Shown here piece after piece: positions 1-64,000 of a DNA stretch of 64,000 nucleotides. The DNA is taken from assembly GCA_963921265.3 (NCBI GenBank), contig OZ001196.2, forward strand, positions 1,407,441 through 1,471,440, in the 5' to 3' direction. Source of the DNA: Kordiimonas sp. (GTDB taxonomy: Bacteria > Pseudomonadota > Alphaproteobacteria > Sphingomonadales > Kordiimonadaceae). The notes beneath the pieces are model-generated. The model ran no database searches and was not told where the DNA came from. It was given only the letters and a program-made list of their open reading frames with translations. A program made the position numbers and the translations under genes. The number at the start of each line of letters is the position of its first letter. Within the stretch, counting starts at the first letter, position 1.

Positions 1-1
1 C

Positions 2-451
2 ATAAACATCGAAACCGACTTGTCGGCTGCAGACGTTGAAGGAATGGCGGACGAAGTGCACAACATTGCACAGGTCGGTGCTTCCATCGCCAGCGGGTCA
101 TTCAAAACACACGGTATGATTGTCGCTGCCTGTTCCATGAAAAACCTGTCGGCCATTGTGCACAGCCACGCAGACGACCTTCTGACGCGCGCCGCTGATG
201 TTGCCTTGAAAGAACGTCGCCGCTTGGTCCTGATGCCAAGGGAAACGCCGCTGCATGCGGGTCACTGCAAACTGATGATGGAAGCCAATCATCTGGGGGC
301 TGTTGTTGCCCCGCCCATGCCAGCCATGTACACAAAACCACAGTCCATCGATGACATCGTTAATCATACCGTAGGGCGGGTTCTGGATTTGTTTGATCTT
401 GAAACCGGACTGGTTGATCGCTGGCAAGGTCCAAGCGCAAATGGCAGCTAA
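2..451 (+). CDS. ubiX: Flavin prenyltransferase UbiX (C-terminal part; 5' end lies outside the window)
   Basis: The frame is open from position 2 to TAA at 449-451. The translation (GASIASGSFKTHGMIVAACSMKNLSAIVHS, LMPRETPLH, VVAPPMPAMY) fits the UbiX/Pad1 flavoprotein family. Confidence 0.85.
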   Translation: MNIETDLSAADVEGMADEVHNIAQVGASIASGSFKTHGMIVAACSMKNLSAIVHSHADDLLTRAADVALKERRRLVLMPRETPLHAGHCKLMMEANHLGAVVAPPMPAMYTKPQSIDDIVNHTVGRVLDLFDLETGLVDRWQGPSANGS

Positions 452-453
452 CT

Positions 454-1428
454 TTGATCAACTATAAAATTGACATTGAAACTTGGGATCTGAAGGTCCC
501 TTTTGTCATATCCCGGCGGCAATGCGATACCACAGAAGTATTAACCATCACACTTGAACATGGCGGTGCGATCGGCCGCGGAGAGGCCGCTGGCGTCAAC
601 TATAAAGGCGAAACAGCCGCGACCATGCGTGCAGAGCTGGAAGCCTTTTTGATGCAACACAAAGAGCCGCTTACTCGTGATCTGTTGATGGATATATTGC
701 CCGCCGGCGGCGCACGTAACGCATTGGACTGTGCTTTTTGGGACTTGATGGCCAAACGAACAGGCAAAAGCATATATGAGCTTACCGCCAGTTTAGCCGA
801 ACCGGTGACATCAGCGATTACGCTTAGCATCGACACGCCAGCCAACATGGCAACAAAGGCGGCGGAGACACCAAGCCCGGTGTTAAAGCTGAAGCTGGCC
901 GACAAAGGCGCATTGGAGTGCGTTGCGGCTGTTCATCAGGCGCGCCCGGACGCAGCCATTATTGTGGACGCAAATGAAGCGCTCACCATGGACATGCTTC
1001 GGGATCTTGCGCCAAAGCTAGCCGAGCTGAATGTTAAATTGATCGAACAGCCCCTGCCAAGCGGCAAAGATGACCTTTTGAAGGATTTCGAAAGCCCCGT
1101 ACCACTATGCGCGGACGAGAGCTGCATGGCAGCAGCAGATGTGCCGTATCTGCAAACTCTTTATGACGTAGTTAACATAAAACTCGACAAATGCGGTGGC
1201 CTGACGGCGGCAATTGATCTTGCAACGGCTGCCGAACTCCATGGCATGGATATGATGGTGGGTTGTATGTTAGGCACCTCTCTCGCCATGGCACCCGCTA
1301 TGGCAATTGCACCGCGATGCAAGTATGTTGACCTGGACGGACCAATGCTCCTTAAAAACGACCGTGAGAATGGATTGCGTGTTAAAGACGGCCTGATTGA
1401 GCCACCGTCCCCCCTCCTTTGGGGCTGA
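454..1428 (+). CDS. Enolase-superfamily dipeptide epimerase (L-Ala-D/L-Glu epimerase-like)
   Basis: 324 aa with a TTG start 3 nt after the ubiX stop. It has MLE-subgroup catalytic and metal motifs: LKLKL, IVDANEA, LIEQP, CADES, IKLDKCGG. Confidence 0.75.
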   Translation: MINYKIDIETWDLKVPFVISRRQCDTTEVLTITLEHGGAIGRGEAAGVNYKGETAATMRAELEAFLMQHKEPLTRDLLMDILPAGGARNALDCAFWDLMAKRTGKSIYELTASLAEPVTSAITLSIDTPANMATKAAETPSPVLKLKLADKGALECVAAVHQARPDAAIIVDANEALTMDMLRDLAPKLAELNVKLIEQPLPSGKDDLLKDFESPVPLCADESCMAAADVPYLQTLYDVVNIKLDKCGGLTAAIDLATAAELHGMDMMVGCMLGTSLAMAPAMAIAPRCKYVDLDGPMLLKNDRENGLRVKDGLIEPPSPLLWG

Positions 1429-1534
1429 GGGATCACATATATTTGGTTACAAATGAAACGATTTGGCTTGCGCGCATAGTCTCCATCGGGCAATAGAGCC
1501 ATAGTATTTTGCGCTTCAAGCATGGGTTTCCGAC

Positions 1535-2563
1535 ATGAAAGCACTCGTTAAACAAGAAGCAGATGTTGGCCTTTGGCTGCAGGATGTGCCAGAGCCTGAA
1601 GTAGGCATCAATGATGTCCTCATCAAAGTGAAACGCACCGCCATTTGTGGCACCGACATGCACATCTACAACTGGGATGAGTGGGCGCAAAAAACCATTC
1701 CTGTACCCATGGTGGTTGGCCACGAATTTGTTGGCGAAATTGTCGACGTTGGCAGCAACGTCAATGATTTCCATCCTGGGCAAATTGTCTCAGGCGAAGG
1801 TCATGTTGTATGCGGTCGTTGCCGCAACTGTTTAGCGGGACGCAGGCATTTGTGTGCTTTTACCAGCGGTGTTGGTGTGAACCGACCAGGTGCCTTTGCC
1901 GAATATGTTTCATTGCCGATGTCAAACGTCTGGGAACACAAAAACGGTATCGATCTAGACATAGCTTCCTTGTTTGACCCTCTTGGCAACGCCGTCCATA
2001 CCGCCCTTCAGTGGGATTTACTGGGCGAAGACGTGTTGATAACGGGCGCCGGCCCAATTGGTGCCATGGCGGCTGCCGTCTGCAGGCATGCAGGTGCGCG
2101 CCATGTGGTGATTACGGACGTTATCCCCGAGCGCCTGGAGCTTGCAAAAAAACTGGGGGCAACGCGTGCTGTAAATGTGCGCAATGAAAAGCTAACAGAT
2201 GTTCAAGCTGAGCTTGGCATGAGTGAAGGCTTCGATGTCGGGCTGGAGATGTCCGGCAACAGCATGGCGTTCAATGATCTCATTGAAAATATGTGCCATG
2301 GCGGCAAGGTCTCCATCCTTGGCATTCCGGCACAGGGTGCGGACATCAATTGGGAAACCGTTATTTTCAACATGCTCACGCTCAAAGGCATCTATGGTCG
2401 GGAAATGTATGAGACGTGGTACAAAATGTCTGTGATGATCGAAAACGGGCTGGATATCATGCCAGTGATTACTCACCGCCTGCCATACAGTGAGTTTCAA
2501 CAGGGCTTTGATCTGATGAACGCGGGTAACGCCAGCAAAGTTGTGCTGAATTGGGAAGCATAA
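1535..2563 (+). CDS. tdh: L-threonine 3-dehydrogenase
   Basis: 342 aa zinc-dependent alcohol dehydrogenase fold ([28 protein letters not shown]). It is paired with kbl immediately downstream. Confidence 0.9.
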
Positions 2564-2572
2564 GGACACGCT

Positions 2573-3763
2573 ATGTACGGAAACTTCAAAAACCATTTGG
2601 CTGGTGAAATCAGCGGCATCCACGAAGCGGGCCTTTATAAGAACGAACGCCAGATTACCACACCGCAGGGTGCGAGTGTCGGCATTTCGGACGGCGCGCA
2701 AGTGATCAATCTTTGCGCTAACAACTATCTTGGCCTTGCACAGCACCCGGACGTGAATGCAGCCGCCATGCAGGGTCTCAAAGACTGGGGCTACGGTATG
2801 GCAAGCGTGCGCTTCATTTGCGGCACACAAACACTGCACAAACAGCTTGAAGATGTTTTAAGCGATTTTCTGGGCGCCGAAGATACTATCCTTTACCCAA
2901 GCTGCTTTGACGCCAATGGCGGCCTGTTTGAAACCATTTTGGGTCCTGAAGATGCCGTTATTTCTGATGAGCTCAACCACGCCAGCATCATCGATGGTGT
3001 GCGTCTGTCGAAAGCCATGCGCTACCGCTATAAAAACAACAACATGGACGACCTTGAGGCCAAGCTGAAAGAAGCAGACGCAGCCGGCGCGCGCTACAAA
3101 CTGATCACCACCGACGGCGTGTTCTCGATGGACGGCTATATCGCACAACTCGATAAAATCTGCGATTTGGCAGACCAATACGGCGCGCTGGTTCATTTTG
3201 ATGACTGCCACGCAACCGGGTTTGTCGGCACAGGCGGTAAAGGCACACACGAGCATTGCGGCGTGATTGACCGGGTCGACATTATCACCGGTACGCTTGG
3301 CAAAGCGCTCGGTGGAGCATCTGGTGGCTACACAAGCGGTCGCAAGGAAATTGTTGAACTGTTGCGCCAACGCTCGCGTCCTTACCTCTTTTCCAACACG
3401 GTTGCGCCGCCTGTTGTGGCGGGCGCGATCAAAGCGATTGAACTGGTAACGCAGTCAAACGACCTGCGCGAACAGCTGGCAGACAACACAGGCTATTTTC
3501 GAAGCGGCATGGAAGCGCTTGGCTTTGACCTTCTGCCGGGTGAGCACCCAATTGTGCCTGTCATGTTATATGACGCAGCGACAGCGGCCAAGTTTGCGGA
3601 TGAGATGCTGAAACGCGGTATTTATGTGGTCGCGTTTTCGTACCCCGTGGTACCAAATGGCAAAGCGCGCATCAGGACGCAAATGTCGGCAGCCCTCACG
3701 CGCGCTGACCTTGACAAAGCGATCAGCGCCTTCGGCGACGTGAAGCAGTTACTTGGCTTATAA
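2573..3763 (+). CDS. kbl: Glycine C-acetyltransferase (2-amino-3-ketobutyrate CoA ligase)
   Basis: 396 aa alpha-oxoamine synthase family. Contains [17 protein letters not shown] and the PLP-lysine context [10 protein letters not shown]. tdh-kbl operon arrangement. Confidence 0.9.
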
Positions 3764-4388
3764 GCCGGGTGGTAAACGTTATACTTCGGACCAATAACGC
3801 TGCCAGCAATGACAGTATGCCAACTGCCAAAAGCCCTTCGGGAAGATGAACGGCCTGAACAATCATGCGTTCATTGTGCTTTATCGCTGCCCATTTGTGT
3901 TCGGATGCCAGGGCAAATTCATTGGTGGCAAACAAGTTAGCGAGGTCGCGGCGACTGCGATATCGCACAATAACCACTCTGTCCCAACCGGACGCGCCAG
4001 GGTCTGACCAGTTGCTGCCAAATATAGGGTGGGAAGCGCGTGCAGCCAATAGCTTGACCATAACTGCGCTAAACCGGCTGTAAGCTTCTTCGCCGGAGCC
4101 CGCGAAATCAGACCCGGTGACATAGGCTGCACGGTCATGAAATTTGTACAGGTTGACGGTGTATAATGCTGCGCCGTCGTCTTCCATGAGCAGTTGTCTG
4201 AGCGCCTGGGTGTCGTGCCGGACGGAATACTGCTCCATTTGCCGCTGATAGGTCTCCATATAAGCGTCAACTTCTTCGGCGCTCAGTGGCGCCTCTGTTG
4301 GTAAATACCACACCGTAGTGGCAAGAAAAAAAATGACCCCGGCAATCAATCCCGGTCGCCCGACGACAAACTCTTTTAGCAACCTCAT
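3723..4388 (-). CDS. Hypothetical membrane-anchored protein (N- and C-terminal hydrophobic segments)
   Basis: The start is taken as ATG 4388 ([25 protein letters not shown]). The ORF-track start at 4448 lies inside an operator palindrome. The 3' end overlaps the kbl 3' end by 41 nt. I did not recognise a family with confidence. Confidence 0.45.
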
Positions 4389-4406
4389 AACCTCACCCAA
4401 TTCATC

Positions 4407-4458
4407 CACTTGCGTTTTGCAAGTGAATAGTGACTCCGCAACTTGCATTTTGCAAGTG
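4407..4458. promoter_or_regulatory. Two tandem inverted repeats (putative HxlR-family operator) in a divergent promoter
   Basis: CACTTGC-GTTTT-GCAAGTG at 4407-4425 is perfect. AACTTGC-ATTTT-GCAAGTG at 4440-4458 matches 6 of 7. The centres are 33 bp apart, between divergent starts at 4388 (-) and 4475 (+). Confidence 0.5.
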
Positions 4459-4474
4459 GAAACGCCTATAAGGG

Positions 4475-4897
4475 GTGATGACCAATACTTCAGAGCACTT
4501 AAGATCTAACTGCCCGATTAATTTTCTCCTCGAAACTGTCGGGGACAAATGGTCCCTTCTGATCATCCGCGATATCATGTTCAAGGGCAAAAGGACATTC
4601 GGGGAGCTTCTCTCTTCCGCAGAAGGAATTGCCACCAATATCCTCTCGCAAAGACTGAAGCACCTTGAGGAATGCCGTGTGATCGAAAAGTCGATTGATC
4701 CAAAGAATAGGTCTAAGCGCCTCTATACTTTGACAGAAAAAGGCCGAGGCCTTTTGCCGCTCATGCTCGACATCACCGCATGGAGCGCGGAACACGACAC
4801 TCAGACCAATACGCCACCAGAATTTGTCCAGCGCTTGGCGAATGACCGAGAGGCAGTAATTGAAGAGTTCAACACCCTTCTCAAACAAGACACCTGA
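4475..4897 (+). CDS. HxlR-family winged-helix transcriptional regulator
   Basis: 140 aa. CPINFLLETVGDKWSLLIIRDI...FGEL...GIATNILSQRLKHLEE..V is the typical HxlR/DUF24 pattern. Start is GTG 4475 or ATG 4478. Confidence 0.85.
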   Translation: MMTNTSEHLRSNCPINFLLETVGDKWSLLIIRDIMFKGKRTFGELLSSAEGIATNILSQRLKHLEECRVIEKSIDPKNRSKRLYTLTEKGRGLLPLMLDITAWSAEHDTQTNTPPEFVQRLANDREAVIEEFNTLLKQDT

Positions 4898-5006
4898 GTT
4901 ATTTTCTGGACTGTGTGGTCTTGTGGTCTAATTTCCTTTGGCATGAGTTTCTGCCCCTGCGTGCCAATTGGGTGCGCATTCGGGCTCACTAAGGAGAGAG
5001 AGCGAC

Positions 5007-5966
5007 ATGGCCCTGCCAGAACAGCTTCAGAATTTGCGTATTCCGGTGATCGGTTCACCGCTTTTTATTATTTCAAACCCGGACATTGTCATTGAACAGT
5101 GCAAAGCAGGCATCGTGGGTTCTTTCCCTGCACTGAACGCACGCCCCGGCCCCGTGCTTGAGGAATGGCTTCAGCGCATCACAGAAGAACTGGATGCCTA
5201 CAACCAGGCGAACCCGGACAAGCCAGCAGCGCCGTTTGCCGTAAACCAGATTGTGCATCGCTCCAATGACCGGCTGCAGCATGATGTGGACATGTGCGTT
5301 AAGTACAAAGTGCCTATCATCATCACTTCGCTTGGTGCACGTGTTGAGGTGAATGAGGCAATCCACTCCTATGGTGGCATTGTTCTTCATGACATCATCA
5401 ACAACAAGTTTGCTAAGAAAGCGGTTGAAAAAGGCGCCGACGGCCTGATCGCTGTAGCAGCTGGTGCGGGTGGCCACGCGGGCACTACGTCACCATTTGC
5501 CCTCATCCAGGAAATTCGCCAGTGGTTTGACGGCCCAATCGCCCTTTCAGGCTCAATCGCGACAGGCGACGCAGTGCTTGCCGCCGAAGCCATGGGCGCC
5601 GACTTTGGCTATATCGGTTCCGCGTTTATCGCTACCAAAGAAGCCAACGCCGACGAGCGCTACAAACAGTCCATCGTTGACTATGCAGCGGACGACATTG
5701 TCTATACCAACCTGTTCACAGGTGTGCATGGCAACTATCTGAAACCATCAATTATTGACGCTGGTATGGACCCCGACAATCTACCTGAAAGCGACCCATC
5801 GAAAATGAGCTTTGGCTCCGGGGGCAGTGAAAAATCAAAGGCATGGAAAGACATTTGGGGCTGTGGCCAGGGCATCGGTGCGATCGACAAAGTGCAAACT
5901 ACTGCAGAGTTTGTTGATCAGCTTGCAGAACAGTATTTTGCAGCCAAAAAACGTATCGCTGCCTAA
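5007..5966 (+). CDS. Nitronate monooxygenase / 2-nitropropane dioxygenase family FMN oxidoreductase
   Basis: ATG 5007 is preceded by AAGGAGAGAGAG. NMO-like motifs present: PVIGSPLF, GIVGSFP, AAGAGGHAG, GADFGYIGSAF. Confidence 0.8.
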   Translation: MALPEQLQNLRIPVIGSPLFIISNPDIVIEQCKAGIVGSFPALNARPGPVLEEWLQRITEELDAYNQANPDKPAAPFAVNQIVHRSNDRLQHDVDMCVKYKVPIIITSLGARVEVNEAIHSYGGIVLHDIINNKFAKKAVEKGADGLIAVAAGAGGHAGTTSPFALIQEIRQWFDGPIALSGSIATGDAVLAAEAMGADFGYIGSAFIATKEANADERYKQSIVDYAADDIVYTNLFTGVHGNYLKPSIIDAGMDPDNLPESDPSKMSFGSGGSEKSKAWKDIWGCGQGIGAIDKVQTTAEFVDQLAEQYFAAKKRIAA

Positions 5967-5979
5967 TTCAACCCATTTC

Positions 5980-6019
5980 AAAAAAAGGGATATTGCATAA
6001 CCGCAATGTCCCTTTTTTT
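5980..6019. terminator. Bidirectional rho-independent terminator
   Basis: A7 run, then stem GGGATATTGC (5987-5996) pairing with GCAATGTCCC (6003-6012) in 10 bp with one G-U, then a T7 run. It sits between convergent genes. Confidence 0.65.
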
Positions 6020-6057
6020 GTCTCTGAAGCCATGCCGAAAAGCTTACAGGGTAAGCA

Positions 6058-6846
6058 TTAGCTCTCGCCAAGGGCGCCAAGGGCATTCAGGTAATTCAAC
6101 AAGGCTTGCGCATTCGGGAAGCGCTGCCTCTCCAGCTTGCGCAGATTGTTCATGACTGCGTGAGCGTCAGGAACAAATGACGGATCAACATCATAAATGC
6201 GGAACAAGCCCGTAGGAAAAGCTGGGACAAACTCGAACTTGTAGGGGGCACCCTCATCACAAAAAGCACCGGCTGCTTTCCAAACGTCACCCGTCCAAAA
6301 ACGGGTGTTTTGCTCAGGAGTTGCAATCGACATTGCAATTGGCATGACATCATGCACCAGGATTTCGCCACCTTCTGCCAACACACGGAAGGCGTTGAAG
6401 ATGTCTTTCGTTGCCTGCTTGGCCACATGCAGGCCATCTACAAAAACCATATCAAATGACTTTGCGAACTGACCTGAATACTCAAAGAAGAAATCATCAC
6501 TGGTCACACTGTGAATGGTATGATCAGCCCGGATTGGTCTACGAATAGCCGGTTCCGGGTCCACTGCAATCGCCTCACAGTCTGCTGTTGCCAATGCGAG
6601 TGCATCGCCCCACCGCACACCAATTTCCAGGTACTTTTGCACTGGTTTGTTTTCGTGTTTGTTAGTCAAATAATCCTGATAGTCCAGATCGGGAAACTTC
6701 TTTTTCGCCAGTTCCTCGTGGATTATGTAGAGCTTTGACGCAAGATCGTTTGTATGGCCGCTAGCACCATACTGCCGGATAAAGCCAGCTTCAATGGCCG
6801 CTAGCTGTTCGAACGAAGCGTCGTTCACATTTATCGTTTTTTCCAT
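6058..6846 (-). CDS. Class I SAM-dependent methyltransferase-like protein
   Basis: Motif I-like YLEIGVRWGDA and post-I/II elements (AIAVDPEP, FDMVFVDGLH, LAEGGEILVHD). Start is ATG 6846, or alternatively ATG 6927. Confidence 0.6.
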   Translation of the reverse strand: MEKTINVNDASFEQLAAIEAGFIRQYGASGHTNDLASKLYIIHEELAKKKFPDLDYQDYLTNKHENKPVQKYLEIGVRWGDALALATADCEAIAVDPEPAIRRPIRADHTIHSVTSDDFFFEYSGQFAKSFDMVFVDGLHVAKQATKDIFNAFRVLAEGGEILVHDVMPIAMSIATPEQNTRFWTGDVWKAAGAFCDEGAPYKFEFVPAFPTGLFRIYDVDPSFVPDAHAVMNNLRKLERQRFPNAQALLNYLNALGALGES

Positions 6847-6961
6847 GGGTTCCCAACATACTTGCACGGGCGAAATACGCGCCCTTTCCAGGCGCTGGCG
6901 CCGTATATTCCGCCCTTTTAGCGACATTCTGCCGATCAGGAAAGAGACGAGTTAAAAATTG

Positions 6962-7903
6962 TTAGCTGGTGACAATCTCTTGCGGGTCTTCATTCACCTT
7001 GAGCGTAAATATGTCCGGGCGCGCATAATGTCTTACAACATCCATGTCGTATTTGCCGCGGATGATCTCCGACTTATCCAGCTCTGCACACAGGATTGTT
7101 TCTTCGCCAAATACGGGCTCCGCAAGCACTTGTCCAAGCGGTGAGATGATGCAGCTGCCGCCTCTTATCAGTATAGTGTCAGGTGCTTCGCCCTGTATCG
7201 GGTTAAAGTCATGGGGGCCATTGCCACGCGTCATAAATTGACAGGCAGTCAGTACAAAACACCGACCCTCAAGCGCGACGGTTTGCATGGTAGGCAGCCA
7301 CACATCCCGGTCATCAACAGTTGGCGCGCAGTAAAACTCCACACCCTTCTGGTACATGGCGAGCCTGAGCTGAGGCATATAGTTTTCCCAACAGATGGCG
7401 CCGCCAAGCGTGCCAATGTCGGTCTTTGGAGCCACCAGTGTTGAACCGTCGCCAAAGCCCCACACCACCCTTTCCAAGGCGGTTGGCATTAGCTTTCGGT
7501 GTTTTCCTAGCAAATGACCGTTGGAAGAAAAGTAGAGCGCAGTGCAGTAAAGCGTGCCGCCACTGCGTTCGATAACACCCACCACCAGATTGGTGTTGTT
7601 CTTCGAGGCCACTTCGCCAATCGCTTCCACCTCCGGGCCGGGAACGTCAATTGCACTTTCATAATAACGGCGAAAATCATCGCGGCCTTCGTCAGAACGA
7701 GACCCCAACCGAACACCGAAATCGATACCCTTGGGGTAACCGCCCACAAAGGCTTCCGGGAACACAACAAGGTTTGCTTTCTCTGAAGCGGCTTTCGCTG
7801 TCCAGTCGCCCAGTTTTTCTATCGTTTTCGGTGTATCAAAAAGCGGCGTGCCAACCTGCACAACCGCCCCAACCAACTTGCTCAAGATACGCTCCCCCTC
7901 CAT
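6962..7903 (-). CDS. Nitrilase (CN-hydrolase superfamily, true-nitrilase branch)
   Basis: 313 aa. The Glu-Lys-Cys triad contexts are all present: VVFPEAFVGGYP, KHRKLMPT, GGAICWENYMP. Confidence 0.85.
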   Translation of the reverse strand: MEGERILSKLVGAVVQVGTPLFDTPKTIEKLGDWTAKAASEKANLVVFPEAFVGGYPKGIDFGVRLGSRSDEGRDDFRRYYESAIDVPGPEVEAIGEVASKNNTNLVVGVIERSGGTLYCTALYFSSNGHLLGKHRKLMPTALERVVWGFGDGSTLVAPKTDIGTLGGAICWENYMPQLRLAMYQKGVEFYCAPTVDDRDVWLPTMQTVALEGRCFVLTACQFMTRGNGPHDFNPIQGEAPDTILIRGGSCIISPLGQVLAEPVFGEETILCAELDKSEIIRGKYDMDVVRHYARPDIFTLKVNEDPQEIVTS

Positions 7904-8042
7904 AAGCTCGTCAAATTATGGACAGTTATGCACAAAATCAACAGCACATAAACATCCACTATTGCTTGATCTATACTTGAGCGGCACAGCAGATTGATCT
8001 AATCACTGTTTTTTTATGCAAGGCACTGTTGATTAATAAAAG

Positions 8043-9683
8043 ATGTCCGACCCGGTAACCTACGACAATGCGATTTGCCTGCCCTGTGTGGGGTGTGAGG
8101 ATAAACCACTGTTCCCTCATGCTGATGGCGGTGTTTTTGACGCTGACAAGAAACCGATACGGGATGCGTTTCTGGTCAGATATTATCGTCAAGACCCGAT
8201 GCTCGTTGATGGCAAATGGGACAGGTCAACCGGCCAAAAGTTAAAACAGCACAACCTCATCCGCCCTGGAACCATAAACGGAAAAGCAAAGCGCCTTTCT
8301 GGCACTTACATTTTTGCCGGCTATCTGTTCCCTCATTTTGGGCATTTCCTGTTGGAAAGTTTGACGAACCTCTGGTTTTTCAAACAACATCCCGAGACGC
8401 CGATCATCTGGCTTGGCGTGCACAACCAGCCTGACCTGGACCCGATCGCAAAACAGTTTATCGAGCTCTACAGCATCGAAAACCCGGTCCACATCCTGAC
8501 TGACGAGACAGTTGTGGAACGACTTGTTGTCCCCACGCCCGGCTACATTATTCATACGAGATACACCAAAGAGCAGCAAAAAGCGCTGCAAATGGTTGAG
8601 GCGCCCGACCCAAAACCCGGCAAGAAAGTCTGGTTATCCCGCAGCAAATTGAAAGAAGGCACCATCTCCAACGAGGTCCTTCTGGAGAAGGTCCTCGATA
8701 AAGAAGGCTGGATCATTTTCCATCCGCAGGACCACCCCATTCCTGCCCAACTGGACATGCTGAAGGATGCCGAAGTTGTCTCTGGCATTGAAGGGTCTGC
8801 CTTTCATTCGCTGATGCTAATTCCAGACTTTAAAGGCAAAATCAAAATCGTAGCGCGGAGGCGTAATGTTGAGTTTGATTTTGTCGCCATTGCCGAAGAC
8901 CTGGGGTGGGATCAGGACGTAATTTATGCTGGATCACGGGTCTGGTCCCATGGTCTGCCGCATTGGGGGTATAATACTTTCTGGAACTCTCTGGACCCGA
9001 TATTTGATGCACTTGGGGTCAGTAGGCCGGGCGAGCCTGCCACAGCGCCGTCTGACAGCTTAACCAAAATCAGCCTTGCCATTACCAGCCGCCTAAAAAG
9101 AAATGCCGCCCTGGAATTTTGGGCACGCAAAAATACTATTGGCGCAGAAATTGTCGATTGCGAGACCCTGATTGTCTCGCCCCACATCGAATTTAACACC
9201 AAAAACCTGCGACAGGGCGTTCTCCCTCTGGATATAACACCCGATCAACTGTTTACCTCCTCGCTTTTGAATACTTGCCCAAATTTCATATGCTTCCGTC
9301 ATCATGACAATGAACAGGACTTGGTGCGTGCTTTTAACACCAGCATAGAGGTTGCGCCGGCGGAGACGATCTGGGCCATCGAATATTACGCAGACGAACG
9401 TACCCGCAGCGAAATCAACATCGTAAATGATGATGAAAGACTGGAATCCGCCAACACGCGCTTGATACATTACATCATCAACTGTTTTCCGATGCTGTCA
9501 GTTGCCCGAGTGCTCGGCTCCAACGTTGCCATTGTATGGCGTCAGCCAAAACAGATGTTCTATCCAAGCCTGGCGTCTTTTTCCGATCTTGCAACGCACG
9601 AGCAATTCGAGCGAGCCCCCGTTTTGACACTGAGCGAGATTGCAACCTTGTTCAGCAACCCGGACAAGCACAGGCCGACTTGA
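8043..9683 (+). CDS. Glycosyltransferase family 61 / DUF563-like protein with a ~200-aa C-terminal extension of unknown function
   Basis: 546 aa. The N-terminal half carries GT61/DUF563-type motifs (GYLFPHFGHFLLESLTNLW, KVWLSRS, GIEGSAFHSL). I did not recognise the C-terminal half. Confidence 0.6.
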   Translation: MSDPVTYDNAICLPCVGCEDKPLFPHADGGVFDADKKPIRDAFLVRYYRQDPMLVDGKWDRSTGQKLKQHNLIRPGTINGKAKRLSGTYIFAGYLFPHFGHFLLESLTNLWFFKQHPETPIIWLGVHNQPDLDPIAKQFIELYSIENPVHILTDETVVERLVVPTPGYIIHTRYTKEQQKALQMVEAPDPKPGKKVWLSRSKLKEGTISNEVLLEKVLDKEGWIIFHPQDHPIPAQLDMLKDAEVVSGIEGSAFHSLMLIPDFKGKIKIVARRRNVEFDFVAIAEDLGWDQDVIYAGSRVWSHGLPHWGYNTFWNSLDPIFDALGVSRPGEPATAPSDSLTKISLAITSRLKRNAALEFWARKNTIGAEIVDCETLIVSPHIEFNTKNLRQGVLPLDITPDQLFTSSLLNTCPNFICFRHHDNEQDLVRAFNTSIEVAPAETIWAIEYYADERTRSEINIVNDDERLESANTRLIHYIINCFPMLSVARVLGSNVAIVWRQPKQMFYPSLASFSDLATHEQFERAPVLTLSEIATLFSNPDKHRPT

Positions 9684-9731
9684 AGGTATTTTCTCTGGGA
9701 CCAAGTCCTTTCTGGCGAAACTTCAATAATG

Positions 9732-9759
9732 TTGACACGTCACGCTAAATCCGTATAGT
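9732..9759 (+). promoter_or_regulatory. Sigma-70-type promoter of rplU-rpmA
   Basis: TTGACA (9732-9737), a 16-nt spacer, then TATAGT (9754-9759). This leaves a leader of about 140 nt before ATG 9905. Confidence 0.55.
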
Positions 9760-9904
9760 CCGCGCGATTAACGGCAAAACATATGTTTGGCCGACATACA
9801 TACTATTGAAAAATAGTCAGCGGAAACCGCCCAAAGTGTGGGATTTTTCAAAGGGTTAAGCCCCACCCGGTTTGCTGCGGCACAAAAAGCAGAAAGGAAC
9901 TGTG

Positions 9905-10279
9905 ATGTTCGCAGTTGTAAAAACTGGCGGTAAACAATACCGCGTTACCGAAGGCGATGTCCTGAAGGTTGAAAAACTGGACGCCGAAGTTGGTAAAAAA
10001 GTAAAGCTCGACGAAGTCCTGATGATTGGTGACGACAAGGGTGTTAAAGTAGGCGAGCCGCTCGTGAAAGGCGCGAATGTAACCGCTGAAGTTCTCGAGC
10101 AGAAAAAAGACAAGAAAATCACGGTCTTCAAAAAGAAGCGCCGTCACAACTACCGCCGTAAAAAAGGCCATCGCCAACAAATTACGGTCCTGCGTGTGAC
10201 GAAGATCGCTAAAACCGCAGCCAAGAAAGCACCTGCGAAGAAGGCCGCAACAGAAACCAAAGAAGCTGCAGCCGAATAA
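9905..10279 (+). CDS. rplU: 50S ribosomal protein L21 (with Lys/Ala-rich C-terminal tail)
   Basis: [14 protein letters not shown]... with SD AGAAAGGAA upstream. The tail is [23 protein letters not shown]. Confidence 0.95.
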
Positions 10280-10309
10280 GGCGCGGTACAGTATAAGGAG
10301 TAACCTCTC

Positions 10310-10561
10310 ATGGCTCACAAAAAAGCTGGTGGTAGTTCCCGTAACGGCCGCGACAGTATTGGTCGCCGCTTGGGTGTAAAAAAATTCGGCGGTGAGAATG
10401 TTCTTGCCGGCAACATCATTGTTCGTCAGCGTGGCACCAAATGGTACCCTGGCGAAAATGTTGGCATGGGCAAAGACCACACGCTGTTCGCGCTTGTGGA
10501 AGGCCAGGTTAAGTTTTCCAAAGGCAAAGGCGACCGTGCTTTTGTTTCTGTTGTAAACTAA
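10310..10561 (+). CDS. rpmA: 50S ribosomal protein L27
   Basis: [25 protein letters not shown]...[12 protein letters not shown] is the canonical L27 N-terminus. Confidence 0.95.
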
Positions 10562-10587
10562 GCCAACTAACAAACTGTTTCGAAGAA

Positions 10588-10613
10588 GGCGGGCCAAAAG
10601 GTCCGCCTTTTTT
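10588..10613 (+). terminator. Rho-independent terminator after rpmA
   Basis: GGCGGGCC-AAAA-GGTCCGCC stem-loop followed by TTTTTT. Confidence 0.7.
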
Positions 10614-10747
10614 ATTTGCTTTCAATAGTTTGTGCACTGTTAACACTTTATATACAATTTTATGGAGAAATATAGCCTGCATAGGTTTAGCAAGCTTGGG
10701 GCGTGCCTGGTGGTGCATTGGGGTCCACCGTACGCAAGGAGCTATTG

Positions 10748-12913
10748 ATGGAGAAGTTTCTCAACCAGTTTGGCATCGGAACCCGCATACTGTCGCAAAT
10801 ATTTGTGCCAATGATACTGATTGTAGGGCTGGCAATTGCCCTGGGATTGGAAGCCTATAGTTCTTCACGAGAAGCAGCCGCAATCAATCAAGTTGTGCGG
10901 TTTGCTCCAAATATCAGTGACCTTATTCACGAGCTCCAAAAAGAGCGAGGTCGGTCAGCTGCCTATCTGGACACCAATGGTGCCACGCGAGCGCGCAGTG
11001 CGCTGCTCGACCAGAGGGCACTCGTGGATGGGAAGCTGACAGAATATCTGTCCGCCCATAGCGCATTCCCTTTCGCCGAGTATGAGCCCACCCTGCGCAC
11101 TCGCCTATCTGAAGCCAATCGCATTTTAGACACGCTGCCAAGAATGCGCGGCCGCATTGACGAGCTGGGTGTCCCCGTCGCAGCCATGGTCGATTTCTAT
11201 TCGGGCAGCATTGAATCCCTGTTTTTTGCCATGAAAGGCATTGCGCTCACGACCACAGACGCCGCGATAACAAGGGAATTTAAGTCTTTCGTCAGTCTGC
11301 AAATGGCAAAAAACTATGCTGGCCTTCAACGAACGGCGGGCAATTTGGGGTTCAACAATGGGGCCTTTGAGCCAGCTGGCCTGAAAGATTTTTATGACCT
11401 TGCTGCAACGGAAAATGCGTACTTGAGCACCTTTAAGGATTTCTCCCCTCGCGTTGTGTCTCGCTATTTCGGCGACACTGTCCAAGGTAGTTCGGTCGAC
11501 GTGGTTCAAGATATGCGCGCCTATGTGCTTGCATCAAACGGACAGGTAGGCACCGAGACCTATACAGGGCAGCAATGGTTCAATTTAACCACCGATCGCA
11601 TCAACCTCATGAATGAAGTAGTCAAGTTTGCCAACCAGAATATATTGAGCGCAACTGCCGCTTTGGCACAACAATCCAAGGCTTATCTCTCAATGGTGAT
11701 CGGGCTTGTTGTCATAGCTGGTGTCGGCGTGGTTGCATTTTCGCTTGTTGTTTATCGCAGCATTGCCAAACCGATGTCACGGCTGGAGCGCAACATGACC
11801 GCTATTGGTGAAGGCGATCTCTCGACCGATGTGCCCTACACCGATTATGGCAGTTCAATTGGCAAGCTTGCCAACTCCATCGACGAGTTGAAAACCAACA
11901 ATATTCAAAGACTGAAACTGGAGCGCGAAGCCAAACAAGCGGAACTCGAACGTCAACAAAAGGAAGAAACCCACCGACAACAAGAAGCTGAAAATTTGGC
12001 TCGTGAACGCGAAAAAGAGAGAAAAATTGCTGAGCTGCAGCAGTTTAAGGTGGAACAATCAGAAAAGCTGACGGCCGAATTTGAAGAGCAAGTCACATTT
12101 CTTGTGAAAGCCCTTACCATGGCAGCCAGCGAGCTCGACAACACCTCTCGCGCGATGGCTGATCAAGCACGGGAAAACAAGGATCAAAGTGGTCACGCTG
12201 TAGAAGCCTCCACGCAAACCGATGCAAATGTTCAGACCGTAGCGTCCGCCAGCGAAGAACTGGCTGCGTCCATCACTGAAATCCAGCGGCAGGTTGAACG
12301 ATCAACGTCTATTACAGCAACCGCAGATGAGCGTGCCGGTGAAGCAGTGATGGTTGCTGAAACGCTGAAACAGTCTTCCGAAATGGTGGGTGAAATTGTG
12401 GAGCTCATCAACAGTATCGCCGCGCAGACCAACTTGCTGGCGCTTAATGCCACTATCGAGGCGGCGCGCGCCGGCGAAGCTGGAAAAGGGTTTGCCGTGG
12501 TCGCACATGAGGTAAAAGACCTGGCAAGCCAGACAGCGCAGGCAACAGAGCAGATTGCGACACAGGTTGCCAGCATCCAAGAAGTATCTTTAGACATTAC
12601 GGAGGCAATTTCTTCAATTAAAGATGCGGTTGGAGAAACGGCAGAAACCACGTCTGCGGTCGCGGCTGCCATTGAGCAACAATCAGCGGCAACAGCTGAA
12701 ATCGCACGTAACGCGCAAGAGGCCCAACTGAGCACCCGCGAGGTAGGAGAACGCCTGCATTCGGTTCACGAAGTCGCAGAGCGTACACAGTCGTCATCGC
12801 AGAATGTGGCCAGCTCCTCCGACTCGCTTGCGTCGCAAACAGGGGCACTGCAATCCCAATTCACCGATTTTGTGAAAAAAATCACCCGCATTCAACAGGC
12901 AGACGCGGCCTAA
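10748..12913 (+). CDS. Methyl-accepting chemotaxis protein with periplasmic NIT (nitrate/nitrite-sensing type) domain
   Basis: ATG 10748 follows AAGGAG. Order of parts: TM1, NIT-like [14 protein letters not shown] and a second [12 protein letters not shown] repeat, TM2, HAMP, a charged coiled coil, then the MCP signalling core ([36 protein letters not shown]). Confidence 0.9.
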
Positions 12914-12931
12914 ATCATAGCTGTACACTGA

Positions 12932-12953
12932 GGAGCCTCGAATTCGAGGCTCC
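12932..12953 (+). terminator. Perfect 22-nt palindrome, probable terminator hairpin after the MCP gene
   Basis: GGAGCCTCGAATTCGAGGCTCC lies 19 nt after the stop. The downstream tract is only weakly T-rich. Confidence 0.45.
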
Positions 12954-13024
12954 GTCCTTCCCACTTGTCCAATAAATAAGGCTTTTTCTTCGATAGCGTG
13001 CTTTCGCAGTCTTTGTTGATCTGA

Positions 13025-14104
<1,080 letters not shown>

Positions 14105-14118
14105 GGAGCATGGCAATC

Positions 14119-15246
14119 ATGACATCTGGCTTGCTCACAGATCAGCTTCATTCAGCCAACCGTATCGTCATAAAAATTGGCTCGGCCCTTTTGGTGGAGG
14201 GCGGTGAACTGCGCCAGGACTGGCTAACAGCTTTGTGCGCTGACATCGCCGCACTGGTGGACGACGGCAAACAAGTTGCACTAGTGTCCTCGGGCGCCGT
14301 GGCCCTTGGCTTGAAAGGACTTGGCTTCAAAACACGCAGCAACCGTTTGGAAGACGCTCAAGCTGCTGCCGCTGTTGGGCAAATCAAGCTGGCGCAAGCT
14401 TACCAGTCAGGCTTCGCCGCCCTTGATCTGACCATCGCCCAAATTCTTTTGACGCTTGAGGACCTCGAGCACCGCCCGCGGTACCTGAACGCCCGCAATA
14501 CCGTTGAAACGCTACTCGAAAAAGGTGTTATTCCGGTTTTCAATGAAAACGACAGTGTGGCAACCAGTGAAATTCGTTTTGGTGACAATGACAGATTGGC
14601 GGCCCGCGTTGCGCAGATGATGGGCGCAGACTTGCTCGTGCTTCTCAGCGATATTGATGGGCTTTATACAAAGGATCCACGCCGCAACGAAGAAGCTGAA
14701 TTTGTTGCGCATGTTCCTGAAATTACGCCAGAAATTGAAGCCATGGCCGGCCCTCCTGCCGAAGTTACTGTTGGCACAGGCGGCATGGTCACCAAATTGC
14801 TAGCGGCAAAAATCGCCGTTTCCGGTGGCTGCTCCATGGTAATCATGGATGGCGGGGCCCCCTCCCCCATCAAGCGTTTGCAGCAGGGAGAACGTGCGAC
14901 TTTGTTTACGGCCAAATCAGACCCTCTCACACTGCGCAAGCAATGGATTCAGGGCATGATGGCGCCAAAGGGTTTTTTGCACATCGATGCCGGTGCCGTT
15001 GCTGCACTTGAAAAAGGCGCAAGCCTGTTGCCGGCCGGTGTAACGTCCGTGGAGGGCAGTTTCGGGCGTGGTGACATGGTTGCCTGTATGGGCCCGGATG
15101 GCCATTTGGTCGCTCAGGGCATTGTTGCTTATGATTCGATCGACGCTGACAGAATTGCTGGTGTAAAATCCGCCGATGTGATCCATATTCTAGGCTATGT
15201 GGGTCGTGCAAACCTGATCCACCGCAATGACCTGGTTCTGATTTAG
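14119..15246 (+). CDS. proB: Glutamate 5-kinase
   Basis: [37 protein letters not shown] and a C-terminal PUA domain. Alternative starts are 14089 and 14110. Confidence 0.9.
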
Positions 15247-15263
15247 GGAATAAGAGTGGCCTT

Positions 15264-16529
15264 ATGTTTGACGAAAAAAACATTGAAAGCATGATGGATG
15301 ACCTTGGGGCGCGTGCTCGCAATGCGGCATCGGCCCTTGCGCTCGCGTCTACGCAGGCCAAAAACAAAGCCCTTCTGGAGGCAGCGAAGTCGCTGCGGGC
15401 ACGTAGCCAAGAAATTTTAGTGGCCAATGAAAAAGATGTCGCTTTTGGTAAAGACAAAGGCCTTTCAGCTGCAATGATTGACCGGCTTCAGCTTGACGGC
15501 GAACGCATTGAGGGTATCGCCGCCGGCCTTGAAGCCATTGCGGATTTGGATGACCCTGTCGGCGACGAGATGACGCGCTGGAGCCGCCCCAATGGCCTCG
15601 ATATCGCGCGGGTGCGTGTGCCACTGGGTGTTATTGGCGTCATTTATGAGAGCCGCCCCAACGTAACAGCAGACGCTGGCGCCCTGTGCCTCAAAGCCGG
15701 GAATGCGGTAATTCTGCGCGGTGGTAGCGAGAGCTTCCATTCCAGCGGCGCAATCCATCAATGCCTGCTTGATGGTTTGAAAGCCGCTGAACTGCCTGAA
15801 GATGCCATTCAACTGGTGCCAACCCGCGACCGCGCCGCAGTTGGCAAGATGCTAACGATGTCAGGCATAATCGACATCATTGTGCCTCGTGGCGGTCGCT
15901 CGCTTGTGGAAAGGGTGCAAAACGAGAGCCGTGTGCCTGTATTTGCCCACTTGGAGGGTATTTGCCATGTGTTCCTGCACGAAAAAGCCGAATTTCAGAA
16001 GGCGCTGGATATAACCCTCAATGCCAAGATGCGACGCACAGGAATTTGTGGTTCGGCGGAAACTCTATTGGTGGACAAAGCCGTAGCAGATATGTTGCCC
16101 GCGATACTCGATGCTTTGATTGATGCAGGCTGTGAGGTGCGAGGTGATACAACCGTTCTCGAGATGCACGACAAAGTCGTTCTGGCAACAGAAGCGGACT
16201 GGACCACAGAATATCTGGATGCAGTTCTGTCTGTGAAAGTTGTCGGCGGCCTTGAGGGTGCGCTAAATCACATCGCCAACTATTCATCCAATCATACCGA
16301 CTGTATCGTCACGGAAGACGCGGTGGCAGCGGAAGAGTTTCTGAACAAGGTCGATAGCGCCATCGTTATGCATAACGCCTCCACGCAGTTTGCCGACGGC
16401 GGAGAATTTGGCATGGGCGCAGAGATTGGTATCGCGACCGGTCGCATTCACGCGCGTGGCCCCGTCGGGCTCGAGCAACTGACAAGCTTCAAGTATCAGG
16501 TGCGTGGCACCGGGCAAACTCGGCCTTAG
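15264..16529 (+). CDS. proA: Gamma-glutamyl phosphate reductase
   Basis: 421 aa aldehyde-dehydrogenase fold with typical ProA motifs [15 protein letters not shown] and [13 protein letters not shown]. Confidence 0.9.
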
Positions 16530-16534
16530 GCAAA

Positions 16535-17164
16535 ATGCGCTCAGCTGAAAAGTCTTTCTCCCTGATCCGCCACGCCAACAAATGGCGTGGCAAACGGGTT
16601 GGGCTTTACGGTGGCAGTTTCAACCCTGCCCATGAAGGCCACATCCATGTGGCTTCTGAGGCACTCAAAAGGCTGGGCCTGGATGCCATCTGGCTCATGG
16701 TCAGCCCGGGCAACCCGCTTAAACAACAGTCTGGCATGGCAAAGCGGAAGCGACGCAAAAAAAGTTTAAGGGTGCTGGTTGGTAATCGCCCCCGCATGAT
16801 CGTCACTGATATCGAAAAAAAAATCGGCACACGCTACAGCGCCGACACCGTTCGCGCGCTCAAGTCAGGCATGCCGCAAACAGACTTTGTATGGCTGATG
16901 GGTGCGGACAATTTGCAGAGTTTCCACCTGTGGCAAGAATGGCAATCCATCGCCCGCACACTACCCATTGCGGTTTTTGACCGGCCGGGGTATTCTGTCA
17001 GCGGCTTAAACAGCAAGTTTGCACGGCAATTCGCCAACTTCCGCGTTTCACCAGGCATGCTTTTGAAAGCCAGTGCACCGGCCTGGACCTTTGTGCAAAT
17101 GCCAAGACACAGCGGTTCAGCCACAAGTATCCGCCTCCATAAAGGCAATAAATGGTGGCGATAG
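16535..17164 (+). CDS. nadD: Nicotinate-nucleotide adenylyltransferase
   Basis: GLYGGSFNPAHEGH (the HxGH nucleotidyltransferase motif) and SATSIR near the C-terminus. Lies in the conserved obg-proBA-nadD-rsfS-rlmH order. Confidence 0.85.
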   Translation: MRSAEKSFSLIRHANKWRGKRVGLYGGSFNPAHEGHIHVASEALKRLGLDAIWLMVSPGNPLKQQSGMAKRKRRKKSLRVLVGNRPRMIVTDIEKKIGTRYSADTVRALKSGMPQTDFVWLMGADNLQSFHLWQEWQSIARTLPIAVFDRPGYSVSGLNSKFARQFANFRVSPGMLLKASAPAWTFVQMPRHSGSATSIRLHKGNKWWR

Positions 17165-17180
17165 ATGAAAGGAAACCTAC

Positions 17181-17600
17181 TTGCACGCATCATCGGAGAC
17201 GCATAGCGTCACTGATCCTGTCCCGGCAATGAGTGCCGAGGATCTTTTGAAATCCGTCATTGCATCCCTGGATGACAACAAGGCGGAAGATATCACTTCC
17301 ATCGATTTAGCAGGCAAAACCGGCATTGCAGACTTTATGGTCATTGCAAGCGGTCGTTCGCAGCGTCAGGTTGCGGCACTGACTGATTATGTCGTCAAGG
17401 GCCTGAAAGCGCTTGGCCACAAGGACATGATCGTTCAGGGCCTTGAACAAGCTGATTGGGTGCTGATTGATGTTGGTGATGTGATTGTTCACATTTTCCG
17501 TCCGGAAGTGAGAAGCTTCTACAATCTGGACAAGATGTGGGCGACTGACATTGAAGAAAACGCCGACGACAACGCTGGCGAAGAGCGCGTACTGAACTAG
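17181..17600 (+). CDS. rsfS: Ribosome silencing factor RsfS
   Basis: LDDNKAEDITSIDL.GK..IADFMVIASG.S.RQV, DWVLIDVGDVIVHIF and R.FYNLDKMW. The start is uncertain (TTG 17181 or ATG 17229). Confidence 0.85.
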   Translation: MHASSETHSVTDPVPAMSAEDLLKSVIASLDDNKAEDITSIDLAGKTGIADFMVIASGRSQRQVAALTDYVVKGLKALGHKDMIVQGLEQADWVLIDVGDVIVHIFRPEVRSFYNLDKMWATDIEENADDNAGEERVLN

Positions 17601-17605
17601 GTTTC

Positions 17606-17628
17606 TGCCGTCAGGGTATCTGACGGCA
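17606..17628 (+). terminator. Intra-operon stem-loop between rsfS and rlmH (possible attenuator or processing site)
   Basis: TGCCGTCAG-GGTAT-CTGACGGCA is a perfect 9-bp stem followed by TTTGGG. Confidence 0.35.
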
Positions 17629-17678
17629 TTTGGGAACCCAGTTCTTTTTAACCGGGCGAAAGCTTCGGAGAAGGTTCC

Positions 17679-18140
17679 TTGCACATTTCAATCATAGCGG
17701 TTGGGCGCATGCAGCGCGGTCCAGAGCAAATGCTGATGGACGATTATTTGCGTCGTCTGCCCTGGAAAACCTCTGTCACCGAAATCGATATAAAAAAGCA
17801 GGCTGCCAACGCTGAAGAACGTAAGGCGCGCGAGGCCGAGCGACTGCTCGCGGCCGTGCCAGACGGCGCCGCACTTGTTGTGCTTGATGAGCATGGAAAG
17901 GCCCTCACCTCAAGGAGTTTAGCCAGCAAAGTCGATGACTGGCAATCTGCCGGTTATAGTCACATCGCGTTTATGATTGGTGGCGCAGACGGGTTACACA
18001 ACTCTGTGCTCGCGCGAGCAGACCTAAAATTGGCTTTCGGTGCGCTTACATGGCCGCACATGATGGTACGCGCCATGATTTCTGAACAAATTTACCGCGC
18101 TTGGTCGATTAATGCTGGGCATCCGTATCATCGCGATTAA
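17679..18140 (+). CDS. rlmH: 23S rRNA (pseudouridine1915-N3)-methyltransferase RlmH
   Basis: 153 aa SPOUT family: IIAVGR, LDE.GK..TS, F.IGGADG, LTWPH...R....EQIYRA. Confidence 0.9.
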   Translation: MHISIIAVGRMQRGPEQMLMDDYLRRLPWKTSVTEIDIKKQAANAEERKAREAERLLAAVPDGAALVVLDEHGKALTSRSLASKVDDWQSAGYSHIAFMIGGADGLHNSVLARADLKLAFGALTWPHMMVRAMISEQIYRAWSINAGHPYHRD

Positions 18141-18175
18141 ACTACCAGCCTGTTTTTAAGTCAGGATTAAAACCC

Positions 18176-19750
18176 ATGAGCCAATACTCATCTTCAGTTC
18201 AAAAACCTGTTGTCCTTTGCATCCTTGATGGATGGGGTTACCGCGAAGAACTGGCCGACAACGCCATTAAGCAGGCAAACACACCGACATATGACCGGCT
18301 GTGGAACCAGTGCCCGCGCGCCTGGCTGAAAACCAGTGGCCTTGCCGTTGGCTTGCCAGACGGGCAGATGGGCAATTCCGAAGTCGGGCATATGAATTTG
18401 GGTGGTGGCCGTGTTGTATTGCAGGACCTGCCGCGCGTTGATGACGCTATTGAGACCGGTGCAATGGCCGCAAATCCGGAATTGGTTTCATTCATCGATC
18501 AGCTGAAAGCAAGTGGCGGCTCAGCTCACTTGATGGGTCTCTTGTCACCCGGCGGCGTACACAGTCACCAGGACCATATGGCAGCACTTGCCAACATTTT
18601 GTCAGCGGAAGGCATTAAGGTGCATATTCATGCCTTCCTGGATGGCCGCGATACGCCGCCACAATCTGCGCTGGAATTCATTGAAAAGTTCGAGACGGAC
18701 CTGAATGCACCGGACCTCTCAAAAATAGCGACAGTGACCGGTCGCTATTACGCCATGGACCGGGACAAGCGCTGGGACCGCGTTGAGCGCGCTTATGCCG
18801 CCCTGACCACCGCAACAGCAGAGCAGACGGCCAACAGTGCATCTGAAGCTGTTGAGCAAGCTTACGCCCGCGGAGAAAACGACGAGTTTACCGCGGCAAC
18901 CATCATCGGCGACTATGCTGGTATGGCGGAAGGTGACGGTCTGTTGATGGCGAATTTCCGTGCAGACCGGGCGCGGGAGATTTTGACGGCGCTTCTCGAC
19001 CCGGCTTTTGATGGGTTCGAGCGGGCAAAGGTGCCTCAGTTTGCCGCCACACTTGGCATGGTAGAGTATTCAACAGCACTGAGCGAATTCCACCCCATAC
19101 TGTTTCCACCTCTTGAGATCAAAAATGGCCTTGGCGAGGTGTTGGCAGACAATAATGTGCCGCAACTCCGTATCGCGGAGACGGAAAAGTATGCGCACGT
19201 CACTTTCTTCTTCAATGGTGGCATTGAGCCGGTGTTTGAAGGTGAAGATCGCATTCTGGTGCCCTCGCCTGACGTCGCTACATATGACCTGAAGCCCGAG
19301 ATGTCTGCCCCCGAGGTGACAGACAAGCTCGTGGACGCGATCAAGAGCGGCAAATACGGCACAATCATCGTCAACTTCGCTAACCCGGATATGGTGGGCC
19401 ATACGGGTGTAATGAGTGCAGCAATTAAAGCAGTGGAAACCATTGATACGTGCCTGGCCCGCCTTGAAGAGGCTGTTCATGCTTCTGGCGCCGCGATGCT
19501 GATCACTGCGGACCACGGCAATGTAGAAATGATGATGGACCACGACAGTGGCCAGCCACATACCGCCCACACGTCATTCGATGTACCGGTCATTATGGTG
19601 AACCACGACATGGTGATTGAGGATGGCAGCCTTGCTGATGCTGCGCCCTCTATGCTGCACATAATGGGCCTGAGGCAACCCGTTGAAATGACGGGCCGCA
19701 ATCTGGTAACTGATATACCCTTCCGAGCCGAGGAACAGCAAACTGCTTAA
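18176..19750 (+). CDS. gpmI: 2,3-bisphosphoglycerate-independent phosphoglycerate mutase
   Basis: 524 aa with iPGM motifs: LCILDGWG, GNSEVGH.NLG.GR, HLMGLLS.GGVHSH, NFANPDMVGHTG, TADHGN. Confidence 0.9.
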   Translation: MSQYSSSVQKPVVLCILDGWGYREELADNAIKQANTPTYDRLWNQCPRAWLKTSGLAVGLPDGQMGNSEVGHMNLGGGRVVLQDLPRVDDAIETGAMAANPELVSFIDQLKASGGSAHLMGLLSPGGVHSHQDHMAALANILSAEGIKVHIHAFLDGRDTPPQSALEFIEKFETDLNAPDLSKIATVTGRYYAMDRDKRWDRVERAYAALTTATAEQTANSASEAVEQAYARGENDEFTAATIIGDYAGMAEGDGLLMANFRADRAREILTALLDPAFDGFERAKVPQFAATLGMVEYSTALSEFHPILFPPLEIKNGLGEVLADNNVPQLRIAETEKYAHVTFFFNGGIEPVFEGEDRILVPSPDVATYDLKPEMSAPEVTDKLVDAIKSGKYGTIIVNFANPDMVGHTGVMSAAIKAVETIDTCLARLEEAVHASGAAMLITADHGNVEMMMDHDSGQPHTAHTSFDVPVIMVNHDMVIEDGSLADAAPSMLHIMGLRQPVEMTGRNLVTDIPFRAEEQQTA

Positions 19751-20945
19751 GGTCACACTCTCGTTCCTTGTTTTGACGGCAGGCACCTTAATGGTGCCAG
19801 CACCGACACTTGCTCAAGAGTCGTCTGATGACGCAAAACAAAAACTGGAAGAGATTGAGGCCGAAATCGAGGCTAGCAGACGACAACAGGATATTCTTGA
19901 GCGTCAAAGCCGGCGCGCACGACAGCAAGCCGATGCTCTATCTGCTGATCTCATCGAAAGTGCGCGCACTGTCCAGTTGGCGGAGGGAAACATTTCACGA
20001 ATTGAAATTCGTATTCAGGACCTGGAGGTTGAAACCGAAGCCAAGCGTGATGAGCTGCTGTCCAACAACGAAAATATTGTGGAATTGATAGCTGCCATTG
20101 AGCGACTGTCAAAAAGGCCTGCGGTTCTAACATTGCTCAAACCGGATGATGCGCTAACAACAGCGAGATCAACTGGTCTCATGGCATCGCTGGTACCCCT
20201 GATTGACGAGCGAGCTGCCACCTTACGAACTGACCTGGAAATTCTGGCAAAAATTCAAACAGACTTGTCGAACGAGCGCTTTAGTCTGAAAAACGAATTG
20301 CAGGCCTTAACCAATAATCAAGATAGATTGGCTAATCTGCTTGAAGAACGGAGGGCGGAAGCCGGGCAGGCGAACCAACGTGCGCAGCAACTGGGACGTG
20401 AGTTAAGCGAGTTTGCCGACGAAGCCCGGTCTTTGCGTGAATTGATCGCGAAACTGGAACAGCAGGCCGCAAACCAGCGTGCTGTAGCGCCCAGGCGTGA
20501 TAGACCAGACGCAATTGAGCGGCCATTCAGCAGCCTGGGGCGAGCACTTGGCGAACTGAAGGGGCAATTGCCCTACCCGGCTGTTGGGCCAATTGTCCAA
20601 AGGTTTGGTGTGCAGGACGGTGCCACAACCGCAAAGGGTATTCGCATTCGTGCGCGGGACGGAGCACAAGTGATTTCACCCTATGATGGCAGCATCGTTT
20701 ATGCAGGTCCGTTCAGAAATTATGGTCTATTGTTGATCATCGACCATGGAGGCGGTTACCATAGTCTTCTGGCCGGATTTGAGACGCTTCAGAGCGCCGT
20801 CGGCCAATGGGTTTTGATGGGCGAGCCTGTCGGAACCATGCCAGATGTATCTGCAGAGGGCAGCTTGTATCTGGAACTTCGTCGAGGGGGTGAGGCGATC
20901 AATCCGTTACCCTGGTTGCAACGGCAATCAGCTGTGGCTCGGTGA
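19743..20945 (+). CDS. EnvC-like murein hydrolase activator (coiled coil plus M23/LytM domain)
   Basis: Long coiled coil followed by a LytM domain (GIRIRARDGAQVISPYDGSIVYAG..YG.LLIIDHGGGYHSLL). The start is uncertain. CTG 19743 has GAGGAA 7 nt upstream and would give a full signal peptide. The first canonical start is TTG 19773. Confidence 0.75.
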   Translation: MLKVTLSFLVLTAGTLMVPAPTLAQESSDDAKQKLEEIEAEIEASRRQQDILERQSRRARQQADALSADLIESARTVQLAEGNISRIEIRIQDLEVETEAKRDELLSNNENIVELIAAIERLSKRPAVLTLLKPDDALTTARSTGLMASLVPLIDERAATLRTDLEILAKIQTDLSNERFSLKNELQALTNNQDRLANLLEERRAEAGQANQRAQQLGRELSEFADEARSLRELIAKLEQQAANQRAVAPRRDRPDAIERPFSSLGRALGELKGQLPYPAVGPIVQRFGVQDGATTAKGIRIRARDGAQVISPYDGSIVYAGPFRNYGLLLIIDHGGGYHSLLAGFETLQSAVGQWVLMGEPVGTMPDVSAEGSLYLELRRGGEAINPLPWLQRQSAVAR

Positions 20946-20982
20946 ATGAGAGAGTTAGAAGTAAGTGATGAAAGGTATCCAC

Positions 20983-22314
20983 ATGCGAAATCTGATGACC
21001 GGTGCGATGATGGCTTTGATGATGTCTGCGCCAAGTGTTGCGGACAGCAGTTCAAAAGAAGCTGAGCTTTATAACCAGCTTGATACTTGGGCCAACATCC
21101 TTCGGCTGGTCAGCGAAAATTATGTGGATGAAGTGGATGAAAAAGAGCTGGTTGAAGCAGCCATTCAAGGCATGCTGCGCTCGCTTGACCCACACTCAAC
21201 GTATCTGAACCCCGATGTTTATCAACAGGTTAGGGTTCAAATGGAAGGCGAATACGGCGGCCTTGGCATCGAAGTTCAAATGGAAAACGGTGTTGTTAAG
21301 GTAGTGTCCCCGATTGACGAAACACCTGCTGCTAATGCCGGCATTCAGGGCGGCGACTTGATTACCCACATTGATGGCCAGGCCGTTATGGGTAAAACTT
21401 TGACCGAAGCCGTCAAGGAAATGCGCGGCCCCGTTGGATCAGATATCACCATAACTGTTGTGCGCGAAGACGCCGTAGAACCCTTTGAGGTCGCGATCAC
21501 ACGTGAAAAGATCCTGGTGCGCTCGGTTCGTCACCGCGTGGAAGACGAGACCATCGGATATATTCGCGTCACCACATTCAATATGCAGTCTGGCGCCGGT
21601 GTTGAAGACGCAATTGAAAGTATTGTTGAAGAACTTGGCGACAATCTCGATGGCGTTATTCTGGACCTGAGGAACAACCCAGGTGGTTTGCTTGACGAGG
21701 CGATTCGCATATCAGATGCCTTTTTGGACCAGGGGGAGATTGTTTCGACCCGCGGACGCATCCAAAATAATAACAGTCGCTGGTATGCAACCAGTGGTGA
21801 CATGCTGGACGGCGTGCCTGTCGTTGTTTTGACCAATGCTTACTCAGCATCTGCATCTGAAATTGTTGCGGGGGCCCTTCAGGACCATCGCCGGGCAATC
21901 GTTCTTGGTGACCGCACTTTTGGTAAGGGTACTGTGCAAAGTGAAATCCGTTTGGGCCGCACGGGCAATCAAGCCGTTCGCCTCACTACTGCTCGCTATT
22001 TTACACCAAGCGGAAAATCCATTCAGGAACGCGGCGTAGAGCCCGATATCGAGGTTCTGTTTCCTAATCAGCGCAAAGCCAGCGCACGCCGTGAAGCTGA
22101 CCTTCAGGGCCATATTAAAAACGATCAAATCAGCCTGGATAGGGCTGGCGAGATTGACGAACCCGTACTCGAAGAACTTGATCTTGAGGAGCCCGCAGAC
22201 CCAAATGCAACCCAGCCGGATGTGCAGCTGCGATATGCTATCAAGCTTTTGAAGAACATGTCGCGCCTGCCGCAAGCACATATTGCGGAAGCGCAGCAAA
22301 CCACCAGTCGCTGA
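20983..22314 (+). CDS. ctpA: Carboxy-terminal processing protease (S41 family)
   Basis: Signal peptide, then a PDZ domain (GGLGIEV...V..PI..TPA..AGIQ.GD.I..IDG), then S41 catalytic contexts (NPGG, SASASEI.AGALQD, FGKG.VQ). An alternative start is GTG 20965. Confidence 0.85.
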   Translation: MRNLMTGAMMALMMSAPSVADSSSKEAELYNQLDTWANILRLVSENYVDEVDEKELVEAAIQGMLRSLDPHSTYLNPDVYQQVRVQMEGEYGGLGIEVQMENGVVKVVSPIDETPAANAGIQGGDLITHIDGQAVMGKTLTEAVKEMRGPVGSDITITVVREDAVEPFEVAITREKILVRSVRHRVEDETIGYIRVTTFNMQSGAGVEDAIESIVEELGDNLDGVILDLRNNPGGLLDEAIRISDAFLDQGEIVSTRGRIQNNNSRWYATSGDMLDGVPVVVLTNAYSASASEIVAGALQDHRRAIVLGDRTFGKGTVQSEIRLGRTGNQAVRLTTARYFTPSGKSIQERGVEPDIEVLFPNQRKASARREADLQGHIKNDQISLDRAGEIDEPVLEELDLEEPADPNATQPDVQLRYAIKLLKNMSRLPQAHIAEAQQTTSR

Positions 22315-22395
22315 TTAGCTTTTGGCTGTTGATTGATTCTTAAGGAATTCATGCGTATTTTCCATGCGTTAGCACAGCAATTGGCTTGAGGGTTT

Positions 22396-23388
22396 ATGCC
22401 GACAACATTCAGATCACTGGCTATCGCGTGGGCAATTTGCCTGACCATAGTGCTGGGTGGCATCACCATCCTGGAAGCCACCTATGACCCAACCGCCAAT
22501 CAACCGACGGAAAACGCGGACCAGTTGGCCGGTGTGGATGCAAACGCAGGCCCATCTGCGCCTCCGTTCCGTCCAATTCCTGTTCAAGCTTCACCGGACT
22601 TCCTGGAAATAAGTGACCATGGGCCTTTGCCAATCGTAAGCAGCAGCGGCGAGAGATCTTCAGAATATTATGCCGCTACACCCATTATGGCACCGGAAGC
22701 CGCAAAAATTGCAATTATCGTGACTGATATGGGTATGCAGTCTCGCAGAACGCGTAGAGCGCTTGCGGAAATGCCAGACAATACAACTTTTGCCTTTTCA
22801 CCGTTTGGGCAGGGCAATAGCGGTTGGGCCGAGCAGGCGCGCCGTGACAATCATGAAGTCTTGCTGATGGTGCCAATGGAACCTGTTAATTATCCGCAAG
22901 ACGACCCAGGGGTGCTGACACTATTGGTTACCAACCCACCAGACCAAAACCTCCGCTGGCTCAGGGAGTCTCTCTCTAAGCTGACCGGCTATGTTGGCGT
23001 ATTGAGCCATAAAGGCTCTCGCTTCACGGCCGCCATAGACAGCATGCGCCCAATCATGCGGGAGCTGGCTGGACGTGGTGTCATGTATGTGGACAGTCAG
23101 GCAAGCCAATATACTGTGGGACCAGAACTTGCGGCCAATGCGGGCATACCATTCGCTGTTAACAGCCGAATCGGTTTTCTGGACGAAGAGCTGTCGGCTG
23201 CAGTGATTTCAGAGCGACTGGATGAATTGGAACGACAAGCCAAACGTACTGGCTCAGCTGTTGGTCTCATTCGCCCTCTGCCAGTATCGATGAACGCTGT
23301 TAGCATATGGGCAGGCGGCCTTGAAAGCCGAGGCGCCGTATTGGTGCCCATTTCCCAGGTGGCTGGCTTGCAAACGATCGAGCCCTAG
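22396..23388 (+). CDS. Divergent polysaccharide deacetylase family protein (YibQ-like)
   Basis: N-terminal TM, IAIIVTDMG...FAFSPF......A...HEVLLMVPMEP. Lies in the conserved gpmI-envC-(ctpA)-yibQ neighbourhood. Confidence 0.75.
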   Translation: MPTTFRSLAIAWAICLTIVLGGITILEATYDPTANQPTENADQLAGVDANAGPSAPPFRPIPVQASPDFLEISDHGPLPIVSSSGERSSEYYAATPIMAPEAAKIAIIVTDMGMQSRRTRRALAEMPDNTTFAFSPFGQGNSGWAEQARRDNHEVLLMVPMEPVNYPQDDPGVLTLLVTNPPDQNLRWLRESLSKLTGYVGVLSHKGSRFTAAIDSMRPIMRELAGRGVMYVDSQASQYTVGPELAANAGIPFAVNSRIGFLDEELSAAVISERLDELERQAKRTGSAVGLIRPLPVSMNAVSIWAGGLESRGAVLVPISQVAGLQTIEP

Positions 23389-23390
23389 AG

Positions 23391-23858
23391 ATGGCACTTT
23401 CTCCCAATCTACCTTACCGACCTTGTGCGGGTATACTACTACTTAACAAGTGCAACCAGATTTTTGTAGGAGAGCGCCTTGATCGCCCTGATGCCTGGCA
23501 AATGCCGCAAGGCGGCATTGATGAGGGCGAGGCACCACAAATAGCAGCCTTTCGTGAGCTCGAGGAAGAGATCGGGGTTCGAGCCGATCAGGTCGAATTG
23601 CTTGGTCAAACCGCAGACTGGGTTCTGTATGATTTACCTGATCATCTGAAAGGTAAAATGTGGGGCGGCAAATTCGCGGGCCAGAAGCAACTGTGGTTCA
23701 AACTTCGTTTGCTTGCAGGGGATGACGCAATCAACATTCAAACCGCTCACCCGGAGTTTGGTCGCTGGAAATGGTCAGATGCGGCGACGGTAATTGACGA
23801 AATCGTTGATTTTAAGCGCAGCGTTTATCAGCAGGTTATCGGGCAACTGATGCCATAA
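23391..23858 (+). CDS. rppH: RNA pyrophosphohydrolase (Nudix)
   Basis: YRPCAGILLLN, WQMPQGGIDEGE.P..AA.REL.EE.G (the Nudix box) and FGRWKW. Confidence 0.85.
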   Translation: MALSPNLPYRPCAGILLLNKCNQIFVGERLDRPDAWQMPQGGIDEGEAPQIAAFRELEEEIGVRADQVELLGQTADWVLYDLPDHLKGKMWGGKFAGQKQLWFKLRLLAGDDAINIQTAHPEFGRWKWSDAATVIDEIVDFKRSVYQQVIGQLMP

Positions 23859-23891
23859 AAAAAGCGCCGCCACAAACGGGCAGCGCTTTTT
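23857..23891. terminator. Bidirectional rho-independent terminator (rppH / atpC)
   Basis: A7 run, stem GCGCCGCC / GGGCAGCGC (7 bp plus one mismatch), then a T5 run. It sits between convergent genes. Confidence 0.6.
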
Positions 23892-23911
23892 CAATTCAAT
23901 TGATCCAAGAC

Positions 23912-24316
23912 TTAGGAAACGATCTCGGAAAGAGCCGTCATCCAGGCTAGTTCTTTCTCAGCTGCTGCACGTGCTACATCATCCGCAGCAGCGTTTAAAT
24001 TTGCTTCCGCCTCAGCAATTTTTGCGCCCAGATCAGCAGCATCAACTTCTTCAAGCTGAATCGCTTCCTCAGCTAGAATGGTAAGACCGTCTGGACTAAT
24101 TTGTGCGAGGCCACCTTTGACAAACAAACGCTCAGCGTCGCCGCCTTCGGTTTCAAATATCTCAACCACACCGGGGCGGATCGTCGACATCATTGGTGCA
24201 TGCTGCGGCATTGCTGCAAAGTCACCATCAGTGCCTGGGACCACTACCATAGCGGCCTGAGCGTCTTTCAAAAGACGCTCTGGAGAGACAATTTCATAAC
24301 GAAGCATATCAGCCAT
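23912..24316 (-). CDS. atpC: F1 ATP synthase subunit epsilon
   Basis: 134 aa, last gene of the atpHAGDC operon. Contains VSPE.......A..VVVPG.DG.F and PGVVEI. Confidence 0.9.
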   Translation of the reverse strand: MADMLRYEIVSPERLLKDAQAAMVVVPGTDGDFAAMPQHAPMMSTIRPGVVEIFETEGGDAERLFVKGGLAQISPDGLTILAEEAIQLEEVDAADLGAKIAEAEANLNAAADDVARAAAEKELAWMTALSEIVS

Positions 24317-24335
24317 GATATTTGGCCTTCCTTAC

Positions 24336-25757
<1,422 letters not shown>

Positions 25758-25780
25758 TTACACTCCTTCGTGCAATCTAC

Positions 25781-26674
25781 TTAAAGCGCCTCAGCGCCTG
25801 AAATAATTTCAATCAATTCACTAGTGATGTTTGCCTGACGGGTCCTGTTGTAGGTTATCGTCAAGCGGTCAATCATATCGCCTGCGTTACGAGTGGCGTT
25901 ATCCATCGCCGTCATACGCGCGCCCTGTTCAGATGCTGCATTTTCCAGAAGCCCACGATAAATCTGTACCGCAACATTACGTGGCAGCAGGTCATCAAGA
26001 ATGGCTTCTTCGCTTGGCTCGTAATCATACACCGCACCAGCAAGGTCGTCTTCAGCATCGTTTTCGTTCGCGGCATCATCAAGAGAAGCCGGAATGAGCT
26101 GTTGCTTGGTCGTCACCTGTACCAGGGCAGATTGGAACTTGGCATAAAACAGCGTTGCAACATCGAACTCGCCGCGCTCGAACATGGCAAGCACTTCAGC
26201 GGCAATCGGCTGGGCATCACCAAAGCCAAGACGCTTGGCAGCGGACATATCCTTCAGACCGATGATCTTGTCTTCGAACTCACGGCGCAAAACCACATGG
26301 CCCTTTTTGCCAATGCAAAGGATTTTGACTGTCTTGCCAGCTTCAACCAGTTTCGAAATGTGAGCACGAGCAGCTTTTACGATGTTGGTATTAAAACCAC
26401 CACACAGACCGCGCTCCGAAGTTGCCACGATAACGAGCTGCACATCATCAGACCCAGTGCCCGCCAACAAAGGCGAAGCACCCGGCTGATCCTTGACCGC
26501 TTGGCCAAGGCCGTTCAGCACTTTTTCCATCCGCTCAGCGTAAGGACGCGCAGCTTCTGCTGCTTCCTGTGCCCGGCGCAGCTTGGATGCCGCAACCATT
26601 TTCATGGCTTTGGTAATCTTCTGCGTAGACTTAACAGAATTGATGCGGATTTTTAGGTCTTTAAGGCTTGGCAT
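25781..26674 (-). CDS. atpG: F1 ATP synthase subunit gamma
   Basis: [34 protein letters not shown] and a C-terminal [15 protein letters not shown]. Confidence 0.95.
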
Positions 26675-26698
26675 AGCTCAGCCTCTCCTATCCGGTTC

Positions 26699-28231
26699 TT
26701 AGCTAAACGACTTCGCAAATGCGTCCAAGATTGATTTCAGGCTTGAAATCGTATCATCAGACAGTTTCTTCTCACCGCGGATTGCTTCCAAAACATCTGC
26801 GTGCTTGGCGCGCACCTCTGCGAGGAACTGCTCCTCAAAACGCGTCACATCGGTCGTCGCAATGCCGTCGAGGTAACCGTTCACACCAGCGAAGATGGAT
26901 ACAACCTGTTCTTCAACCGGGAGCGGGCTGTATTGGCCTTGCTTCAAAAGTTCAGTCAGACGGGCGCCGCGGTTCAACAGCTGCTGCGTTGCAGCATCAA
27001 GGTCCGAACCAAACTGCGCGAAAGCTTCCATCTCACGGTACTGAGCAAGCTCAAGCTTAATCGAGCCGGCAACCTGTTTCATCGCCTTGATTTGCGCCGC
27101 AGAACCCACACGAGATACAGACAGACCCACGTTAATTGCAGGACGGATACCTTTATAGAACAGTTCCGTCTCAAGGAAGATTTGGCCGTCGGTAATGGAA
27201 ATCACGTTCGTTGGGATATATGCAGATACGTCACCAGCCTGCGTTTCAATCACTGGAAGTGCCGTTAGCGAGCCACCACCCGATGCGTCAGACATTTTCG
27301 CTGCACGCTCCAGAAGACGGCTGTGCAGGTAAAATACGTCACCTGGGTATGCTTCACGTCCTGGAGGACGGCGAAGCAGCAGAGACATCTGACGATAAGC
27401 AACAGCCTGCTTGGTCAGGTCATCATGTACGATCACAGCGTGCATGCCGTTATCACGGAAAAACTCGCCCATTGCTGTACCGGTGTACGGCGCGAGGAAC
27501 TGCATTGGTGCAGGCTCGGACGCGGTTGCAGCAACAACAATTGAGTATTCAAGGGCGCCGTTTTCTTCAAGCGACTTAACGATTTGTGCAACCGTGGACC
27601 GCTTTTGACCAACCGCAACATAGATGCAGAAAAGCTTGCCGCTATCGTCAGCAGCAGCGTCATTTGTTGGCTTCTGGTTAATGAAAGTGTCAATCGCAAC
27701 CGCAGTTTTACCAGTTTGGCGGTCACCGATGATCAATTCCCGCTGTCCACGACCAACAGGCACAAGTGCATCAATCGCCTTCAGGCCGGACTGCATCGGC
27801 TCAAAAACTGACTGACGTGGAATAATGCCAGGCGCTTTCACTTCAACCCGCGAGCGCGTTACATCTTCCAGTGGGCCTTTACCGTCAATTGGGTTTCCGA
27901 GGCCGTCTACCACACGACCCAGAAGACCTTTACCAACTGGCACGTCCACGATAGCGCCGGTCCGCTTAACGGTGTCGCCTTCTTTAATGCCACGGTCATC
28001 ACCAAAAATAACGATACCAACGTTATCGCTTTCCAGGTTCAGCGCCATACCTTTGACACCGCCTGGGAATTCAACCATCTCACCAGCTTGCACCTGGTCG
28101 AGGCCGTAAACACGGGCAATACCGTCACCTACAGAAAGAACGGTGCCGACTTCAGAAACTTCAGCGTCCGTTCCAAAATTTGCGATCTGATCTTTAAGGA
28201 TCTTAGAGATTTCCGCTGCACGGATATCCAT
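26699..28231 (-). CDS. atpA: F1 ATP synthase subunit alpha
   Basis: Walker [10 protein letters not shown] and the canonical alpha-subunit sequence. It shares a TAATG stop/start overlap with atpH. Confidence 0.97.
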
Positions 28232-28791
28232 TATTGAACCCCTTTCATAGCGATTGCGAGGTTGTCGAGTTTGGTTTTCAAAGAGCTATCGATCATTCGA
28301 GAGCCCACTTTTACTTTCAATCCGCCCAGCAGGCTTTCGTCAACGATCTCATCAATCGCAACGTCCTGACCAAGGGCAGATTTCAAATTCTTTTGCAGAG
28401 CTTTTGACTGGGTCGCTGTCAACTTCGCAGCGCTGGTTACACTTGCGCTTACTTCACCGCGTTTGTCAGCAACCAAGCTGTCAAAGGCGTCGAGAATAGA
28501 GCTGAGTGACGTCAAACGCCGATTCGCAGCAAGCACACCCAGGAATTTTCCTGTAAGGGCGTTGAAGCTGGCTTTTTCTGCAACTGCAGCCACACCCTTT
28601 GCCTGATCCTCACTGGAAACAACGGGTGATGCCACCAAGGCGCCCAAATCGTCGCTCTCGGTCAGCATGGTACGGAGGCTTGCAAAATCAGCCTCAACGG
28701 CTTGCAACGTATTGTTTTCATTGGCGAGGTCAAAAATTGCCAGCGCATAGCGGCCAGACAAACCAGAAACAATCGCTTTGTGCGAGGTCAC
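28231..28791 (-). CDS. atpH: F1 ATP synthase subunit delta (OSCP)
   Basis: The start is placed at GTG 28791 (GGGGA lies 8-9 nt upstream), giving ~186 aa beginning [22 protein letters not shown], the typical delta N-terminus. The ORF-track start at 28968 would add 59 atypical residues. Confidence 0.85.
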
Positions 28792-29058
28792 GTCAGACGT
28801 CCCCTGAAGTAATGACAGAACCTGTCGGCTCGAAAATGCGAGAGGCCCAGAACGAGCACCTCTCACGCTCAAAATGTATGACTGCTTCAATCCAAGGATT
28901 TCTCTTGAATTTGGCGCTAGCCAGCCAAAATGCGTGCTCCCTCTAGCATAGAGATTTGGCCCTTGCAAGCGGGCATATTAAGAGAATCCGGAATCTCTAT
29001 GATGGCGTTGAAATACGCTCTCGATACCGGCGCTTTTTAGTTGGCAGAAACGTAGCAT

Positions 29059-31278
29059 TCAAAGAAAACTGTGAGGGTCTACATCAATCTTCAATTTCAC
29101 GCCTTTTTCAGGCTTTGCCGCTCGCACCCAATCGCGTACTATTCCTTGCAAACCGGCCCTTTTTACACTGTGGACCAGCATTCGCACGCGGTGAAGGCCG
29201 CGTATTCTTGCAAGGGGTGCCGGGGCTGGGCCCAGAAACTGCACACCTTGCAATGCCGGTGCGGCTGCGGCCAAACGGCGGCCATATTCCAACACATCCT
29301 TCAATTCAGGCCCCGAAAGCACCAAAGCAGCCAGCTGCCCAAAAGGTGGCATGGCATGACGCTCCCGAGATTCGCGCTCAGCCTTCATAAAAGTATCACC
29401 GTCGCCACTCAGCAGCGCTTGCACCACTGGGTGCTCAGGTTCATAGGTCTGCAGCAAAACTTTACCGGGCTTTTCCGCGCGCCCTGCGCGCCCAGCAACC
29501 TGGACAAGTTGCTGGTATGTACGCTCACCAGCGCGTAAGTCGCCTCCTCTCAGGCCCAAATCGGCATCCACAACACCCACGAGCGTCAGATTCGGAAAAT
29601 GATATCCTTTCGTCACGATTTGAGTGCCGATCACTATATCAACAGCGCCCGCCGCAATCTGACCCACCATGTGCGCGGTTTGGCGCGGATTGGTCATTGT
29701 GTCGCTGGTCATCACACTGATGCGCGCGTCGGGAAACAGGGCTGTTGCCTCTTCAAACAATCTCTCGGCGCCGGGACCGCACGCGACCAGCGAATCCTCA
29801 GACTTACATTCGGGGCAAACTTCCGGCGTTGGCTGAGTAAATCCACATTGGTGACACTGGAGTTCTCGCCGGAAGCGATGCTCAACAAGCCAAGCCGAAC
29901 AGCTTGGGCATTCAATGCGGTGTCCACATGTGCGGCATAGCGTCAGCGGTGCATACCCACGCCTGTTGAGAAACAACATTACTTGTTCTCCAGCAGCGAG
30001 TGTTTTCTCCATTGCGTCTTTGAGTGGCGGCGCAATCCAACTGCCCGCCGCCAGGGCATCACTTCGCAGGTCAACAGCCTGCATCGCTGGCAACACGGCT
30101 GCACCAAAACGCTCACGCAATATCAGCTTTTTGTATTTACCATCGTTTGCATTGACGAGGGTCTCCAGTGACGGCGTTGCACTTGCCAGCACAATAGGAC
30201 ACGCCGCAAACTTGGCGCGCACAACGGCCATGTCGCGGGCGTGATATAAAACGCCCTCTTCTTGCTTAAACGACGGATCATGTTCTTCATCAACAGTAAT
30301 GAAGGCCAGTCGCTTGAAGGGTAGAAAAAGGGCAGATCGTGCACCTACAACAACTCTCGCTTCTCCGCTGGCCACGGCCCGCCACGCACGGCGGCGCTGC
30401 GCCATACCAATGCCTGAGTGCCATACCACGGGCGTGACGCCAAAACGGGCCTCAAACCGGCTGAGCCATTGTGCTGTAAGGGCAATTTCCGGCACCAAAA
30501 CCAAAACTTGCGTGCCTGCCTCTTTAAGGGCTTCCACAAGTCCCTCAAAATACACCTCCGTCTTGCCGGAGCCAGTGATTCCGTCTAGCAAAAACGGCTT
30601 GAAACCACCTTGCCACACCTGATTCGAGATGGCCTCAGATGCGCGTTGCTGCTCCTGCGAAAGATCAGGGCCCTCAATTCCCATATCCGGTTGTGCAAAG
30701 GGTGCGTCGACTGAAACCTCAACTGGTGTCAGCGCACCAGCTTTCGCAAGTCCCTGCACGACGGCAGTAGAGGTGCCAGCACGCTCTGCGAGTGCTGACG
30801 CCGCCAGTGGCATATCTTGTAACGCTGCACTGAGCACTGCCTCCCGGGCATCCGTCATGCGCAGAGCTTCAGGTAAGTCGGCTTTCAAATAGTGCGTTTT
30901 AACTGGCACATCGCCCAGTGCAGCAGGCACCGACAAACACATGCGCAGGACCGCGCCCTGCGAAGACAAGGTATAGGCCGCGACCCAATCGACAAATTTC
31001 ATAAGATCGTCTGCCATAGGGGGCAGCGTCAGAACCGACTCGATCGGCTTCAGCTTGCCAATCGGTAACGATTTGCCGGTTGGGTCAGCAGATGGCCATA
31101 CCACACCAAGCGCAGAGCGACCGGAGAGGGGCACGCGCACAAGCGCGCCTGGCGCAGGCAGGTCAAAGTCATCAGGCAATCGGTAATCCAAAGGACCTTT
31201 TAGCGGCAACGGCAGCAGGACCGACAGGCGCATATGCTCCTGCGAAGGCTCTCCCAAATCCATTGCCTGTTGATTCAT
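29059..31278 (-). CDS. priA: Primosomal replication restart helicase PriA
   Basis: DExH helicase motifs (LLDGITGSGKTEVY, DEEHD), the Cys-rich zinc region (CRTCGHRIECPSCSAWLVEH...CHQCG....CPEC) and GTQIVTKGYHFP. Start is ATG 31278, or ATG 31233. Confidence 0.9.
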   Translation of the reverse strand: MNQQAMDLGEPSQEHMRLSVLLPLPLKGPLDYRLPDDFDLPAPGALVRVPLSGRSALGVVWPSADPTGKSLPIGKLKPIESVLTLPPMADDLMKFVDWVAAYTLSSQGAVLRMCLSVPAALGDVPVKTHYLKADLPEALRMTDAREAVLSAALQDMPLAASALAERAGTSTAVVQGLAKAGALTPVEVSVDAPFAQPDMGIEGPDLSQEQQRASEAISNQVWQGGFKPFLLDGITGSGKTEVYFEGLVEALKEAGTQVLVLVPEIALTAQWLSRFEARFGVTPVVWHSGIGMAQRRRAWRAVASGEARVVVGARSALFLPFKRLAFITVDEEHDPSFKQEEGVLYHARDMAVVRAKFAACPIVLASATPSLETLVNANDGKYKKLILRERFGAAVLPAMQAVDLRSDALAAGSWIAPPLKDAMEKTLAAGEQVMLFLNRRGYAPLTLCRTCGHRIECPSCSAWLVEHRFRRELQCHQCGFTQPTPEVCPECKSEDSLVACGPGAERLFEEATALFPDARISVMTSDTMTNPRQTAHMVGQIAAGAVDIVIGTQIVTKGYHFPNLTLVGVVDADLGLRGGDLRAGERTYQQLVQVAGRAGRAEKPGKVLLQTYEPEHPVVQALLSGDGDTFMKAERESRERHAMPPFGQLAALVLSGPELKDVLEYGRRLAAAAPALQGVQFLGPAPAPLARIRGLHRVRMLVHSVKRAGLQGIVRDWVRAAKPEKGVKLKIDVDPHSFL

Positions 31279-31436
31279 ATGATGGGCCTTTTCCCGATTA
31301 ATTCCTGACCATAAGAAAGCAGCAGCGCCATCGCAATCACCCATTAAGCTTGAATTTCGTGCTATTCTTAGTTAAGCGCAGGCAAGCACTGCGTACTGCC
31401 GCAGATTTGCATTCCTTTAATGCCCAGGAGTCCACA

Positions 31437-32090
31437 ATGAAATTCTTCCTCGACACAGCCAACATCGATGAAATTCGCGAAGCCAACGCAACCGGCCTTC
31501 TGGACGGCGTGACAACAAACCCGTCGCTTATCAAAAAGGCGAATCGCGATTTTTTTGAGGTGATCGGGGAAATTGCCAAAGAGGTTGAGGGCCCGGTGTC
31601 CGCAGAAACAACAGCGCACGACCATGAGACCATGCTGAAGGAAGGCCTGAAGTGCGCCAAGATTGCAGACAATATCGCAGTGAAAGTACCGCTGACAATT
31701 GATGGCTTGAAAACATGCAAAGCCCTGCGTGCAGAAGGCATCATGGTGAATGTGACCCTGTGTTTCTCTGCCAATCAGGCGCTTCTGGCCGCCAAAGCGG
31801 GTGCAACTTTCATTTCGCCTTTTGTTGGTCGCCATGACGACGTGGGCTTTGACGGCATGGAGCTGATTGAAGATATCCGAACCATCTACGACAATTACGA
31901 TTTCGAAACCGAAATCCTTGTGGCTTCGGTTCGTCATCCGGTCCATGTGCTTGAAAGCGCACGCATAGGCGCTGATGTGGCTACTTTCCCGTGGGCGGTA
32001 ATGCAGAAGCTCTTTAACCATCCATTGACAGTTAGTGGCCTCGCAGGTTTCGACAAAGACTGGGCCGCAACCGGATTTTCTATTCTCTAA
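31437..32090 (+). CDS. tal: Short-type transaldolase / fructose-6-phosphate aldolase family (217 aa)
   Basis: ATG 31437 follows CAGGAG. Contains [16 protein letters not shown]...[12 protein letters not shown] and the Schiff-base lysine context AVKVP. Confidence 0.9.
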
Positions 32091-32096
32091 GCAACA

Positions 32097-32756
32097 ATGA
32101 TCCAAAGTGCTTTGGAGAAACTACACCAGGCCACAGAGTGGCCTGACACAGAAGGTGTGCCGCCATGGGATTATACGCTTGGCGGGCGTGGGCGAGAACT
32201 CGTTGACAAGGTGATCCATGAAGTGGAAGCCGGACTTTTGCTGGAGATCGGCTGCTTCCTGTGCGCGTCAACGCGCCGTTGGCTGTCACAGCATCCGAAG
32301 CTGAAAGTGATCGGTGTTGACCCCTGGGACGATGACCTCATTCGTCAGGTGGGACGCTATATCGGGCGCCCCAATCTGACGCGCAAATACCCGGAGCGCG
32401 CAACGCAGATGCGAATGCTGGCGGACATCACCAACAATAAACCTTTTCCAACCGCCATGGCCAATGTGATTGGCTTCAAAGATCGCTTCATCCCTTACCG
32501 TGGCTGGTCCCCAGAAGCGCTCAGGGAACTTAAGGACAGGGGCATTGAACCCGACGTCATCTATATCGACTGCGACAAAAAACCGGATGAGCTTGAGGTC
32601 AGCCATGAGCTTTGGCCGGGTGCACGTATTACAGGCGATGACTGGCACTGGAGCAGGACAAAGGGCTATCCGATGCGGCAGGTTGTCTATGCCTTCGCAG
32701 AGAAACATGGCTTTTCAGTTGAGGCTGAAGGGGCGACCTGGATTTTAAACCCCTAG
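32097..32756 (+). CDS. Hypothetical protein with degenerate class I methyltransferase-like fold
   Basis: 219 aa. LLLEIGCFLCAS (motif I position without the Gly-rich loop), VIGVDPW, DVIYIDCDK. The start lies 7 nt after the tal stop. Confidence 0.45.
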   Translation: MIQSALEKLHQATEWPDTEGVPPWDYTLGGRGRELVDKVIHEVEAGLLLEIGCFLCASTRRWLSQHPKLKVIGVDPWDDDLIRQVGRYIGRPNLTRKYPERATQMRMLADITNNKPFPTAMANVIGFKDRFIPYRGWSPEALRELKDRGIEPDVIYIDCDKKPDELEVSHELWPGARITGDDWHWSRTKGYPMRQVVYAFAEKHGFSVEAEGATWILNP

Positions 32757-32932
32757 ACAAATTCACACCTTGCGCCTACATAAGCTTCAACGACTTATGG
32801 AGCGTTTTTGATTTACTTCGCAGAGACCCGCTAAAGCCTGCCCCTCAACCAAGTTGAGCTGGCAGGTCAATAGAACCCCTCCTCCACACACGTGGACGGA
32901 GCAGCAATTCTATTGTGCGGAGCGAAACCCCT

Positions 32933-33190
32933 GTGAATATTTCAAAATCAGAACAACGTGCGCTGCATGCCTTGGCGCAGGGCGGACGTATATTAATTGA
33001 GCGCGACGAGCGCCGAAAAATCAATAAAGCAAGCTGCGTGAACCGCGAAGGCTGGTATTTGTCCGGCTTTTCAATTGAGCTTTTCAAACGGCTGAAACGC
33101 AGGCGTTTTATCGCGAGCCGTGGTGGTGGCCCCTACCGGATCACCATGCATGGACTTATAAGTGTGAGAGCGCAACTTGATAACAGGTAG
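32933..33190 (+). CDS. yjhX: YjhX/TopAI-family toxin (UPF0386)
   Basis: 85 aa from GTG 32933: VNISKSEQRALHALAQGGRI...FKRLKRRRFI.S..GGPYRIT..GL.SVRAQLDNR. It is collinear with E. coli YjhX ([20 protein letters not shown]...PYRI...VRAQ.DNR). Confidence 0.85.
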   Translation: MNISKSEQRALHALAQGGRILIERDERRKINKASCVNREGWYLSGFSIELFKRLKRRRFIASRGGGPYRITMHGLISVRAQLDNR

Positions 33191-33216
33191 TGTTGGGCGG
33201 CCGAGAGGCCGTCCAA

Positions 33217-34293
33217 CTACCCTTCGCGCTTTACCCAATTGACATGACCCATTTTCCGGCCGGGACGCGGTTCACTTTTGCCGTAATGATGAACGGTGGC
33301 GGTTGGATCACTGAAAAAATTATCGAGCTCCAGGATATCTTCGCCGAGCAGGTTTTTCATCCGAACAGTGCCAAGCGCGTCGGGATTTCCCAGCGGCAGG
33401 TCACAAATGGCACGAATATGTTGCTCAAATTGGCTGGTGACTGCGCCGTCCATCGTCCAATGACCTGAATTGTGAACTCTAGGTGCGATCTCGTTCACAA
33501 TTATCTGGTTGGTGCTATCAGTGACAAACATCTCAACACCCACCACACCAACATAATCAAGAGCATTGGCAACTTTGGTTGCCATTACTTTGGCTTTGGC
33601 CTCCACACGGTCACTCACTGTAGCTGGCACGTCAGTAGTATCAAGAATGTGGTTGGTGTGCACGTTTTCACCCACCGGGAAAGCCGCCACATCGCCCGAC
33701 GCACTGCGCGCCACGATGACGCTGATTTCCCGGTCGAATGGCACAAAACCCTCCAAAATCGCCGGCGTGTTGTTGGTAACGTCTAACACTTGCTCCAGGT
33801 CTTTTTGGGTCTTGATTAGCTTTTGGCCCTTGCCGTCATAACCGAAACGGCGCGTTTTTGCGACGGATGGTCGCCCGATCTTTTTGAATACTGCCTCAAG
33901 TTCCTCAGCGGTGTGGAAAGCTTCATATGGCGCAGTTTCGACACCGGCATCATTCAAGAACTGCTTCTCCGTCAATCGATCCTGGGATACGGCAAGCGCC
34001 TTTGCACCCGGGCGCAGAAGTGTGTGAGCCGCCACAACGGCAGCGGTTTGACTTGGCACATTTTCAAATTCGTATGTGGCGACATCAACTGAGCGCGCAA
34101 ATTCCGTCAGCGCCTCTTCGTTCTCGTAAGCAGCAATCGTTTTCTGGTCTGCAACCTGAAAAGCCGGACTGTTTTCCTCGGGACAATAGATATGGCATTT
34201 GTAACCCAATTGTGCAGCTGCCAGCGCCAACATGCGCCCCAATTGCCCGCCACCCATTATGCCGATGGTTCCCCCTGGATTGATGCGCGTCAT
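33217..34293 (-). CDS. purK: 5-(carboxyamino)imidazole ribonucleotide synthase
   Basis: ATP-grasp fold. Contains IGIMGGGQLGRML..AA..LGY, VAKT...GYDGKGQ and NEIAPR.HNSGH.T. Confidence 0.92.
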   Translation of the reverse strand: MTRINPGGTIGIMGGGQLGRMLALAAAQLGYKCHIYCPEENSPAFQVADQKTIAAYENEEALTEFARSVDVATYEFENVPSQTAAVVAAHTLLRPGAKALAVSQDRLTEKQFLNDAGVETAPYEAFHTAEELEAVFKKIGRPSVAKTRRFGYDGKGQKLIKTQKDLEQVLDVTNNTPAILEGFVPFDREISVIVARSASGDVAAFPVGENVHTNHILDTTDVPATVSDRVEAKAKVMATKVANALDYVGVVGVEMFVTDSTNQIIVNEIAPRVHNSGHWTMDGAVTSQFEQHIRAICDLPLGNPDALGTVRMKNLLGEDILELDNFFSDPTATVHHYGKSEPRPGRKMGHVNWVKREG

Positions 34294-34307
34294 GTCTGCC
34301 TCTGCAC

Positions 34308-34802
34308 TTAGTCGTCTGTGGGAATATCGCCAACGCTATCCGTTTGCGCTGCTCGCCAAGCGTCTAGCCGCTCGGCCAAATCATCGTCCATCAATGCAAG
34401 TACTGCCGCAGCCAACAAGCCAGCATTCTTCGCACCTGCTTTGCCAATCGCAAGCGTACCAACCGGGACACCGCCAGGCATTTGCACGATCGACAACAAA
34501 CTATCCTGGCCTGAAAGTGCTGCAGACTGGACCGGTATGCCGAACACAGGCAGTGGTGTCATCGCAGCCGCCATTCCAGGCAGATGCGCAGCTCCGCCAG
34601 CACCTGCAATAATGCACTTCAGGCCCCGGTCTTTTGCTGTTTTTGAATACTCATAAAGGCGGTCTGGTGTTCTGTGGGCCGACACAATACGCTTTTCATA
34701 AGCGACACCCAAGGCATCCAAAACATCTGCGGCATGCTTCATGGTTGGCCAGTCTGACTGGCTACCCATAATTATGCCAACTTGCGGTGCAGATTGCGTC
34801 AC
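34308..34802 (-). CDS. purE: 5-(carboxyamino)imidazole ribonucleotide mutase
   Basis: [43 protein letters not shown]. The start is placed at GTG 34802 (AGGA upstream), and the longer ORF-track N-terminus looks spurious. Confidence 0.9.
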
Positions 34803-35000
34803 TGGCTTGATCCTGGTTGTTGGCCCAATCGTCCGGCACCCTGCCGGAAGTGCGCGCATTATAGGCAGCAAGTTCTCGAATGCAAGACGCCCAGACCTTT
34901 GCCCTGGCAAGAATATTCAAAAAAATTGAATAGCTTGCCGGAAACAGTTCGTTAATATGGTGTGTGCTAAACGGGGGTTGGCGCAAAAACGGGATTTGGA

Positions 35001-35738
35001 ATGAAAGTAACCAGCACACCTGGCGTTGTTAGAACGGCACCGGCGCGCCCAGCAGGGCGAACTGAGCGCACGAGCTCGGCAACAGATACCGGCACAGTCC
35101 GCCGCATTGAGGACACGGTGCAGGTGCTTGGCATTCCGCCTGAGGAGATGACCGAACGGGTCCAGCACGCGATCCTGTCACTGATGCAGGAGGTGGATAG
35201 TCTTCGCCAGGAACTGGATCGGACCAACCGGCGCCTACGAGAAATGGAAGATGTTGCTGATACTGACGCATTGCTGCCAATTCCCAACCGGCGTGCTTTT
35301 GTTCGTGAACTCAGCCGCATGATTTCATTCGCAGAGCGTTATGGCACACCGTCAACACTCATGTTCATCGACCTGAATGACATGAAAATGCTTAATGACA
35401 AATTTGGGCATGAGGCCGGTGACAAGGCGCTTTTTCATGTAGCCAGGCTGCTGGTAGATAATGTCCGGACGACAGACGTGATAGCGCGGCTTGGCGGTGA
35501 CGAATTTGGCGTTATTCTGGCGCAAGCTGACGAAACAGTTGGTGCAGAAAAGTCCAAAGCACTGGCCGACATCATCACAAACAATCCGCTCACCCTTGAT
35601 GGTGAAAAAATTTCGATGAGCCTGGCGTTTGGGACCTATACATTCCGCTCTGGCGACAAACCTGACGATGCTCTCGATAAAGCTGACAAAGCAATGTACG
35701 AAAACAAACGCGGCATGAAGGGTGACAGTAGTCGCTGA
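35001..35738 (+). CDS. Diguanylate cyclase (GGDEF) with I-site, no recognisable sensor domain
   Basis: NRRAF, the GGDEF motif (RLGGDEFGVIL) and RTTD exactly 5 residues upstream (an RxxD I-site). The N-terminal 75 aa are low complexity, followed by a short coiled coil. Confidence 0.85.
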   Translation: MKVTSTPGVVRTAPARPAGRTERTSSATDTGTVRRIEDTVQVLGIPPEEMTERVQHAILSLMQEVDSLRQELDRTNRRLREMEDVADTDALLPIPNRRAFVRELSRMISFAERYGTPSTLMFIDLNDMKMLNDKFGHEAGDKALFHVARLLVDNVRTTDVIARLGGDEFGVILAQADETVGAEKSKALADIITNNPLTLDGEKISMSLAFGTYTFRSGDKPDDALDKADKAMYENKRGMKGDSSR

Positions 35739-35749
35739 TATGCGCCCCG

Positions 35750-35947
35750 CTAAGCGATGATGTCGGGAAGAAGCATCGCCTCTAGCTTTGAAATCTCATC
35801 CTTCAGCACTAGCTTGCGCTTTTTCAGGCGTTGGGCCTGTAGTAAATCGTAAACACCTGAAGACTGGATGGCTTCAATGGCCGCATCCAGGTCTCTATGT
35901 TCTTCTTTGATAGTGGCAAGGCGCGCTCTGATGGCTGCTTCTTCCAC
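35750..35947 (-). CDS. DUF465 (YdcH-like) small protein
   Basis: 65 aa. L..IKEEHRDLD..I.......D.L...RLKK.KL.LKDEI..LE matches the DUF465 pattern. Confidence 0.75.
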   Translation of the reverse strand: MEEAAIRARLATIKEEHRDLDAAIEAIQSSGVYDLLQAQRLKKRKLVLKDEISKLEAMLLPDIIA

Positions 35948-36025
35948 GGTTCACCTTTTGCAGAAATCTTGTTGGATGCTATAATCTTAGCACGTCGTTT
36001 ATTGTACGAGAAGACCCGCCTCCCC

Positions 36026-36469
36026 ATGTCCCAATTCAGTACTGAAGAGTTTTGGCAATTTTCAATTACGCACTATCAAGACCCTGCAGTAAAGAGTGCC
36101 TGTCTGTTGCTGCAAGACACAGCGTGCGCGGACGTCAATCTATTGTTGCTTGCCATATGGCTGAAAACGAAGGGTGTAAGGGTCTCAAAACAAACTGTGG
36201 ATGAGCTGCTCACTACTTCTCAATATTGGCAGGCTGAGAAGATAGGGCCCTTGCGCTCACACCGGCGCCTCCAATCAAAACAATCAGATGGCTATCGGGC
36301 GGCTCTGATGGCAGAGCTTGAGGCTGAAGAAGATGAGCAAGCTGCTCTCGTTCAGTGTCTAAACAATAAAAAGTCCACCGGTCCGCGCGCCATTGATTTT
36401 TGGGAAGCCTATTCACAGAAACTGGGTGTTTCAGACAGTCAACGAAACGCCTTGATAGGATTTATTTAG
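36026..36469 (+). CDS. TIGR02444-family conserved hypothetical protein
   Basis: ATG 36026: FWQFSITHYQDPAVKSACLLLQDTACADVNLLLLAIWL is the family-typical N-terminus. Confidence 0.7.
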   Translation: MSQFSTEEFWQFSITHYQDPAVKSACLLLQDTACADVNLLLLAIWLKTKGVRVSKQTVDELLTTSQYWQAEKIGPLRSHRRLQSKQSDGYRAALMAELEAEEDEQAALVQCLNNKKSTGPRAIDFWEAYSQKLGVSDSQRNALIGFI

Positions 36470-36699
36470 CGGGTCAATAGGAACTTCGCGCACAAATATT
36501 TCAATAAACTGCCCTGGGAAGACCAATCATTTTGCGAGTCTCTCATGTTTTAAGGGGTTCTGTGTATTTTTGACCGCAGATACACACCTGCTAAGCACCG
36601 ATGAAATCAGCGAATCTCAGGCCGAAAATTCTTTCCGTGACTCGTAGCGATCTAAATGATCAAATTGGGTGTTAGAAAATTTGATGAGGAGAGACGGGC

Positions 36700-36870
36700 A
36701 TGAGCTTACAAACGCATGTTGAATCACTGAACCAAAAACATGCCGAAATTGAGGACATCATCGCACGAGAAGAATTGCGACCGCAGCCAGATGCATTACG
36801 GTTGATGGAACTCAAGAAACAGAAGCTCCGCCTAAAAGAGGAAATGGTCAGGTTAACGGTCAAACATTAG
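36700..36870 (+). CDS. Second DUF465 (YdcH-like) small protein, 56 aa (below the ORF-track cutoff)
   Basis: ATG 36700 follows GAGGAGAG. Translation MSLQTHVESLNQKHAEIEDIIAREELRPQPDALRLMELKKQKLRLKEEMVRLTVKH ends at TAG 36868-36870 and is followed by a terminator. Confidence 0.65.
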   Translation: MSLQTHVESLNQKHAEIEDIIAREELRPQPDALRLMELKKQKLRLKEEMVRLTVKH

Positions 36871-36888
36871 CGACCAACATCTTGAACC

Positions 36889-36923
36889 AAAAAAAGCGCG
36901 AGGCCCCGGCCCCGCGCTTTTTT
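36889..36923. terminator. Bidirectional rho-independent terminator
   Basis: A7 run, GC-rich stem GCGCGAGGC / GCCCCGCGC, then a T6 run. It sits between the DUF465 gene (+) and the DUF1013 gene (-). Confidence 0.6.
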
Positions 36924-36941
36924 GTTTACTCAGAAACCCAA

Positions 36942-37562
36942 TTATTCTTCTGCAGTCTCTTCCGCCGGCGCAGCATCTGACTCGTCAACAGCTGGTGCTG
37001 CTTCATCTGCCGTAGCTGGTGCTTTTTCAGCCGCTTTTTCACGGCGTGCGGCAGCAAGCTGCACCGCTTCATCCAGCTCAATTTGACGGCATAGGCCAAG
37101 ACCAACAGGGTCTTGCGGTTTGATATTCTGGATATTCCAGTGGCTGCGCTCACGGATGCTTTGGATGGTCGGCTTAGTTGTGCCAACCAGTCGGCTGATT
37201 TGCAAATCCGTCAATTCAGGGTGATGGCGCACCAGCCACGCAATAGCATCCGGCTTGTCCTGGCGCTTGGACACCGGCGTGTAACGCGGCCCCTTTGTGC
37301 GCGGCACAGCCTTAACATCATCTTCTGTTAGTTTAAGCCGTGCATCCGGGTCAGCCTGACAGCGATCCAATTCTTCCTGGCTCAACTGGCCACTGGTTGT
37401 TGGGTCCTGACCCACGATATGGGTCCCAACGGTTCCGTCCGCTATGCCTTGTACTTCCAGTTCATGTAGCTGACAAAACTCCGCGATCTGTGTGAACGTT
37501 AGCGCGGTATTGTCTACGAGCCATACTGCAGTTGCCATCGGCATCAATGGTTGTGTCATCAC
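36942..37562 (-). CDS. DUF1013-family protein (alphaproteobacterial cell-cycle-regulator-like, TrcR-type)
   Basis: QPLMPMATAVWLVDNTALTFTQIAEFCQLHELEVQGIADG is the family-typical N-terminus. The C-terminal tail is Ala/Glu-rich. Confidence 0.8.
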   Translation of the reverse strand: MMTQPLMPMATAVWLVDNTALTFTQIAEFCQLHELEVQGIADGTVGTHIVGQDPTTSGQLSQEELDRCQADPDARLKLTEDDVKAVPRTKGPRYTPVSKRQDKPDAIAWLVRHHPELTDLQISRLVGTTKPTIQSIRERSHWNIQNIKPQDPVGLGLCRQIELDEAVQLAAARREKAAEKAPATADEAAPAVDESDAAPAEETAEE

Positions 37563-37712
37563 AAATTTCCTACACTCATAAAACGACCTTCCGCAGCGCC
37601 ACTTTTGTGGGCTGCCCCCATATTCGAATTTCGGTTTTCCGGATAGGGGTGGAGAAGGTGATCTCCCATGAGTTCACCCTATCAAGCGAATCAGCGCCTG
37701 TCACCGCGAAAA

Positions 37713-38690
37713 TCAGCCCTCAAGAACGATTTTTCCCATATGCTGGCTGGATTCCATCAGCTTATGTGCCTCAGCCGCCTTTTCAAGGGGCAAAACCGTG
37801 TCGATGATGGGCTTGATTGAGCCCGCTTCCAACAGAGGCCAAACATGGTCCTGTAAAGACCTGGCTATTGCCCCTTTGAACACATTATCGCGCGGTCGGA
37901 GTGTACTGCCGGTAAGTACGAGGCGTTTCAGCATCACTTGCATCATATTCACTTCAACCGCAGGCCCTTTCAGAAAAGCGATAGACACCTGTCGCCCGTC
38001 CGGTGCAAGACAGTTGATGTTTTTTTGAATGTAATCGCCGCCTACCATATCGAGCACAACATTCACGCCAGCACCGCCCGTGAATTCAGAGATCGCCTCT
38101 TCGAAATCTGTTTCACGGTAATTGATGGCAAGGTCGGCACCAAGTGACCGACAAAACTCTGCTTTTTCAGCACTGCCTGCGGTCGTGACCACTGTTGCAC
38201 CGAAGGCTTTGGCAAGCTGGATTGCAGTTGAACCGATGCCCGAGGAGCCGCCATGAACAAGAATGGTCTCGTCTTCTTTCAATCCCGCCCGATCGAATAC
38301 GTTGGACCAAACCGTGAAGTAGGTTTCGGGAATCGCAGCGGCTTCAACAAATGACAACCCGTCTGGCATCGCAATGCAAGTCTCCGCAGGTGCGACACAC
38401 AACTTAGCGTATCCTCCTCCCGGCACCAAAGCGCAGACTTTGTCACCTGCACTAACCGAAGCCACACCTTCACCCACCGCAGATACGACGCCCGCGACTT
38501 CAAGGCCTGGGATATCCGACGCACCCGGTGGTGGCGGGTACAGACCCAAACGCTGCACCACGTCAGGGCGGTTAACACCAGCGGCTTTGACCTCAATAAG
38601 CACTTCGCCGGCGCCTGCAATAGGGTCTGGCCTGTCCGTTTGCACGAGAACCTCTGGTCCGCCTGGTTGAGTGATTTCAACAGCTTTCAT
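37713..38690 (-). CDS. qor: NAD(P)H:quinone oxidoreductase (zeta-crystallin/PIG3-type MDR)
   Basis: ATG 38690: MKAVEITQPGGPEVL...GEVLIEV.AAGVNRPD..QR.G.YPPPPGASDIPGLE.AG and GGSSGIG. The longer ORF-track N-terminus would overlap the divergent DUF1192 gene. Confidence 0.85.
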   Translation of the reverse strand: MKAVEITQPGGPEVLVQTDRPDPIAGAGEVLIEVKAAGVNRPDVVQRLGLYPPPPGASDIPGLEVAGVVSAVGEGVASVSAGDKVCALVPGGGYAKLCVAPAETCIAMPDGLSFVEAAAIPETYFTVWSNVFDRAGLKEDETILVHGGSSGIGSTAIQLAKAFGATVVTTAGSAEKAEFCRSLGADLAINYRETDFEEAISEFTGGAGVNVVLDMVGGDYIQKNINCLAPDGRQVSIAFLKGPAVEVNMMQVMLKRLVLTGSTLRPRDNVFKGAIARSLQDHVWPLLEAGSIKPIIDTVLPLEKAAEAHKLMESSQHMGKIVLEG

Positions 38691-38749
38691 AATAGCCCTT
38701 CCATTGCTAAGTTGCAGAAGTATGGCAGACACAACCAGGGGAGGCCAGC

Positions 38750-38944
38750 ATGGATATGGACGATTTACCGCGCAAGAAAACCGGGCCACTTTCGGACATT
38801 GAAAAAGAAGACCTTTCGACAATTTCGGCTGACGAGCTGAATGAGCGTGTGGAACGCTTAGAGGCCGAAATCGAACGTACAAAACAGGAAATCACATCAA
38901 AACAAGCAAGCCGAGCGGCAGCTGACGCTTTTTTTAAGTCTTGA
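38750..38944 (+). CDS. DUF1192 small coiled-coil protein
   Basis: 64 aa with the family-typical pattern DDLPRKK......EDLS..S..EL.ERV..LEAEIER.K.EI..K...R.AADAFFK. Confidence 0.75.
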   Translation: MDMDDLPRKKTGPLSDIEKEDLSTISADELNERVERLEAEIERTKQEITSKQASRAAADAFFKS

Positions 38945-38950
38945 AGTGTT

Positions 38951-39005
38951 GAAATGAAAAGGTGGAGGCAAGCCGCGCAGGACACACGTCGGGCGTTGCC
39001 TCCAC
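38951..39005 (-). terminator. Long hairpin terminator downstream of hsp20 (also closes DUF1192 on the + strand)
   Basis: A perfect 10-bp stem, GTGGAGGCAA (38962-38971) with TTGCCTCCAC (38996-39005). On the minus strand it is followed by CCUUUUCAUUUC. Confidence 0.55.
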
Positions 39006-39103
39006 AAGGTATACGACAGCGAGGGTCGTCAGGGAGAAATCAATAGTCTGATGTCGCGGACAGTCGTTTTTGGGCTCAACCGCCCGCGCACTTGAATAGA
39101 GGT

Positions 39104-39562
39104 CTAGGCTGCGTCTGATTCGATCGTCTTGATCTTCGCGTCAGCCGAGCGAATCGCAATATTGCGAGGCTTTTTGTGTTCTGGGATTACCCGTCGCAGT
39201 TCCACTTGCAGCAAGCCATTTTCAAAACTGGCGTCGCCAACCTGGATGGTATCCGCTAGCTCGAAACGACGCTCAAACGCACGCTTGGCAATACCGCGGT
39301 GCAGGAATTTCCGGTCAGCATCATCTTCGCCTGCTTTACCGGCTAGAATAAGCGTACCTTCCTGAACGGTGATCGTCAGCTCTTCCGGTGAAAAGCCAGC
39401 AACTGCCATGGTGACGCGGTAATCGTCGTCCGAGACTTTTTCAATGTTGTAGGGTGGATACGCAGATGCACCGTCGCTGGTAAGCGCCGAGTCGAGCAAG
39501 CGGTTAAGATGATCAAAACCGACAGAACTGCGCATCAAAGGGGAAAGGTCAAAGGTTCGCAT
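39104..39562 (-). CDS. Small heat-shock protein, Hsp20/alpha-crystallin family
   Basis: 152 aa. Contains YPPYNIEK..DD.YR.T.AVAGF..E.L.I....G.L...G and F.HRGIA.RAFER.F.LAD...V..A...NGLL. Confidence 0.9.
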   Translation of the reverse strand: MRTFDLSPLMRSSVGFDHLNRLLDSALTSDGASAYPPYNIEKVSDDDYRVTMAVAGFSPEELTITVQEGTLILAGKAGEDDADRKFLHRGIAKRAFERRFELADTIQVGDASFENGLLQVELRRVIPEHKKPRNIAIRSADAKIKTIESDAA

Positions 39563-39655
39563 AGCAAGTCCTCCATTAGAAGCAACTAGATTGTAGGGCC
39601 CACCACCATGGTCAGGCCGAGAATTTCACCAGCCCCGCCTGGTGCGGCGACCGGT
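39563..39655 (-). promoter_or_regulatory. Candidate ROSE-like RNA thermometer in the hsp20 5' UTR
   Basis: The minus-strand leader contains a CACCAG-GCGGGG-CUGGUG hairpin. Its last element is UUGCU-UCUAAUGG-AGGA-CUUGCU-AUG, where UGCU faces the SD AGGA with a G-G opposition as in ROSE elements. Folded by eye only. Confidence 0.35.
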
Positions 39656-39661
39656 TAAATC

Positions 39662-39696
39662 CTATGTGGGAATAGCCCATAATTGTTGCAAGAGGG
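39662..39696 (-). promoter_or_regulatory. Candidate RpoH (sigma-32)-type heat-shock promoter of hsp20
   Basis: The minus strand reads CCCTCTTGCAA-N15-CCCACATAG. Compare the sigma-32 consensus CCCTTGAA-N13-15-CCCCATNT. Confidence 0.35.
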
Positions 39697-39758
39697 AACA
39701 AGCAAAAAAGGCGCCCCGATCGGGACGCCCTTTTAAAAACTGTAATGATTTGAGCTGC

Positions 39759-39983
39759 TTATTTCTTCAGCTTCAGACCACCAAAACGCTTGTTGAAGCG
39801 TGCAACCCGACCACCTTCAGTGATCTGACGCGCGCCACCAGTCCAAGCTGGGTGTGACTTAGGGTCAATCTCAAGGTTCAGCGTGTCACCTTCCGAGCCC
39901 CAAGTTGAGCGAGTCTCAAAAGTTGTCCCGTCAGTCATAACCACTTTGATTGTGTGGTAATCGGGATGAATGTCTTGTTTCAT
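39759..39983 (-). CDS. rpmE: 50S ribosomal protein L31
   Basis: ATG 39983: [23 protein letters not shown]......L.L.IDP..HPAWTGG. The metal-binding Cys motif is absent, which is common in alphaproteobacterial L31. Confidence 0.92.
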
Positions 39984-40179
39984 TGGTCGAATCTCCAAAA
40001 ACGAGGCGTCCGTATAGGGTATCATTCGGCTTAATGCAAGGCTGTTTCGTCGTTTTTTTCCCCAATTCCAAAACTTGTGACCAATTTAACACCTGATCAC
40101 CATTCGGCCGGTTTGAACCGTTGGCATTTAGCCAGAGTGCCCTTATATGTCAGAACGGTTAAGTGAGGAATAATCATTC

Positions 40180-41967
40180 ATGAGCGACAATGGCATCCGC
40201 CAGGAACATGAGCCACCAAAAGGCAAGCTCAAAAACCTGAGGACTTTGTGGGGATTCGTAAGGCCTTACAAGTTCCAGTTGGTGATGGCTGCTTTTTTTC
40301 TATTGGTTGCGGCAGGAACGTCGCTTGCGATCCCACGCGCTATGGGCGACATCGTTGACAAAGAGTTCAATGCGCAAAGCGCAACACTCGTAAACGACTA
40401 TTTCATGATACTTGTTGCCATTGTGGTGGTTATGGCCGTTGCAACAGCTTTCAGGTTTTACTTCGTTACCTGGCTTGGAGAGCGTGTAGTCGCCGACATT
40501 CGAAAAGCCGTTTATGAACGCCTGATTACGCTATCCCCTGAATTTTTCGAAGAAAACCGCCCCGGGGAGATTGTGTCTCGGTTAACCGCTGACACAACAC
40601 TGGTGCAATCGATTGTTGGCTCGAGCGTATCTGTTTGGATCCGCAATTTGTTGATTGCCATCGCTGGCACCATTCTTCTGTTTATTCAATCTCCCAAACT
40701 CATGGGATACATTGCTGTCGTCATACCTGTCCTGCTGATTATTATCGTAATGGTCGGACGAAAAGTGCGGACGTTGTCACGCACCAGCCAGGACAAAGTG
40801 GCAGATGTTGGTGCCCGCGCAAACGAATCGCTCACGGCGCTTAACATCGTACAGGCCTTCACCCAGGAACAGTCCGAAGCGAAGCGCTTTGGTGACCATG
40901 TGGACGACGCGTTCCTGGCCGCCAAACGGCGGATACAGGTCCGTGCAGCCCTCACTTTCACCATGATTTTCATGATTTTTGGCGCAATCGCCTTTGTCCT
41001 CTATCAAGGCGCACAGGATGTAATAGCAGGCTCCATGTCTGGTGGTGATATGGTCGAATTTATCATGCTCGCCGTGTTTGTGGCCGCAGCGTTTGGTGCT
41101 TTATCCGAGGTATACAGCGAACTTCAGCGCGCCGCAGGCGCCGCCGGTCGCCTCGCAGAATTGTTGGTTGCTGAAGCCATTATCAAGGCGCCAGCGGCAC
41201 CCGTTGCTGTTCCTGCACGGATAAACGGAGAGATCCGTTTCGATAATGTAACGTTCCACTATCCAAGCAAAAAAGACGCTGCAGCACTCGATAACTTCAA
41301 CTTGACGATTAAGCCCGGCGAAACCTTGGCACTGGTTGGGCCGTCCGGCGCGGGCAAATCAACTGTGTTGCAGATGCTGCTCAGGTTTTATGATCCACAA
41401 CAGGGTGTCGTCACCATTGATGGCATCGATATTTCCAAAACCGAACCAACAGATTTTCGTAAGCAACTTTCGCTGGTGCCCCAAGAGACGATCATTTTTG
41501 CAGACTCCGTGGCTGAAAACATTCGCTATGGCAGACTTGAGGCAACTGACGCTGAAGTTGAAGCAGCAGCCGAAGCGGCGGCGGCCAAAGAGTTCATTGA
41601 ACGATCTGATGATGGATACAACACTTTCCTTGGAGAGCGGGGAACAAGGCTTTCTGGCGGGCAGCGCCAACGCATTGCGATTGCGCGCGCAATATTGAGA
41701 GATGCCCCGATCCTGTTGTTGGATGAAGCAACAAGTGCGCTAGACGCAGAGTCCGAACTTAAAGTCCAGAGCGCACTTGAAACGCTTATGGAAGGCCGGA
41801 CGACACTAGTGATTGCCCACCGTTTGGCAACGGTTAAAAAAGCAGACCGTATCATCGTTCTGGACGAAGGACGGATTGTTGCAGAGGGCACGCATGATGA
41901 ACTTGTGAAAGCAGGTGGCCTCTATAAACGCCTCGCGGACTTGCAGTTCGGGGACGCAGCTGCCTAA
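40180..41967 (+). CDS. ABC exporter, fused permease/ATPase (MsbA/ABCB-type)
   Basis: 595 aa. Six-helix TMD, then an NBD with Walker A GPSGAGKST, signature LSGGQRQR, Walker B ILLLDEATSALD and an H-loop IAHRL. Confidence 0.9.
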   Translation: MSDNGIRQEHEPPKGKLKNLRTLWGFVRPYKFQLVMAAFFLLVAAGTSLAIPRAMGDIVDKEFNAQSATLVNDYFMILVAIVVVMAVATAFRFYFVTWLGERVVADIRKAVYERLITLSPEFFEENRPGEIVSRLTADTTLVQSIVGSSVSVWIRNLLIAIAGTILLFIQSPKLMGYIAVVIPVLLIIIVMVGRKVRTLSRTSQDKVADVGARANESLTALNIVQAFTQEQSEAKRFGDHVDDAFLAAKRRIQVRAALTFTMIFMIFGAIAFVLYQGAQDVIAGSMSGGDMVEFIMLAVFVAAAFGALSEVYSELQRAAGAAGRLAELLVAEAIIKAPAAPVAVPARINGEIRFDNVTFHYPSKKDAAALDNFNLTIKPGETLALVGPSGAGKSTVLQMLLRFYDPQQGVVTIDGIDISKTEPTDFRKQLSLVPQETIIFADSVAENIRYGRLEATDAEVEAAAEAAAAKEFIERSDDGYNTFLGERGTRLSGGQRQRIAIARAILRDAPILLLDEATSALDAESELKVQSALETLMEGRTTLVIAHRLATVKKADRIIVLDEGRIVAEGTHDELVKAGGLYKRLADLQFGDAAA

Positions 41968-41976
41968 AAAGGTAGG

Positions 41977-42924
41977 ATGATGAAGCCAATCCTTTTTGTC
42001 CACATTCCCAAAACAGCAGGAACCAGCCTGAACGCCAGTGCTGAGGAACATTTTGGTTCCGCTGCAATTGAAAAGGACTACGGCGAGGGCGCACCACATA
42101 CATCTGACCTGGTGCGCAGATTCATATATGAAGGCCTTACGGCAGACCAGTTTGGTTTTACTGAAAACTTTCTCAATGCAAATAAGGCCTGGCTGACGGG
42201 TCACTTTGCAGCAGATCGCTACCTGCCCTTTGTTGGGTGCGAAAATGCTATTTCGTTTGTGCGTGACCCCGTTGAACGCATTATTTCAGAGTATCTTTAT
42301 CGCCGTCGGACACAGGGGTTAACCTGCTCGTTCGAGGAGTTTTTCCAACGACCGGACGAAACAAACAAACAGTATGCCTTTGTGGGCCGTTTTCCCTGGC
42401 GCGCTTTCCACTTTGTCGGAACACAGGAACGCTATGCAGAAGGGCTTGCCCATCTTCGCGAAACACTGGGTATTCCCATCAAGTTGCAAGAAAAGAACCG
42501 GCGCATAGATCAGGAGCATGAAACAATAAATCAGGCTGTGCGGGAAGCGGTTGCTGCACGGAACCTTCACGATCAGGCTTTATATGATCATGCCTGCGCC
42601 TATATGGAAAAACAGTTTGCCGCGCGCAAAGCCGGCCTTTCATTTTGCTATCACGACATTGGGTTTGAGTCTGAAAAGCACGCCATCGGTTGGGCATTCT
42701 ATGAAGCCAATAACACGCCGGTGACCATCGAATTGAGTGTCGACGGCAAGGTGGAGTCCACAATTGAGGCAATCGAGCACCGCCCCGAGCTTCAACTATT
42801 AAAGGCACCTCGAGAAGGGTGCGTAGGGTTCAGGTTTGTGCTGTCAGACTATATCGGTGCAAGTTCAATAGAAATTGTTGCCAAACAAACTGATCAAAAA
42901 CTATTGAGCTGGACGCGCAGCTAA
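41977..42924 (+). CDS. Sulfotransferase-family protein
   Basis: FVHIPKTAGTS (a 5'-PSB-like PAPS phosphate-binding loop) and FVRDPVERIISEY (3'-PB-like). It starts 9 nt after the ABC exporter stop. Confidence 0.7.
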   Translation: MMKPILFVHIPKTAGTSLNASAEEHFGSAAIEKDYGEGAPHTSDLVRRFIYEGLTADQFGFTENFLNANKAWLTGHFAADRYLPFVGCENAISFVRDPVERIISEYLYRRRTQGLTCSFEEFFQRPDETNKQYAFVGRFPWRAFHFVGTQERYAEGLAHLRETLGIPIKLQEKNRRIDQEHETINQAVREAVAARNLHDQALYDHACAYMEKQFAARKAGLSFCYHDIGFESEKHAIGWAFYEANNTPVTIELSVDGKVESTIEAIEHRPELQLLKAPREGCVGFRFVLSDYIGASSIEIVAKQTDQKLLSWTRS

Positions 42925-43964
42925 TCGCCATCAATAAGCGCCGGTACTATCCGTTGGGCGACTAACCGATTGGGAATGAACTGCGTGGGTTTACCGTAGT
43001 TTTTACCGGTAAAAGCCGCGACCAATTCCAGCTCGGGGACGATGAAAATAAAGTTGCCACCGTTGCCGTGTGCATAAATTAGGCTCACATCTTTGCCTTT
43101 AACGGTGCCACCGTCGCGCCACCACAAATATCCATATCGCTCTCGACGTTCATAAATGCGGGTTTGCTCTTTGATCGCTTTATTCAACCAGTTTGGGTCA
43201 ATGAGCTCGTTGCCTTGCCATTTCCCCCCTGCATTAACCAGCAGACCAATGGTGTGTAAGTCAGCCAAATTAAGCCGAAGATGGCCACCAGTATCAGTAT
43301 GCCCAGACGGCGTGGTTTCCCAGCGTGCGCGATCAATACCAAGCGGTTTAAACAGTCGTTCGTTAGCAAAGTCCGGCACGGGTTTACCAGAAAGTTTTTC
43401 GATCACGCGCCCCAGCAACACTACACCGCCAGTACAATAGCTGAAGTGCTTTCCTCTCTCATAAGCCATTGGTTTGTTTAGCAAGAATTCAGCCCAATCC
43501 TGCGTGCGGTACATTTTGTCTTCATGGCCAACAGAAGCAGGAGCCCAATCGTTGCAGGCAAGACCAGTGCGCATGGTCAGGGCATCCTCAACGGTTATGT
43601 CTCGTCGAGGATCATTTTTGTCCATATGGGAAAATTCGTCAGGCAGAAGCGCAGAAAGCTTTTTCTTAACTGACTTCAAAGAACCGTCTTCAATGAGCTC
43701 GCCAACAAGCAGCGATGTGATGCTTTTGGTTGCTGAACGGATATCATGGCGTTTGTTTGGGCCATTTCTCCGTGCATACGCTTCAAACATCACTTCGCCA
43801 CCGATGCTCACCATGCCGCCTGTGATGCCCTTAAATTCCCCAGACCGTAGCCCGTCGGCAATTCCCGACATTACCTGTTTGGCCTCTTCCGTGACTTGCG
43901 CACCGGCAGGCAGGAAACTTAGGCTCAAACTCAGCAAAGATATGGTCAATAAACGCATCGGCAC
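42921..43964 (-). CDS. Secreted serine hydrolase (beta-lactamase / DD-peptidase-like family)
   Basis: Signal peptide MPMRLLTISLLSLSLSFLPAGAQ and an SxxK motif (RSATKSITS). Length and pattern fit class C beta-lactamase-related hydrolases. Confidence 0.8.
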   Translation of the reverse strand: MPMRLLTISLLSLSLSFLPAGAQVTEEAKQVMSGIADGLRSGEFKGITGGMVSIGGEVMFEAYARRNGPNKRHDIRSATKSITSLLVGELIEDGSLKSVKKKLSALLPDEFSHMDKNDPRRDITVEDALTMRTGLACNDWAPASVGHEDKMYRTQDWAEFLLNKPMAYERGKHFSYCTGGVVLLGRVIEKLSGKPVPDFANERLFKPLGIDRARWETTPSGHTDTGGHLRLNLADLHTIGLLVNAGGKWQGNELIDPNWLNKAIKEQTRIYERRERYGYLWWRDGGTVKGKDVSLIYAHGNGGNFIFIVPELELVAAFTGKNYGKPTQFIPNRLVAQRIVPALIDGD

Positions 43965-43965
43965 C

Positions 43966-45489
43966 TCAATCCGGTTGTGTCAAAATCGCTAGGTATCCCC
44001 TGATGCCATCAACATAATTACCCAGTCGCAGATTCTCGTTCGGGCTGTGCTGGTTGTTGTCAATGTACACTGCAGGCACAAGCAGAGCAGGCAGGCCCAG
44101 GCTTTTGACAAAAGGTGAGATGGGAATAGACCCCCCACCTGTCCGAATTTTAATCGGCTCTTCACCAAACGCACGCACCATAGCTCGCTCTGCCCATTCC
44201 CCTGCCGGTGAATTCAAAGGTGTTCTGAACGCACCGTAGGAAACCTCATAGTCAAAGGAAATAAGGCGATCATATGACTGTCGCTCATCTTCCGTTGGTT
44301 CCGATCCCGCAATTACATGGTAGCCCTGATCTTCGACATATCGTCGCACTAATCCCACCAGTCGCTCAGGATCGCTTTCGAGCACCAAACGGATATCAAG
44401 CTCAGCAGTCGCAGATGCTGGGATCGCGGTCCGAGTCTGAGTACCGACCCACCCACTTTCCAATCCAAGAACACTCATGCTCGGGTACTGGATCGATTCC
44501 TGATAAGTTGGCGCTACTGCATCGGGCGTTTTGAACCCGATAAACCGGCGGATGGCAGGCTCATCATCAGGCACACTGTTGATGACACTTTTCACTTCGT
44601 CGGTGAGTTTGATACCGTCATAAAATCCCGGGATGGTAACTCGCCCGTCAGCATCTTCCATACCCCCAACGAGCTGTGCCAGGCGAATTGCTGGATTAGG
44701 TGCATAATTGCCATAGGTGCCGCTATGCTGCGGCCGGCGCGGCCCAAATACTGTGAGTGAGATGGTCGCAATACCGCGCGCACCAAAAATAAGGGTTGGC
44801 CTGTTACTGGTATGGCGCGGCCCATCATAAATAAGCAACATATCTGCTTCGAGACGCTCTTTATGCCTCTCCACCGCAGCTGGTAGGTGCGGCGAACCAA
44901 GCTCTTCTTCAAAGTCCATAATGACTTTCAGGTTGTGGGTTTGGGTAAGGCCCTCCCGTTCAAGAATATCGAGCGCCGTCAAAAACATCGCGATAGGACC
45001 TTTAGCGTCAGACGCTGCCCGCGCGAAAACACGCCACTCAGGATCAACATTGCCTTCGAGATTGGTCCAGTCGATTTGAGCCCAAGCGTCACCGCGCCAT
45101 TCTTTCAGCACAGGCTTGTAGGGATCTTCCTGGTCCCATTTCGTCGGGTCCACTGGTTGCCCATCCACCTGAAGGTAAATCAGAACCGTTTTGCTCGCAC
45201 CCTCAACCGATCTTTCTGCGAGTAGAAGTGGCGGGCCACCGGTTTCCAACACCGTGGTTTCGAACGCTCGGCTAGCAAACGCATTTGTCATCCAGCTAAC
45301 ATTGGCTTCGATATGCTCTGGAAAATGGGCATCACTTGGCACTGAAAGTATGTCCCTCAAGATAGGGAAGGAACTGCTCAAGTGCTTTTCTGTTAATGCT
45401 TCGATGGCCTCGCCAGTTGGTGGCTGTTGCGCAACAACAGGTGCTGCCAACGAGCCCATGAGACCAAGACTTAGAATGATTTTTTTCAC
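43966..45489 (-). CDS. Secreted M20-family metallopeptidase (dipeptidase-like)
   Basis: GTG 45489 follows GGGGGAG. Signal peptide VKKIILSLGLMGSLAAPVVAQ. M20 motifs SDAKGP and DFEEELGS. The usual GHxD position reads YLQVDGQP. Confidence 0.8.
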   Translation of the reverse strand: MKKIILSLGLMGSLAAPVVAQQPPTGEAIEALTEKHLSSSFPILRDILSVPSDAHFPEHIEANVSWMTNAFASRAFETTVLETGGPPLLLAERSVEGASKTVLIYLQVDGQPVDPTKWDQEDPYKPVLKEWRGDAWAQIDWTNLEGNVDPEWRVFARAASDAKGPIAMFLTALDILEREGLTQTHNLKVIMDFEEELGSPHLPAAVERHKERLEADMLLIYDGPRHTSNRPTLIFGARGIATISLTVFGPRRPQHSGTYGNYAPNPAIRLAQLVGGMEDADGRVTIPGFYDGIKLTDEVKSVINSVPDDEPAIRRFIGFKTPDAVAPTYQESIQYPSMSVLGLESGWVGTQTRTAIPASATAELDIRLVLESDPERLVGLVRRYVEDQGYHVIAGSEPTEDERQSYDRLISFDYEVSYGAFRTPLNSPAGEWAERAMVRAFGEEPIKIRTGGGSIPISPFVKSLGLPALLVPAVYIDNNQHSPNENLRLGNYVDGIRGYLAILTQPD

Positions 45490-45593
45490 GATGCTCCCCC
45501 TTGATTGTCTACGGTTTTCCAGTTGTACGTTCATCAGGCAAAAGCGTCGATGAACGACATTGTAAACCGTTCTTCAATCGTGTTGAGCTGCTG

Positions 45594-46688
45594 TTATCGC
45601 TGTGTCAACCGCATTTCGATACGCCGGTTTCGGCTGTAGGCGAAAATATTATCCGCTGGATCAATTGGCTGGAATTCACCAAACCCGGCAGCTGCAAGAC
45701 GCTCCGGCGGAACGCCAGCTGAAATAAGGAAACGCACAACACTAATCGCCCGGGCGCTAGAGAGTTCCCAGTTACTGGCAAAGGTCGCTGTTGAAATGGG
45801 TCGCTTATCGGTATGGCCATCCACACGCAGTATCCATGGCAGTTCGCCCGGGATTTCTTGCGATATGGTGATTAGAGTTTCCGCGAATTTTCTAAGTTCG
45901 GCCCTGCCTTCAGGCCCAAGGTCCGATTGACCGCTTGCAAACAATAGTTCGCTTGCAAACACAAAACGGTCACCTTCAATGCGGATTTCGGGGCGGTTTG
46001 AAAGAACTTCTTTGAGCCTGCCGAAAAACTCCGACCGATAACCTGCCAGCTCTTCAACTTTGCTGGCTAGTGCGCGGTTTAGACGCCGCCCCATGTCAAC
46101 AATAACGGCTTGATTACGGCGGTCGCGTTCTTCACTGGCTTGTAGTGCAGCTTCTAGTCGGGAGAGTTGTTCCCTGAGAGCTGTTACGTTGCGCTCAAGC
46201 ACATTCACCTGCTCGCGTGCGCGCCGCGACAGTATCTGCTCTTCAGACAGCGCTTCAGAAGACGCTGCATATTGCGTTTCCAGCTCCGCCGCCCGCGCCT
46301 CAAGCGCGTCACGCGCTACTGTGATCTCGGCGAGGCTTGCCTCAGACGTCGTTAACTGCTGCCGCGCTGCGTCAAGGTCAGCTCCCAGCTGATCACGGTC
46401 GGCATTTGCTGCCGTGAGTGAGGCAGCGAGCTCCGTCATATTAGCCCGCAAGCTTTGGTTCGCCTGCTGCTCGAGCCGCAACAGGTTTCCTAGCTGTGCC
46501 ACCTGTCCCCGAAGTTCCGCCAGCGCTTGCTCGCGCCCGGACAAAGCTTGCCCGAGGAAAAACTGCGCAAGCACAAACATGGAAAGCAGAAAAATGATAA
46601 CCAACAGCAATGTCGAGAGCGCATCGACGAAGCCCGGCCAACTATTGTCCGGCGCGCCGCCGCCCATGCGTCTGCGTGCAGCGATCAT
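45594..46688 (-). CDS. MotB/OmpA-like peptidoglycan-binding stator-type subunit with ~165-aa periplasmic coiled coil
   Basis: N-terminal TM with Asp (WPGFVDALSTLLLVIIFLL), a long heptad-like region, then a C-terminal OmpA-like domain (GHTDKRPI, SNWELSSARA, NRRIEMRL). ATGA overlap with the upstream gene. Confidence 0.75.
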   Translation of the reverse strand: MIAARRRMGGGAPDNSWPGFVDALSTLLLVIIFLLSMFVLAQFFLGQALSGREQALAELRGQVAQLGNLLRLEQQANQSLRANMTELAASLTAANADRDQLGADLDAARQQLTTSEASLAEITVARDALEARAAELETQYAASSEALSEEQILSRRAREQVNVLERNVTALREQLSRLEAALQASEERDRRNQAVIVDMGRRLNRALASKVEELAGYRSEFFGRLKEVLSNRPEIRIEGDRFVFASELLFASGQSDLGPEGRAELRKFAETLITISQEIPGELPWILRVDGHTDKRPISTATFASNWELSSARAISVVRFLISAGVPPERLAAAGFGEFQPIDPADNIFAYSRNRRIEMRLTQR

Positions 46689-47887
46689 TACTGCGAGCCT
46701 CCGCCAGAGCCGCCAGAGCCGTCATTGCTTCGGTTAGCATCCAGCCCTGCAGAAATGGTACGTGCCAAAAGCTTAAGTTCACTACGCAGGTCTTCAGAGA
46801 GCGTTTCGCTGGCTTTCGCTTGTTCGTCGATCAAACGTTTTATGCCAACGTCCAGGTTGCGGATATGCCCCTTGGTTGTCTCATCCATCGCAGGCGCGGG
46901 GGCCGGTGTTTCGACTGCAGCCGCCTTTGCATGCGCTTCCGCCAACTGGGAAATGGACGCCGCCAAAGCCTTCTCACTGGCTTCATTCTTGGCCTGGTGC
47001 GCCGTTTGTACATCAAGCTTGTCAGCAAGTGATGTCAATGATTCTGCAATGGCCGTCATCGTATGCTGCGACTGCATACGAGCATCATCCGATTGCTTGA
47101 GCGTGCGTTGCAGCCGGTCAATGCCATCTGCAGTTTGTTCCATCAAGGCAGTCATATAGGAACTTGGACTGGCAACGCCCTCTGATACTTCACCGCGCGA
47201 CAGATGGGTCACTGATGCAAGCCAGTCTTCCACATCGTTATAGAAGCGGGTTTGAGATTGACTCGCCTGCAAATCCATAAAGCCCATTATCAAGCTGCCG
47301 GCCAGACCAAACAGCGAACTTGAGAACGCGGTGCCCATGCCGGAAAGAGGTGACTCGAGGCCCGCCTTGAGTTCGTCGAACATCAGCGCCATATCGCTGC
47401 CGTCGACCGACAAGCCATTGATCGTGCCACCAATGGCTCCAATGGTGCCAAGAAGGCCCCAGAAAGTGCCTAATAGACCGAGAAAAATGAGAAGCTGGGT
47501 AAAATACCGGCTGATTTCTCGGCTCTCCTCAAGCCGCGAAGCAATGCCATCAAGCACCGAGCGCATGGATAGTGTCGAAAGCCGCATGCTGCCTTCTTCC
47601 TGAGCAGACAGCAGAGCTGCAGCGGGCGCCATCAGGCGCGGGGTCACGGAAATGGCAGCGCTCTCGTGGCGTTTGAAAGCCTTAATCCATTCAATCTCTG
47701 GTTTGAGATCAATGACCCGGCGAAACGCGAATATGACGCCGATCAATAGTGTTACAGCGATTACGCCGTTTAAAACCACGTTCGCCATAAAGGCTGTCAA
47801 CAGTGGGCCGCGCAGCAATGCACCCAAAACTATTACTGCCGTTAAAAACAACAGCATGCGGTTCATGAACTTCTGCGGTTTCTGCAT
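46688..47887 (-). CDS. MotA/TolQ/ExbB-family proton-channel-like protein with ~185-aa helical C-terminal tail
   Basis: Four predicted TMs. The channel-type signatures are LLIFLGLLGTFWGLLGTIG and GMGTAFSSSLFGLAGSLIMGF. The tail is Ala/Gln/Glu-rich and ends in GSGGSGGGSQ. An alternative start is ATG 47866. Confidence 0.7.
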   Translation of the reverse strand: MQKPQKFMNRMLLFLTAVIVLGALLRGPLLTAFMANVVLNGVIAVTLLIGVIFAFRRVIDLKPEIEWIKAFKRHESAAISVTPRLMAPAAALLSAQEEGSMRLSTLSMRSVLDGIASRLEESREISRYFTQLLIFLGLLGTFWGLLGTIGAIGGTINGLSVDGSDMALMFDELKAGLESPLSGMGTAFSSSLFGLAGSLIMGFMDLQASQSQTRFYNDVEDWLASVTHLSRGEVSEGVASPSSYMTALMEQTADGIDRLQRTLKQSDDARMQSQHTMTAIAESLTSLADKLDVQTAHQAKNEASEKALAASISQLAEAHAKAAAVETPAPAPAMDETTKGHIRNLDVGIKRLIDEQAKASETLSEDLRSELKLLARTISAGLDANRSNDGSGGSGGGSQ

Positions 47888-48001
47888 CGCTTTCGGCCTT
47901 CCCCCAAGGTTGGCAGATCGTCGGTAAGAGCCGACAATCTCACTAGGCCTAGTTTAAGGGCGAAATTATGACACGCAACCAGAAGGTTAGAGGATTTTGG
48001 G

Positions 48002-48814
48002 CTAAGAGGCCTGCATGTTGCGGTGAACGCGCTTCAGCATCCGCTCGAGCGGTGCATGCAATCGGTCATTTGCAGCAATGATACTACCTGCTTCAAGCAC
48101 GTCCTGTCGGCCATTGAAATCGGTGACGTATCCGCCTGCTTCGCGCACAATGAGCGCGCCGGCGGCGACATCCCAAGCATTCAAGCCAGCTTCCCAAAAG
48201 CCGTCATAGCGGCCCGCAGCAACATAAGCGAGGTCAAGCGACGCCGCACCAAACCGGCGAATACCGGCAACTTGCGGTGCAATTTCAGTCATCTCAGCGA
48301 TGAAAGCTTCGTGCCCGTCGCGGCCCTTGAAGGGGATGTCTGTCGCCAGCAACGCTTCTTCAATTTTGGTGCGGCCGGAGACACGCAACCGGGTGTCGTT
48401 CAAAAACGCTCCCTGGCCTTTTTCTGCCCAATAAAGCTCATCCGTTAGCGGCGCATAAACAACACCCGCGGTTATTTCCTTACGCTCTTCAACTGCGATG
48501 CTGATGGCAAAATGCGGGATTCCATGCAGAAAATTTGTTGTGCCGTCGAGGGGGTCAATAATGAAGCGAACGTCATCGCGTTCGCCTGATATCGCACCAT
48601 TTTCTTCCATAAGAAAACCAAAGTCCGGGCGAGCGAATTTAAGCTCTTCAAACAGGATTTTCTCGGCGCGCTTGTCCGCAATCGATACAAAATCGGCAGG
48701 GCCTTTGCGGGAGACCTGCAACTGCTCAACTTCGCCGAAGTCACGACGCAGGCCACGGCTTGCCTTCATGGCAGCACTAACCATCACATTGATGAGGGGG
48801 GAACGACGGGCCAT
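48002..48814 (-). CDS. suhB: Inositol monophosphatase family protein
   Basis: FLMEE, IIDPLDGTTNF and WDVAAG motifs. 270 aa. Confidence 0.88.
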   Translation of the reverse strand: MARRSPLINVMVSAAMKASRGLRRDFGEVEQLQVSRKGPADFVSIADKRAEKILFEELKFARPDFGFLMEENGAISGERDDVRFIIDPLDGTTNFLHGIPHFAISIAVEERKEITAGVVYAPLTDELYWAEKGQGAFLNDTRLRVSGRTKIEEALLATDIPFKGRDGHEAFIAEMTEIAPQVAGIRRFGAASLDLAYVAAGRYDGFWEAGLNAWDVAAGALIVREAGGYVTDFNGRQDVLEAGSIIAANDRLHAPLERMLKRVHRNMQAS

Positions 48815-48855
48815 GGGCCTCTCCTAAATGCTAACTCGAAACTCGGATTTTTGGC

Positions 48856-49422
48856 TTAGCCTTCGGCGCGGCCAGCATACTCGCGCTCGGCCGTAGAAAC
48901 GATGATCTTGTCGCCCTGGTTCACAAAGGGTGGCACGCCAACACGCAGCCCGTTTTCAAGGGTTGCTGGCTTATAGCTTGAAGAAGCGGTTTGTCCCTTA
49001 ACAACTGGCTCAGTCTCCGTGACTTCCAGCGTTACTTTTTCAGGCAGGCTGACACCAAGCGGGCTTTCTTCATGAAACTCGATGCGGACCATCATGCCGT
49101 CTTGAAGAAAGACGGTATCGTCACCGATGTCCTCAGCAGCAATAGAAATTTGCTCGTACGTCTGCTGATCCATGAAGTGCGCCATATCATCATCCATATA
49201 GAGATATTGATAATCTTTTTGCTCGAGGCGCGCGCGCTCCACTTTTTCTGACGAGCGGAAGCGTTCATTGAGCTTGGAGCCATCACGCAGGTTTTTAAGC
49301 TCCACCTGCAGATATGCACCGCGCTTGCCTGGTTGGGTATGGGCAATCTTCACAGCGCGCCATAGGCCGCCTTTATGCTCAATTACGTTGCCCGGACGGA
49401 TAGCATTGCCGTCAATTTTCAT
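48856..49422 (-). CDS. efp: Translation elongation factor P
   Basis: ATG 49422: [37 protein letters not shown]. 188 aa. Confidence 0.95.
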
Positions 49423-49686
49423 GGGACACCTCTTGGGATCTAAATCAGTCAAAGAACAATTTGGGCGCGATGTATCAGATTTAAGGAGCCTATGCAACGG
49501 CGTTGGCTAGCCAGCAGGCATGACATGGTTGCATAACCGGAGTTTTTACGTTGTTTCATTTTTTCGAACGCAGACATCGAAAATGAACAATTTTCACACG
49601 AATTTGCAAACGCTATCTACAAGCCACGCAACAACGCAAGGCCGTGTAGGCCCTGATAAAGCCTTTTTTTGGCATGGAGATAGAAA

Positions 49687-50139
49687 ATGACTGATCAATC
49701 CCTGATTTCCCGGATCGAAGACCTGGCAAAAGGCTCTGACATCACAGAAACACTTGTGCGTGTAGCTGCTGGCGCTTTCCTGGTGCCACACGGTGCACAA
49801 AAACTATTTGGCTGGTTTGGTGGCTACGGCCTTGATGCAACGGGCCAGTTTTTCGCCAACCAACTCGGTTTCGCAAACGGCTATCTGGCAGCACTCGGTG
49901 CTGGTTCTGTTGAATTTTTCGGCGGCATTGCTTTGGCACTTGGCCTTTTCACCCGAGCTTCCGCACTCGCCATAACCGTTCTGTTACTGGTGGCATCCAA
50001 TGTTCATTTCGCGGCTGGTTTCTTCTGGACTGATGGTGGCTGGGAATATCCCATTCTTTGGGCAATAGTGGTCCTTGCCTTTGTTACGAAAGGTGGCGGC
50101 AAATACAGCCTCGACAGTGTTTTTGGAACTCGTTTCTAA
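49687..50139 (+). CDS. DoxX-family membrane protein
   Basis: 150 aa. R...G..LVPHGAQKLFGWFGGYGL and four hydrophobic segments. Confidence 0.8.
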   Translation: MTDQSLISRIEDLAKGSDITETLVRVAAGAFLVPHGAQKLFGWFGGYGLDATGQFFANQLGFANGYLAALGAGSVEFFGGIALALGLFTRASALAITVLLLVASNVHFAAGFFWTDGGWEYPILWAIVVLAFVTKGGGKYSLDSVFGTRF

Positions 50140-50293
50140 TCATTGCCGAACGAGCAAAATTCCACGCCTCACGGCCACTACGCCGCGGGGCGACATATAT
50201 ATTTCGTTTACACGATCTTGTGACTGCCAAGTGAACTACTTGCGTGCCATAGTCCCGCGCGAGTTTAAGACTAAGGTTTAGAGGCCCAAGAAC

Positions 50294-50878
50294 ATGTTCC
50301 TGAGAATTATATCTGTTACTGCGGCATTAATTGCTGCCACTTTTTCTGCGAATGCCGAAGATGCTGCAACCATGAATGTTGGCCCTGAAATCGGGGCCAC
50401 TATTTCCCTTGATTTTGCAGGCCCGGACCAAACCGGCAGTGCTCAAAACTTTGATAGTTTTGTTGGCGAAAATGGTGCGGTTGTCGTGTTTTATCGGTCA
50501 GCAAAATGGTGCCCTTTCTGCCAGATGCAACTGATTGACCTCAATACAAACGCATTTGAAGCTGTAAAAGACCGCGGCTTCGGCATTGCTGCCATTAGCT
50601 ACGATAAAGTGCGCGACCTTGAGCGCTTCCACAAAAAGTGGCGGGTCAACTTTCCGCTGATTTCTGACGAAGGCTCGGTCATGATTGATCAACTTGGCCT
50701 ACGTAACGAAGACTACAAAGAAGGTCACTATGCGCACGGCGTTCCCCACCCGGTTATTCTCGTGCTGGATCGCAACAAGACCGTAACTGCGAAACTGATG
50801 CGGGAAGGATACCGCGATCGTCCGGAACCTGAAGTGTTGATCGAGACATTGGACCAACTCACTTCGACTGGTCGTTAG
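50294..50878 (+). CDS. Secreted thioredoxin-fold redoxin / peroxiredoxin-like protein
   Basis: Signal peptide MFLRIISVTAALIAATFSANA and an AhpC/TSA-like WCPFCQMQL motif. Confidence 0.75.
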   Translation: MFLRIISVTAALIAATFSANAEDAATMNVGPEIGATISLDFAGPDQTGSAQNFDSFVGENGAVVVFYRSAKWCPFCQMQLIDLNTNAFEAVKDRGFGIAAISYDKVRDLERFHKKWRVNFPLISDEGSVMIDQLGLRNEDYKEGHYAHGVPHPVILVLDRNKTVTAKLMREGYRDRPEPEVLIETLDQLTSTGR

Positions 50879-50954
50879 CCGTCGAATTCAACTTTCTGTG
50901 TTGATGGCAAACTGGGCAATCAAGCTGCTTGTTTTTGCCGGATTGAGAGCATAG

Positions 50955-50986
50955 CATTCCTCTTAACCACTGTGTTATGAGGAATG
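50955..50986 (+). promoter_or_regulatory. Hairpin sequestering the Shine-Dalgarno of the molybdoenzyme gene
   Basis: CATTCCTC (50955-50962) pairs perfectly with GAGGAATG (50979-50986) across a 16-nt loop. GAGGAA is the only SD for ATG 50989. Confidence 0.4.
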
Positions 50987-50988
50987 CC

Positions 50989-52290
50989 ATGACGGACAAA
51001 CAACCAACACCCATCACTCAGTACTATCGCGACCATCCGGATGGCCCGGAAGGTGCTGACAAAGATCTTTTTGGCCGTGTGGCGGATAGCAACCGTCGTG
51101 GTTTCCTACGCAATATGGGGCTTGCCGCCATGGGAACTGTTGTAGGGGCCGCCATTCCTTTTCACCGCAACATGCCCTCAGGCCTGATTCCAGTTGCACT
51201 TGCTCAGGCGTCCATTGAAGGCACAAAATCCGGCATCCGCATTTTAAATGACCGTCCCTTCAATGCCGAAACACCAGCGCATTTACTGGACGAAGACGTC
51301 ACATCCAATAGCCGCCATTTTGTACGCAACAACGGACTGATGCCGACAGATATGGCTGCCGAAAGCTGGCAGCTTACTGTTGATGGGTTTGTTGACAATC
51401 CTCTCACTCTTTCCATTGCTGACCTGCGACGCGATTTTGAGGTTGTGAGCAAGCAGCTCGTTATTGAATGCGGTGGCAATGGTCGCGCCATGTTCAATCC
51501 ACCGGCAAGGGGTAACCAATGGACCCACGGCGCTGTGGGTTGTTCCGAATGGACGGGCGTGCGGTTGCGCGATGTCTTGAATGCTGCTGGCGCGCAGAGC
51601 AACGCAATCTATACCGCCCATGAGGGTGCCGACATTCACTTGTCCGGCAAAGCTGACAAAATGCCAATTTCGCGTGGTATGCCAATCGCCAAAGCAATGG
51701 ACGAAGCCAACTTGATCGCCTTTGGCCAAAACGGCGGCGACATTAATCCCCTGAATGGGGCACCGCTCAGACTGGTGGTGCCAGGGTGGCCAGGTAGCTG
51801 CTCTCAAAAGTGGCTGACGCGTATTTGGTTGCGTGACCAGGTTCATGACGGCCCCAAAATGACCGGCACTTCATACCGCGTTCCGAAGTATCCGGTTGCC
51901 CCCGGCACAAAAGTACCAACGGAAGATTTCGAAATCATAGAAGCGATGCCCGTGAAATCCCTAATCACCTCACCTGAAACGGGAATTGAGGGCGCTCCCC
52001 GTAGCTTCGAAGTACGCGGGCATGCCTGGGCGGGCGACACAACTGTTGAAGCCGTTGATATTTCCTACGACTTTGGCGCCACGCGGCAACGCACAACCCT
52101 TTCTGCACCAGCAAATAAAGGTGCCTGGCAACGTTGGCGCACCACAGTTGAATTACCAGAAGCAGGATACTATGAGATTTGGGCGCGTGCGACGGACGCC
52201 AACGGCGTTGCTCAACCATTCGCCATTGACTGGAACCCAAAAGGCTATTTGAACAACAGTTTCCACCGCGTCGCTGTAACTGTTGCCTGA
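50989..52290 (+). CDS. Periplasmic molybdopterin oxidoreductase, sulfite-oxidase/SorA-like
   Basis: Tat signal (NRRGFLRNMGLAAMG) and the Mo-ligand cysteine context VIECGGNGR. SUOX-fold length with a C-terminal dimerisation domain. Confidence 0.85.
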   Translation: MTDKQPTPITQYYRDHPDGPEGADKDLFGRVADSNRRGFLRNMGLAAMGTVVGAAIPFHRNMPSGLIPVALAQASIEGTKSGIRILNDRPFNAETPAHLLDEDVTSNSRHFVRNNGLMPTDMAAESWQLTVDGFVDNPLTLSIADLRRDFEVVSKQLVIECGGNGRAMFNPPARGNQWTHGAVGCSEWTGVRLRDVLNAAGAQSNAIYTAHEGADIHLSGKADKMPISRGMPIAKAMDEANLIAFGQNGGDINPLNGAPLRLVVPGWPGSCSQKWLTRIWLRDQVHDGPKMTGTSYRVPKYPVAPGTKVPTEDFEIIEAMPVKSLITSPETGIEGAPRSFEVRGHAWAGDTTVEAVDISYDFGATRQRTTLSAPANKGAWQRWRTTVELPEAGYYEIWARATDANGVAQPFAIDWNPKGYLNNSFHRVAVTVA

Positions 52291-52305
52291 GTATTGAGTT
52301 TGACC

Positions 52306-52950
52306 ATGATGAAGCCATTAATAGCTTTCGCGATTACCCTTGCCTCCTTCAGCCTACCGTCTCTTGCTCAAGACGACGCAAAGGCAGAGCGCCTTTTCCG
52401 GCGTTGCGCCGCCTGTCACACGCTGGAAGAAGGTGGCCGCAACCGCGTGGGCCCGAACCTCTTTGGGGTGTTTGACCGAGATATCGCAAGTCGCGATGAC
52501 TTCAGGTATAGCGACGCATTGCTGTCTCTAGAAGGCCGTTGGAACGACGAAGCCATCAACCAATATTTACTGTCGCCGCGCACATACGCACGCGGCACCA
52601 AAATGGCATTTGCCGGCATTCGCAAAACCGAAGACCGGCTTCTCCTGATTGATTGGTTGAAGCGGGAAACAGCGAGTGCAACAGAAGCCACCCCGGCAGT
52701 GACCAGTGACCCTGACTTGGCTTTGTTGCCGGACGGACTCGGCAAACAAGAAACTTTTGACGGCTGCGCCAGCTGCCATTCCATCAAACTGGTTGTGCAA
52801 CAAGGCCTCGACAAAGATGGCTGGCTCGAGGTGATCGAGTGGATGGTTGATGAGCAAGGAATGGACCCGCTTGAAGATGACCTAACTGATACGATCACAG
52901 ATTATCTCGCCACACATTTTGGCGTGGACCGTCCAAATTTTCCACAATAG
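52306..52950 (+). CDS. Dihaem c-type cytochrome (cytochrome c2-like module plus a second CxxCH module)
   Basis: Signal peptide, CAACH with GPNLFGV...TKMAF (class I c2-like), then a second CASCH module. It starts 4-16 nt after the molybdoenzyme stop. Confidence 0.8.
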   Translation: MMKPLIAFAITLASFSLPSLAQDDAKAERLFRRCAACHTLEEGGRNRVGPNLFGVFDRDIASRDDFRYSDALLSLEGRWNDEAINQYLLSPRTYARGTKMAFAGIRKTEDRLLLIDWLKRETASATEATPAVTSDPDLALLPDGLGKQETFDGCASCHSIKLVVQQGLDKDGWLEVIEWMVDEQGMDPLEDDLTDTITDYLATHFGVDRPNFPQ

Positions 52951-52952
52951 TT

Positions 52953-53597
52953 CTATAAATTATCAAGCGCTTGTGCGAAGGCCTCAACAGCTTCAACAGG
53001 CCCACCCGGATAGTTCCAAACACCCGAACTGACCGCCACAAAATGCGCGCCTGCCTGCGCTACGTCCCGGCAGTTGTCTACTGTAATGCCACCAATGGCA
53101 ACACAGGGAATTTCAGTCACCTCATCCCATGCTGTTAATATCTCGAGCTCCGGCTGAAATTCAGTTTCCTTAGTGCTTGTTGGGAAAAAGGCACCAAACG
53201 CTACATAGTCTGCCCCTGCTTCCCCTGCTTCATACGCCAAATGGGTACTGTCGTGGCATGTGACACCAATGTCTTTGTCATGACCCAGAAGGGTACGCAC
53301 TGTTCGCACATCCCCGTCGTGTTGGCCTATGTGCACGCCGTCAGCATTCACCTCGGCCGCCAAATCCGCGCGGTCGTTCAATATGAACGCAACATCATGC
53401 TTGTGGCACACCGCCATCAAATCAGAGGCAGTGTTCTTGATCACATCGTCCGAAACGTTCTTCAAACGAAGCTGCAAACACGCGACTTTGCCCGTCGCCA
53501 ACACGGCGTCAAGCGTTCCAGCAAACGCCGCAACATCATCGATTTGCGGCGGCGTTATCAGATAGAGTTCACACACATGTTTGTTTTCAGCAGCCAT
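52953..53597 (-). CDS. thiE: Thiamine-phosphate synthase
   Basis: 214 aa with typical ThiE motifs: LYLITP, LQLR.K, F.LNDR.DLA....ADGVHIGQ.D, GADYVAFG..F.T.TK, AIGGI. Confidence 0.88.
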   Translation of the reverse strand: MAAENKHVCELYLITPPQIDDVAAFAGTLDAVLATGKVACLQLRLKNVSDDVIKNTASDLMAVCHKHDVAFILNDRADLAAEVNADGVHIGQHDGDVRTVRTLLGHDKDIGVTCHDSTHLAYEAGEAGADYVAFGAFFPTSTKETEFQPELEILTAWDEVTEIPCVAIGGITVDNCRDVAQAGAHFVAVSSGVWNYPGGPVEAVEAFAQALDNL

Positions 53598-53682
53598 AGA
53601 ATAATCCCCTTTGGGTGGTACCCACAGGTCTAATCATATGTGTCATAAAATACAATGTGAACAGCAGCGTTGCCGCTGGTTT

Positions 53683-54744
53683 TTAGCCAGCGACTGTACG
53701 GTCTTTAGATTTGAGATCCACAAAAGCTTCGTCAAGGCGTGACACCATGGATTGCTCAGCTGCACGCAGCCAAACACGGGGGTCATACTGCTTTTTGTAA
53801 GGCGTGCCATCATCGGGGTGCACTTGCCATTTGAAGGCATTCTGGTTCTCGTTGACATACGTACCAACTGCTTCTGCAAAGGCAAACTGAGTGTCGGTAT
53901 CGATGTTCATTTTGAAGACACCGTACTCCAGCGCCTCTTCAATCTTAGCCTTCTCAGAACCGGAGCCACCATGGAAAACAAAGTGAAGCGGGTTAGCAGC
54001 TGTGCCACGTTCTTTTTCAACCATCGCCTGCGATGCCTGTAGAATTTCTGGGCGTAGCTTCACATTACCAGGCTTGTATACACCGTGCACATTGCCAAAT
54101 GATGCAGCGACCGAGAAGTGACCGAGTGGTGTCAGAAGGTCATAAGCCTGCAAAACATCTTCGGGCTGAGTGTACAGGCTTGGGTTTTCAAAATCGTCGT
54201 CAACGTCAGACCCTACACCGTCTTCTTCGCCGCCCGTCACACCAAGTTCAATTTCAAGGCTCATGCCAAGCGGCGTCATTTCCTTTAGAACACGCGCACA
54301 GGTTTCCAAATTGTCGCCAATCGGCTCCTCGGAGAGGTCCAGCATGTGTGAGCTATAGAGCGGAACGCCTTCACGCTTGATGTTCTGACGGCTTTCTTCC
54401 ACCAGCGCCTCTACCCATGGCACCAGCTTACGGTTAGCGTGATCTGTATGAAGAACTACACAAATACCATAGTGTTCAGCGAGCAATTGAACGTGCTTTG
54501 CTGCGGATACAGCCCCTAGCACTTTTGCCCGAAAACCATCTTCCATGCCTTTTCCGGCATAAAACTGCGCACCACTATTAGAGAACTGGATAATAACATC
54601 AGACTTGTTTTTGGCTGCTGCTTCCATCACAGCATTAAGCGAACTGGTGCCCACCACATTCACCGCCGGCAAGGCGTAACCGCCCTCTTTGCAAGCTTCG
54701 ACTAGTTTTGCGTAATCATCGCCAAAAACGACACCTGGTTTCAT
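53683..54744 (-). CDS. fba: Fructose-bisphosphate aldolase, class II
   Basis: KPGVVFGDDY......A.E.GYALPAVNVVGT.S.NAV.EAAA...S.VIIQFSNSGA. Collinear with E. coli FbaA. LHTDH and HGGSGS are present. Confidence 0.93.
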   Translation of the reverse strand: MKPGVVFGDDYAKLVEACKEGGYALPAVNVVGTSSLNAVMEAAAKNKSDVIIQFSNSGAQFYAGKGMEDGFRAKVLGAVSAAKHVQLLAEHYGICVVLHTDHANRKLVPWVEALVEESRQNIKREGVPLYSSHMLDLSEEPIGDNLETCARVLKEMTPLGMSLEIELGVTGGEEDGVGSDVDDDFENPSLYTQPEDVLQAYDLLTPLGHFSVAASFGNVHGVYKPGNVKLRPEILQASQAMVEKERGTAANPLHFVFHGGSGSEKAKIEEALEYGVFKMNIDTDTQFAFAEAVGTYVNENQNAFKWQVHPDDGTPYKKQYDPRVWLRAAEQSMVSRLDEAFVDLKSKDRTVAG

Positions 54745-54983
54745 CTTCTTCCCCGATCCGGCCGCCGCGTGCTGCCGGTTATTTAAGTTGGACTCTGTCG
54801 TCGGCCAGCCCCTTCACACACGCTGCCGCAACAGCACTTAGTTAGCGTGCCAAGCCGAAATAGGCAATCAAATGACGGTCAATTTCCGCTGTTTTCATAG
54901 ACATTTAACCGAAATCACTCGGTCGCACCAAATGACAGCGCTGACATTGTCGGGCACTTAAAACCACTGCGCTTGTGAGGCAC

Positions 54984-55015
54984 AAAAAAAGCCCCGGACC
55001 AAATGACCCGAGGCT
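54984..55015 (-). terminator. Rho-independent terminator after pgk
   Basis: On the minus strand there is an imperfect GC-rich hairpin (54991-55014) followed by a U7 run (complement of A7 at 54984-54990). Confidence 0.5.
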
Positions 55016-55036
55016 ATTGATTCGACCCTGATGGGA

Positions 55037-56200
55037 TTATCCGAGCGCAGCAACACCTGGCAGCTCGCGACCCTCCATCCATTCAAGGAATGCACCGCCT
55101 GCCGTAGAGATATGCGTAAATTTGTCTTTCACGCCTGCGTGCGCAAGTGCAGCGACTGTGTCGCCACCGCCTGCAACGGTCAAAAGCCCACCCTCTTCAG
55201 TAAGTGCCCCCGCCGCTTTCGCGAGCGCTACCGTTGCCATATCAAACGGCTCCATTTCAAAAGCACCCATTGGGCCATTCCAAACGAGCGTTTTACACTC
55301 TGAAAGAACTTCGGAAAGGGCCAAAACGGAGGCCGGACCTGCATCCAAAATCATCTCATCATCCGAGACTGCGCTCGCTGCTTTCGTTACATTTGCCGCC
55401 TGTGCTTTGAATTCCTTTGCCACCACGACGTCGCTTGGCAGATGAACCGCACAGCCAGCATTCTTGGCATTATCGAGAATCTTAAGTGCCGTATCTTTGA
55501 GATCGTTTTCACACAGGCTAGCGCCAACATCGTGCCCTTGGGCATACAGAAACGTATTTGCCATACCGCCGCCGATAATCAGGTGATCAACTTTCTCAAC
55601 GAGGTTTTCGAGTACCGCGAGCTTCGAGGAAACCTTGGCGCCGCCAACAACCGCAACAACTGGGCGAACCGGTTTACCCAGCGCACTATTAAGCGCCTCA
55701 AGCTCGGCTCCCATGGTTTCGCCTGCGGCAGACGGCAGGAGCTTTGCAATAGCTTCTGTTGACGCGTGGGCGCGGTGCGCTGCAGAGAAGGCATCATTTA
55801 CATAAACGTCACCAAGGGCCGCAAATTTGGCCGCGAGTTCTGGGTCATTCTTTTCTTCACCAGGGAAGAAGCGCGTGTTTTCCATCACCACAACTTCGTC
55901 GCTCGGCAGATCACTGCCCAGCTCCGCAAAGCCAACGCTGCGACCAAGTACTGATGCAAGCACCGGCACAACAGGTTTCAAGCTCATCTCTGGCACTATT
56001 TGCCCTTTGGGTCGTCCGAAATGGGCAAGCAACACTGACCGCCCCCCGGCGGCAACGATCGCATCGACAGTCGGTTTCACAGCTTTAAGACGCGTATCGT
56101 CTGTAACAGCCCCTTCGGCCATGGGCACATTGAGGTCCACGCGGACAATTGCCGTTTTACCGGTTAGGTCGCCAAGGTCTGAAATTCTTTGGAAGGCCAT
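55037..56200 (-). CDS. pgk: Phosphoglycerate kinase
   Basis: [21 protein letters not shown]-type (AHFGRPKG), GGAKVS.K and WNGPMG.FE. Confidence 0.95.
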
Positions 56201-56266
56201 TCTTCAATCCTCAAACAAAAAGGGCGGCCATAAAGACCGCCCATATGCATTACATTGCCAATTCGA

Positions 56267-57274
56267 TTAGCCGAGTTTTGCCATCGCAACCGCCGTGTCA
56301 GACATGCGGTTGGAGAAGCCCCATTCGTTGTCGTACCAGGTCAGAATACGAACGAATTTACCATCGATCACTTTGGTCTGGCTCGCGTCAAATGTTGAAC
56401 TGTTCGGGTTGTGATTAAAGTCGATGCTTACGGCCGGCATGTCCTCAAAACCAAGCACCCCATTAAGGTCACCTTCTGCGGCAGCCTTGATAGCAGCATT
56501 GATTTCTTCCGCTGTGGTATCGCGGCCAGCATCAAACTTCAGGTCAACCATGGAAACGTTTGGTGTTGGAACACGAACCGCAGAACCATCAAGCTTGCCT
56601 GCGAGCTCAGGTAGTACGAGACCAACAGCTTTCGCCGCACCCGTTGATGTCGGGATCATTGAAAGCGCAGCTGCGCGCGCACGGCGAGGGTCGCTGTGCA
56701 GTGTATCAAGTACTGGCTGGTCGCCTGTATAGGCGTGCACCGTTGTCATGTAACCGCGCTCTATGCCTACAAGGTCGTTCAGCACTTTGGCGACGGGTGA
56801 CAAGCAGTTGGTCGTGCAGGACGCGTTTGATACAACTTTATCATCCGCCGTCAGCGTGTCGTGGTTCACACCGTATACGATTGTTTTGTCTGCGTTTGCG
56901 CCCGGCGCTGAAATCAGCACTTTCTTAGCGCCGGCAGTCAGGTGCATAGCAGCTTTGTCGCGCGCCGTGAAAATGCCCGTGCATTCCATCGCGACATCAA
57001 CATTTTCTTCGCCCCATGGCAGTTCTTCAGGGTTGCGAATGGCGGTTACGCGGATCGCGTCACCGTTCACAATCATCTTGTCGCCTTCAACGGACACGTC
57101 ACCCGGGAATGGGCCGTGCACGCTGTCTCGCTTCAGCAAGTAAGCGTTCATTTCCACGTCGCCCAAGTCGTTGATGGCCACAACTTTAATGTCTGTGCGA
57201 CCGCTTTCATAAATGGCGCGCAGCACGTTACGACCGATGCGACCAAAACCGTTAATTGATACTCTGACTGTCAT
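56267..57274 (-). CDS. gap: Glyceraldehyde-3-phosphate dehydrogenase
   Basis: ATG 57274 follows GGAG. Contains INGFGRIGR, the active site [10 protein letters not shown] and WYDNEWG. Confidence 0.95.
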
Positions 57275-57327
57275 GGAGGTTCTCCTCAAAAATAGATTTT
57301 GCGAGGCCGAAGCCGCGCGAGAATTCC

Positions 57328-59331
57328 CTAAAGCTTGGCTTGTACAGCAGCGACCAATGCGTCAGCTGTAATACCAAAGTACTCATATAGCTCCCCAGCT
57401 GGCGCAGATGCACCAAAACTGTTCATACCGATTTGAACGCCATCGATGCCAGTATAACGTTCCCAACCGAAAGTCGCGCCAGCTTCAATTGAAGCCTTCA
57501 GCACGCCTGCCGGAAGCACCGATGCTCTATAGGCGTCGTCCTGTGCATCAAAAAGTTCTGTGCACGGCATTGAAACAACACGTGTTGGTGTTCCCTCTGC
57601 CTGCAATGCTTCACGGGCAGCGGCAGCAATCTCGACTTCAGAACCAGTCGCGATCAACACAACAGCTGCATCTCCCCCTTCCGCTTCGTGCAGGATGTAA
57701 CCACCCTTTGCGCAAAGATTTTCATCTTCGCGGGTCAAACGTTGTTGAGCCAAACCCTGACGCGTCAGCGACAACACGCTTGGTGTCGTTTTATCTGCCA
57801 TCGCCAGTGCCCAACACTCGGCCGTTTCAACGGCGTCACATGGGCGGAACACATGAAGGTTCGGCATGGCACGCAAGCTCATGACATGCTCAACCGGCTG
57901 GTGTGTTGGCCCGTCTTCGCCAAGACCAATACTGTCGTGCGTCATGACAAAAATCGATCGTTGCCCCATAAGAGCTGCAAGACGAATGGCTGGTCGCGCA
58001 TAATCGGTAAACACAAGGAACGTGCCACCGTACGGAATGTGCTGGCCATATAGGGCGAGACCATTCATTGCTGCGCACATTTCAAATTCCCGAATCCCGT
58101 AATAAACGTAACGGCCAGAGAAATCATCGGCCGAAATCGGCGCAGTTTGCGACGTTTTGGTGAGGTTTGAACCCGTTAGGTCTGCGGAACCGCCAATTGT
58201 TTCCGGCACTGCTGCATTAACCACCTCAAGCGCCATTTGACTTGCTTTGCGCGTCGCCACTTTCACGGGCTCTGCAACCAATTGCGCCTTATAATCGATG
58301 ATAGCCTGATCAAATGCCTTCGGCAGGTCACCGGCAATCCGGCGCTCAAAATCCTGTTTGACGAAGTCATCAAGTGCGTCAAACTTCTTTTGCCATGCCG
58401 CTGAGAGTTTCGCACCTTCCGCGCCAACCGCACGCCATGCGCTTAGCACATCATCCGGCACCACAAACGGGTCTGCTGACCAGTTTAGAAGGTCACGGGC
58501 TGCAGCAATTTCTTCGTCACCGAGCGGCGCGCCGTGCGTGGCGGCTGTACCCTGTTTGGTTGGTGCGCCGTAACCAATCGTGGTTTTGCATGCGATCATT
58601 GAAGGTAGTTCACTGGCTTGCGCTTCAGCAATTGCAGCTTCAATGGCTTCCGGATCATGGCCATCAACAGACTGCACATGCCAACCGGCCGCTTCAAAGC
58701 GCCCGTGCATGTCTTCGCTGGTTGAGAGGTCCGTGCCGCCATCAATAGAAATTGAGTTGTCGTCCCAAAGCACAATCATTTTCGAAAGGCGCAAGTGGCC
58801 AGCCAGAGAGATCGCTTCCTGGCTAACACCTTCCATCAAGCAACCATCGCCCGCCAACACATAAGTGAAATGATCTGTGATTTCGTCGCCGTATTCTGCG
58901 TTAGAAAGGCGCTCACCCAGTGCCATACCAACTGATGTTGCCAAACCCTGGCCAAGCGGGCCTGTCGTCACTTCAATACCCGGGCATTCACCAAATTCCG
59001 GGTGACCGGCAGTTGGGCTGTGCAATTGGCGGAAGTTTTTGATGTCTTCCATCGTTGGGCGCTCATAGCCCGTCAAGTGCAAGAGCGAATAAATCAGCAT
59101 TGACCCATGGCCGGCAGAAAGCACAAAGCGATCGCGATTTGGCCATGTTGGATTTACCGGGTCAAAGCGCAAAAACTTTGTAAACAAAACTGTCGCGACG
59201 TCCGCCATGCCCATAGGCATTCCCGGGTGGCCAGAGTTCGCACGTTGGATCGCATCCATCGACAGAGCGCGGATTGCATTGGCCATATTGTTGTGAAGGT
59301 CTGTTTCGGCAGAAAAACTAGTATCGTTCAT
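57328..59331 (-). CDS. tkt: Transketolase
   Basis: 667 aa. Contains [46 protein letters not shown]. Confidence 0.95.
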
Positions 59332-59584
59332 GAGGGACCATCTTGAATAATAGGTTAGCTGGAGTTCCCGACTAAAAGTGCCTCTACATGGCTGGGAACA
59401 GCGCTTTAGTCAACCATTGAACCCAATCCAGATTATGAAAGCGGTTATTTTTCTTGAGTACTGGAAATTGCACAATTGACCTTGTTCGAGCAAACGCCCT
59501 ATCCTCAACGTGTAAACGCGGGTCATCAGGTGTGGTAGGCGCCTGATCGCGGTTGCTCCGAACAGCGAATACCGGGGATTGCTG

Positions 59585-60112
59585 ATGACCGATAAGAACA
59601 ATTCAAATACACTAGAGGATGCAAGAGCGCGACTCGAAGCCGCGCTATCTAGCCTTTCGCAGGAAGTTGCAGCCTACAAAGGTGCGCTTGCTCAATCTCG
59701 AGAAGCCCAGGAAAAAACTATTCAGGAAATGTCAGCTCAGGCCGACCGCTTGTTGACTTTGGAGCAAGAAAATCATCGGCTTCACGAACAGATAGCGGCG
59801 CTGTCACTGCAAGAATCTTCAGATGACAACGGCGATAAAATTGCTTCAATTGAAGCCGAAAAAAACGCCTTGCAACAAAACTACGATTTACTGAAGCGCC
59901 AATACACCAGCCTTCAAGACGAATTCGAAGGGCTGCAGAACCAGATGGGTGACACTTTACCCACTGATAACGAGAGTGACCCAGCCCTTCAGCAGCAATT
60001 GGACGAATTGCTTCGGGAACGAGCTGAGTTAAAATCGGAACTGAACGAAGTTATCGCGGAATTAGAGAGCTACAATTCAGAAGCACAACCTGCAGCAGGG
60101 GGAATGACCTAA
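59585..60112 (+). CDS. Coiled-coil protein upstream of zapA (DUF4164 / ZauP-ZapB-like)
   Basis: 175 aa and almost entirely heptad-like (LEQENHRLHEQIAAL, LQQNYDLLKRQYTSLQDEFEGLQ). Its stop overlaps the zapA start. Confidence 0.65.
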   Translation: MTDKNNSNTLEDARARLEAALSSLSQEVAAYKGALAQSREAQEKTIQEMSAQADRLLTLEQENHRLHEQIAALSLQESSDDNGDKIASIEAEKNALQQNYDLLKRQYTSLQDEFEGLQNQMGDTLPTDNESDPALQQQLDELLRERAELKSELNEVIAELESYNSEAQPAAGGMT

Positions 60113-60429
60113 TGGCCCAGATCACCGTAAATGTTGCAGGAAAATCCTATCCCCTCGCTTGCGCTGACGGCGACGAAGATCGCATCACCAGTCTTGCAGC
60201 TTATATAGATAGCAAAGCGCAAGACCTGACCGGCAAGCTGGGACACGTAAGCGAGACGCGCCTCATACTGATGGCGGCGGTCCTTATTGCTGACGAATTG
60301 CACGATAATCTTGAAGGCAAAGGTGGCCAGGGTCTGCTGAATACCCTTACTGAAGATGACATGGCTTCGGTACTGAATGAAGTGGCCAGCGAAGTAGAAG
60401 GTATTGCACAAGAGCTTGCAAACGCCTAA
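60112..60429 (+). CDS. zapA: Cell division protein ZapA
   Basis: MAQITVNVAGKSYPLACADGDEDRI..LA.YID.KA..L.......ETRLILMAA.LIADEL. Confidence 0.85.
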   Translation: MAQITVNVAGKSYPLACADGDEDRITSLAAYIDSKAQDLTGKLGHVSETRLILMAAVLIADELHDNLEGKGGQGLLNTLTEDDMASVLNEVASEVEGIAQELANA

Positions 60430-60440
60430 ATACACGCGGC

Positions 60441-60610
60441 GGGCTCTGCGCTGTGCGCACGATATGCAGTAATCCCCGGGGCTATAAATTCTCCTAGGGA
60501 GCTGTCCCTGGTTTGGACCGTGGTCCTTACTATTCACGGCGCCCACCTGATTTATCAGGCTACGGAGGATACAAACGTCAACGCGGCAGAAGCGGTCCCG
60601 CACCCTTTTC
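60441..60610 (+). ncRNA. ssrS: Probable 6S RNA
   Basis: A 203-nt non-coding gap lies between zapA and the 5-formyl-THF cyclo-ligase gene, the conserved ssrS position. 5' GGGCUCUGCGCUG can pair imperfectly with 3' CGGCAGAAGCGGUCCC to form a closing stem. There are internal hairpins (CUAGGGA-GCUG-UCCCUGG, CCUGA-UUUA-UCAGG). The ends are approximate. Confidence 0.5.
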
Positions 60611-60632
60611 CCCTCAGCAGGCCACTGCAAAG

Positions 60633-61214
60633 ATGAGTGAGACTACAAACAAAGACAGGCTAAGAGAAACCGCAAAGCGCATGCGCGCTGGTGCAAGAGC
60701 GCTGCTGGGGTTTCACGCCGCCGAAGAAGCAGCTGAGCACGGCCTACAATTACTATCGACCTTGCCCGACACGGCAACCATTGGTGCCTACTGGCCCATA
60801 CGAGACGAACTGGATCCCAGGTTTTTAATGCAAATGCTGGAACGTCATGGCTTCAACCTTGCGCTTCCTGTTGTCGTAGGGCGAGACGAGCCTCTCGTTT
60901 TCAGGCGTTGGGGTTTTGGTGACCCTCTTGAAGTGGGCTCGTTCAAAATCGAGCAGCCCACCGCAGAAGCGCCAACAATCGTCCCTGACGCTCTTATTGT
61001 GCCGCTGCTTGCGTTTGACGCGGATTGTAATCGAATGGGGTACGGTGCAGGCCATTATGACCGAACACTGGCACAGCATCCCCACATAAAGGCTTTTGGC
61101 TTTGCTTACGCCGCCCAATATGTGGAAAATATGCCGGTTGAAGTGCACGATTGGCCGCTTCAAGGTGTAATTACGGAAACCGGCACGGTTTTACCCCGTA
61201 AAAAGAGGGGATAG
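60633..61214 (+). CDS. 5-formyltetrahydrofolate cyclo-ligase
   Basis: ATG 60633 (MSETTNKDRLR). Contains IGAYWPIRDELD, LALPVV, D..IVPLLAFD....R.GYG.G.YDR. The ORF-track start at 60513 would run through the 6S region. Confidence 0.85.
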   Translation: MSETTNKDRLRETAKRMRAGARALLGFHAAEEAAEHGLQLLSTLPDTATIGAYWPIRDELDPRFLMQMLERHGFNLALPVVVGRDEPLVFRRWGFGDPLEVGSFKIEQPTAEAPTIVPDALIVPLLAFDADCNRMGYGAGHYDRTLAQHPHIKAFGFAYAAQYVENMPVEVHDWPLQGVITETGTVLPRKKRG

Positions 61215-61246
61215 CCTGCTCAGCGGGCCAGCACAGAAAGTATTGT

Positions 61247-62062
61247 ATGCGTTTATTGTTTTTAGGGGACTTGATGGGGCGGACTGGCAGATCAGCTGTC
61301 ATTGATGCTCTTCCGGACCTGCGCGAAAATCTGAAACTGGATTTTGTCGTTGTGAATGCAGAGAACGCAGCCTCAGGGTTTGGCACGACCAGCAAAATTG
61401 CTGGACAAGTTATTCAATCGGGCGCTGACGTCTTGTCGGGTGGTAACCATACGTTCGACCAAAAAGAGCTCCTGTCTGTGATCGACAACGACAACCGGAT
61501 TTTGCGCCCCGTCAATTATCCTGAACCGACACCAGGCCGCGGATACGCTGTTTATGATGCACCGCGTGGAAAAAAGGTGTTGGTAATTAACGCCATGGGC
61601 CGTGTGTTCATGAATCCAATGGATTGCCCCTTCAAGGCTGTAGACAAAGTGTTGTCAAAGTACCGGCTGGGCGCAACTGTTAACGCAGTGATTGTAGATT
61701 TCCACGGTGAGGCAACATCTGAAAAAATGGCGATGGGCCATTATTTGGACGGACGCGTTAGCTTGGTCGTTGGCACCCACAGCCACGTGCCAACTGCAGA
61801 CGCTCAAATCCTGCCCGGTGGCACTGCCTATCAAACGGACGCGGGCATGTGCGGAGACTATAACAGTGTAATCGGCATGGAAAAAACCGAACCGATCAAC
61901 CGGTTTCTCACCAAAGTGAACCGAGAGCGCTATTCACCGGCAGGGGGAGAGGCAACGATTTGCGGTACATTTGTGGAAACCGACGACAGGACAGGGTTGG
62001 CCAAGCGTGTAGAGCCTTTGCGCATTGGCCCGCGACTTATTGAGCACATGCCGGCTGTCTAA
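61247..62062 (+). CDS. ymdB: YmdB-like metallophosphoesterase (TIGR00282 family)
   Basis: MRLLFLGDLMGRTGR, VVVNAENAA.GFG, GGNH.FD, VDFHGEATSEK, GTHSHVPTAD. Confidence 0.85.
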   Translation: MRLLFLGDLMGRTGRSAVIDALPDLRENLKLDFVVVNAENAASGFGTTSKIAGQVIQSGADVLSGGNHTFDQKELLSVIDNDNRILRPVNYPEPTPGRGYAVYDAPRGKKVLVINAMGRVFMNPMDCPFKAVDKVLSKYRLGATVNAVIVDFHGEATSEKMAMGHYLDGRVSLVVGTHSHVPTADAQILPGGTAYQTDAGMCGDYNSVIGMEKTEPINRFLTKVNRERYSPAGGEATICGTFVETDDRTGLAKRVEPLRIGPRLIEHMPAV

Positions 62063-62160
62063 AAGCTTTCGAAGATAATGGGGCGCATGGCAGGAAAGGC
62101 GGCCCATCCGCCTGTCCTATCTTGTGATTAACTGAGTTATATCTTCAGCAACCCTTGGCG

Positions 62161-63414
62161 CTATAGCGCAACGATTGGGTCATCCCGTTCTTCAATTGAT
62201 GATGGCGTGTCAGCTTCCCTCTCTGCATCGGTCCGAGTAACTCTGCTCCCTTCGCCGCCGACATATTCTTCAACAGTAACCTCTGTACGGCGCATGCGGC
62301 GCTGGTTCCGCTTTTTAATTCCGCGGAACAGTGCCATAGCCTGCGGATTAACATTTTGAAAACGAGGCCCCATAAGGTTGCTGTCGTTGCCGAGGGTCCC
62401 CACACCCGGGACACTCGCCATGCCGCCGGAACCCGCTGGGTCAGGCACTTCAATGAAGGCCCAAAGAGCACCAGGGTTCGTATTAAAACTGCTACCGTGA
62501 TACACAGCGCCGTCTTTTACATCGGCAATACCCCAATCATAACTATTGGCGCGAAACCTGTCTGTTTTCGCTAACTGGCGGGCGGTGCTATTTTTCGCAA
62601 ATTTCAGCAAGTGAGATTTTATATCCTCATGAAAGTCCGGGAAGTATTTCACCCCTAGTTCATAGTGATCGGACACGCGGCCATAGCCTGACCAGAGCCT
62701 GAAGCCTCTCAGGCTGTTTACAAAGTCGATTGCGTTTTCTTTCAGTGCCTCCACAACATTCTCTGCTGTGTATGCCTCTGAACGAATGTTGGGTCCCCCT
62801 ACTGTTCCCATGAAAAAACCGTAAAGCACCAAGGGGTCGTTCCAGTTCTGCACGACATGATCTTCGATGTCCTGGATGGAAGTGGGAACGCCCGCAACAG
62901 TCATGGTCTTTTTGTCCCAAACACTTTTGCGGCCTTTTGCCAACGACTTAATCTTTTTTATGGGATAGGCGCTGGCCACCTCATACATCACTGCAACATT
63001 GTGCAGGTTTAGCCAGTAGGCCAGTTGCTCATTCTTGGAAAATTTCTCGAAGGGGACAAAATCTGGGACTGCTTCCAGGTCTTTGCGCACTTCAAGCAAA
63101 CTTTCTTCGCGTTCATCGTCAAAAACGTCGAAAGTTACCCGGTTTCCTTCAAATGAGGTTGCACTCATGTTGGAATGCCGGATCTTCGTTGTAACATTGC
63201 GCTTGTCGGAGCGGCTTGCTGCGCGCCTGTCCGACAACCCCACCTCCAAAACAGTAGACGATAAAATTAGGTCCAAGTCATCGTACCGGATGGTATACTT
63301 GCTGCCGAGTGTATATTCGGTAGGCAGCTGGGGTTTAGCCACGTCCGCTGTGCCTGCAATCGAAACAAAACATATCAAAATTGATGCCGCCACACTGGCA
63401 AATTTGTGTTTCAT
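62161..63414 (-). CDS. Secreted DUF547-domain protein
   Basis: Signal peptide MKHKFASVAASILICFVSIAG and the DUF547-type core EQLAYWLNLHNVAVMYEV...DIEDHV. Confidence 0.75.
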   Translation of the reverse strand: MKHKFASVAASILICFVSIAGTADVAKPQLPTEYTLGSKYTIRYDDLDLILSSTVLEVGLSDRRAASRSDKRNVTTKIRHSNMSATSFEGNRVTFDVFDDEREESLLEVRKDLEAVPDFVPFEKFSKNEQLAYWLNLHNVAVMYEVASAYPIKKIKSLAKGRKSVWDKKTMTVAGVPTSIQDIEDHVVQNWNDPLVLYGFFMGTVGGPNIRSEAYTAENVVEALKENAIDFVNSLRGFRLWSGYGRVSDHYELGVKYFPDFHEDIKSHLLKFAKNSTARQLAKTDRFRANSYDWGIADVKDGAVYHGSSFNTNPGALWAFIEVPDPAGSGGMASVPGVGTLGNDSNLMGPRFQNVNPQAMALFRGIKKRNQRRMRRTEVTVEEYVGGEGSRVTRTDAEREADTPSSIEERDDPIVAL

Positions 63415-63681
63415 TTTTGCCCCCTATCAGACTTTTCTCTAATCCACACCTACTGTTTACTTTATACACTAAGTTTAGTCTGATCAAGAATTGGCCAGAA
63501 TTAGGGCTTAACAGACGGGGGTATAGCGGTAGACTGAAAATGCAGTATGCGCGAGCTGCAGGCCCTCTTCAGAGGGCTGTTTACACGTTCAAGCCGGCCT
63601 TACCCAAAGGTGTCCAACAAATTGAAACGCAAAGTATGAGACCACGGATTTGGGTTGGTGAGTGAAGCAAATATTCTTATT

Positions 63682-64000
63682 TCAAGAGCGATTTAGCAGG
63701 ATTTCATCGCAGTCCACCTCAAACGCTTCCGTTATGATATCATGCGTCGTGTTTTCTTCTAAGGCCTCAGTCTGCGAAGTGGGTGATGAAGTCGCAAGTC
63801 CGCCCGCCGAGACCCTGGAACGGAAAAAACAGCCCATCACGGTATTGACGCCGTCCGGCAGAACATCGCGCCCATCAGCTGTAAAAAAACGCCCTCGAGC
63901 CTGTGGCCCGGTTATGATTTCGAATGACGGAAAGTAATCGACTGCATCGAATTCGCGGCAACATTGATCAGCGACTGCACGTAAAATGCTCTTTGACGCA
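63682..64000 (-). CDS. GSCFA-family protein (C-terminal 105 aa; 5' part outside the window)
   Basis: The minus-strand frame is open from the window edge to TGA (plus strand 63682-63684). The translation ...CCREFDAVDYFPSFEIITGPQARGRFFTADGRDV... contains the GSCFA-typical DYFPS(Y/F)E. This ORF is not in the ORF track because it has no start inside the window. Confidence 0.6.
   Translation of the reverse strand, partial: ASKSILRAVADQCCREFDAVDYFPSFEIITGPQARGRFFTADGRDVLPDGVNTVMGCFFRSRVSAGGLATSSPTSQTEALEENTTHDIITEAFEVDCDEILLNRS

What the first reader, a model, noticed from the sequence alone, without database searches (positions are those of the whole stretch)
45594..47887. Orphan stator-like proton-channel pair with long extensions on both subunits that fits no characterised motor class
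Two minus-strand genes are translationally coupled by an ATGA overlap at 46688. Subunit A is 399 aa. It has two N-terminal TM helices, an ~80-aa loop, and TM3/TM4 with MotA/TolQ/ExbB-type channel signatures (LLIFLGLLGTFWGLLGTIG; GMGTAFSSSLFGLAGSLIMGF). It then has a ~185-aa Ala/Gln/Glu-rich helical tail ending in GSGGSGGGSQ, which is encoded by a 9-bp tandem repeat at 46702-46719. Subunit B is 364 aa. It has a short basic N-terminus and one TM with the MotB/ExbD-style aspartate at its cytoplasmic edge (WPGFVDALSTLLLVIIFLL). This is followed by ~165 aa of heptad-like coiled coil and then an OmpA/MotB-type peptidoglycan-binding domain (GHTDKRPI...SNWELSSARA...NRRIEMRL). There are no fli/flg/flh, Tol-Pal or TonB genes anywhere in the 64 kb. 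The channel helices appear to lack the prolines typical of flagellar MotA TM3/TM4. An A subunit with a long cytoplasmic tail recalls ZorA of the Zorya anti-phage systems, but no ZorC/ZorD-like partner is present and here the B subunit also carries a periplasm-spanning coiled coil. Two signal-peptide hydrolases (M20 peptidase, SxxK serine hydrolase) follow on the same strand after a 104-bp gap that contains a GTTCATC/GATGAAC hairpin (45529-45555). This suggests a possible PMF-powered envelope module.
Basis: partly seen in the sequence, partly recalled or inferred. Interest (0 to 1): 0.72.

Follow-up and report, generated by a model that had tools for sequence, protein, structure and literature searches.

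The report
Conserved non-flagellar MotAB-like motor pair
These two overlapping genes encode a membrane ion-channel "motor" pair related to the flagellar, Tol/Ton and Zorya motors. The pair is not an orphan: it belongs to a large family inherited across alphaproteobacteria, usually mislabelled "flagellar MotA/MotB", and nobody yet knows what it does.

Summary
Window 46688-47887(-) encodes a 399-aa four-TM MotA/TolQ/ExbB/ZorA-fold protein with a 195-aa helical cytoplasmic tail. Window 45594-46688(-) encodes a 364-aa protein with one TM carrying an invariant Asp, a roughly 180-aa Pro-free helix and a MotB-type OmpA domain. The gene junction is TAATG (1-nt overlap), not ATGA.

The pair is not an orphan. 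The family has at least 2400 clusters at 50% identity and occurs in at least 595 species, almost all alphaproteobacteria. A and B are adjacent in 80/80 loci, usually downstream of efp-suhB. B passes NCBIfam NF006543 (PRK09039). Sinorhizobium meliloti carries an orthologous pair. The "motA/motB" genes studied in non-flagellated Komagataeibacter hansenii belong to this family. There, overexpression elongates cells, GFP fusions are polar and knock-outs are viable.

The pair fails the membership tests for flagellar MotAB, TolQR/ExbBD and Zorya. The two downstream hydrolases co-occur in only 2/65 loci, so they are not part of the module.

Best reading: a distinct, housekeeping 5:2-type PMF motor, anchored to peptidoglycan through B, whose output is the conserved A tail. 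The partner and physiological role are unknown; weak evidence points to envelope, division or pole functions. It is a new variant of a known kind, of moderate interest.

The parts
46688..47887 (-). Subunit A gene (399 aa): four-TM protein of the MotA/TolQ/ExbB/ZorA fold with a cytoplasmic helical tail
   Evidence: ORF. Pfam MotA_ExbB is weak (E 0.006, below the cutoff). PADLOC ZorA1 E 7e-14. AF2 pLDDT 76. Foldseek top hits are TolQ, ExbB and ZorA with probability 1.0. More than 8000 homologues.
47723..47857 (-). A residues 11-55: N-terminal TM1-TM2 hairpin
   Evidence: Kyte-Doolittle peaks at 12-30 and 37-55, with a basic N-terminus. Helices H4-24, H26-35 and H37-59 in the AF2 model.
47276..47503 (-). 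A residues 129-204: channel helices TM3/TM4 with an acidic periplasmic loop. Contains the invariant GLLGT141FWG and MGTAFSSSLFGLAGS motifs
   Evidence: Invariant columns L136, G137, G140, T141, G144, L145, P180, M184, F188, G194 and L195 in a 35-sequence alignment at 33-48% identity. This is the only stretch that hhalign aligns to E. coli ExbB and TolQ.
46691..47275 (-). A residues 205-399: cytoplasmic tail of three helical segments, with motifs conserved across the family (RFYNxxEDWL, PxYxxALxEQTA, HxRNxD, LRxExKLLxRTI)
   Evidence: AF2 helices H166-232, H241-323 and H336-387. Motif conservation. Retained end to end in the Acetobacter homologue.
46701..46721 (.). 9-bp tandem repeat (2.3 copies) encoding part of the non-conserved GSGGSGG C-terminus of A
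   Evidence: TRF, 100% matches. The C-terminus is variable in homologues.
46686..46690 (-). TAATG junction: A's stop codon TAA overlaps B's ATG by 1 nt (translational coupling). A GGAGG lies 9 nt upstream of the ATG
   Evidence: Sequence. A and B are adjacent on the same strand in 80/80 loci, and the spacing is short (about -4 to +53 nt) in most of them.
45594..46688 (-). Subunit B gene (364 aa): short basic N-terminus, one TM with Asp22, a long helix and a MotB-type OmpA domain. Member of NCBIfam NF006543 (PRK09039)
   Evidence: NF006543 scores 443.7 bits against a 305-bit cutoff, full length. AF2 pLDDT 81.
46623..46625 (-). Codon for B Asp22 (GAT) in the WPGFVDAL motif, the presumed proton-accepting residue
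   Evidence: Sequence. D22 is invariant in A3. The WPG[FYW]VDAL motif is present in 74/74 family members from the loci.
46002..46553 (-). B residues 46-229: Pro-free A/L/R/E/Q-rich periplasmic helix (coiled coil)
   Evidence: AF2 gives a single helix from 20 to 229, with pLDDT up to 95. Pfam hits are to coiled-coil families only. Composition. Linker length varies from 151 to 462 aa across the family.
45597..45989 (-). B residues 234-364: OmpA/MotB-type peptidoglycan-binding domain
   Evidence: PF00691, E 5e-16. The closest solved relatives are flagellar MotS, MotB and PomB (E 1e-22 to 1e-18), ahead of Pal, OmpA and ZorB. hhalign to E. coli MotB gives 96.5% probability.
47888..48001 (-). suhB-A intergenic region, with a GGGGGAAGG Shine-Dalgarno-like element before A's ATG. 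No convincing sigma-70 site was found on this strand
48002..49497 (-). Conserved synteny context, not shown to be functionally linked: suhB (inositol monophosphatase, 48002-48814) and efp (48856-49497) upstream on the same strand
   Evidence: Pfam. SuhB is upstream in 45/60 informative loci and EF-P in 44/60.

Best explanation
The two genes form a translationally coupled operon. They encode a distinct family of the MotAB/TolQR/ExbBD/ZorAB superfamily of ion-driven 5:2 membrane motors. The family spans the alphaproteobacteria.

Shown:
- A has the TolQ/ExbB/ZorA fold with the invariant GLLGTxWG channel motif.
- B has one TM with an invariant Asp and a MotB-type peptidoglycan-binding domain.
- The two genes are always adjacent, co-diverge with each other, and co-diverge with their housekeeping neighbours.
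- The family occurs in genomes that also have canonical flagellar stators and Tol-Pal (S. meliloti).
- It also occurs in a bacterium reported to have no flagella (K. hansenii).

Inferred mechanism:
- Five A subunits surround a B dimer.
- The B dimer is fixed to the cell wall through its OmpA domains, which sit at the end of a long parallel coiled coil of variable length acting as a tether.
- Proton flow through A TM3/TM4 and B Asp22 drives A to rotate around B.
- This movement is delivered to the cytoplasm by the conserved helical tail of about 190 aa. The tail's conserved C-terminal motifs (HxRNxD, LRxExKLLxRTI) engage a partner that is encoded elsewhere.

The physiological role is a chromosomal housekeeping one. 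It is most likely tied to the cell envelope, cell division or the cell pole. It is not swimming, Tol/Ton transport or phage defence.
For: Architecture and fold:
-.
- Invariant T141 with the GLLGTxWG motif, and invariant B Asp.

Family size and taxonomy:
- More than 8000 homologues, capped.
- 2400 clusters at 50% identity with E <= 1e-3, of which 509 have E <= 1e-30.

Gene order and inheritance:
- A and B adjacent in 80/80 loci, with no third conserved gene.
- efp-suhB upstream in 44-45 of 60 informative loci.
- Identity of A correlates with identity of SuhB (r = 0.77) and of B (r = 0.85).
- No compositional anomaly around the genes.
- No true plasmid copies. The only PLSDB hits are chromosomes mislabelled as plasmids.

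Co-existence with canonical systems:
- The S. meliloti chromosome carries suhB-A-B. That species has a separate, essential TolQ/Pal (PMC7327166).
- The presence of flagellar motABC in S. meliloti is from established knowledge, not tested here.

Experimental hints:
- K. hansenii 'motA/motB' belong to this family. WP_086640501, their 63%-identical BLAST hit, is P0537. It matches window A at E 1e-64 end to end.
- The authors report no flagellar genes in that organism.
- Overexpression doubles cell length or causes filamentation.
- GFP fusions are polar.
- Disruption mutants are viable (PMC6570709, PMC6315621, PMC7347698).
Against: - No complex was modelled or observed, so the 5:2 stoichiometry and rotation are extrapolated from solved relatives.
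- Pfam MotA_ExbB is below its cutoff (16.7 against 22.9 bits).
- Profile searches of A against PDB sequences find no motor protein among the 60 best matches listed.
- hhalign to ExbB and TolQ covers only 21-24 columns.
- The K. hansenii phenotypes come from overexpression and low-resolution assays. They could be indirect effects of membrane-protein overload.
- Nothing identifies a partner for the tail.
- A coiled coil whose length varies three-fold has no obvious role in a stator.
- The efp-suhB synteny may be purely historical.
Confidence: 0.55

Rival explanations
1. It is a flagellar stator, either an alternative or auxiliary MotAB or the organism's only one. This is what most database names say ('flagellar motor protein MotA', 'chemotaxis protein MotB').
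For: - Source names.
- Four-TM, N-in topology like MotA.
- B's OmpA domain is closest to solved MotS, MotB and PomB domains (E 1e-22).
- Polar localisation in K. hansenii.
- The window encodes an MCP, so the organism is probably chemotactic and motile.
Against: - No NCBIfam MotA model matches A at E <= 0.1.
- B scores far below the MotB, MotD and MotS cutoffs (for example 105.9 against 283 bits, and 61.5 against 301).
- hhalign of A to E. coli MotA gives 9.5% probability.
- The TM2-TM3 cytoplasmic loop is only about 73 aa. MotA needs a large torque-generating domain (PMC12505986).
- The pair is never seen in a flagellar cluster in the 80 loci. Instead it lies beside efp-suhB.
- It is retained and highly conserved in Komagataeibacter, which the authors report as non-flagellated.
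- It is present in S. meliloti alongside that species' own flagellar stator genes (plus established knowledge).
Confidence: 0.08
2. It is a Zorya-like anti-phage sensor. A ZorAB-type motor detects envelope perturbation and signals through the A tail to effectors encoded elsewhere.
For: - The best sequence matches of A are ZorA models: PADLOC ZorA1 E 7e-14 and ZorA3 8e-10, and NCBIfam ZorA_4 8e-6.
- ZorA chains are among the Foldseek hits.
- The combination of a cytoplasmic helical tail and a PG-binding B subunit is the Zorya layout (PMC11946911).
Against: - NCBIfam ZorA_4 scores 25 bits against a cutoff of 500.
- No ZorC, D, E, F or G-like gene, nor any other conserved third gene, is found in the 80 loci or near the pair in the window.
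- The tail is about 195 aa, against about 500 aa (70 nm) in ZorA.
- ZorB has its PG-binding domain fused to the TM without a linker. Here 151-462 aa of coiled coil intervene.
- The conserved core-genome position, the co-divergence with SuhB and the absence from real plasmids are the opposite of a defence-island pattern.
Confidence: 0.04
3. It is a Tol/Ton-like trans-envelope force transducer. The B coiled coil does the job of TolA or TonB and works together with the two downstream periplasmic hydrolases as a PMF-powered envelope module.
For: - B combines a TolR/MotB-like TM-Asp, a TolA-domain-II-like long helix and a Pal-like OmpA domain.
- Overexpression causes filamentation or chaining, as reported for TolQR overexpression.
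- A ChvI (envelope-stress regulator) binding fragment was mapped inside SMc03993, the inferred S. meliloti A gene (PMC3687685).
Against: - The hydrolases follow B in only 2/65 loci. They are separated from it by a promoter-like site and a structured spacer.
- The OmpA domain binds the wall, not an outer-membrane target. This makes B an anchor rather than a transducer.
- The coil length varies from 151 to 462 aa (about 22 to 69 nm if extended), which is incompatible with spanning a fixed periplasm.
- Tol-Pal is present separately in S. meliloti.
- No TolA, TonB, TolB or Pal-like neighbour is found.
- A role in the envelope without the hydrolases overlaps with the best explanation.
Confidence: 0.12
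4. It is a degenerate, non-motor remnant. B acts only as an inner-membrane-to-peptidoglycan tether or periplasmic coiled-coil scaffold, and A is a passive membrane partner.
For: - A has only weak sequence similarity to active motors.
- The variable-length coiled coil looks more like a scaffold than a machine part.
- K. hansenii knock-outs are viable.
Against: - The residues that matter for ion transit are the most conserved in both proteins. These are B Asp22, in 74/74 sequences, and A T141 with its glycine motif, invariant at 33-48% identity.
- The A tail also keeps specific motifs across the family.
- This pattern indicates selection on the channel and on an output element.
Confidence: 0.06

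Closest known systems
Komagataeibacter hansenii 'MotA/MotB' (Jacek et al. 2018, 2019; PMC6315621, PMC6570709)
   Same: Same family. Their MotA is 63% identical to WP_086640501 (P0537), which aligns end to end with window A (36% identity, E 1e-64). It shares the four-TM A subunit, the one-TM B subunit with a C-terminal OmpA domain, and adjacent genes.
   Different: The K. hansenii proteins are shorter (348 and 321 aa), with a deletion of about 40 aa in the tail. The neighbouring genes differ in Acetobacteraceae. The work was aimed at cellulose material properties, so no mechanism, stoichiometry or partner was determined.
ZorA/ZorB of Zorya anti-phage systems (PMC11946911)
   Same: ZorA is the nearest sequence relative of A (PADLOC ZorA1 E 7e-14, covering TM3, TM4 and the start of the tail). 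Both have a 5:2-motor fold, a cytoplasmic alpha-helical tail on A, and a PG-binding domain with a TM Asp on B.
   Different: This family has four TMs rather than three. Its tail is about 195 aa in three segments, against about 500 aa continuous in ZorA. No beta-hairpin/Ca2+ membrane-proximal domain is predicted. B has a 151-462 aa coiled coil where ZorB has none. There are no ZorC/D effectors. The family is in the core genome and vertically inherited, not in a defence island.
Flagellar stators MotA/MotB, PomA/PomB and MotP/MotS
   Same: Both have a four-TM, N-in/C-in A subunit. B has an N-terminal TM with Asp and a C-terminal OmpA-like domain. The B domain is most similar to solved MotS, MotB and PomB domains. 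The genes are adjacent and overlapping.
   Different: This family has no large TM2-TM3 cytoplasmic torque-generating domain. TM3 and TM4 lack the MotA prolines. A has a long C-terminal tail. B has a coiled coil instead of a plug and flexible linker. The pair is not in flagellar clusters, and it is present in a non-flagellated genus.
TolQ/TolR(-TolA-Pal) and ExbB/ExbD(-TonB)
   Same: These are the best structural matches of A (Foldseek E about 1e-3, TM-score normalised to the target up to 0.6). They share the GLxGTxWG TM motif. B conceptually merges a TolR-like TM-Asp, a TolA-like long helix and a Pal-like OmpA domain.
   Different: This family has an extra N-terminal TM. The only sequence similarity is to a motif of about 22 residues. 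B does not have the TolR/ExbD periplasmic fold. No TolA or TonB partner is encoded nearby. Tol-Pal co-exists separately in S. meliloti.
GldL/GldM (Bacteroidota gliding/T9SS motor)
   Same: This is a 5:2 motor in which the inner 'B-like' dimer carries a long periplasmic extension and the A-like subunit has a functionally important cytoplasmic C-terminal region.
   Different: No sequence or domain relationship was detected here. GldM ends in outer-membrane-facing domains, not a PG-binding OmpA domain. The resemblance comes from established knowledge only and was not tested.

Membership tests
MotA/TolQ/ExbB/ZorA superfamily (5:2 ion-driven motors), A subunit | Pfam PF01618 MotA_ExbB match above the gathering score | tested here: not met
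   16.7 bits against a cutoff of 22.9, E 0.006, residues 97-154 only.
MotA/TolQ/ExbB/ZorA superfamily (5:2 ion-driven motors), A subunit | Fold of the TM and membrane-proximal helices matches solved A subunits | tested here: met
   The Foldseek PDB hits listed are all TolQ, ExbB or ZorA chains. Probability is 1.0 for nearly all of them, E from 7e-4, TM-score normalised to the target 0.31-0.61.
MotA/TolQ/ExbB/ZorA superfamily (5:2 ion-driven motors), A subunit | Conserved channel-helix motif with a polar Thr (GLxGTxxG; ExbB T148 / TolQ T145 equivalent) | tested here: met
   GLLGT141FWG is invariant in the family alignment. It is the segment that hhalign aligns to ExbB and TolQ. The residue equivalence was read from the motif by eye.
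MotB/TolR/ExbD/ZorB-type B subunit | Single N-terminal TM helix with a conserved Asp near its cytoplasmic end, encoded immediately after A | tested here: met
   Asp22 in WPGFVDAL, present in 74/74 sequences. Adjacent in 80/80 loci.
5:2 ion-driven motor | A5B2 stoichiometry and PMF-dependent rotation | not testable with these tools
   No multimer prediction was available. Testing needs AF-multimer or cryo-EM, and mutant or uncoupler experiments.
NCBIfam NF006543 / PRK09039 'peptidoglycan -binding protein' | Full-length match above the curated cutoff | tested here: met
   443.7 bits against a cutoff of 305, residues 4-364 aligned to model positions 4-350 of 350.
Flagellar stator MotAB/PomAB | Match to curated MotA and MotB equivalog models | tested here: not met
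   A has no MotA model hit at E <= 0.1. B scores below the cutoffs and over the OmpA part only: MotD 105.9 against 283, MotS 85.5 against 264, MotB 61.5 against 301.
Flagellar stator MotAB/PomAB | Large cytoplasmic TM2-TM3 domain (torque-generating interface) on A | tested here: not met
   The loop is about 73 aa with low-confidence short helices. hhalign to E. coli MotA gives 9.5% probability. The criterion is from PMC12505986.
Flagellar stator MotAB/PomAB | Genomic or phyletic association with flagella | tested here: not met
   No flagellar genes in the window or in the conserved neighbourhoods. The family is present in K. hansenii, which the authors report as non-flagellated.
Flagellar stator MotAB/PomAB | Plug helix and flexible linker after the B TM | tested here: inconclusive
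   AF2 gives one continuous helix from 20 to 229, with a conserved S50-G51-R52 just outside the membrane. A monomer model cannot show a plug.
Zorya (ZorAB plus effectors) | ZorA family model above the cutoff | tested here: not met
   NCBIfam ZorA_4 scores 25 bits against 500, and ZorA_2 17 against 100. PADLOC ZorA1 gives only a partial match (E 7e-14, residues 122-310).
Zorya (ZorAB plus effectors) | Adjacent ZorC/ZorD (type I), ZorE (type II) or ZorF/ZorG (type III) | tested here: not met
   The neighbours are M20, a beta-lactamase-fold protein, SuhB and EF-P. No conserved third gene is found in 80 loci.
Zorya (ZorAB plus effectors) | ZorB PG-binding domain fused to the TM without a linker, and a very long continuous ZorA tail | tested here: not met
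   The linker is 151-462 aa. The tail is 195 aa with two breaks. The criteria are from PMC11946911.
Tol-Pal / Ton motors (TolQR, ExbBD) | Match to TolQ/ExbB and TolR/ExbD models, and a TolA/TonB partner | tested here: not met
   No NCBIfam TolQ, ExbB, TolR or ExbD hit. hhalign to ExbB gives 61% probability and to TolQ 46%, over 21-24 columns. hhalign of B to TolR and ExbD gives less than 2%. No TolA or TonB-like neighbour is present.
Komagataeibacter-type 'MotAB' (Jacek et al.) | Orthology of A to the protein studied | tested here: met
   WP_086640501, named in their Table 1 (63% identity to K. hansenii MotA), is P0537 in the cluster of P0346. BLASTP against window A gives E 1e-64 over the full length. 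The K. hansenii sequence itself was not available.

The most novel reading that the evidence does not exclude
This family would be a further functional class of 5:2 ion-driven rotary motors, beside flagellar, Ton, Tol, gliding/T9SS, Sii and Zorya. It would be a housekeeping, alphaproteobacteria-wide motor whose rotor carries a conserved cytoplasmic output tail. Its stator is tied to the wall by a long coiled coil of variable length. It would couple the proton gradient to a process at the pole, division site or envelope that is still unknown. It might also be the vertically inherited kind of motor from which the mobile ZorAB sensors were recruited.
Probability: 0.3. Interest if true: 0.8.

Novelty: new variant of a known kind. 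Interest (0 to 1): 0.55.

Why it matters
Only a handful of jobs are known for 5:2 ion-driven motors: flagellar rotation, TonB and TolA energisation, gliding/T9SS, SiiAB and Zorya. This family has a different architecture, with long extensions on both subunits. It sits in the core genome of at least several hundred alphaproteobacterial species, including symbionts, acetic-acid bacteria and marine groups. It is routinely mis-annotated as flagellar MotA/MotB.

Working out its partner and role could reveal a new use of the proton gradient in cell-envelope or cell-pole biology, in a class that includes Caulobacter, Brucella, Agrobacterium and rhizobia. It could also show where Zorya's sensor module came from.

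The immediate practical value is an annotation correction. These genes should not be counted as evidence of flagellar motility.

Tried and rejected
1. Link to the two downstream hydrolases. Rejected: they co-occur in 2/65 loci.
2. A third conserved component. All-against-all clustering of ORFs in 80 loci found only A, B, EF-P/SuhB, ThiE, a convergent ABC exporter and Hsp20. The 947-bp A-B gap in L028 is an IS5-like transposase insertion.
3. S. meliloti Rgs polar-growth proteins. RgsD is unrelated. RgsF (SMc03995, Sel1/TPR) lies two genes upstream of the S. meliloti pair, but it is absent from the other 80 loci and from the window. This gives no general link.
4. PDB sequence searches with two family profiles of A. 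Only coiled-coil noise was returned.
5. Pfam PF24161, which is listed for many B homologues in precomputed data. It was not reproducible with the local Pfam copy and was left unexplained.
6. Literature searches for PRK09039, ZorAB-like, stator-like, MotAB-like, and MotA/TolQ/ExbB in alphaproteobacteria (plus look-ups). Apart from the Komagataeibacter work and one ChvI-screen table entry, nothing deals with this family.
7. The hairpin after B as a conserved terminator. It is significant in this sequence (z = -4.06) but not conserved in the 90%-identical relative, and it has no proper T-tract.
8. Plasmid or defence-island origin. No true plasmid hits and no compositional anomaly.
9. A phylogeny including ZorA, AglR and GldL was not attempted. 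Those sequences could not be fetched, and similarity to TolQ, ExbB and MotA is limited to about 22 columns.

Full report
**1. The observation**

ORF listing and the reverse-strand sequence confirm two minus-strand genes.

- A lies at 46688-47887 and encodes 399 aa.
- B lies at 45594-46688 and encodes 364 aa.

The junction reads cagTAATGAtc. A ends with TAA (46690-46688) and B begins with ATG (46688-46686). This is a 1-nt TAATG overlap, not an ATGA overlap. A GGAGG lies 9 nt upstream of B's ATG.

TRF confirms a perfect 9-bp repeat of 2.3 copies at 46701-46721. It encodes part of the GSGGSGG end of A. That end is not conserved in homologues.

Hydropathy and charge analysis give A four TM segments with both termini inside.

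- The TM segments are at about residues 12-30, 37-55, 132-150 and 184-204. The last is Ser/Gly-rich.
- The cytoplasmic loop is about 73 aa.
- The periplasmic loop is acidic.
- The cytoplasmic tail is 195 aa.

TM3 and TM4 contain no proline.

B has one strongly hydrophobic segment, preceded by WPGFVD22AL.

Pfam gives A only a sub-threshold MotA_ExbB match (16.7 against 22.9 bits). It gives B a clear OmpA domain (E 5e-16) plus a set of coiled-coil families.

Pfam scans of the larger ORFs across the 64 kb show an ordinary chromosomal core.

- The genes include obg, proBA, nadD, gpmI, an M23 peptidase, CtpA, four ATP synthase subunit genes, priA, purKE, TrcR, efp, suhB, thiE, fba, pgk, gap and tkt.
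- One NIT-domain chemoreceptor is present.
- No flagellar, Tol-Pal, Ton or Zor partner genes were found.

**2. What the proteins look like**

AF2 with a 59-sequence alignment models A as all-helical (pLDDT 76).

- Two long helices, 105-159 and 166-232, run through TM3 and TM4.
- Two tail helices follow, 241-323 and 336-387.
- They are separated by low-confidence Gly/Pro-containing breaks.

The Foldseek hits against the PDB are all TolQ, ExbB and ZorA chains. Probability is 1.0 for nearly all of them, E starts at about 7e-4, and the TM-score normalised to the target reaches about 0.6. No flagellar MotA appears among the listed hits.

AF2 models B (pLDDT 81) as one uninterrupted helix from residue 20 to 229, followed by an OmpA fold. 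This helix would be about 27 nm if straight. That figure is my arithmetic from about 0.15 nm per residue.

**3. Which known family is closest**

| Query | Comparison | Result |
|---|---|---|
| A | PADLOC ZorA1 | E 7e-14, residues 122-310 |
| A | PADLOC ZorA3 | E 8e-10 |
| A | NCBIfam ZorA_4 | 25 bits against a cutoff of 500 |
| A | NCBIfam MotA, TolQ and ExbB models | no match at E <= 0.1 |
| A (diverse family profile) | hhalign, E. coli ExbB | 61% probability, 21-24 columns |
| A (diverse family profile) | hhalign, E. coli TolQ | 46% probability, 21-24 columns |
| A (diverse family profile) | hhalign, E. coli MotA | 9.5% probability |
| A (two family profiles) | PDB sequence searches | coiled-coil noise only |
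| B (full length) | NCBIfam NF006543 (PRK09039.1-2, 'peptidoglycan -binding protein') | 443.7 bits against a cutoff of 305 |
| B | NCBIfam MotD, MotS and MotB models | OmpA part only, far below cutoff |
| B OmpA domain | solved flagellar MotS, MotB and PomB domains | E 1e-22 to 1e-18 |
| B OmpA domain | solved OmpA/Pal-type domains and ZorB | about 1e-11 down to 5e-6 |

The hhalign matches of A to ExbB and TolQ cover only the GLLGTxWG motif.

The pair is therefore a mosaic in resemblance.

- The A channel is ExbB/TolQ/ZorA-like.
- The A topology is MotA-like.
- The B anchor is MotB-like.

It passes no curated test for the flagellar, Tol/Ton or Zorya families.

**4. It is not an orphan**

The closest are from Kordiimonas and Kordiimonadaceae. 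The exhaustive representative search found 2400 clusters at 50% identity with E <= 1e-3, of which 509 have E <= 1e-30.

The 80 best loci are Kordiimonadales, Rhodospirillales, Acetobacterales, Kiloniellales, Azospirillum and Hyphomicrobiales. A few MAGs carry implausible labels.

Findings in those loci:

- B follows A on the same strand in 80/80.
- SuhB lies upstream in 45/60 informative loci and EF-P in 44/60.
- A convergent ABC exporter lies downstream in 15/65.
- The M20 and beta-lactamase-fold genes occur in only 2/65.
- No other conserved neighbour exists.
- The one large A-B gap examined holds an IS5-like transposase.
- Identity of A tracks that of SuhB (r = 0.77) and of B (r = 0.85).
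- Base composition around the genes is unremarkable.
- The only 'plasmid' hits are chromosomes mislabelled as plasmids.

This is the pattern of an old, vertically inherited core-genome operon. It is not the pattern of a mobile defence island.

**5. Conservation inside the family**

At 33-48% identity, the invariant positions of A are concentrated in TM3 and TM4: L136, G137, G140, T141, G144, L145, P180, M184, F188, G194 and L195.

The tail keeps specific motifs: RFYNxxEDWL directly after TM4, PxYxxALxEQTA, HxRNxD, and a C-terminal LRxExKLLxRTI.

A's length is tightly constrained, at roughly 350-450 aa in the loci.

In B, the WPG[FYW]VDAL motif is present in 74/74 sequences. The segment between the TM and the OmpA domain varies from 151 to 462 residues. 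It is always a Pro-free A/R/E/L-rich coiled coil. A three-fold range in length argues against a rigid spacer matched to the width of the periplasm.

**6. Links to studied organisms**

*S. meliloti.* A mislabelled S. meliloti chromosome shows the following gene order:

- thiE
- a Sel1-repeat gene
- suhB
- B (342 aa, 'peptidoglycan -binding protein')
- a convergent ABC exporter

The Sel1 protein is RgsF (SMc03995), an essential polar-growth factor (PMC7327166). It is not found near the pair in other lineages.

By gene order, the S. meliloti 1021 orthologues should be SMc03993 and SMc03992. This is an inference and was not verified. The only literature mention found is a ChvI-binding fragment inside SMc03993 (PMC3687685).

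S. meliloti has a separate, essential TolQ/Pal (same paper). From established knowledge it also has its own flagellar motA/motB/motC. So the pair is not a displaced canonical stator or Tol motor.

*K. hansenii.* Jacek et al. studied 'motA' (348 aa) and 'motB' (321 aa) of Komagataeibacter hansenii, which they report as lacking flagellar genes.

The orthology chain is as follows.

- Their Table 1 lists WP_086640501 as 63% identical to K. hansenii MotA.
- That accession is P0537, in the 90% cluster of P0346.
- P0346 hit window A at E 6.7e-63.
- P0537 aligns with window A end to end at 36% identity, E 1e-64, including the C-terminal motif.
- In Acetobacter the A gene is again followed directly by an OmpA/coiled-coil B gene.

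Reported phenotypes:

- Overexpression roughly doubles cell length or gives filaments or chains.
- Overexpression increases colony spreading and loosens the cellulose network.
- MotA-GFP and MotB-GFP are polar.
- motA, motB and motAB disruptions are viable and give denser cellulose.

They are low-resolution data, but they are the only experiments on the family that I could find.

**7. How it most likely works**

*Shown.* The pair has the fold and motifs of a 5:2-type channel. It has an invariant proton-accepting Asp and a MotB-type wall anchor. The two genes are strictly co-inherited. The family is independent of flagella, Tol/Ton and Zorya.

*Inferred by analogy with solved relatives (PMC11946911, PMC9389320).*

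- An A5B2 complex forms.
- The B dimer is fixed to peptidoglycan.
- Proton flow makes the A ring turn.
- The conserved tails turn with the ring and act on a cytoplasmic or inner-membrane partner encoded elsewhere.
- The variable coiled coil is best seen as a tether that sets reach rather than distance.

*Physiological role.* The role is unknown. The core-genome position, the polar localisation and cell-length effects in K. hansenii, and the possible ChvI link point weakly to envelope, division or pole functions.

*Confidence.*

| Reading | Confidence |
|---|---|
| Family assignment and 'not flagellar, not Tol/Ton, not Zorya' | about 0.85 |
| Motor mechanism as described | about 0.55 |
| Any specific physiological role | at most 0.3 |
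| Rival: flagellar stator | 0.08 |
| Rival: Zorya-like defence | 0.04 |
| Rival: Tol-like module with the hydrolases | 0.12 |
| Rival: non-motor tether | 0.06 |

The evidence for and against each rival is listed with that rival.

**8. Novelty and verdict**

The window's genes are an ordinary member of a family that already exists in databases. B has a curated model. A is usually named 'flagellar motor protein MotA' or 'hypothetical'. Family members have been manipulated in one genus.

What is not known is the family's mechanism, partner or role. Recent surveys of 5:2 motors that I read do not describe it (PMC12505986, PMC12204202, PMC9389320).

I rate it a new variant of a known kind, with moderate interest (0.55). 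Its 'orphan' label and its hydrolase link were not.

Noticed in passing
window 45485-45600 (-): The spacer between B and the M20 peptidase gene folds into an extended imperfect hairpin of -37.1 kcal/mol (z = -4.06, no shuffle out of 200 as stable). A sigma-70-like site (TCAACA-16-TACAAT, 45586-45559) lies just after B's stop codon. The sequence is not conserved in the closest relative, L001.
   Followed up: partly
window 45489-45534 (-): The M20 peptidase ORF is listed from the ATG at 45534. A GTG at about 45489, preceded by AAGGGGGAG, gives a clean signal peptide (VKKIILSLGLMGSLAAPVVAQQ) and is the more likely start.
   Followed up: partly
L028 7158-8027 (-): An IS5-like DDE transposase (289 aa) is inserted between A and B in one Rhodospirillales MAG. 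It splits the otherwise tightly coupled pair.
   Followed up: partly
L081 (S. meliloti CP090106.1) 3430-8069: In S. meliloti the Sel1/TPR protein RgsF (SMc03995, an essential polar-growth factor) occupies the position that efp holds in other lineages, two genes upstream of the A-B pair. A ChvI-binding fragment was reported inside SMc03993, the inferred A gene. The record is a chromosome mislabelled as plasmid pSymB in PLSDB.
   Followed up: partly
loci L001-L080, B genes: The coiled-coil segment of B varies from 151 to 462 residues between species. It reaches 644-aa proteins in Neoroseomonas and Falsiroseomonas-like loci. A stays within about 350-450 aa. No explanation was found for this asymmetry.
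   Followed up: partly
L085/L086 (Acetobacter) 4967-5968 and 8224-9291: In Acetobacter the pair has different neighbours. An unannotated protein of 333-341 aa with no Pfam hit lies directly upstream on the same strand. A TraB/PrgY/GumN-family gene lies downstream.
   Followed up: no
window 33217-53597 compared with L081: Long-range gene order (purK-purE ... TrcR/DUF1465 ... ABC exporter, B, A, suhB ... thiE) is shared between this Kordiimonas-like window and S. meliloti. This indicates a very old conserved chromosomal neighbourhood.
   Followed up: partly
window 10703-12913 (+): A methyl-accepting chemotaxis protein with a NIT (nitrate/nitrite-sensing) periplasmic domain and a HAMP domain. The organism is therefore probably chemotactic and motile, with its real flagellar genes outside the window.
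   Followed up: no
window 19773-23388 (+): A cluster of an M23 peptidase (EnvC-like), an S41 C-terminal processing protease with PDZ (CtpA-like) and a divergent polysaccharide deacetylase. It is an envelope-remodelling trio, about 22 kb from the pair and unrelated to it.
   Followed up: no
window 3723-4448 (-), 9848-10597 (-), 32097-32756 (+), 59579-60112 (+): Four ORFs of 177-249 aa have no Pfam match at E <= 1e-6. They were not examined further, and some may not be genes.
   Followed up: no
one search hit table (B homologues): Many B homologues carry a precomputed Pfam PF24161 annotation. The local Pfam scan did not reproduce it for the window protein or for P0132, and the identity of that family was not established.
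   Followed up: partly
L004, L017, L043, L056: MAGs labelled Gammaproteobacteria, Mycobacteriaceae, Patescibacteria and 'beta proteobacterium' carry typical alphaproteobacterial versions of the pair. L004 and L043 (partly) also have the alphaproteobacterial upstream suhB/efp synteny. This suggests mis-binning or mislabelling.
   Followed up: no
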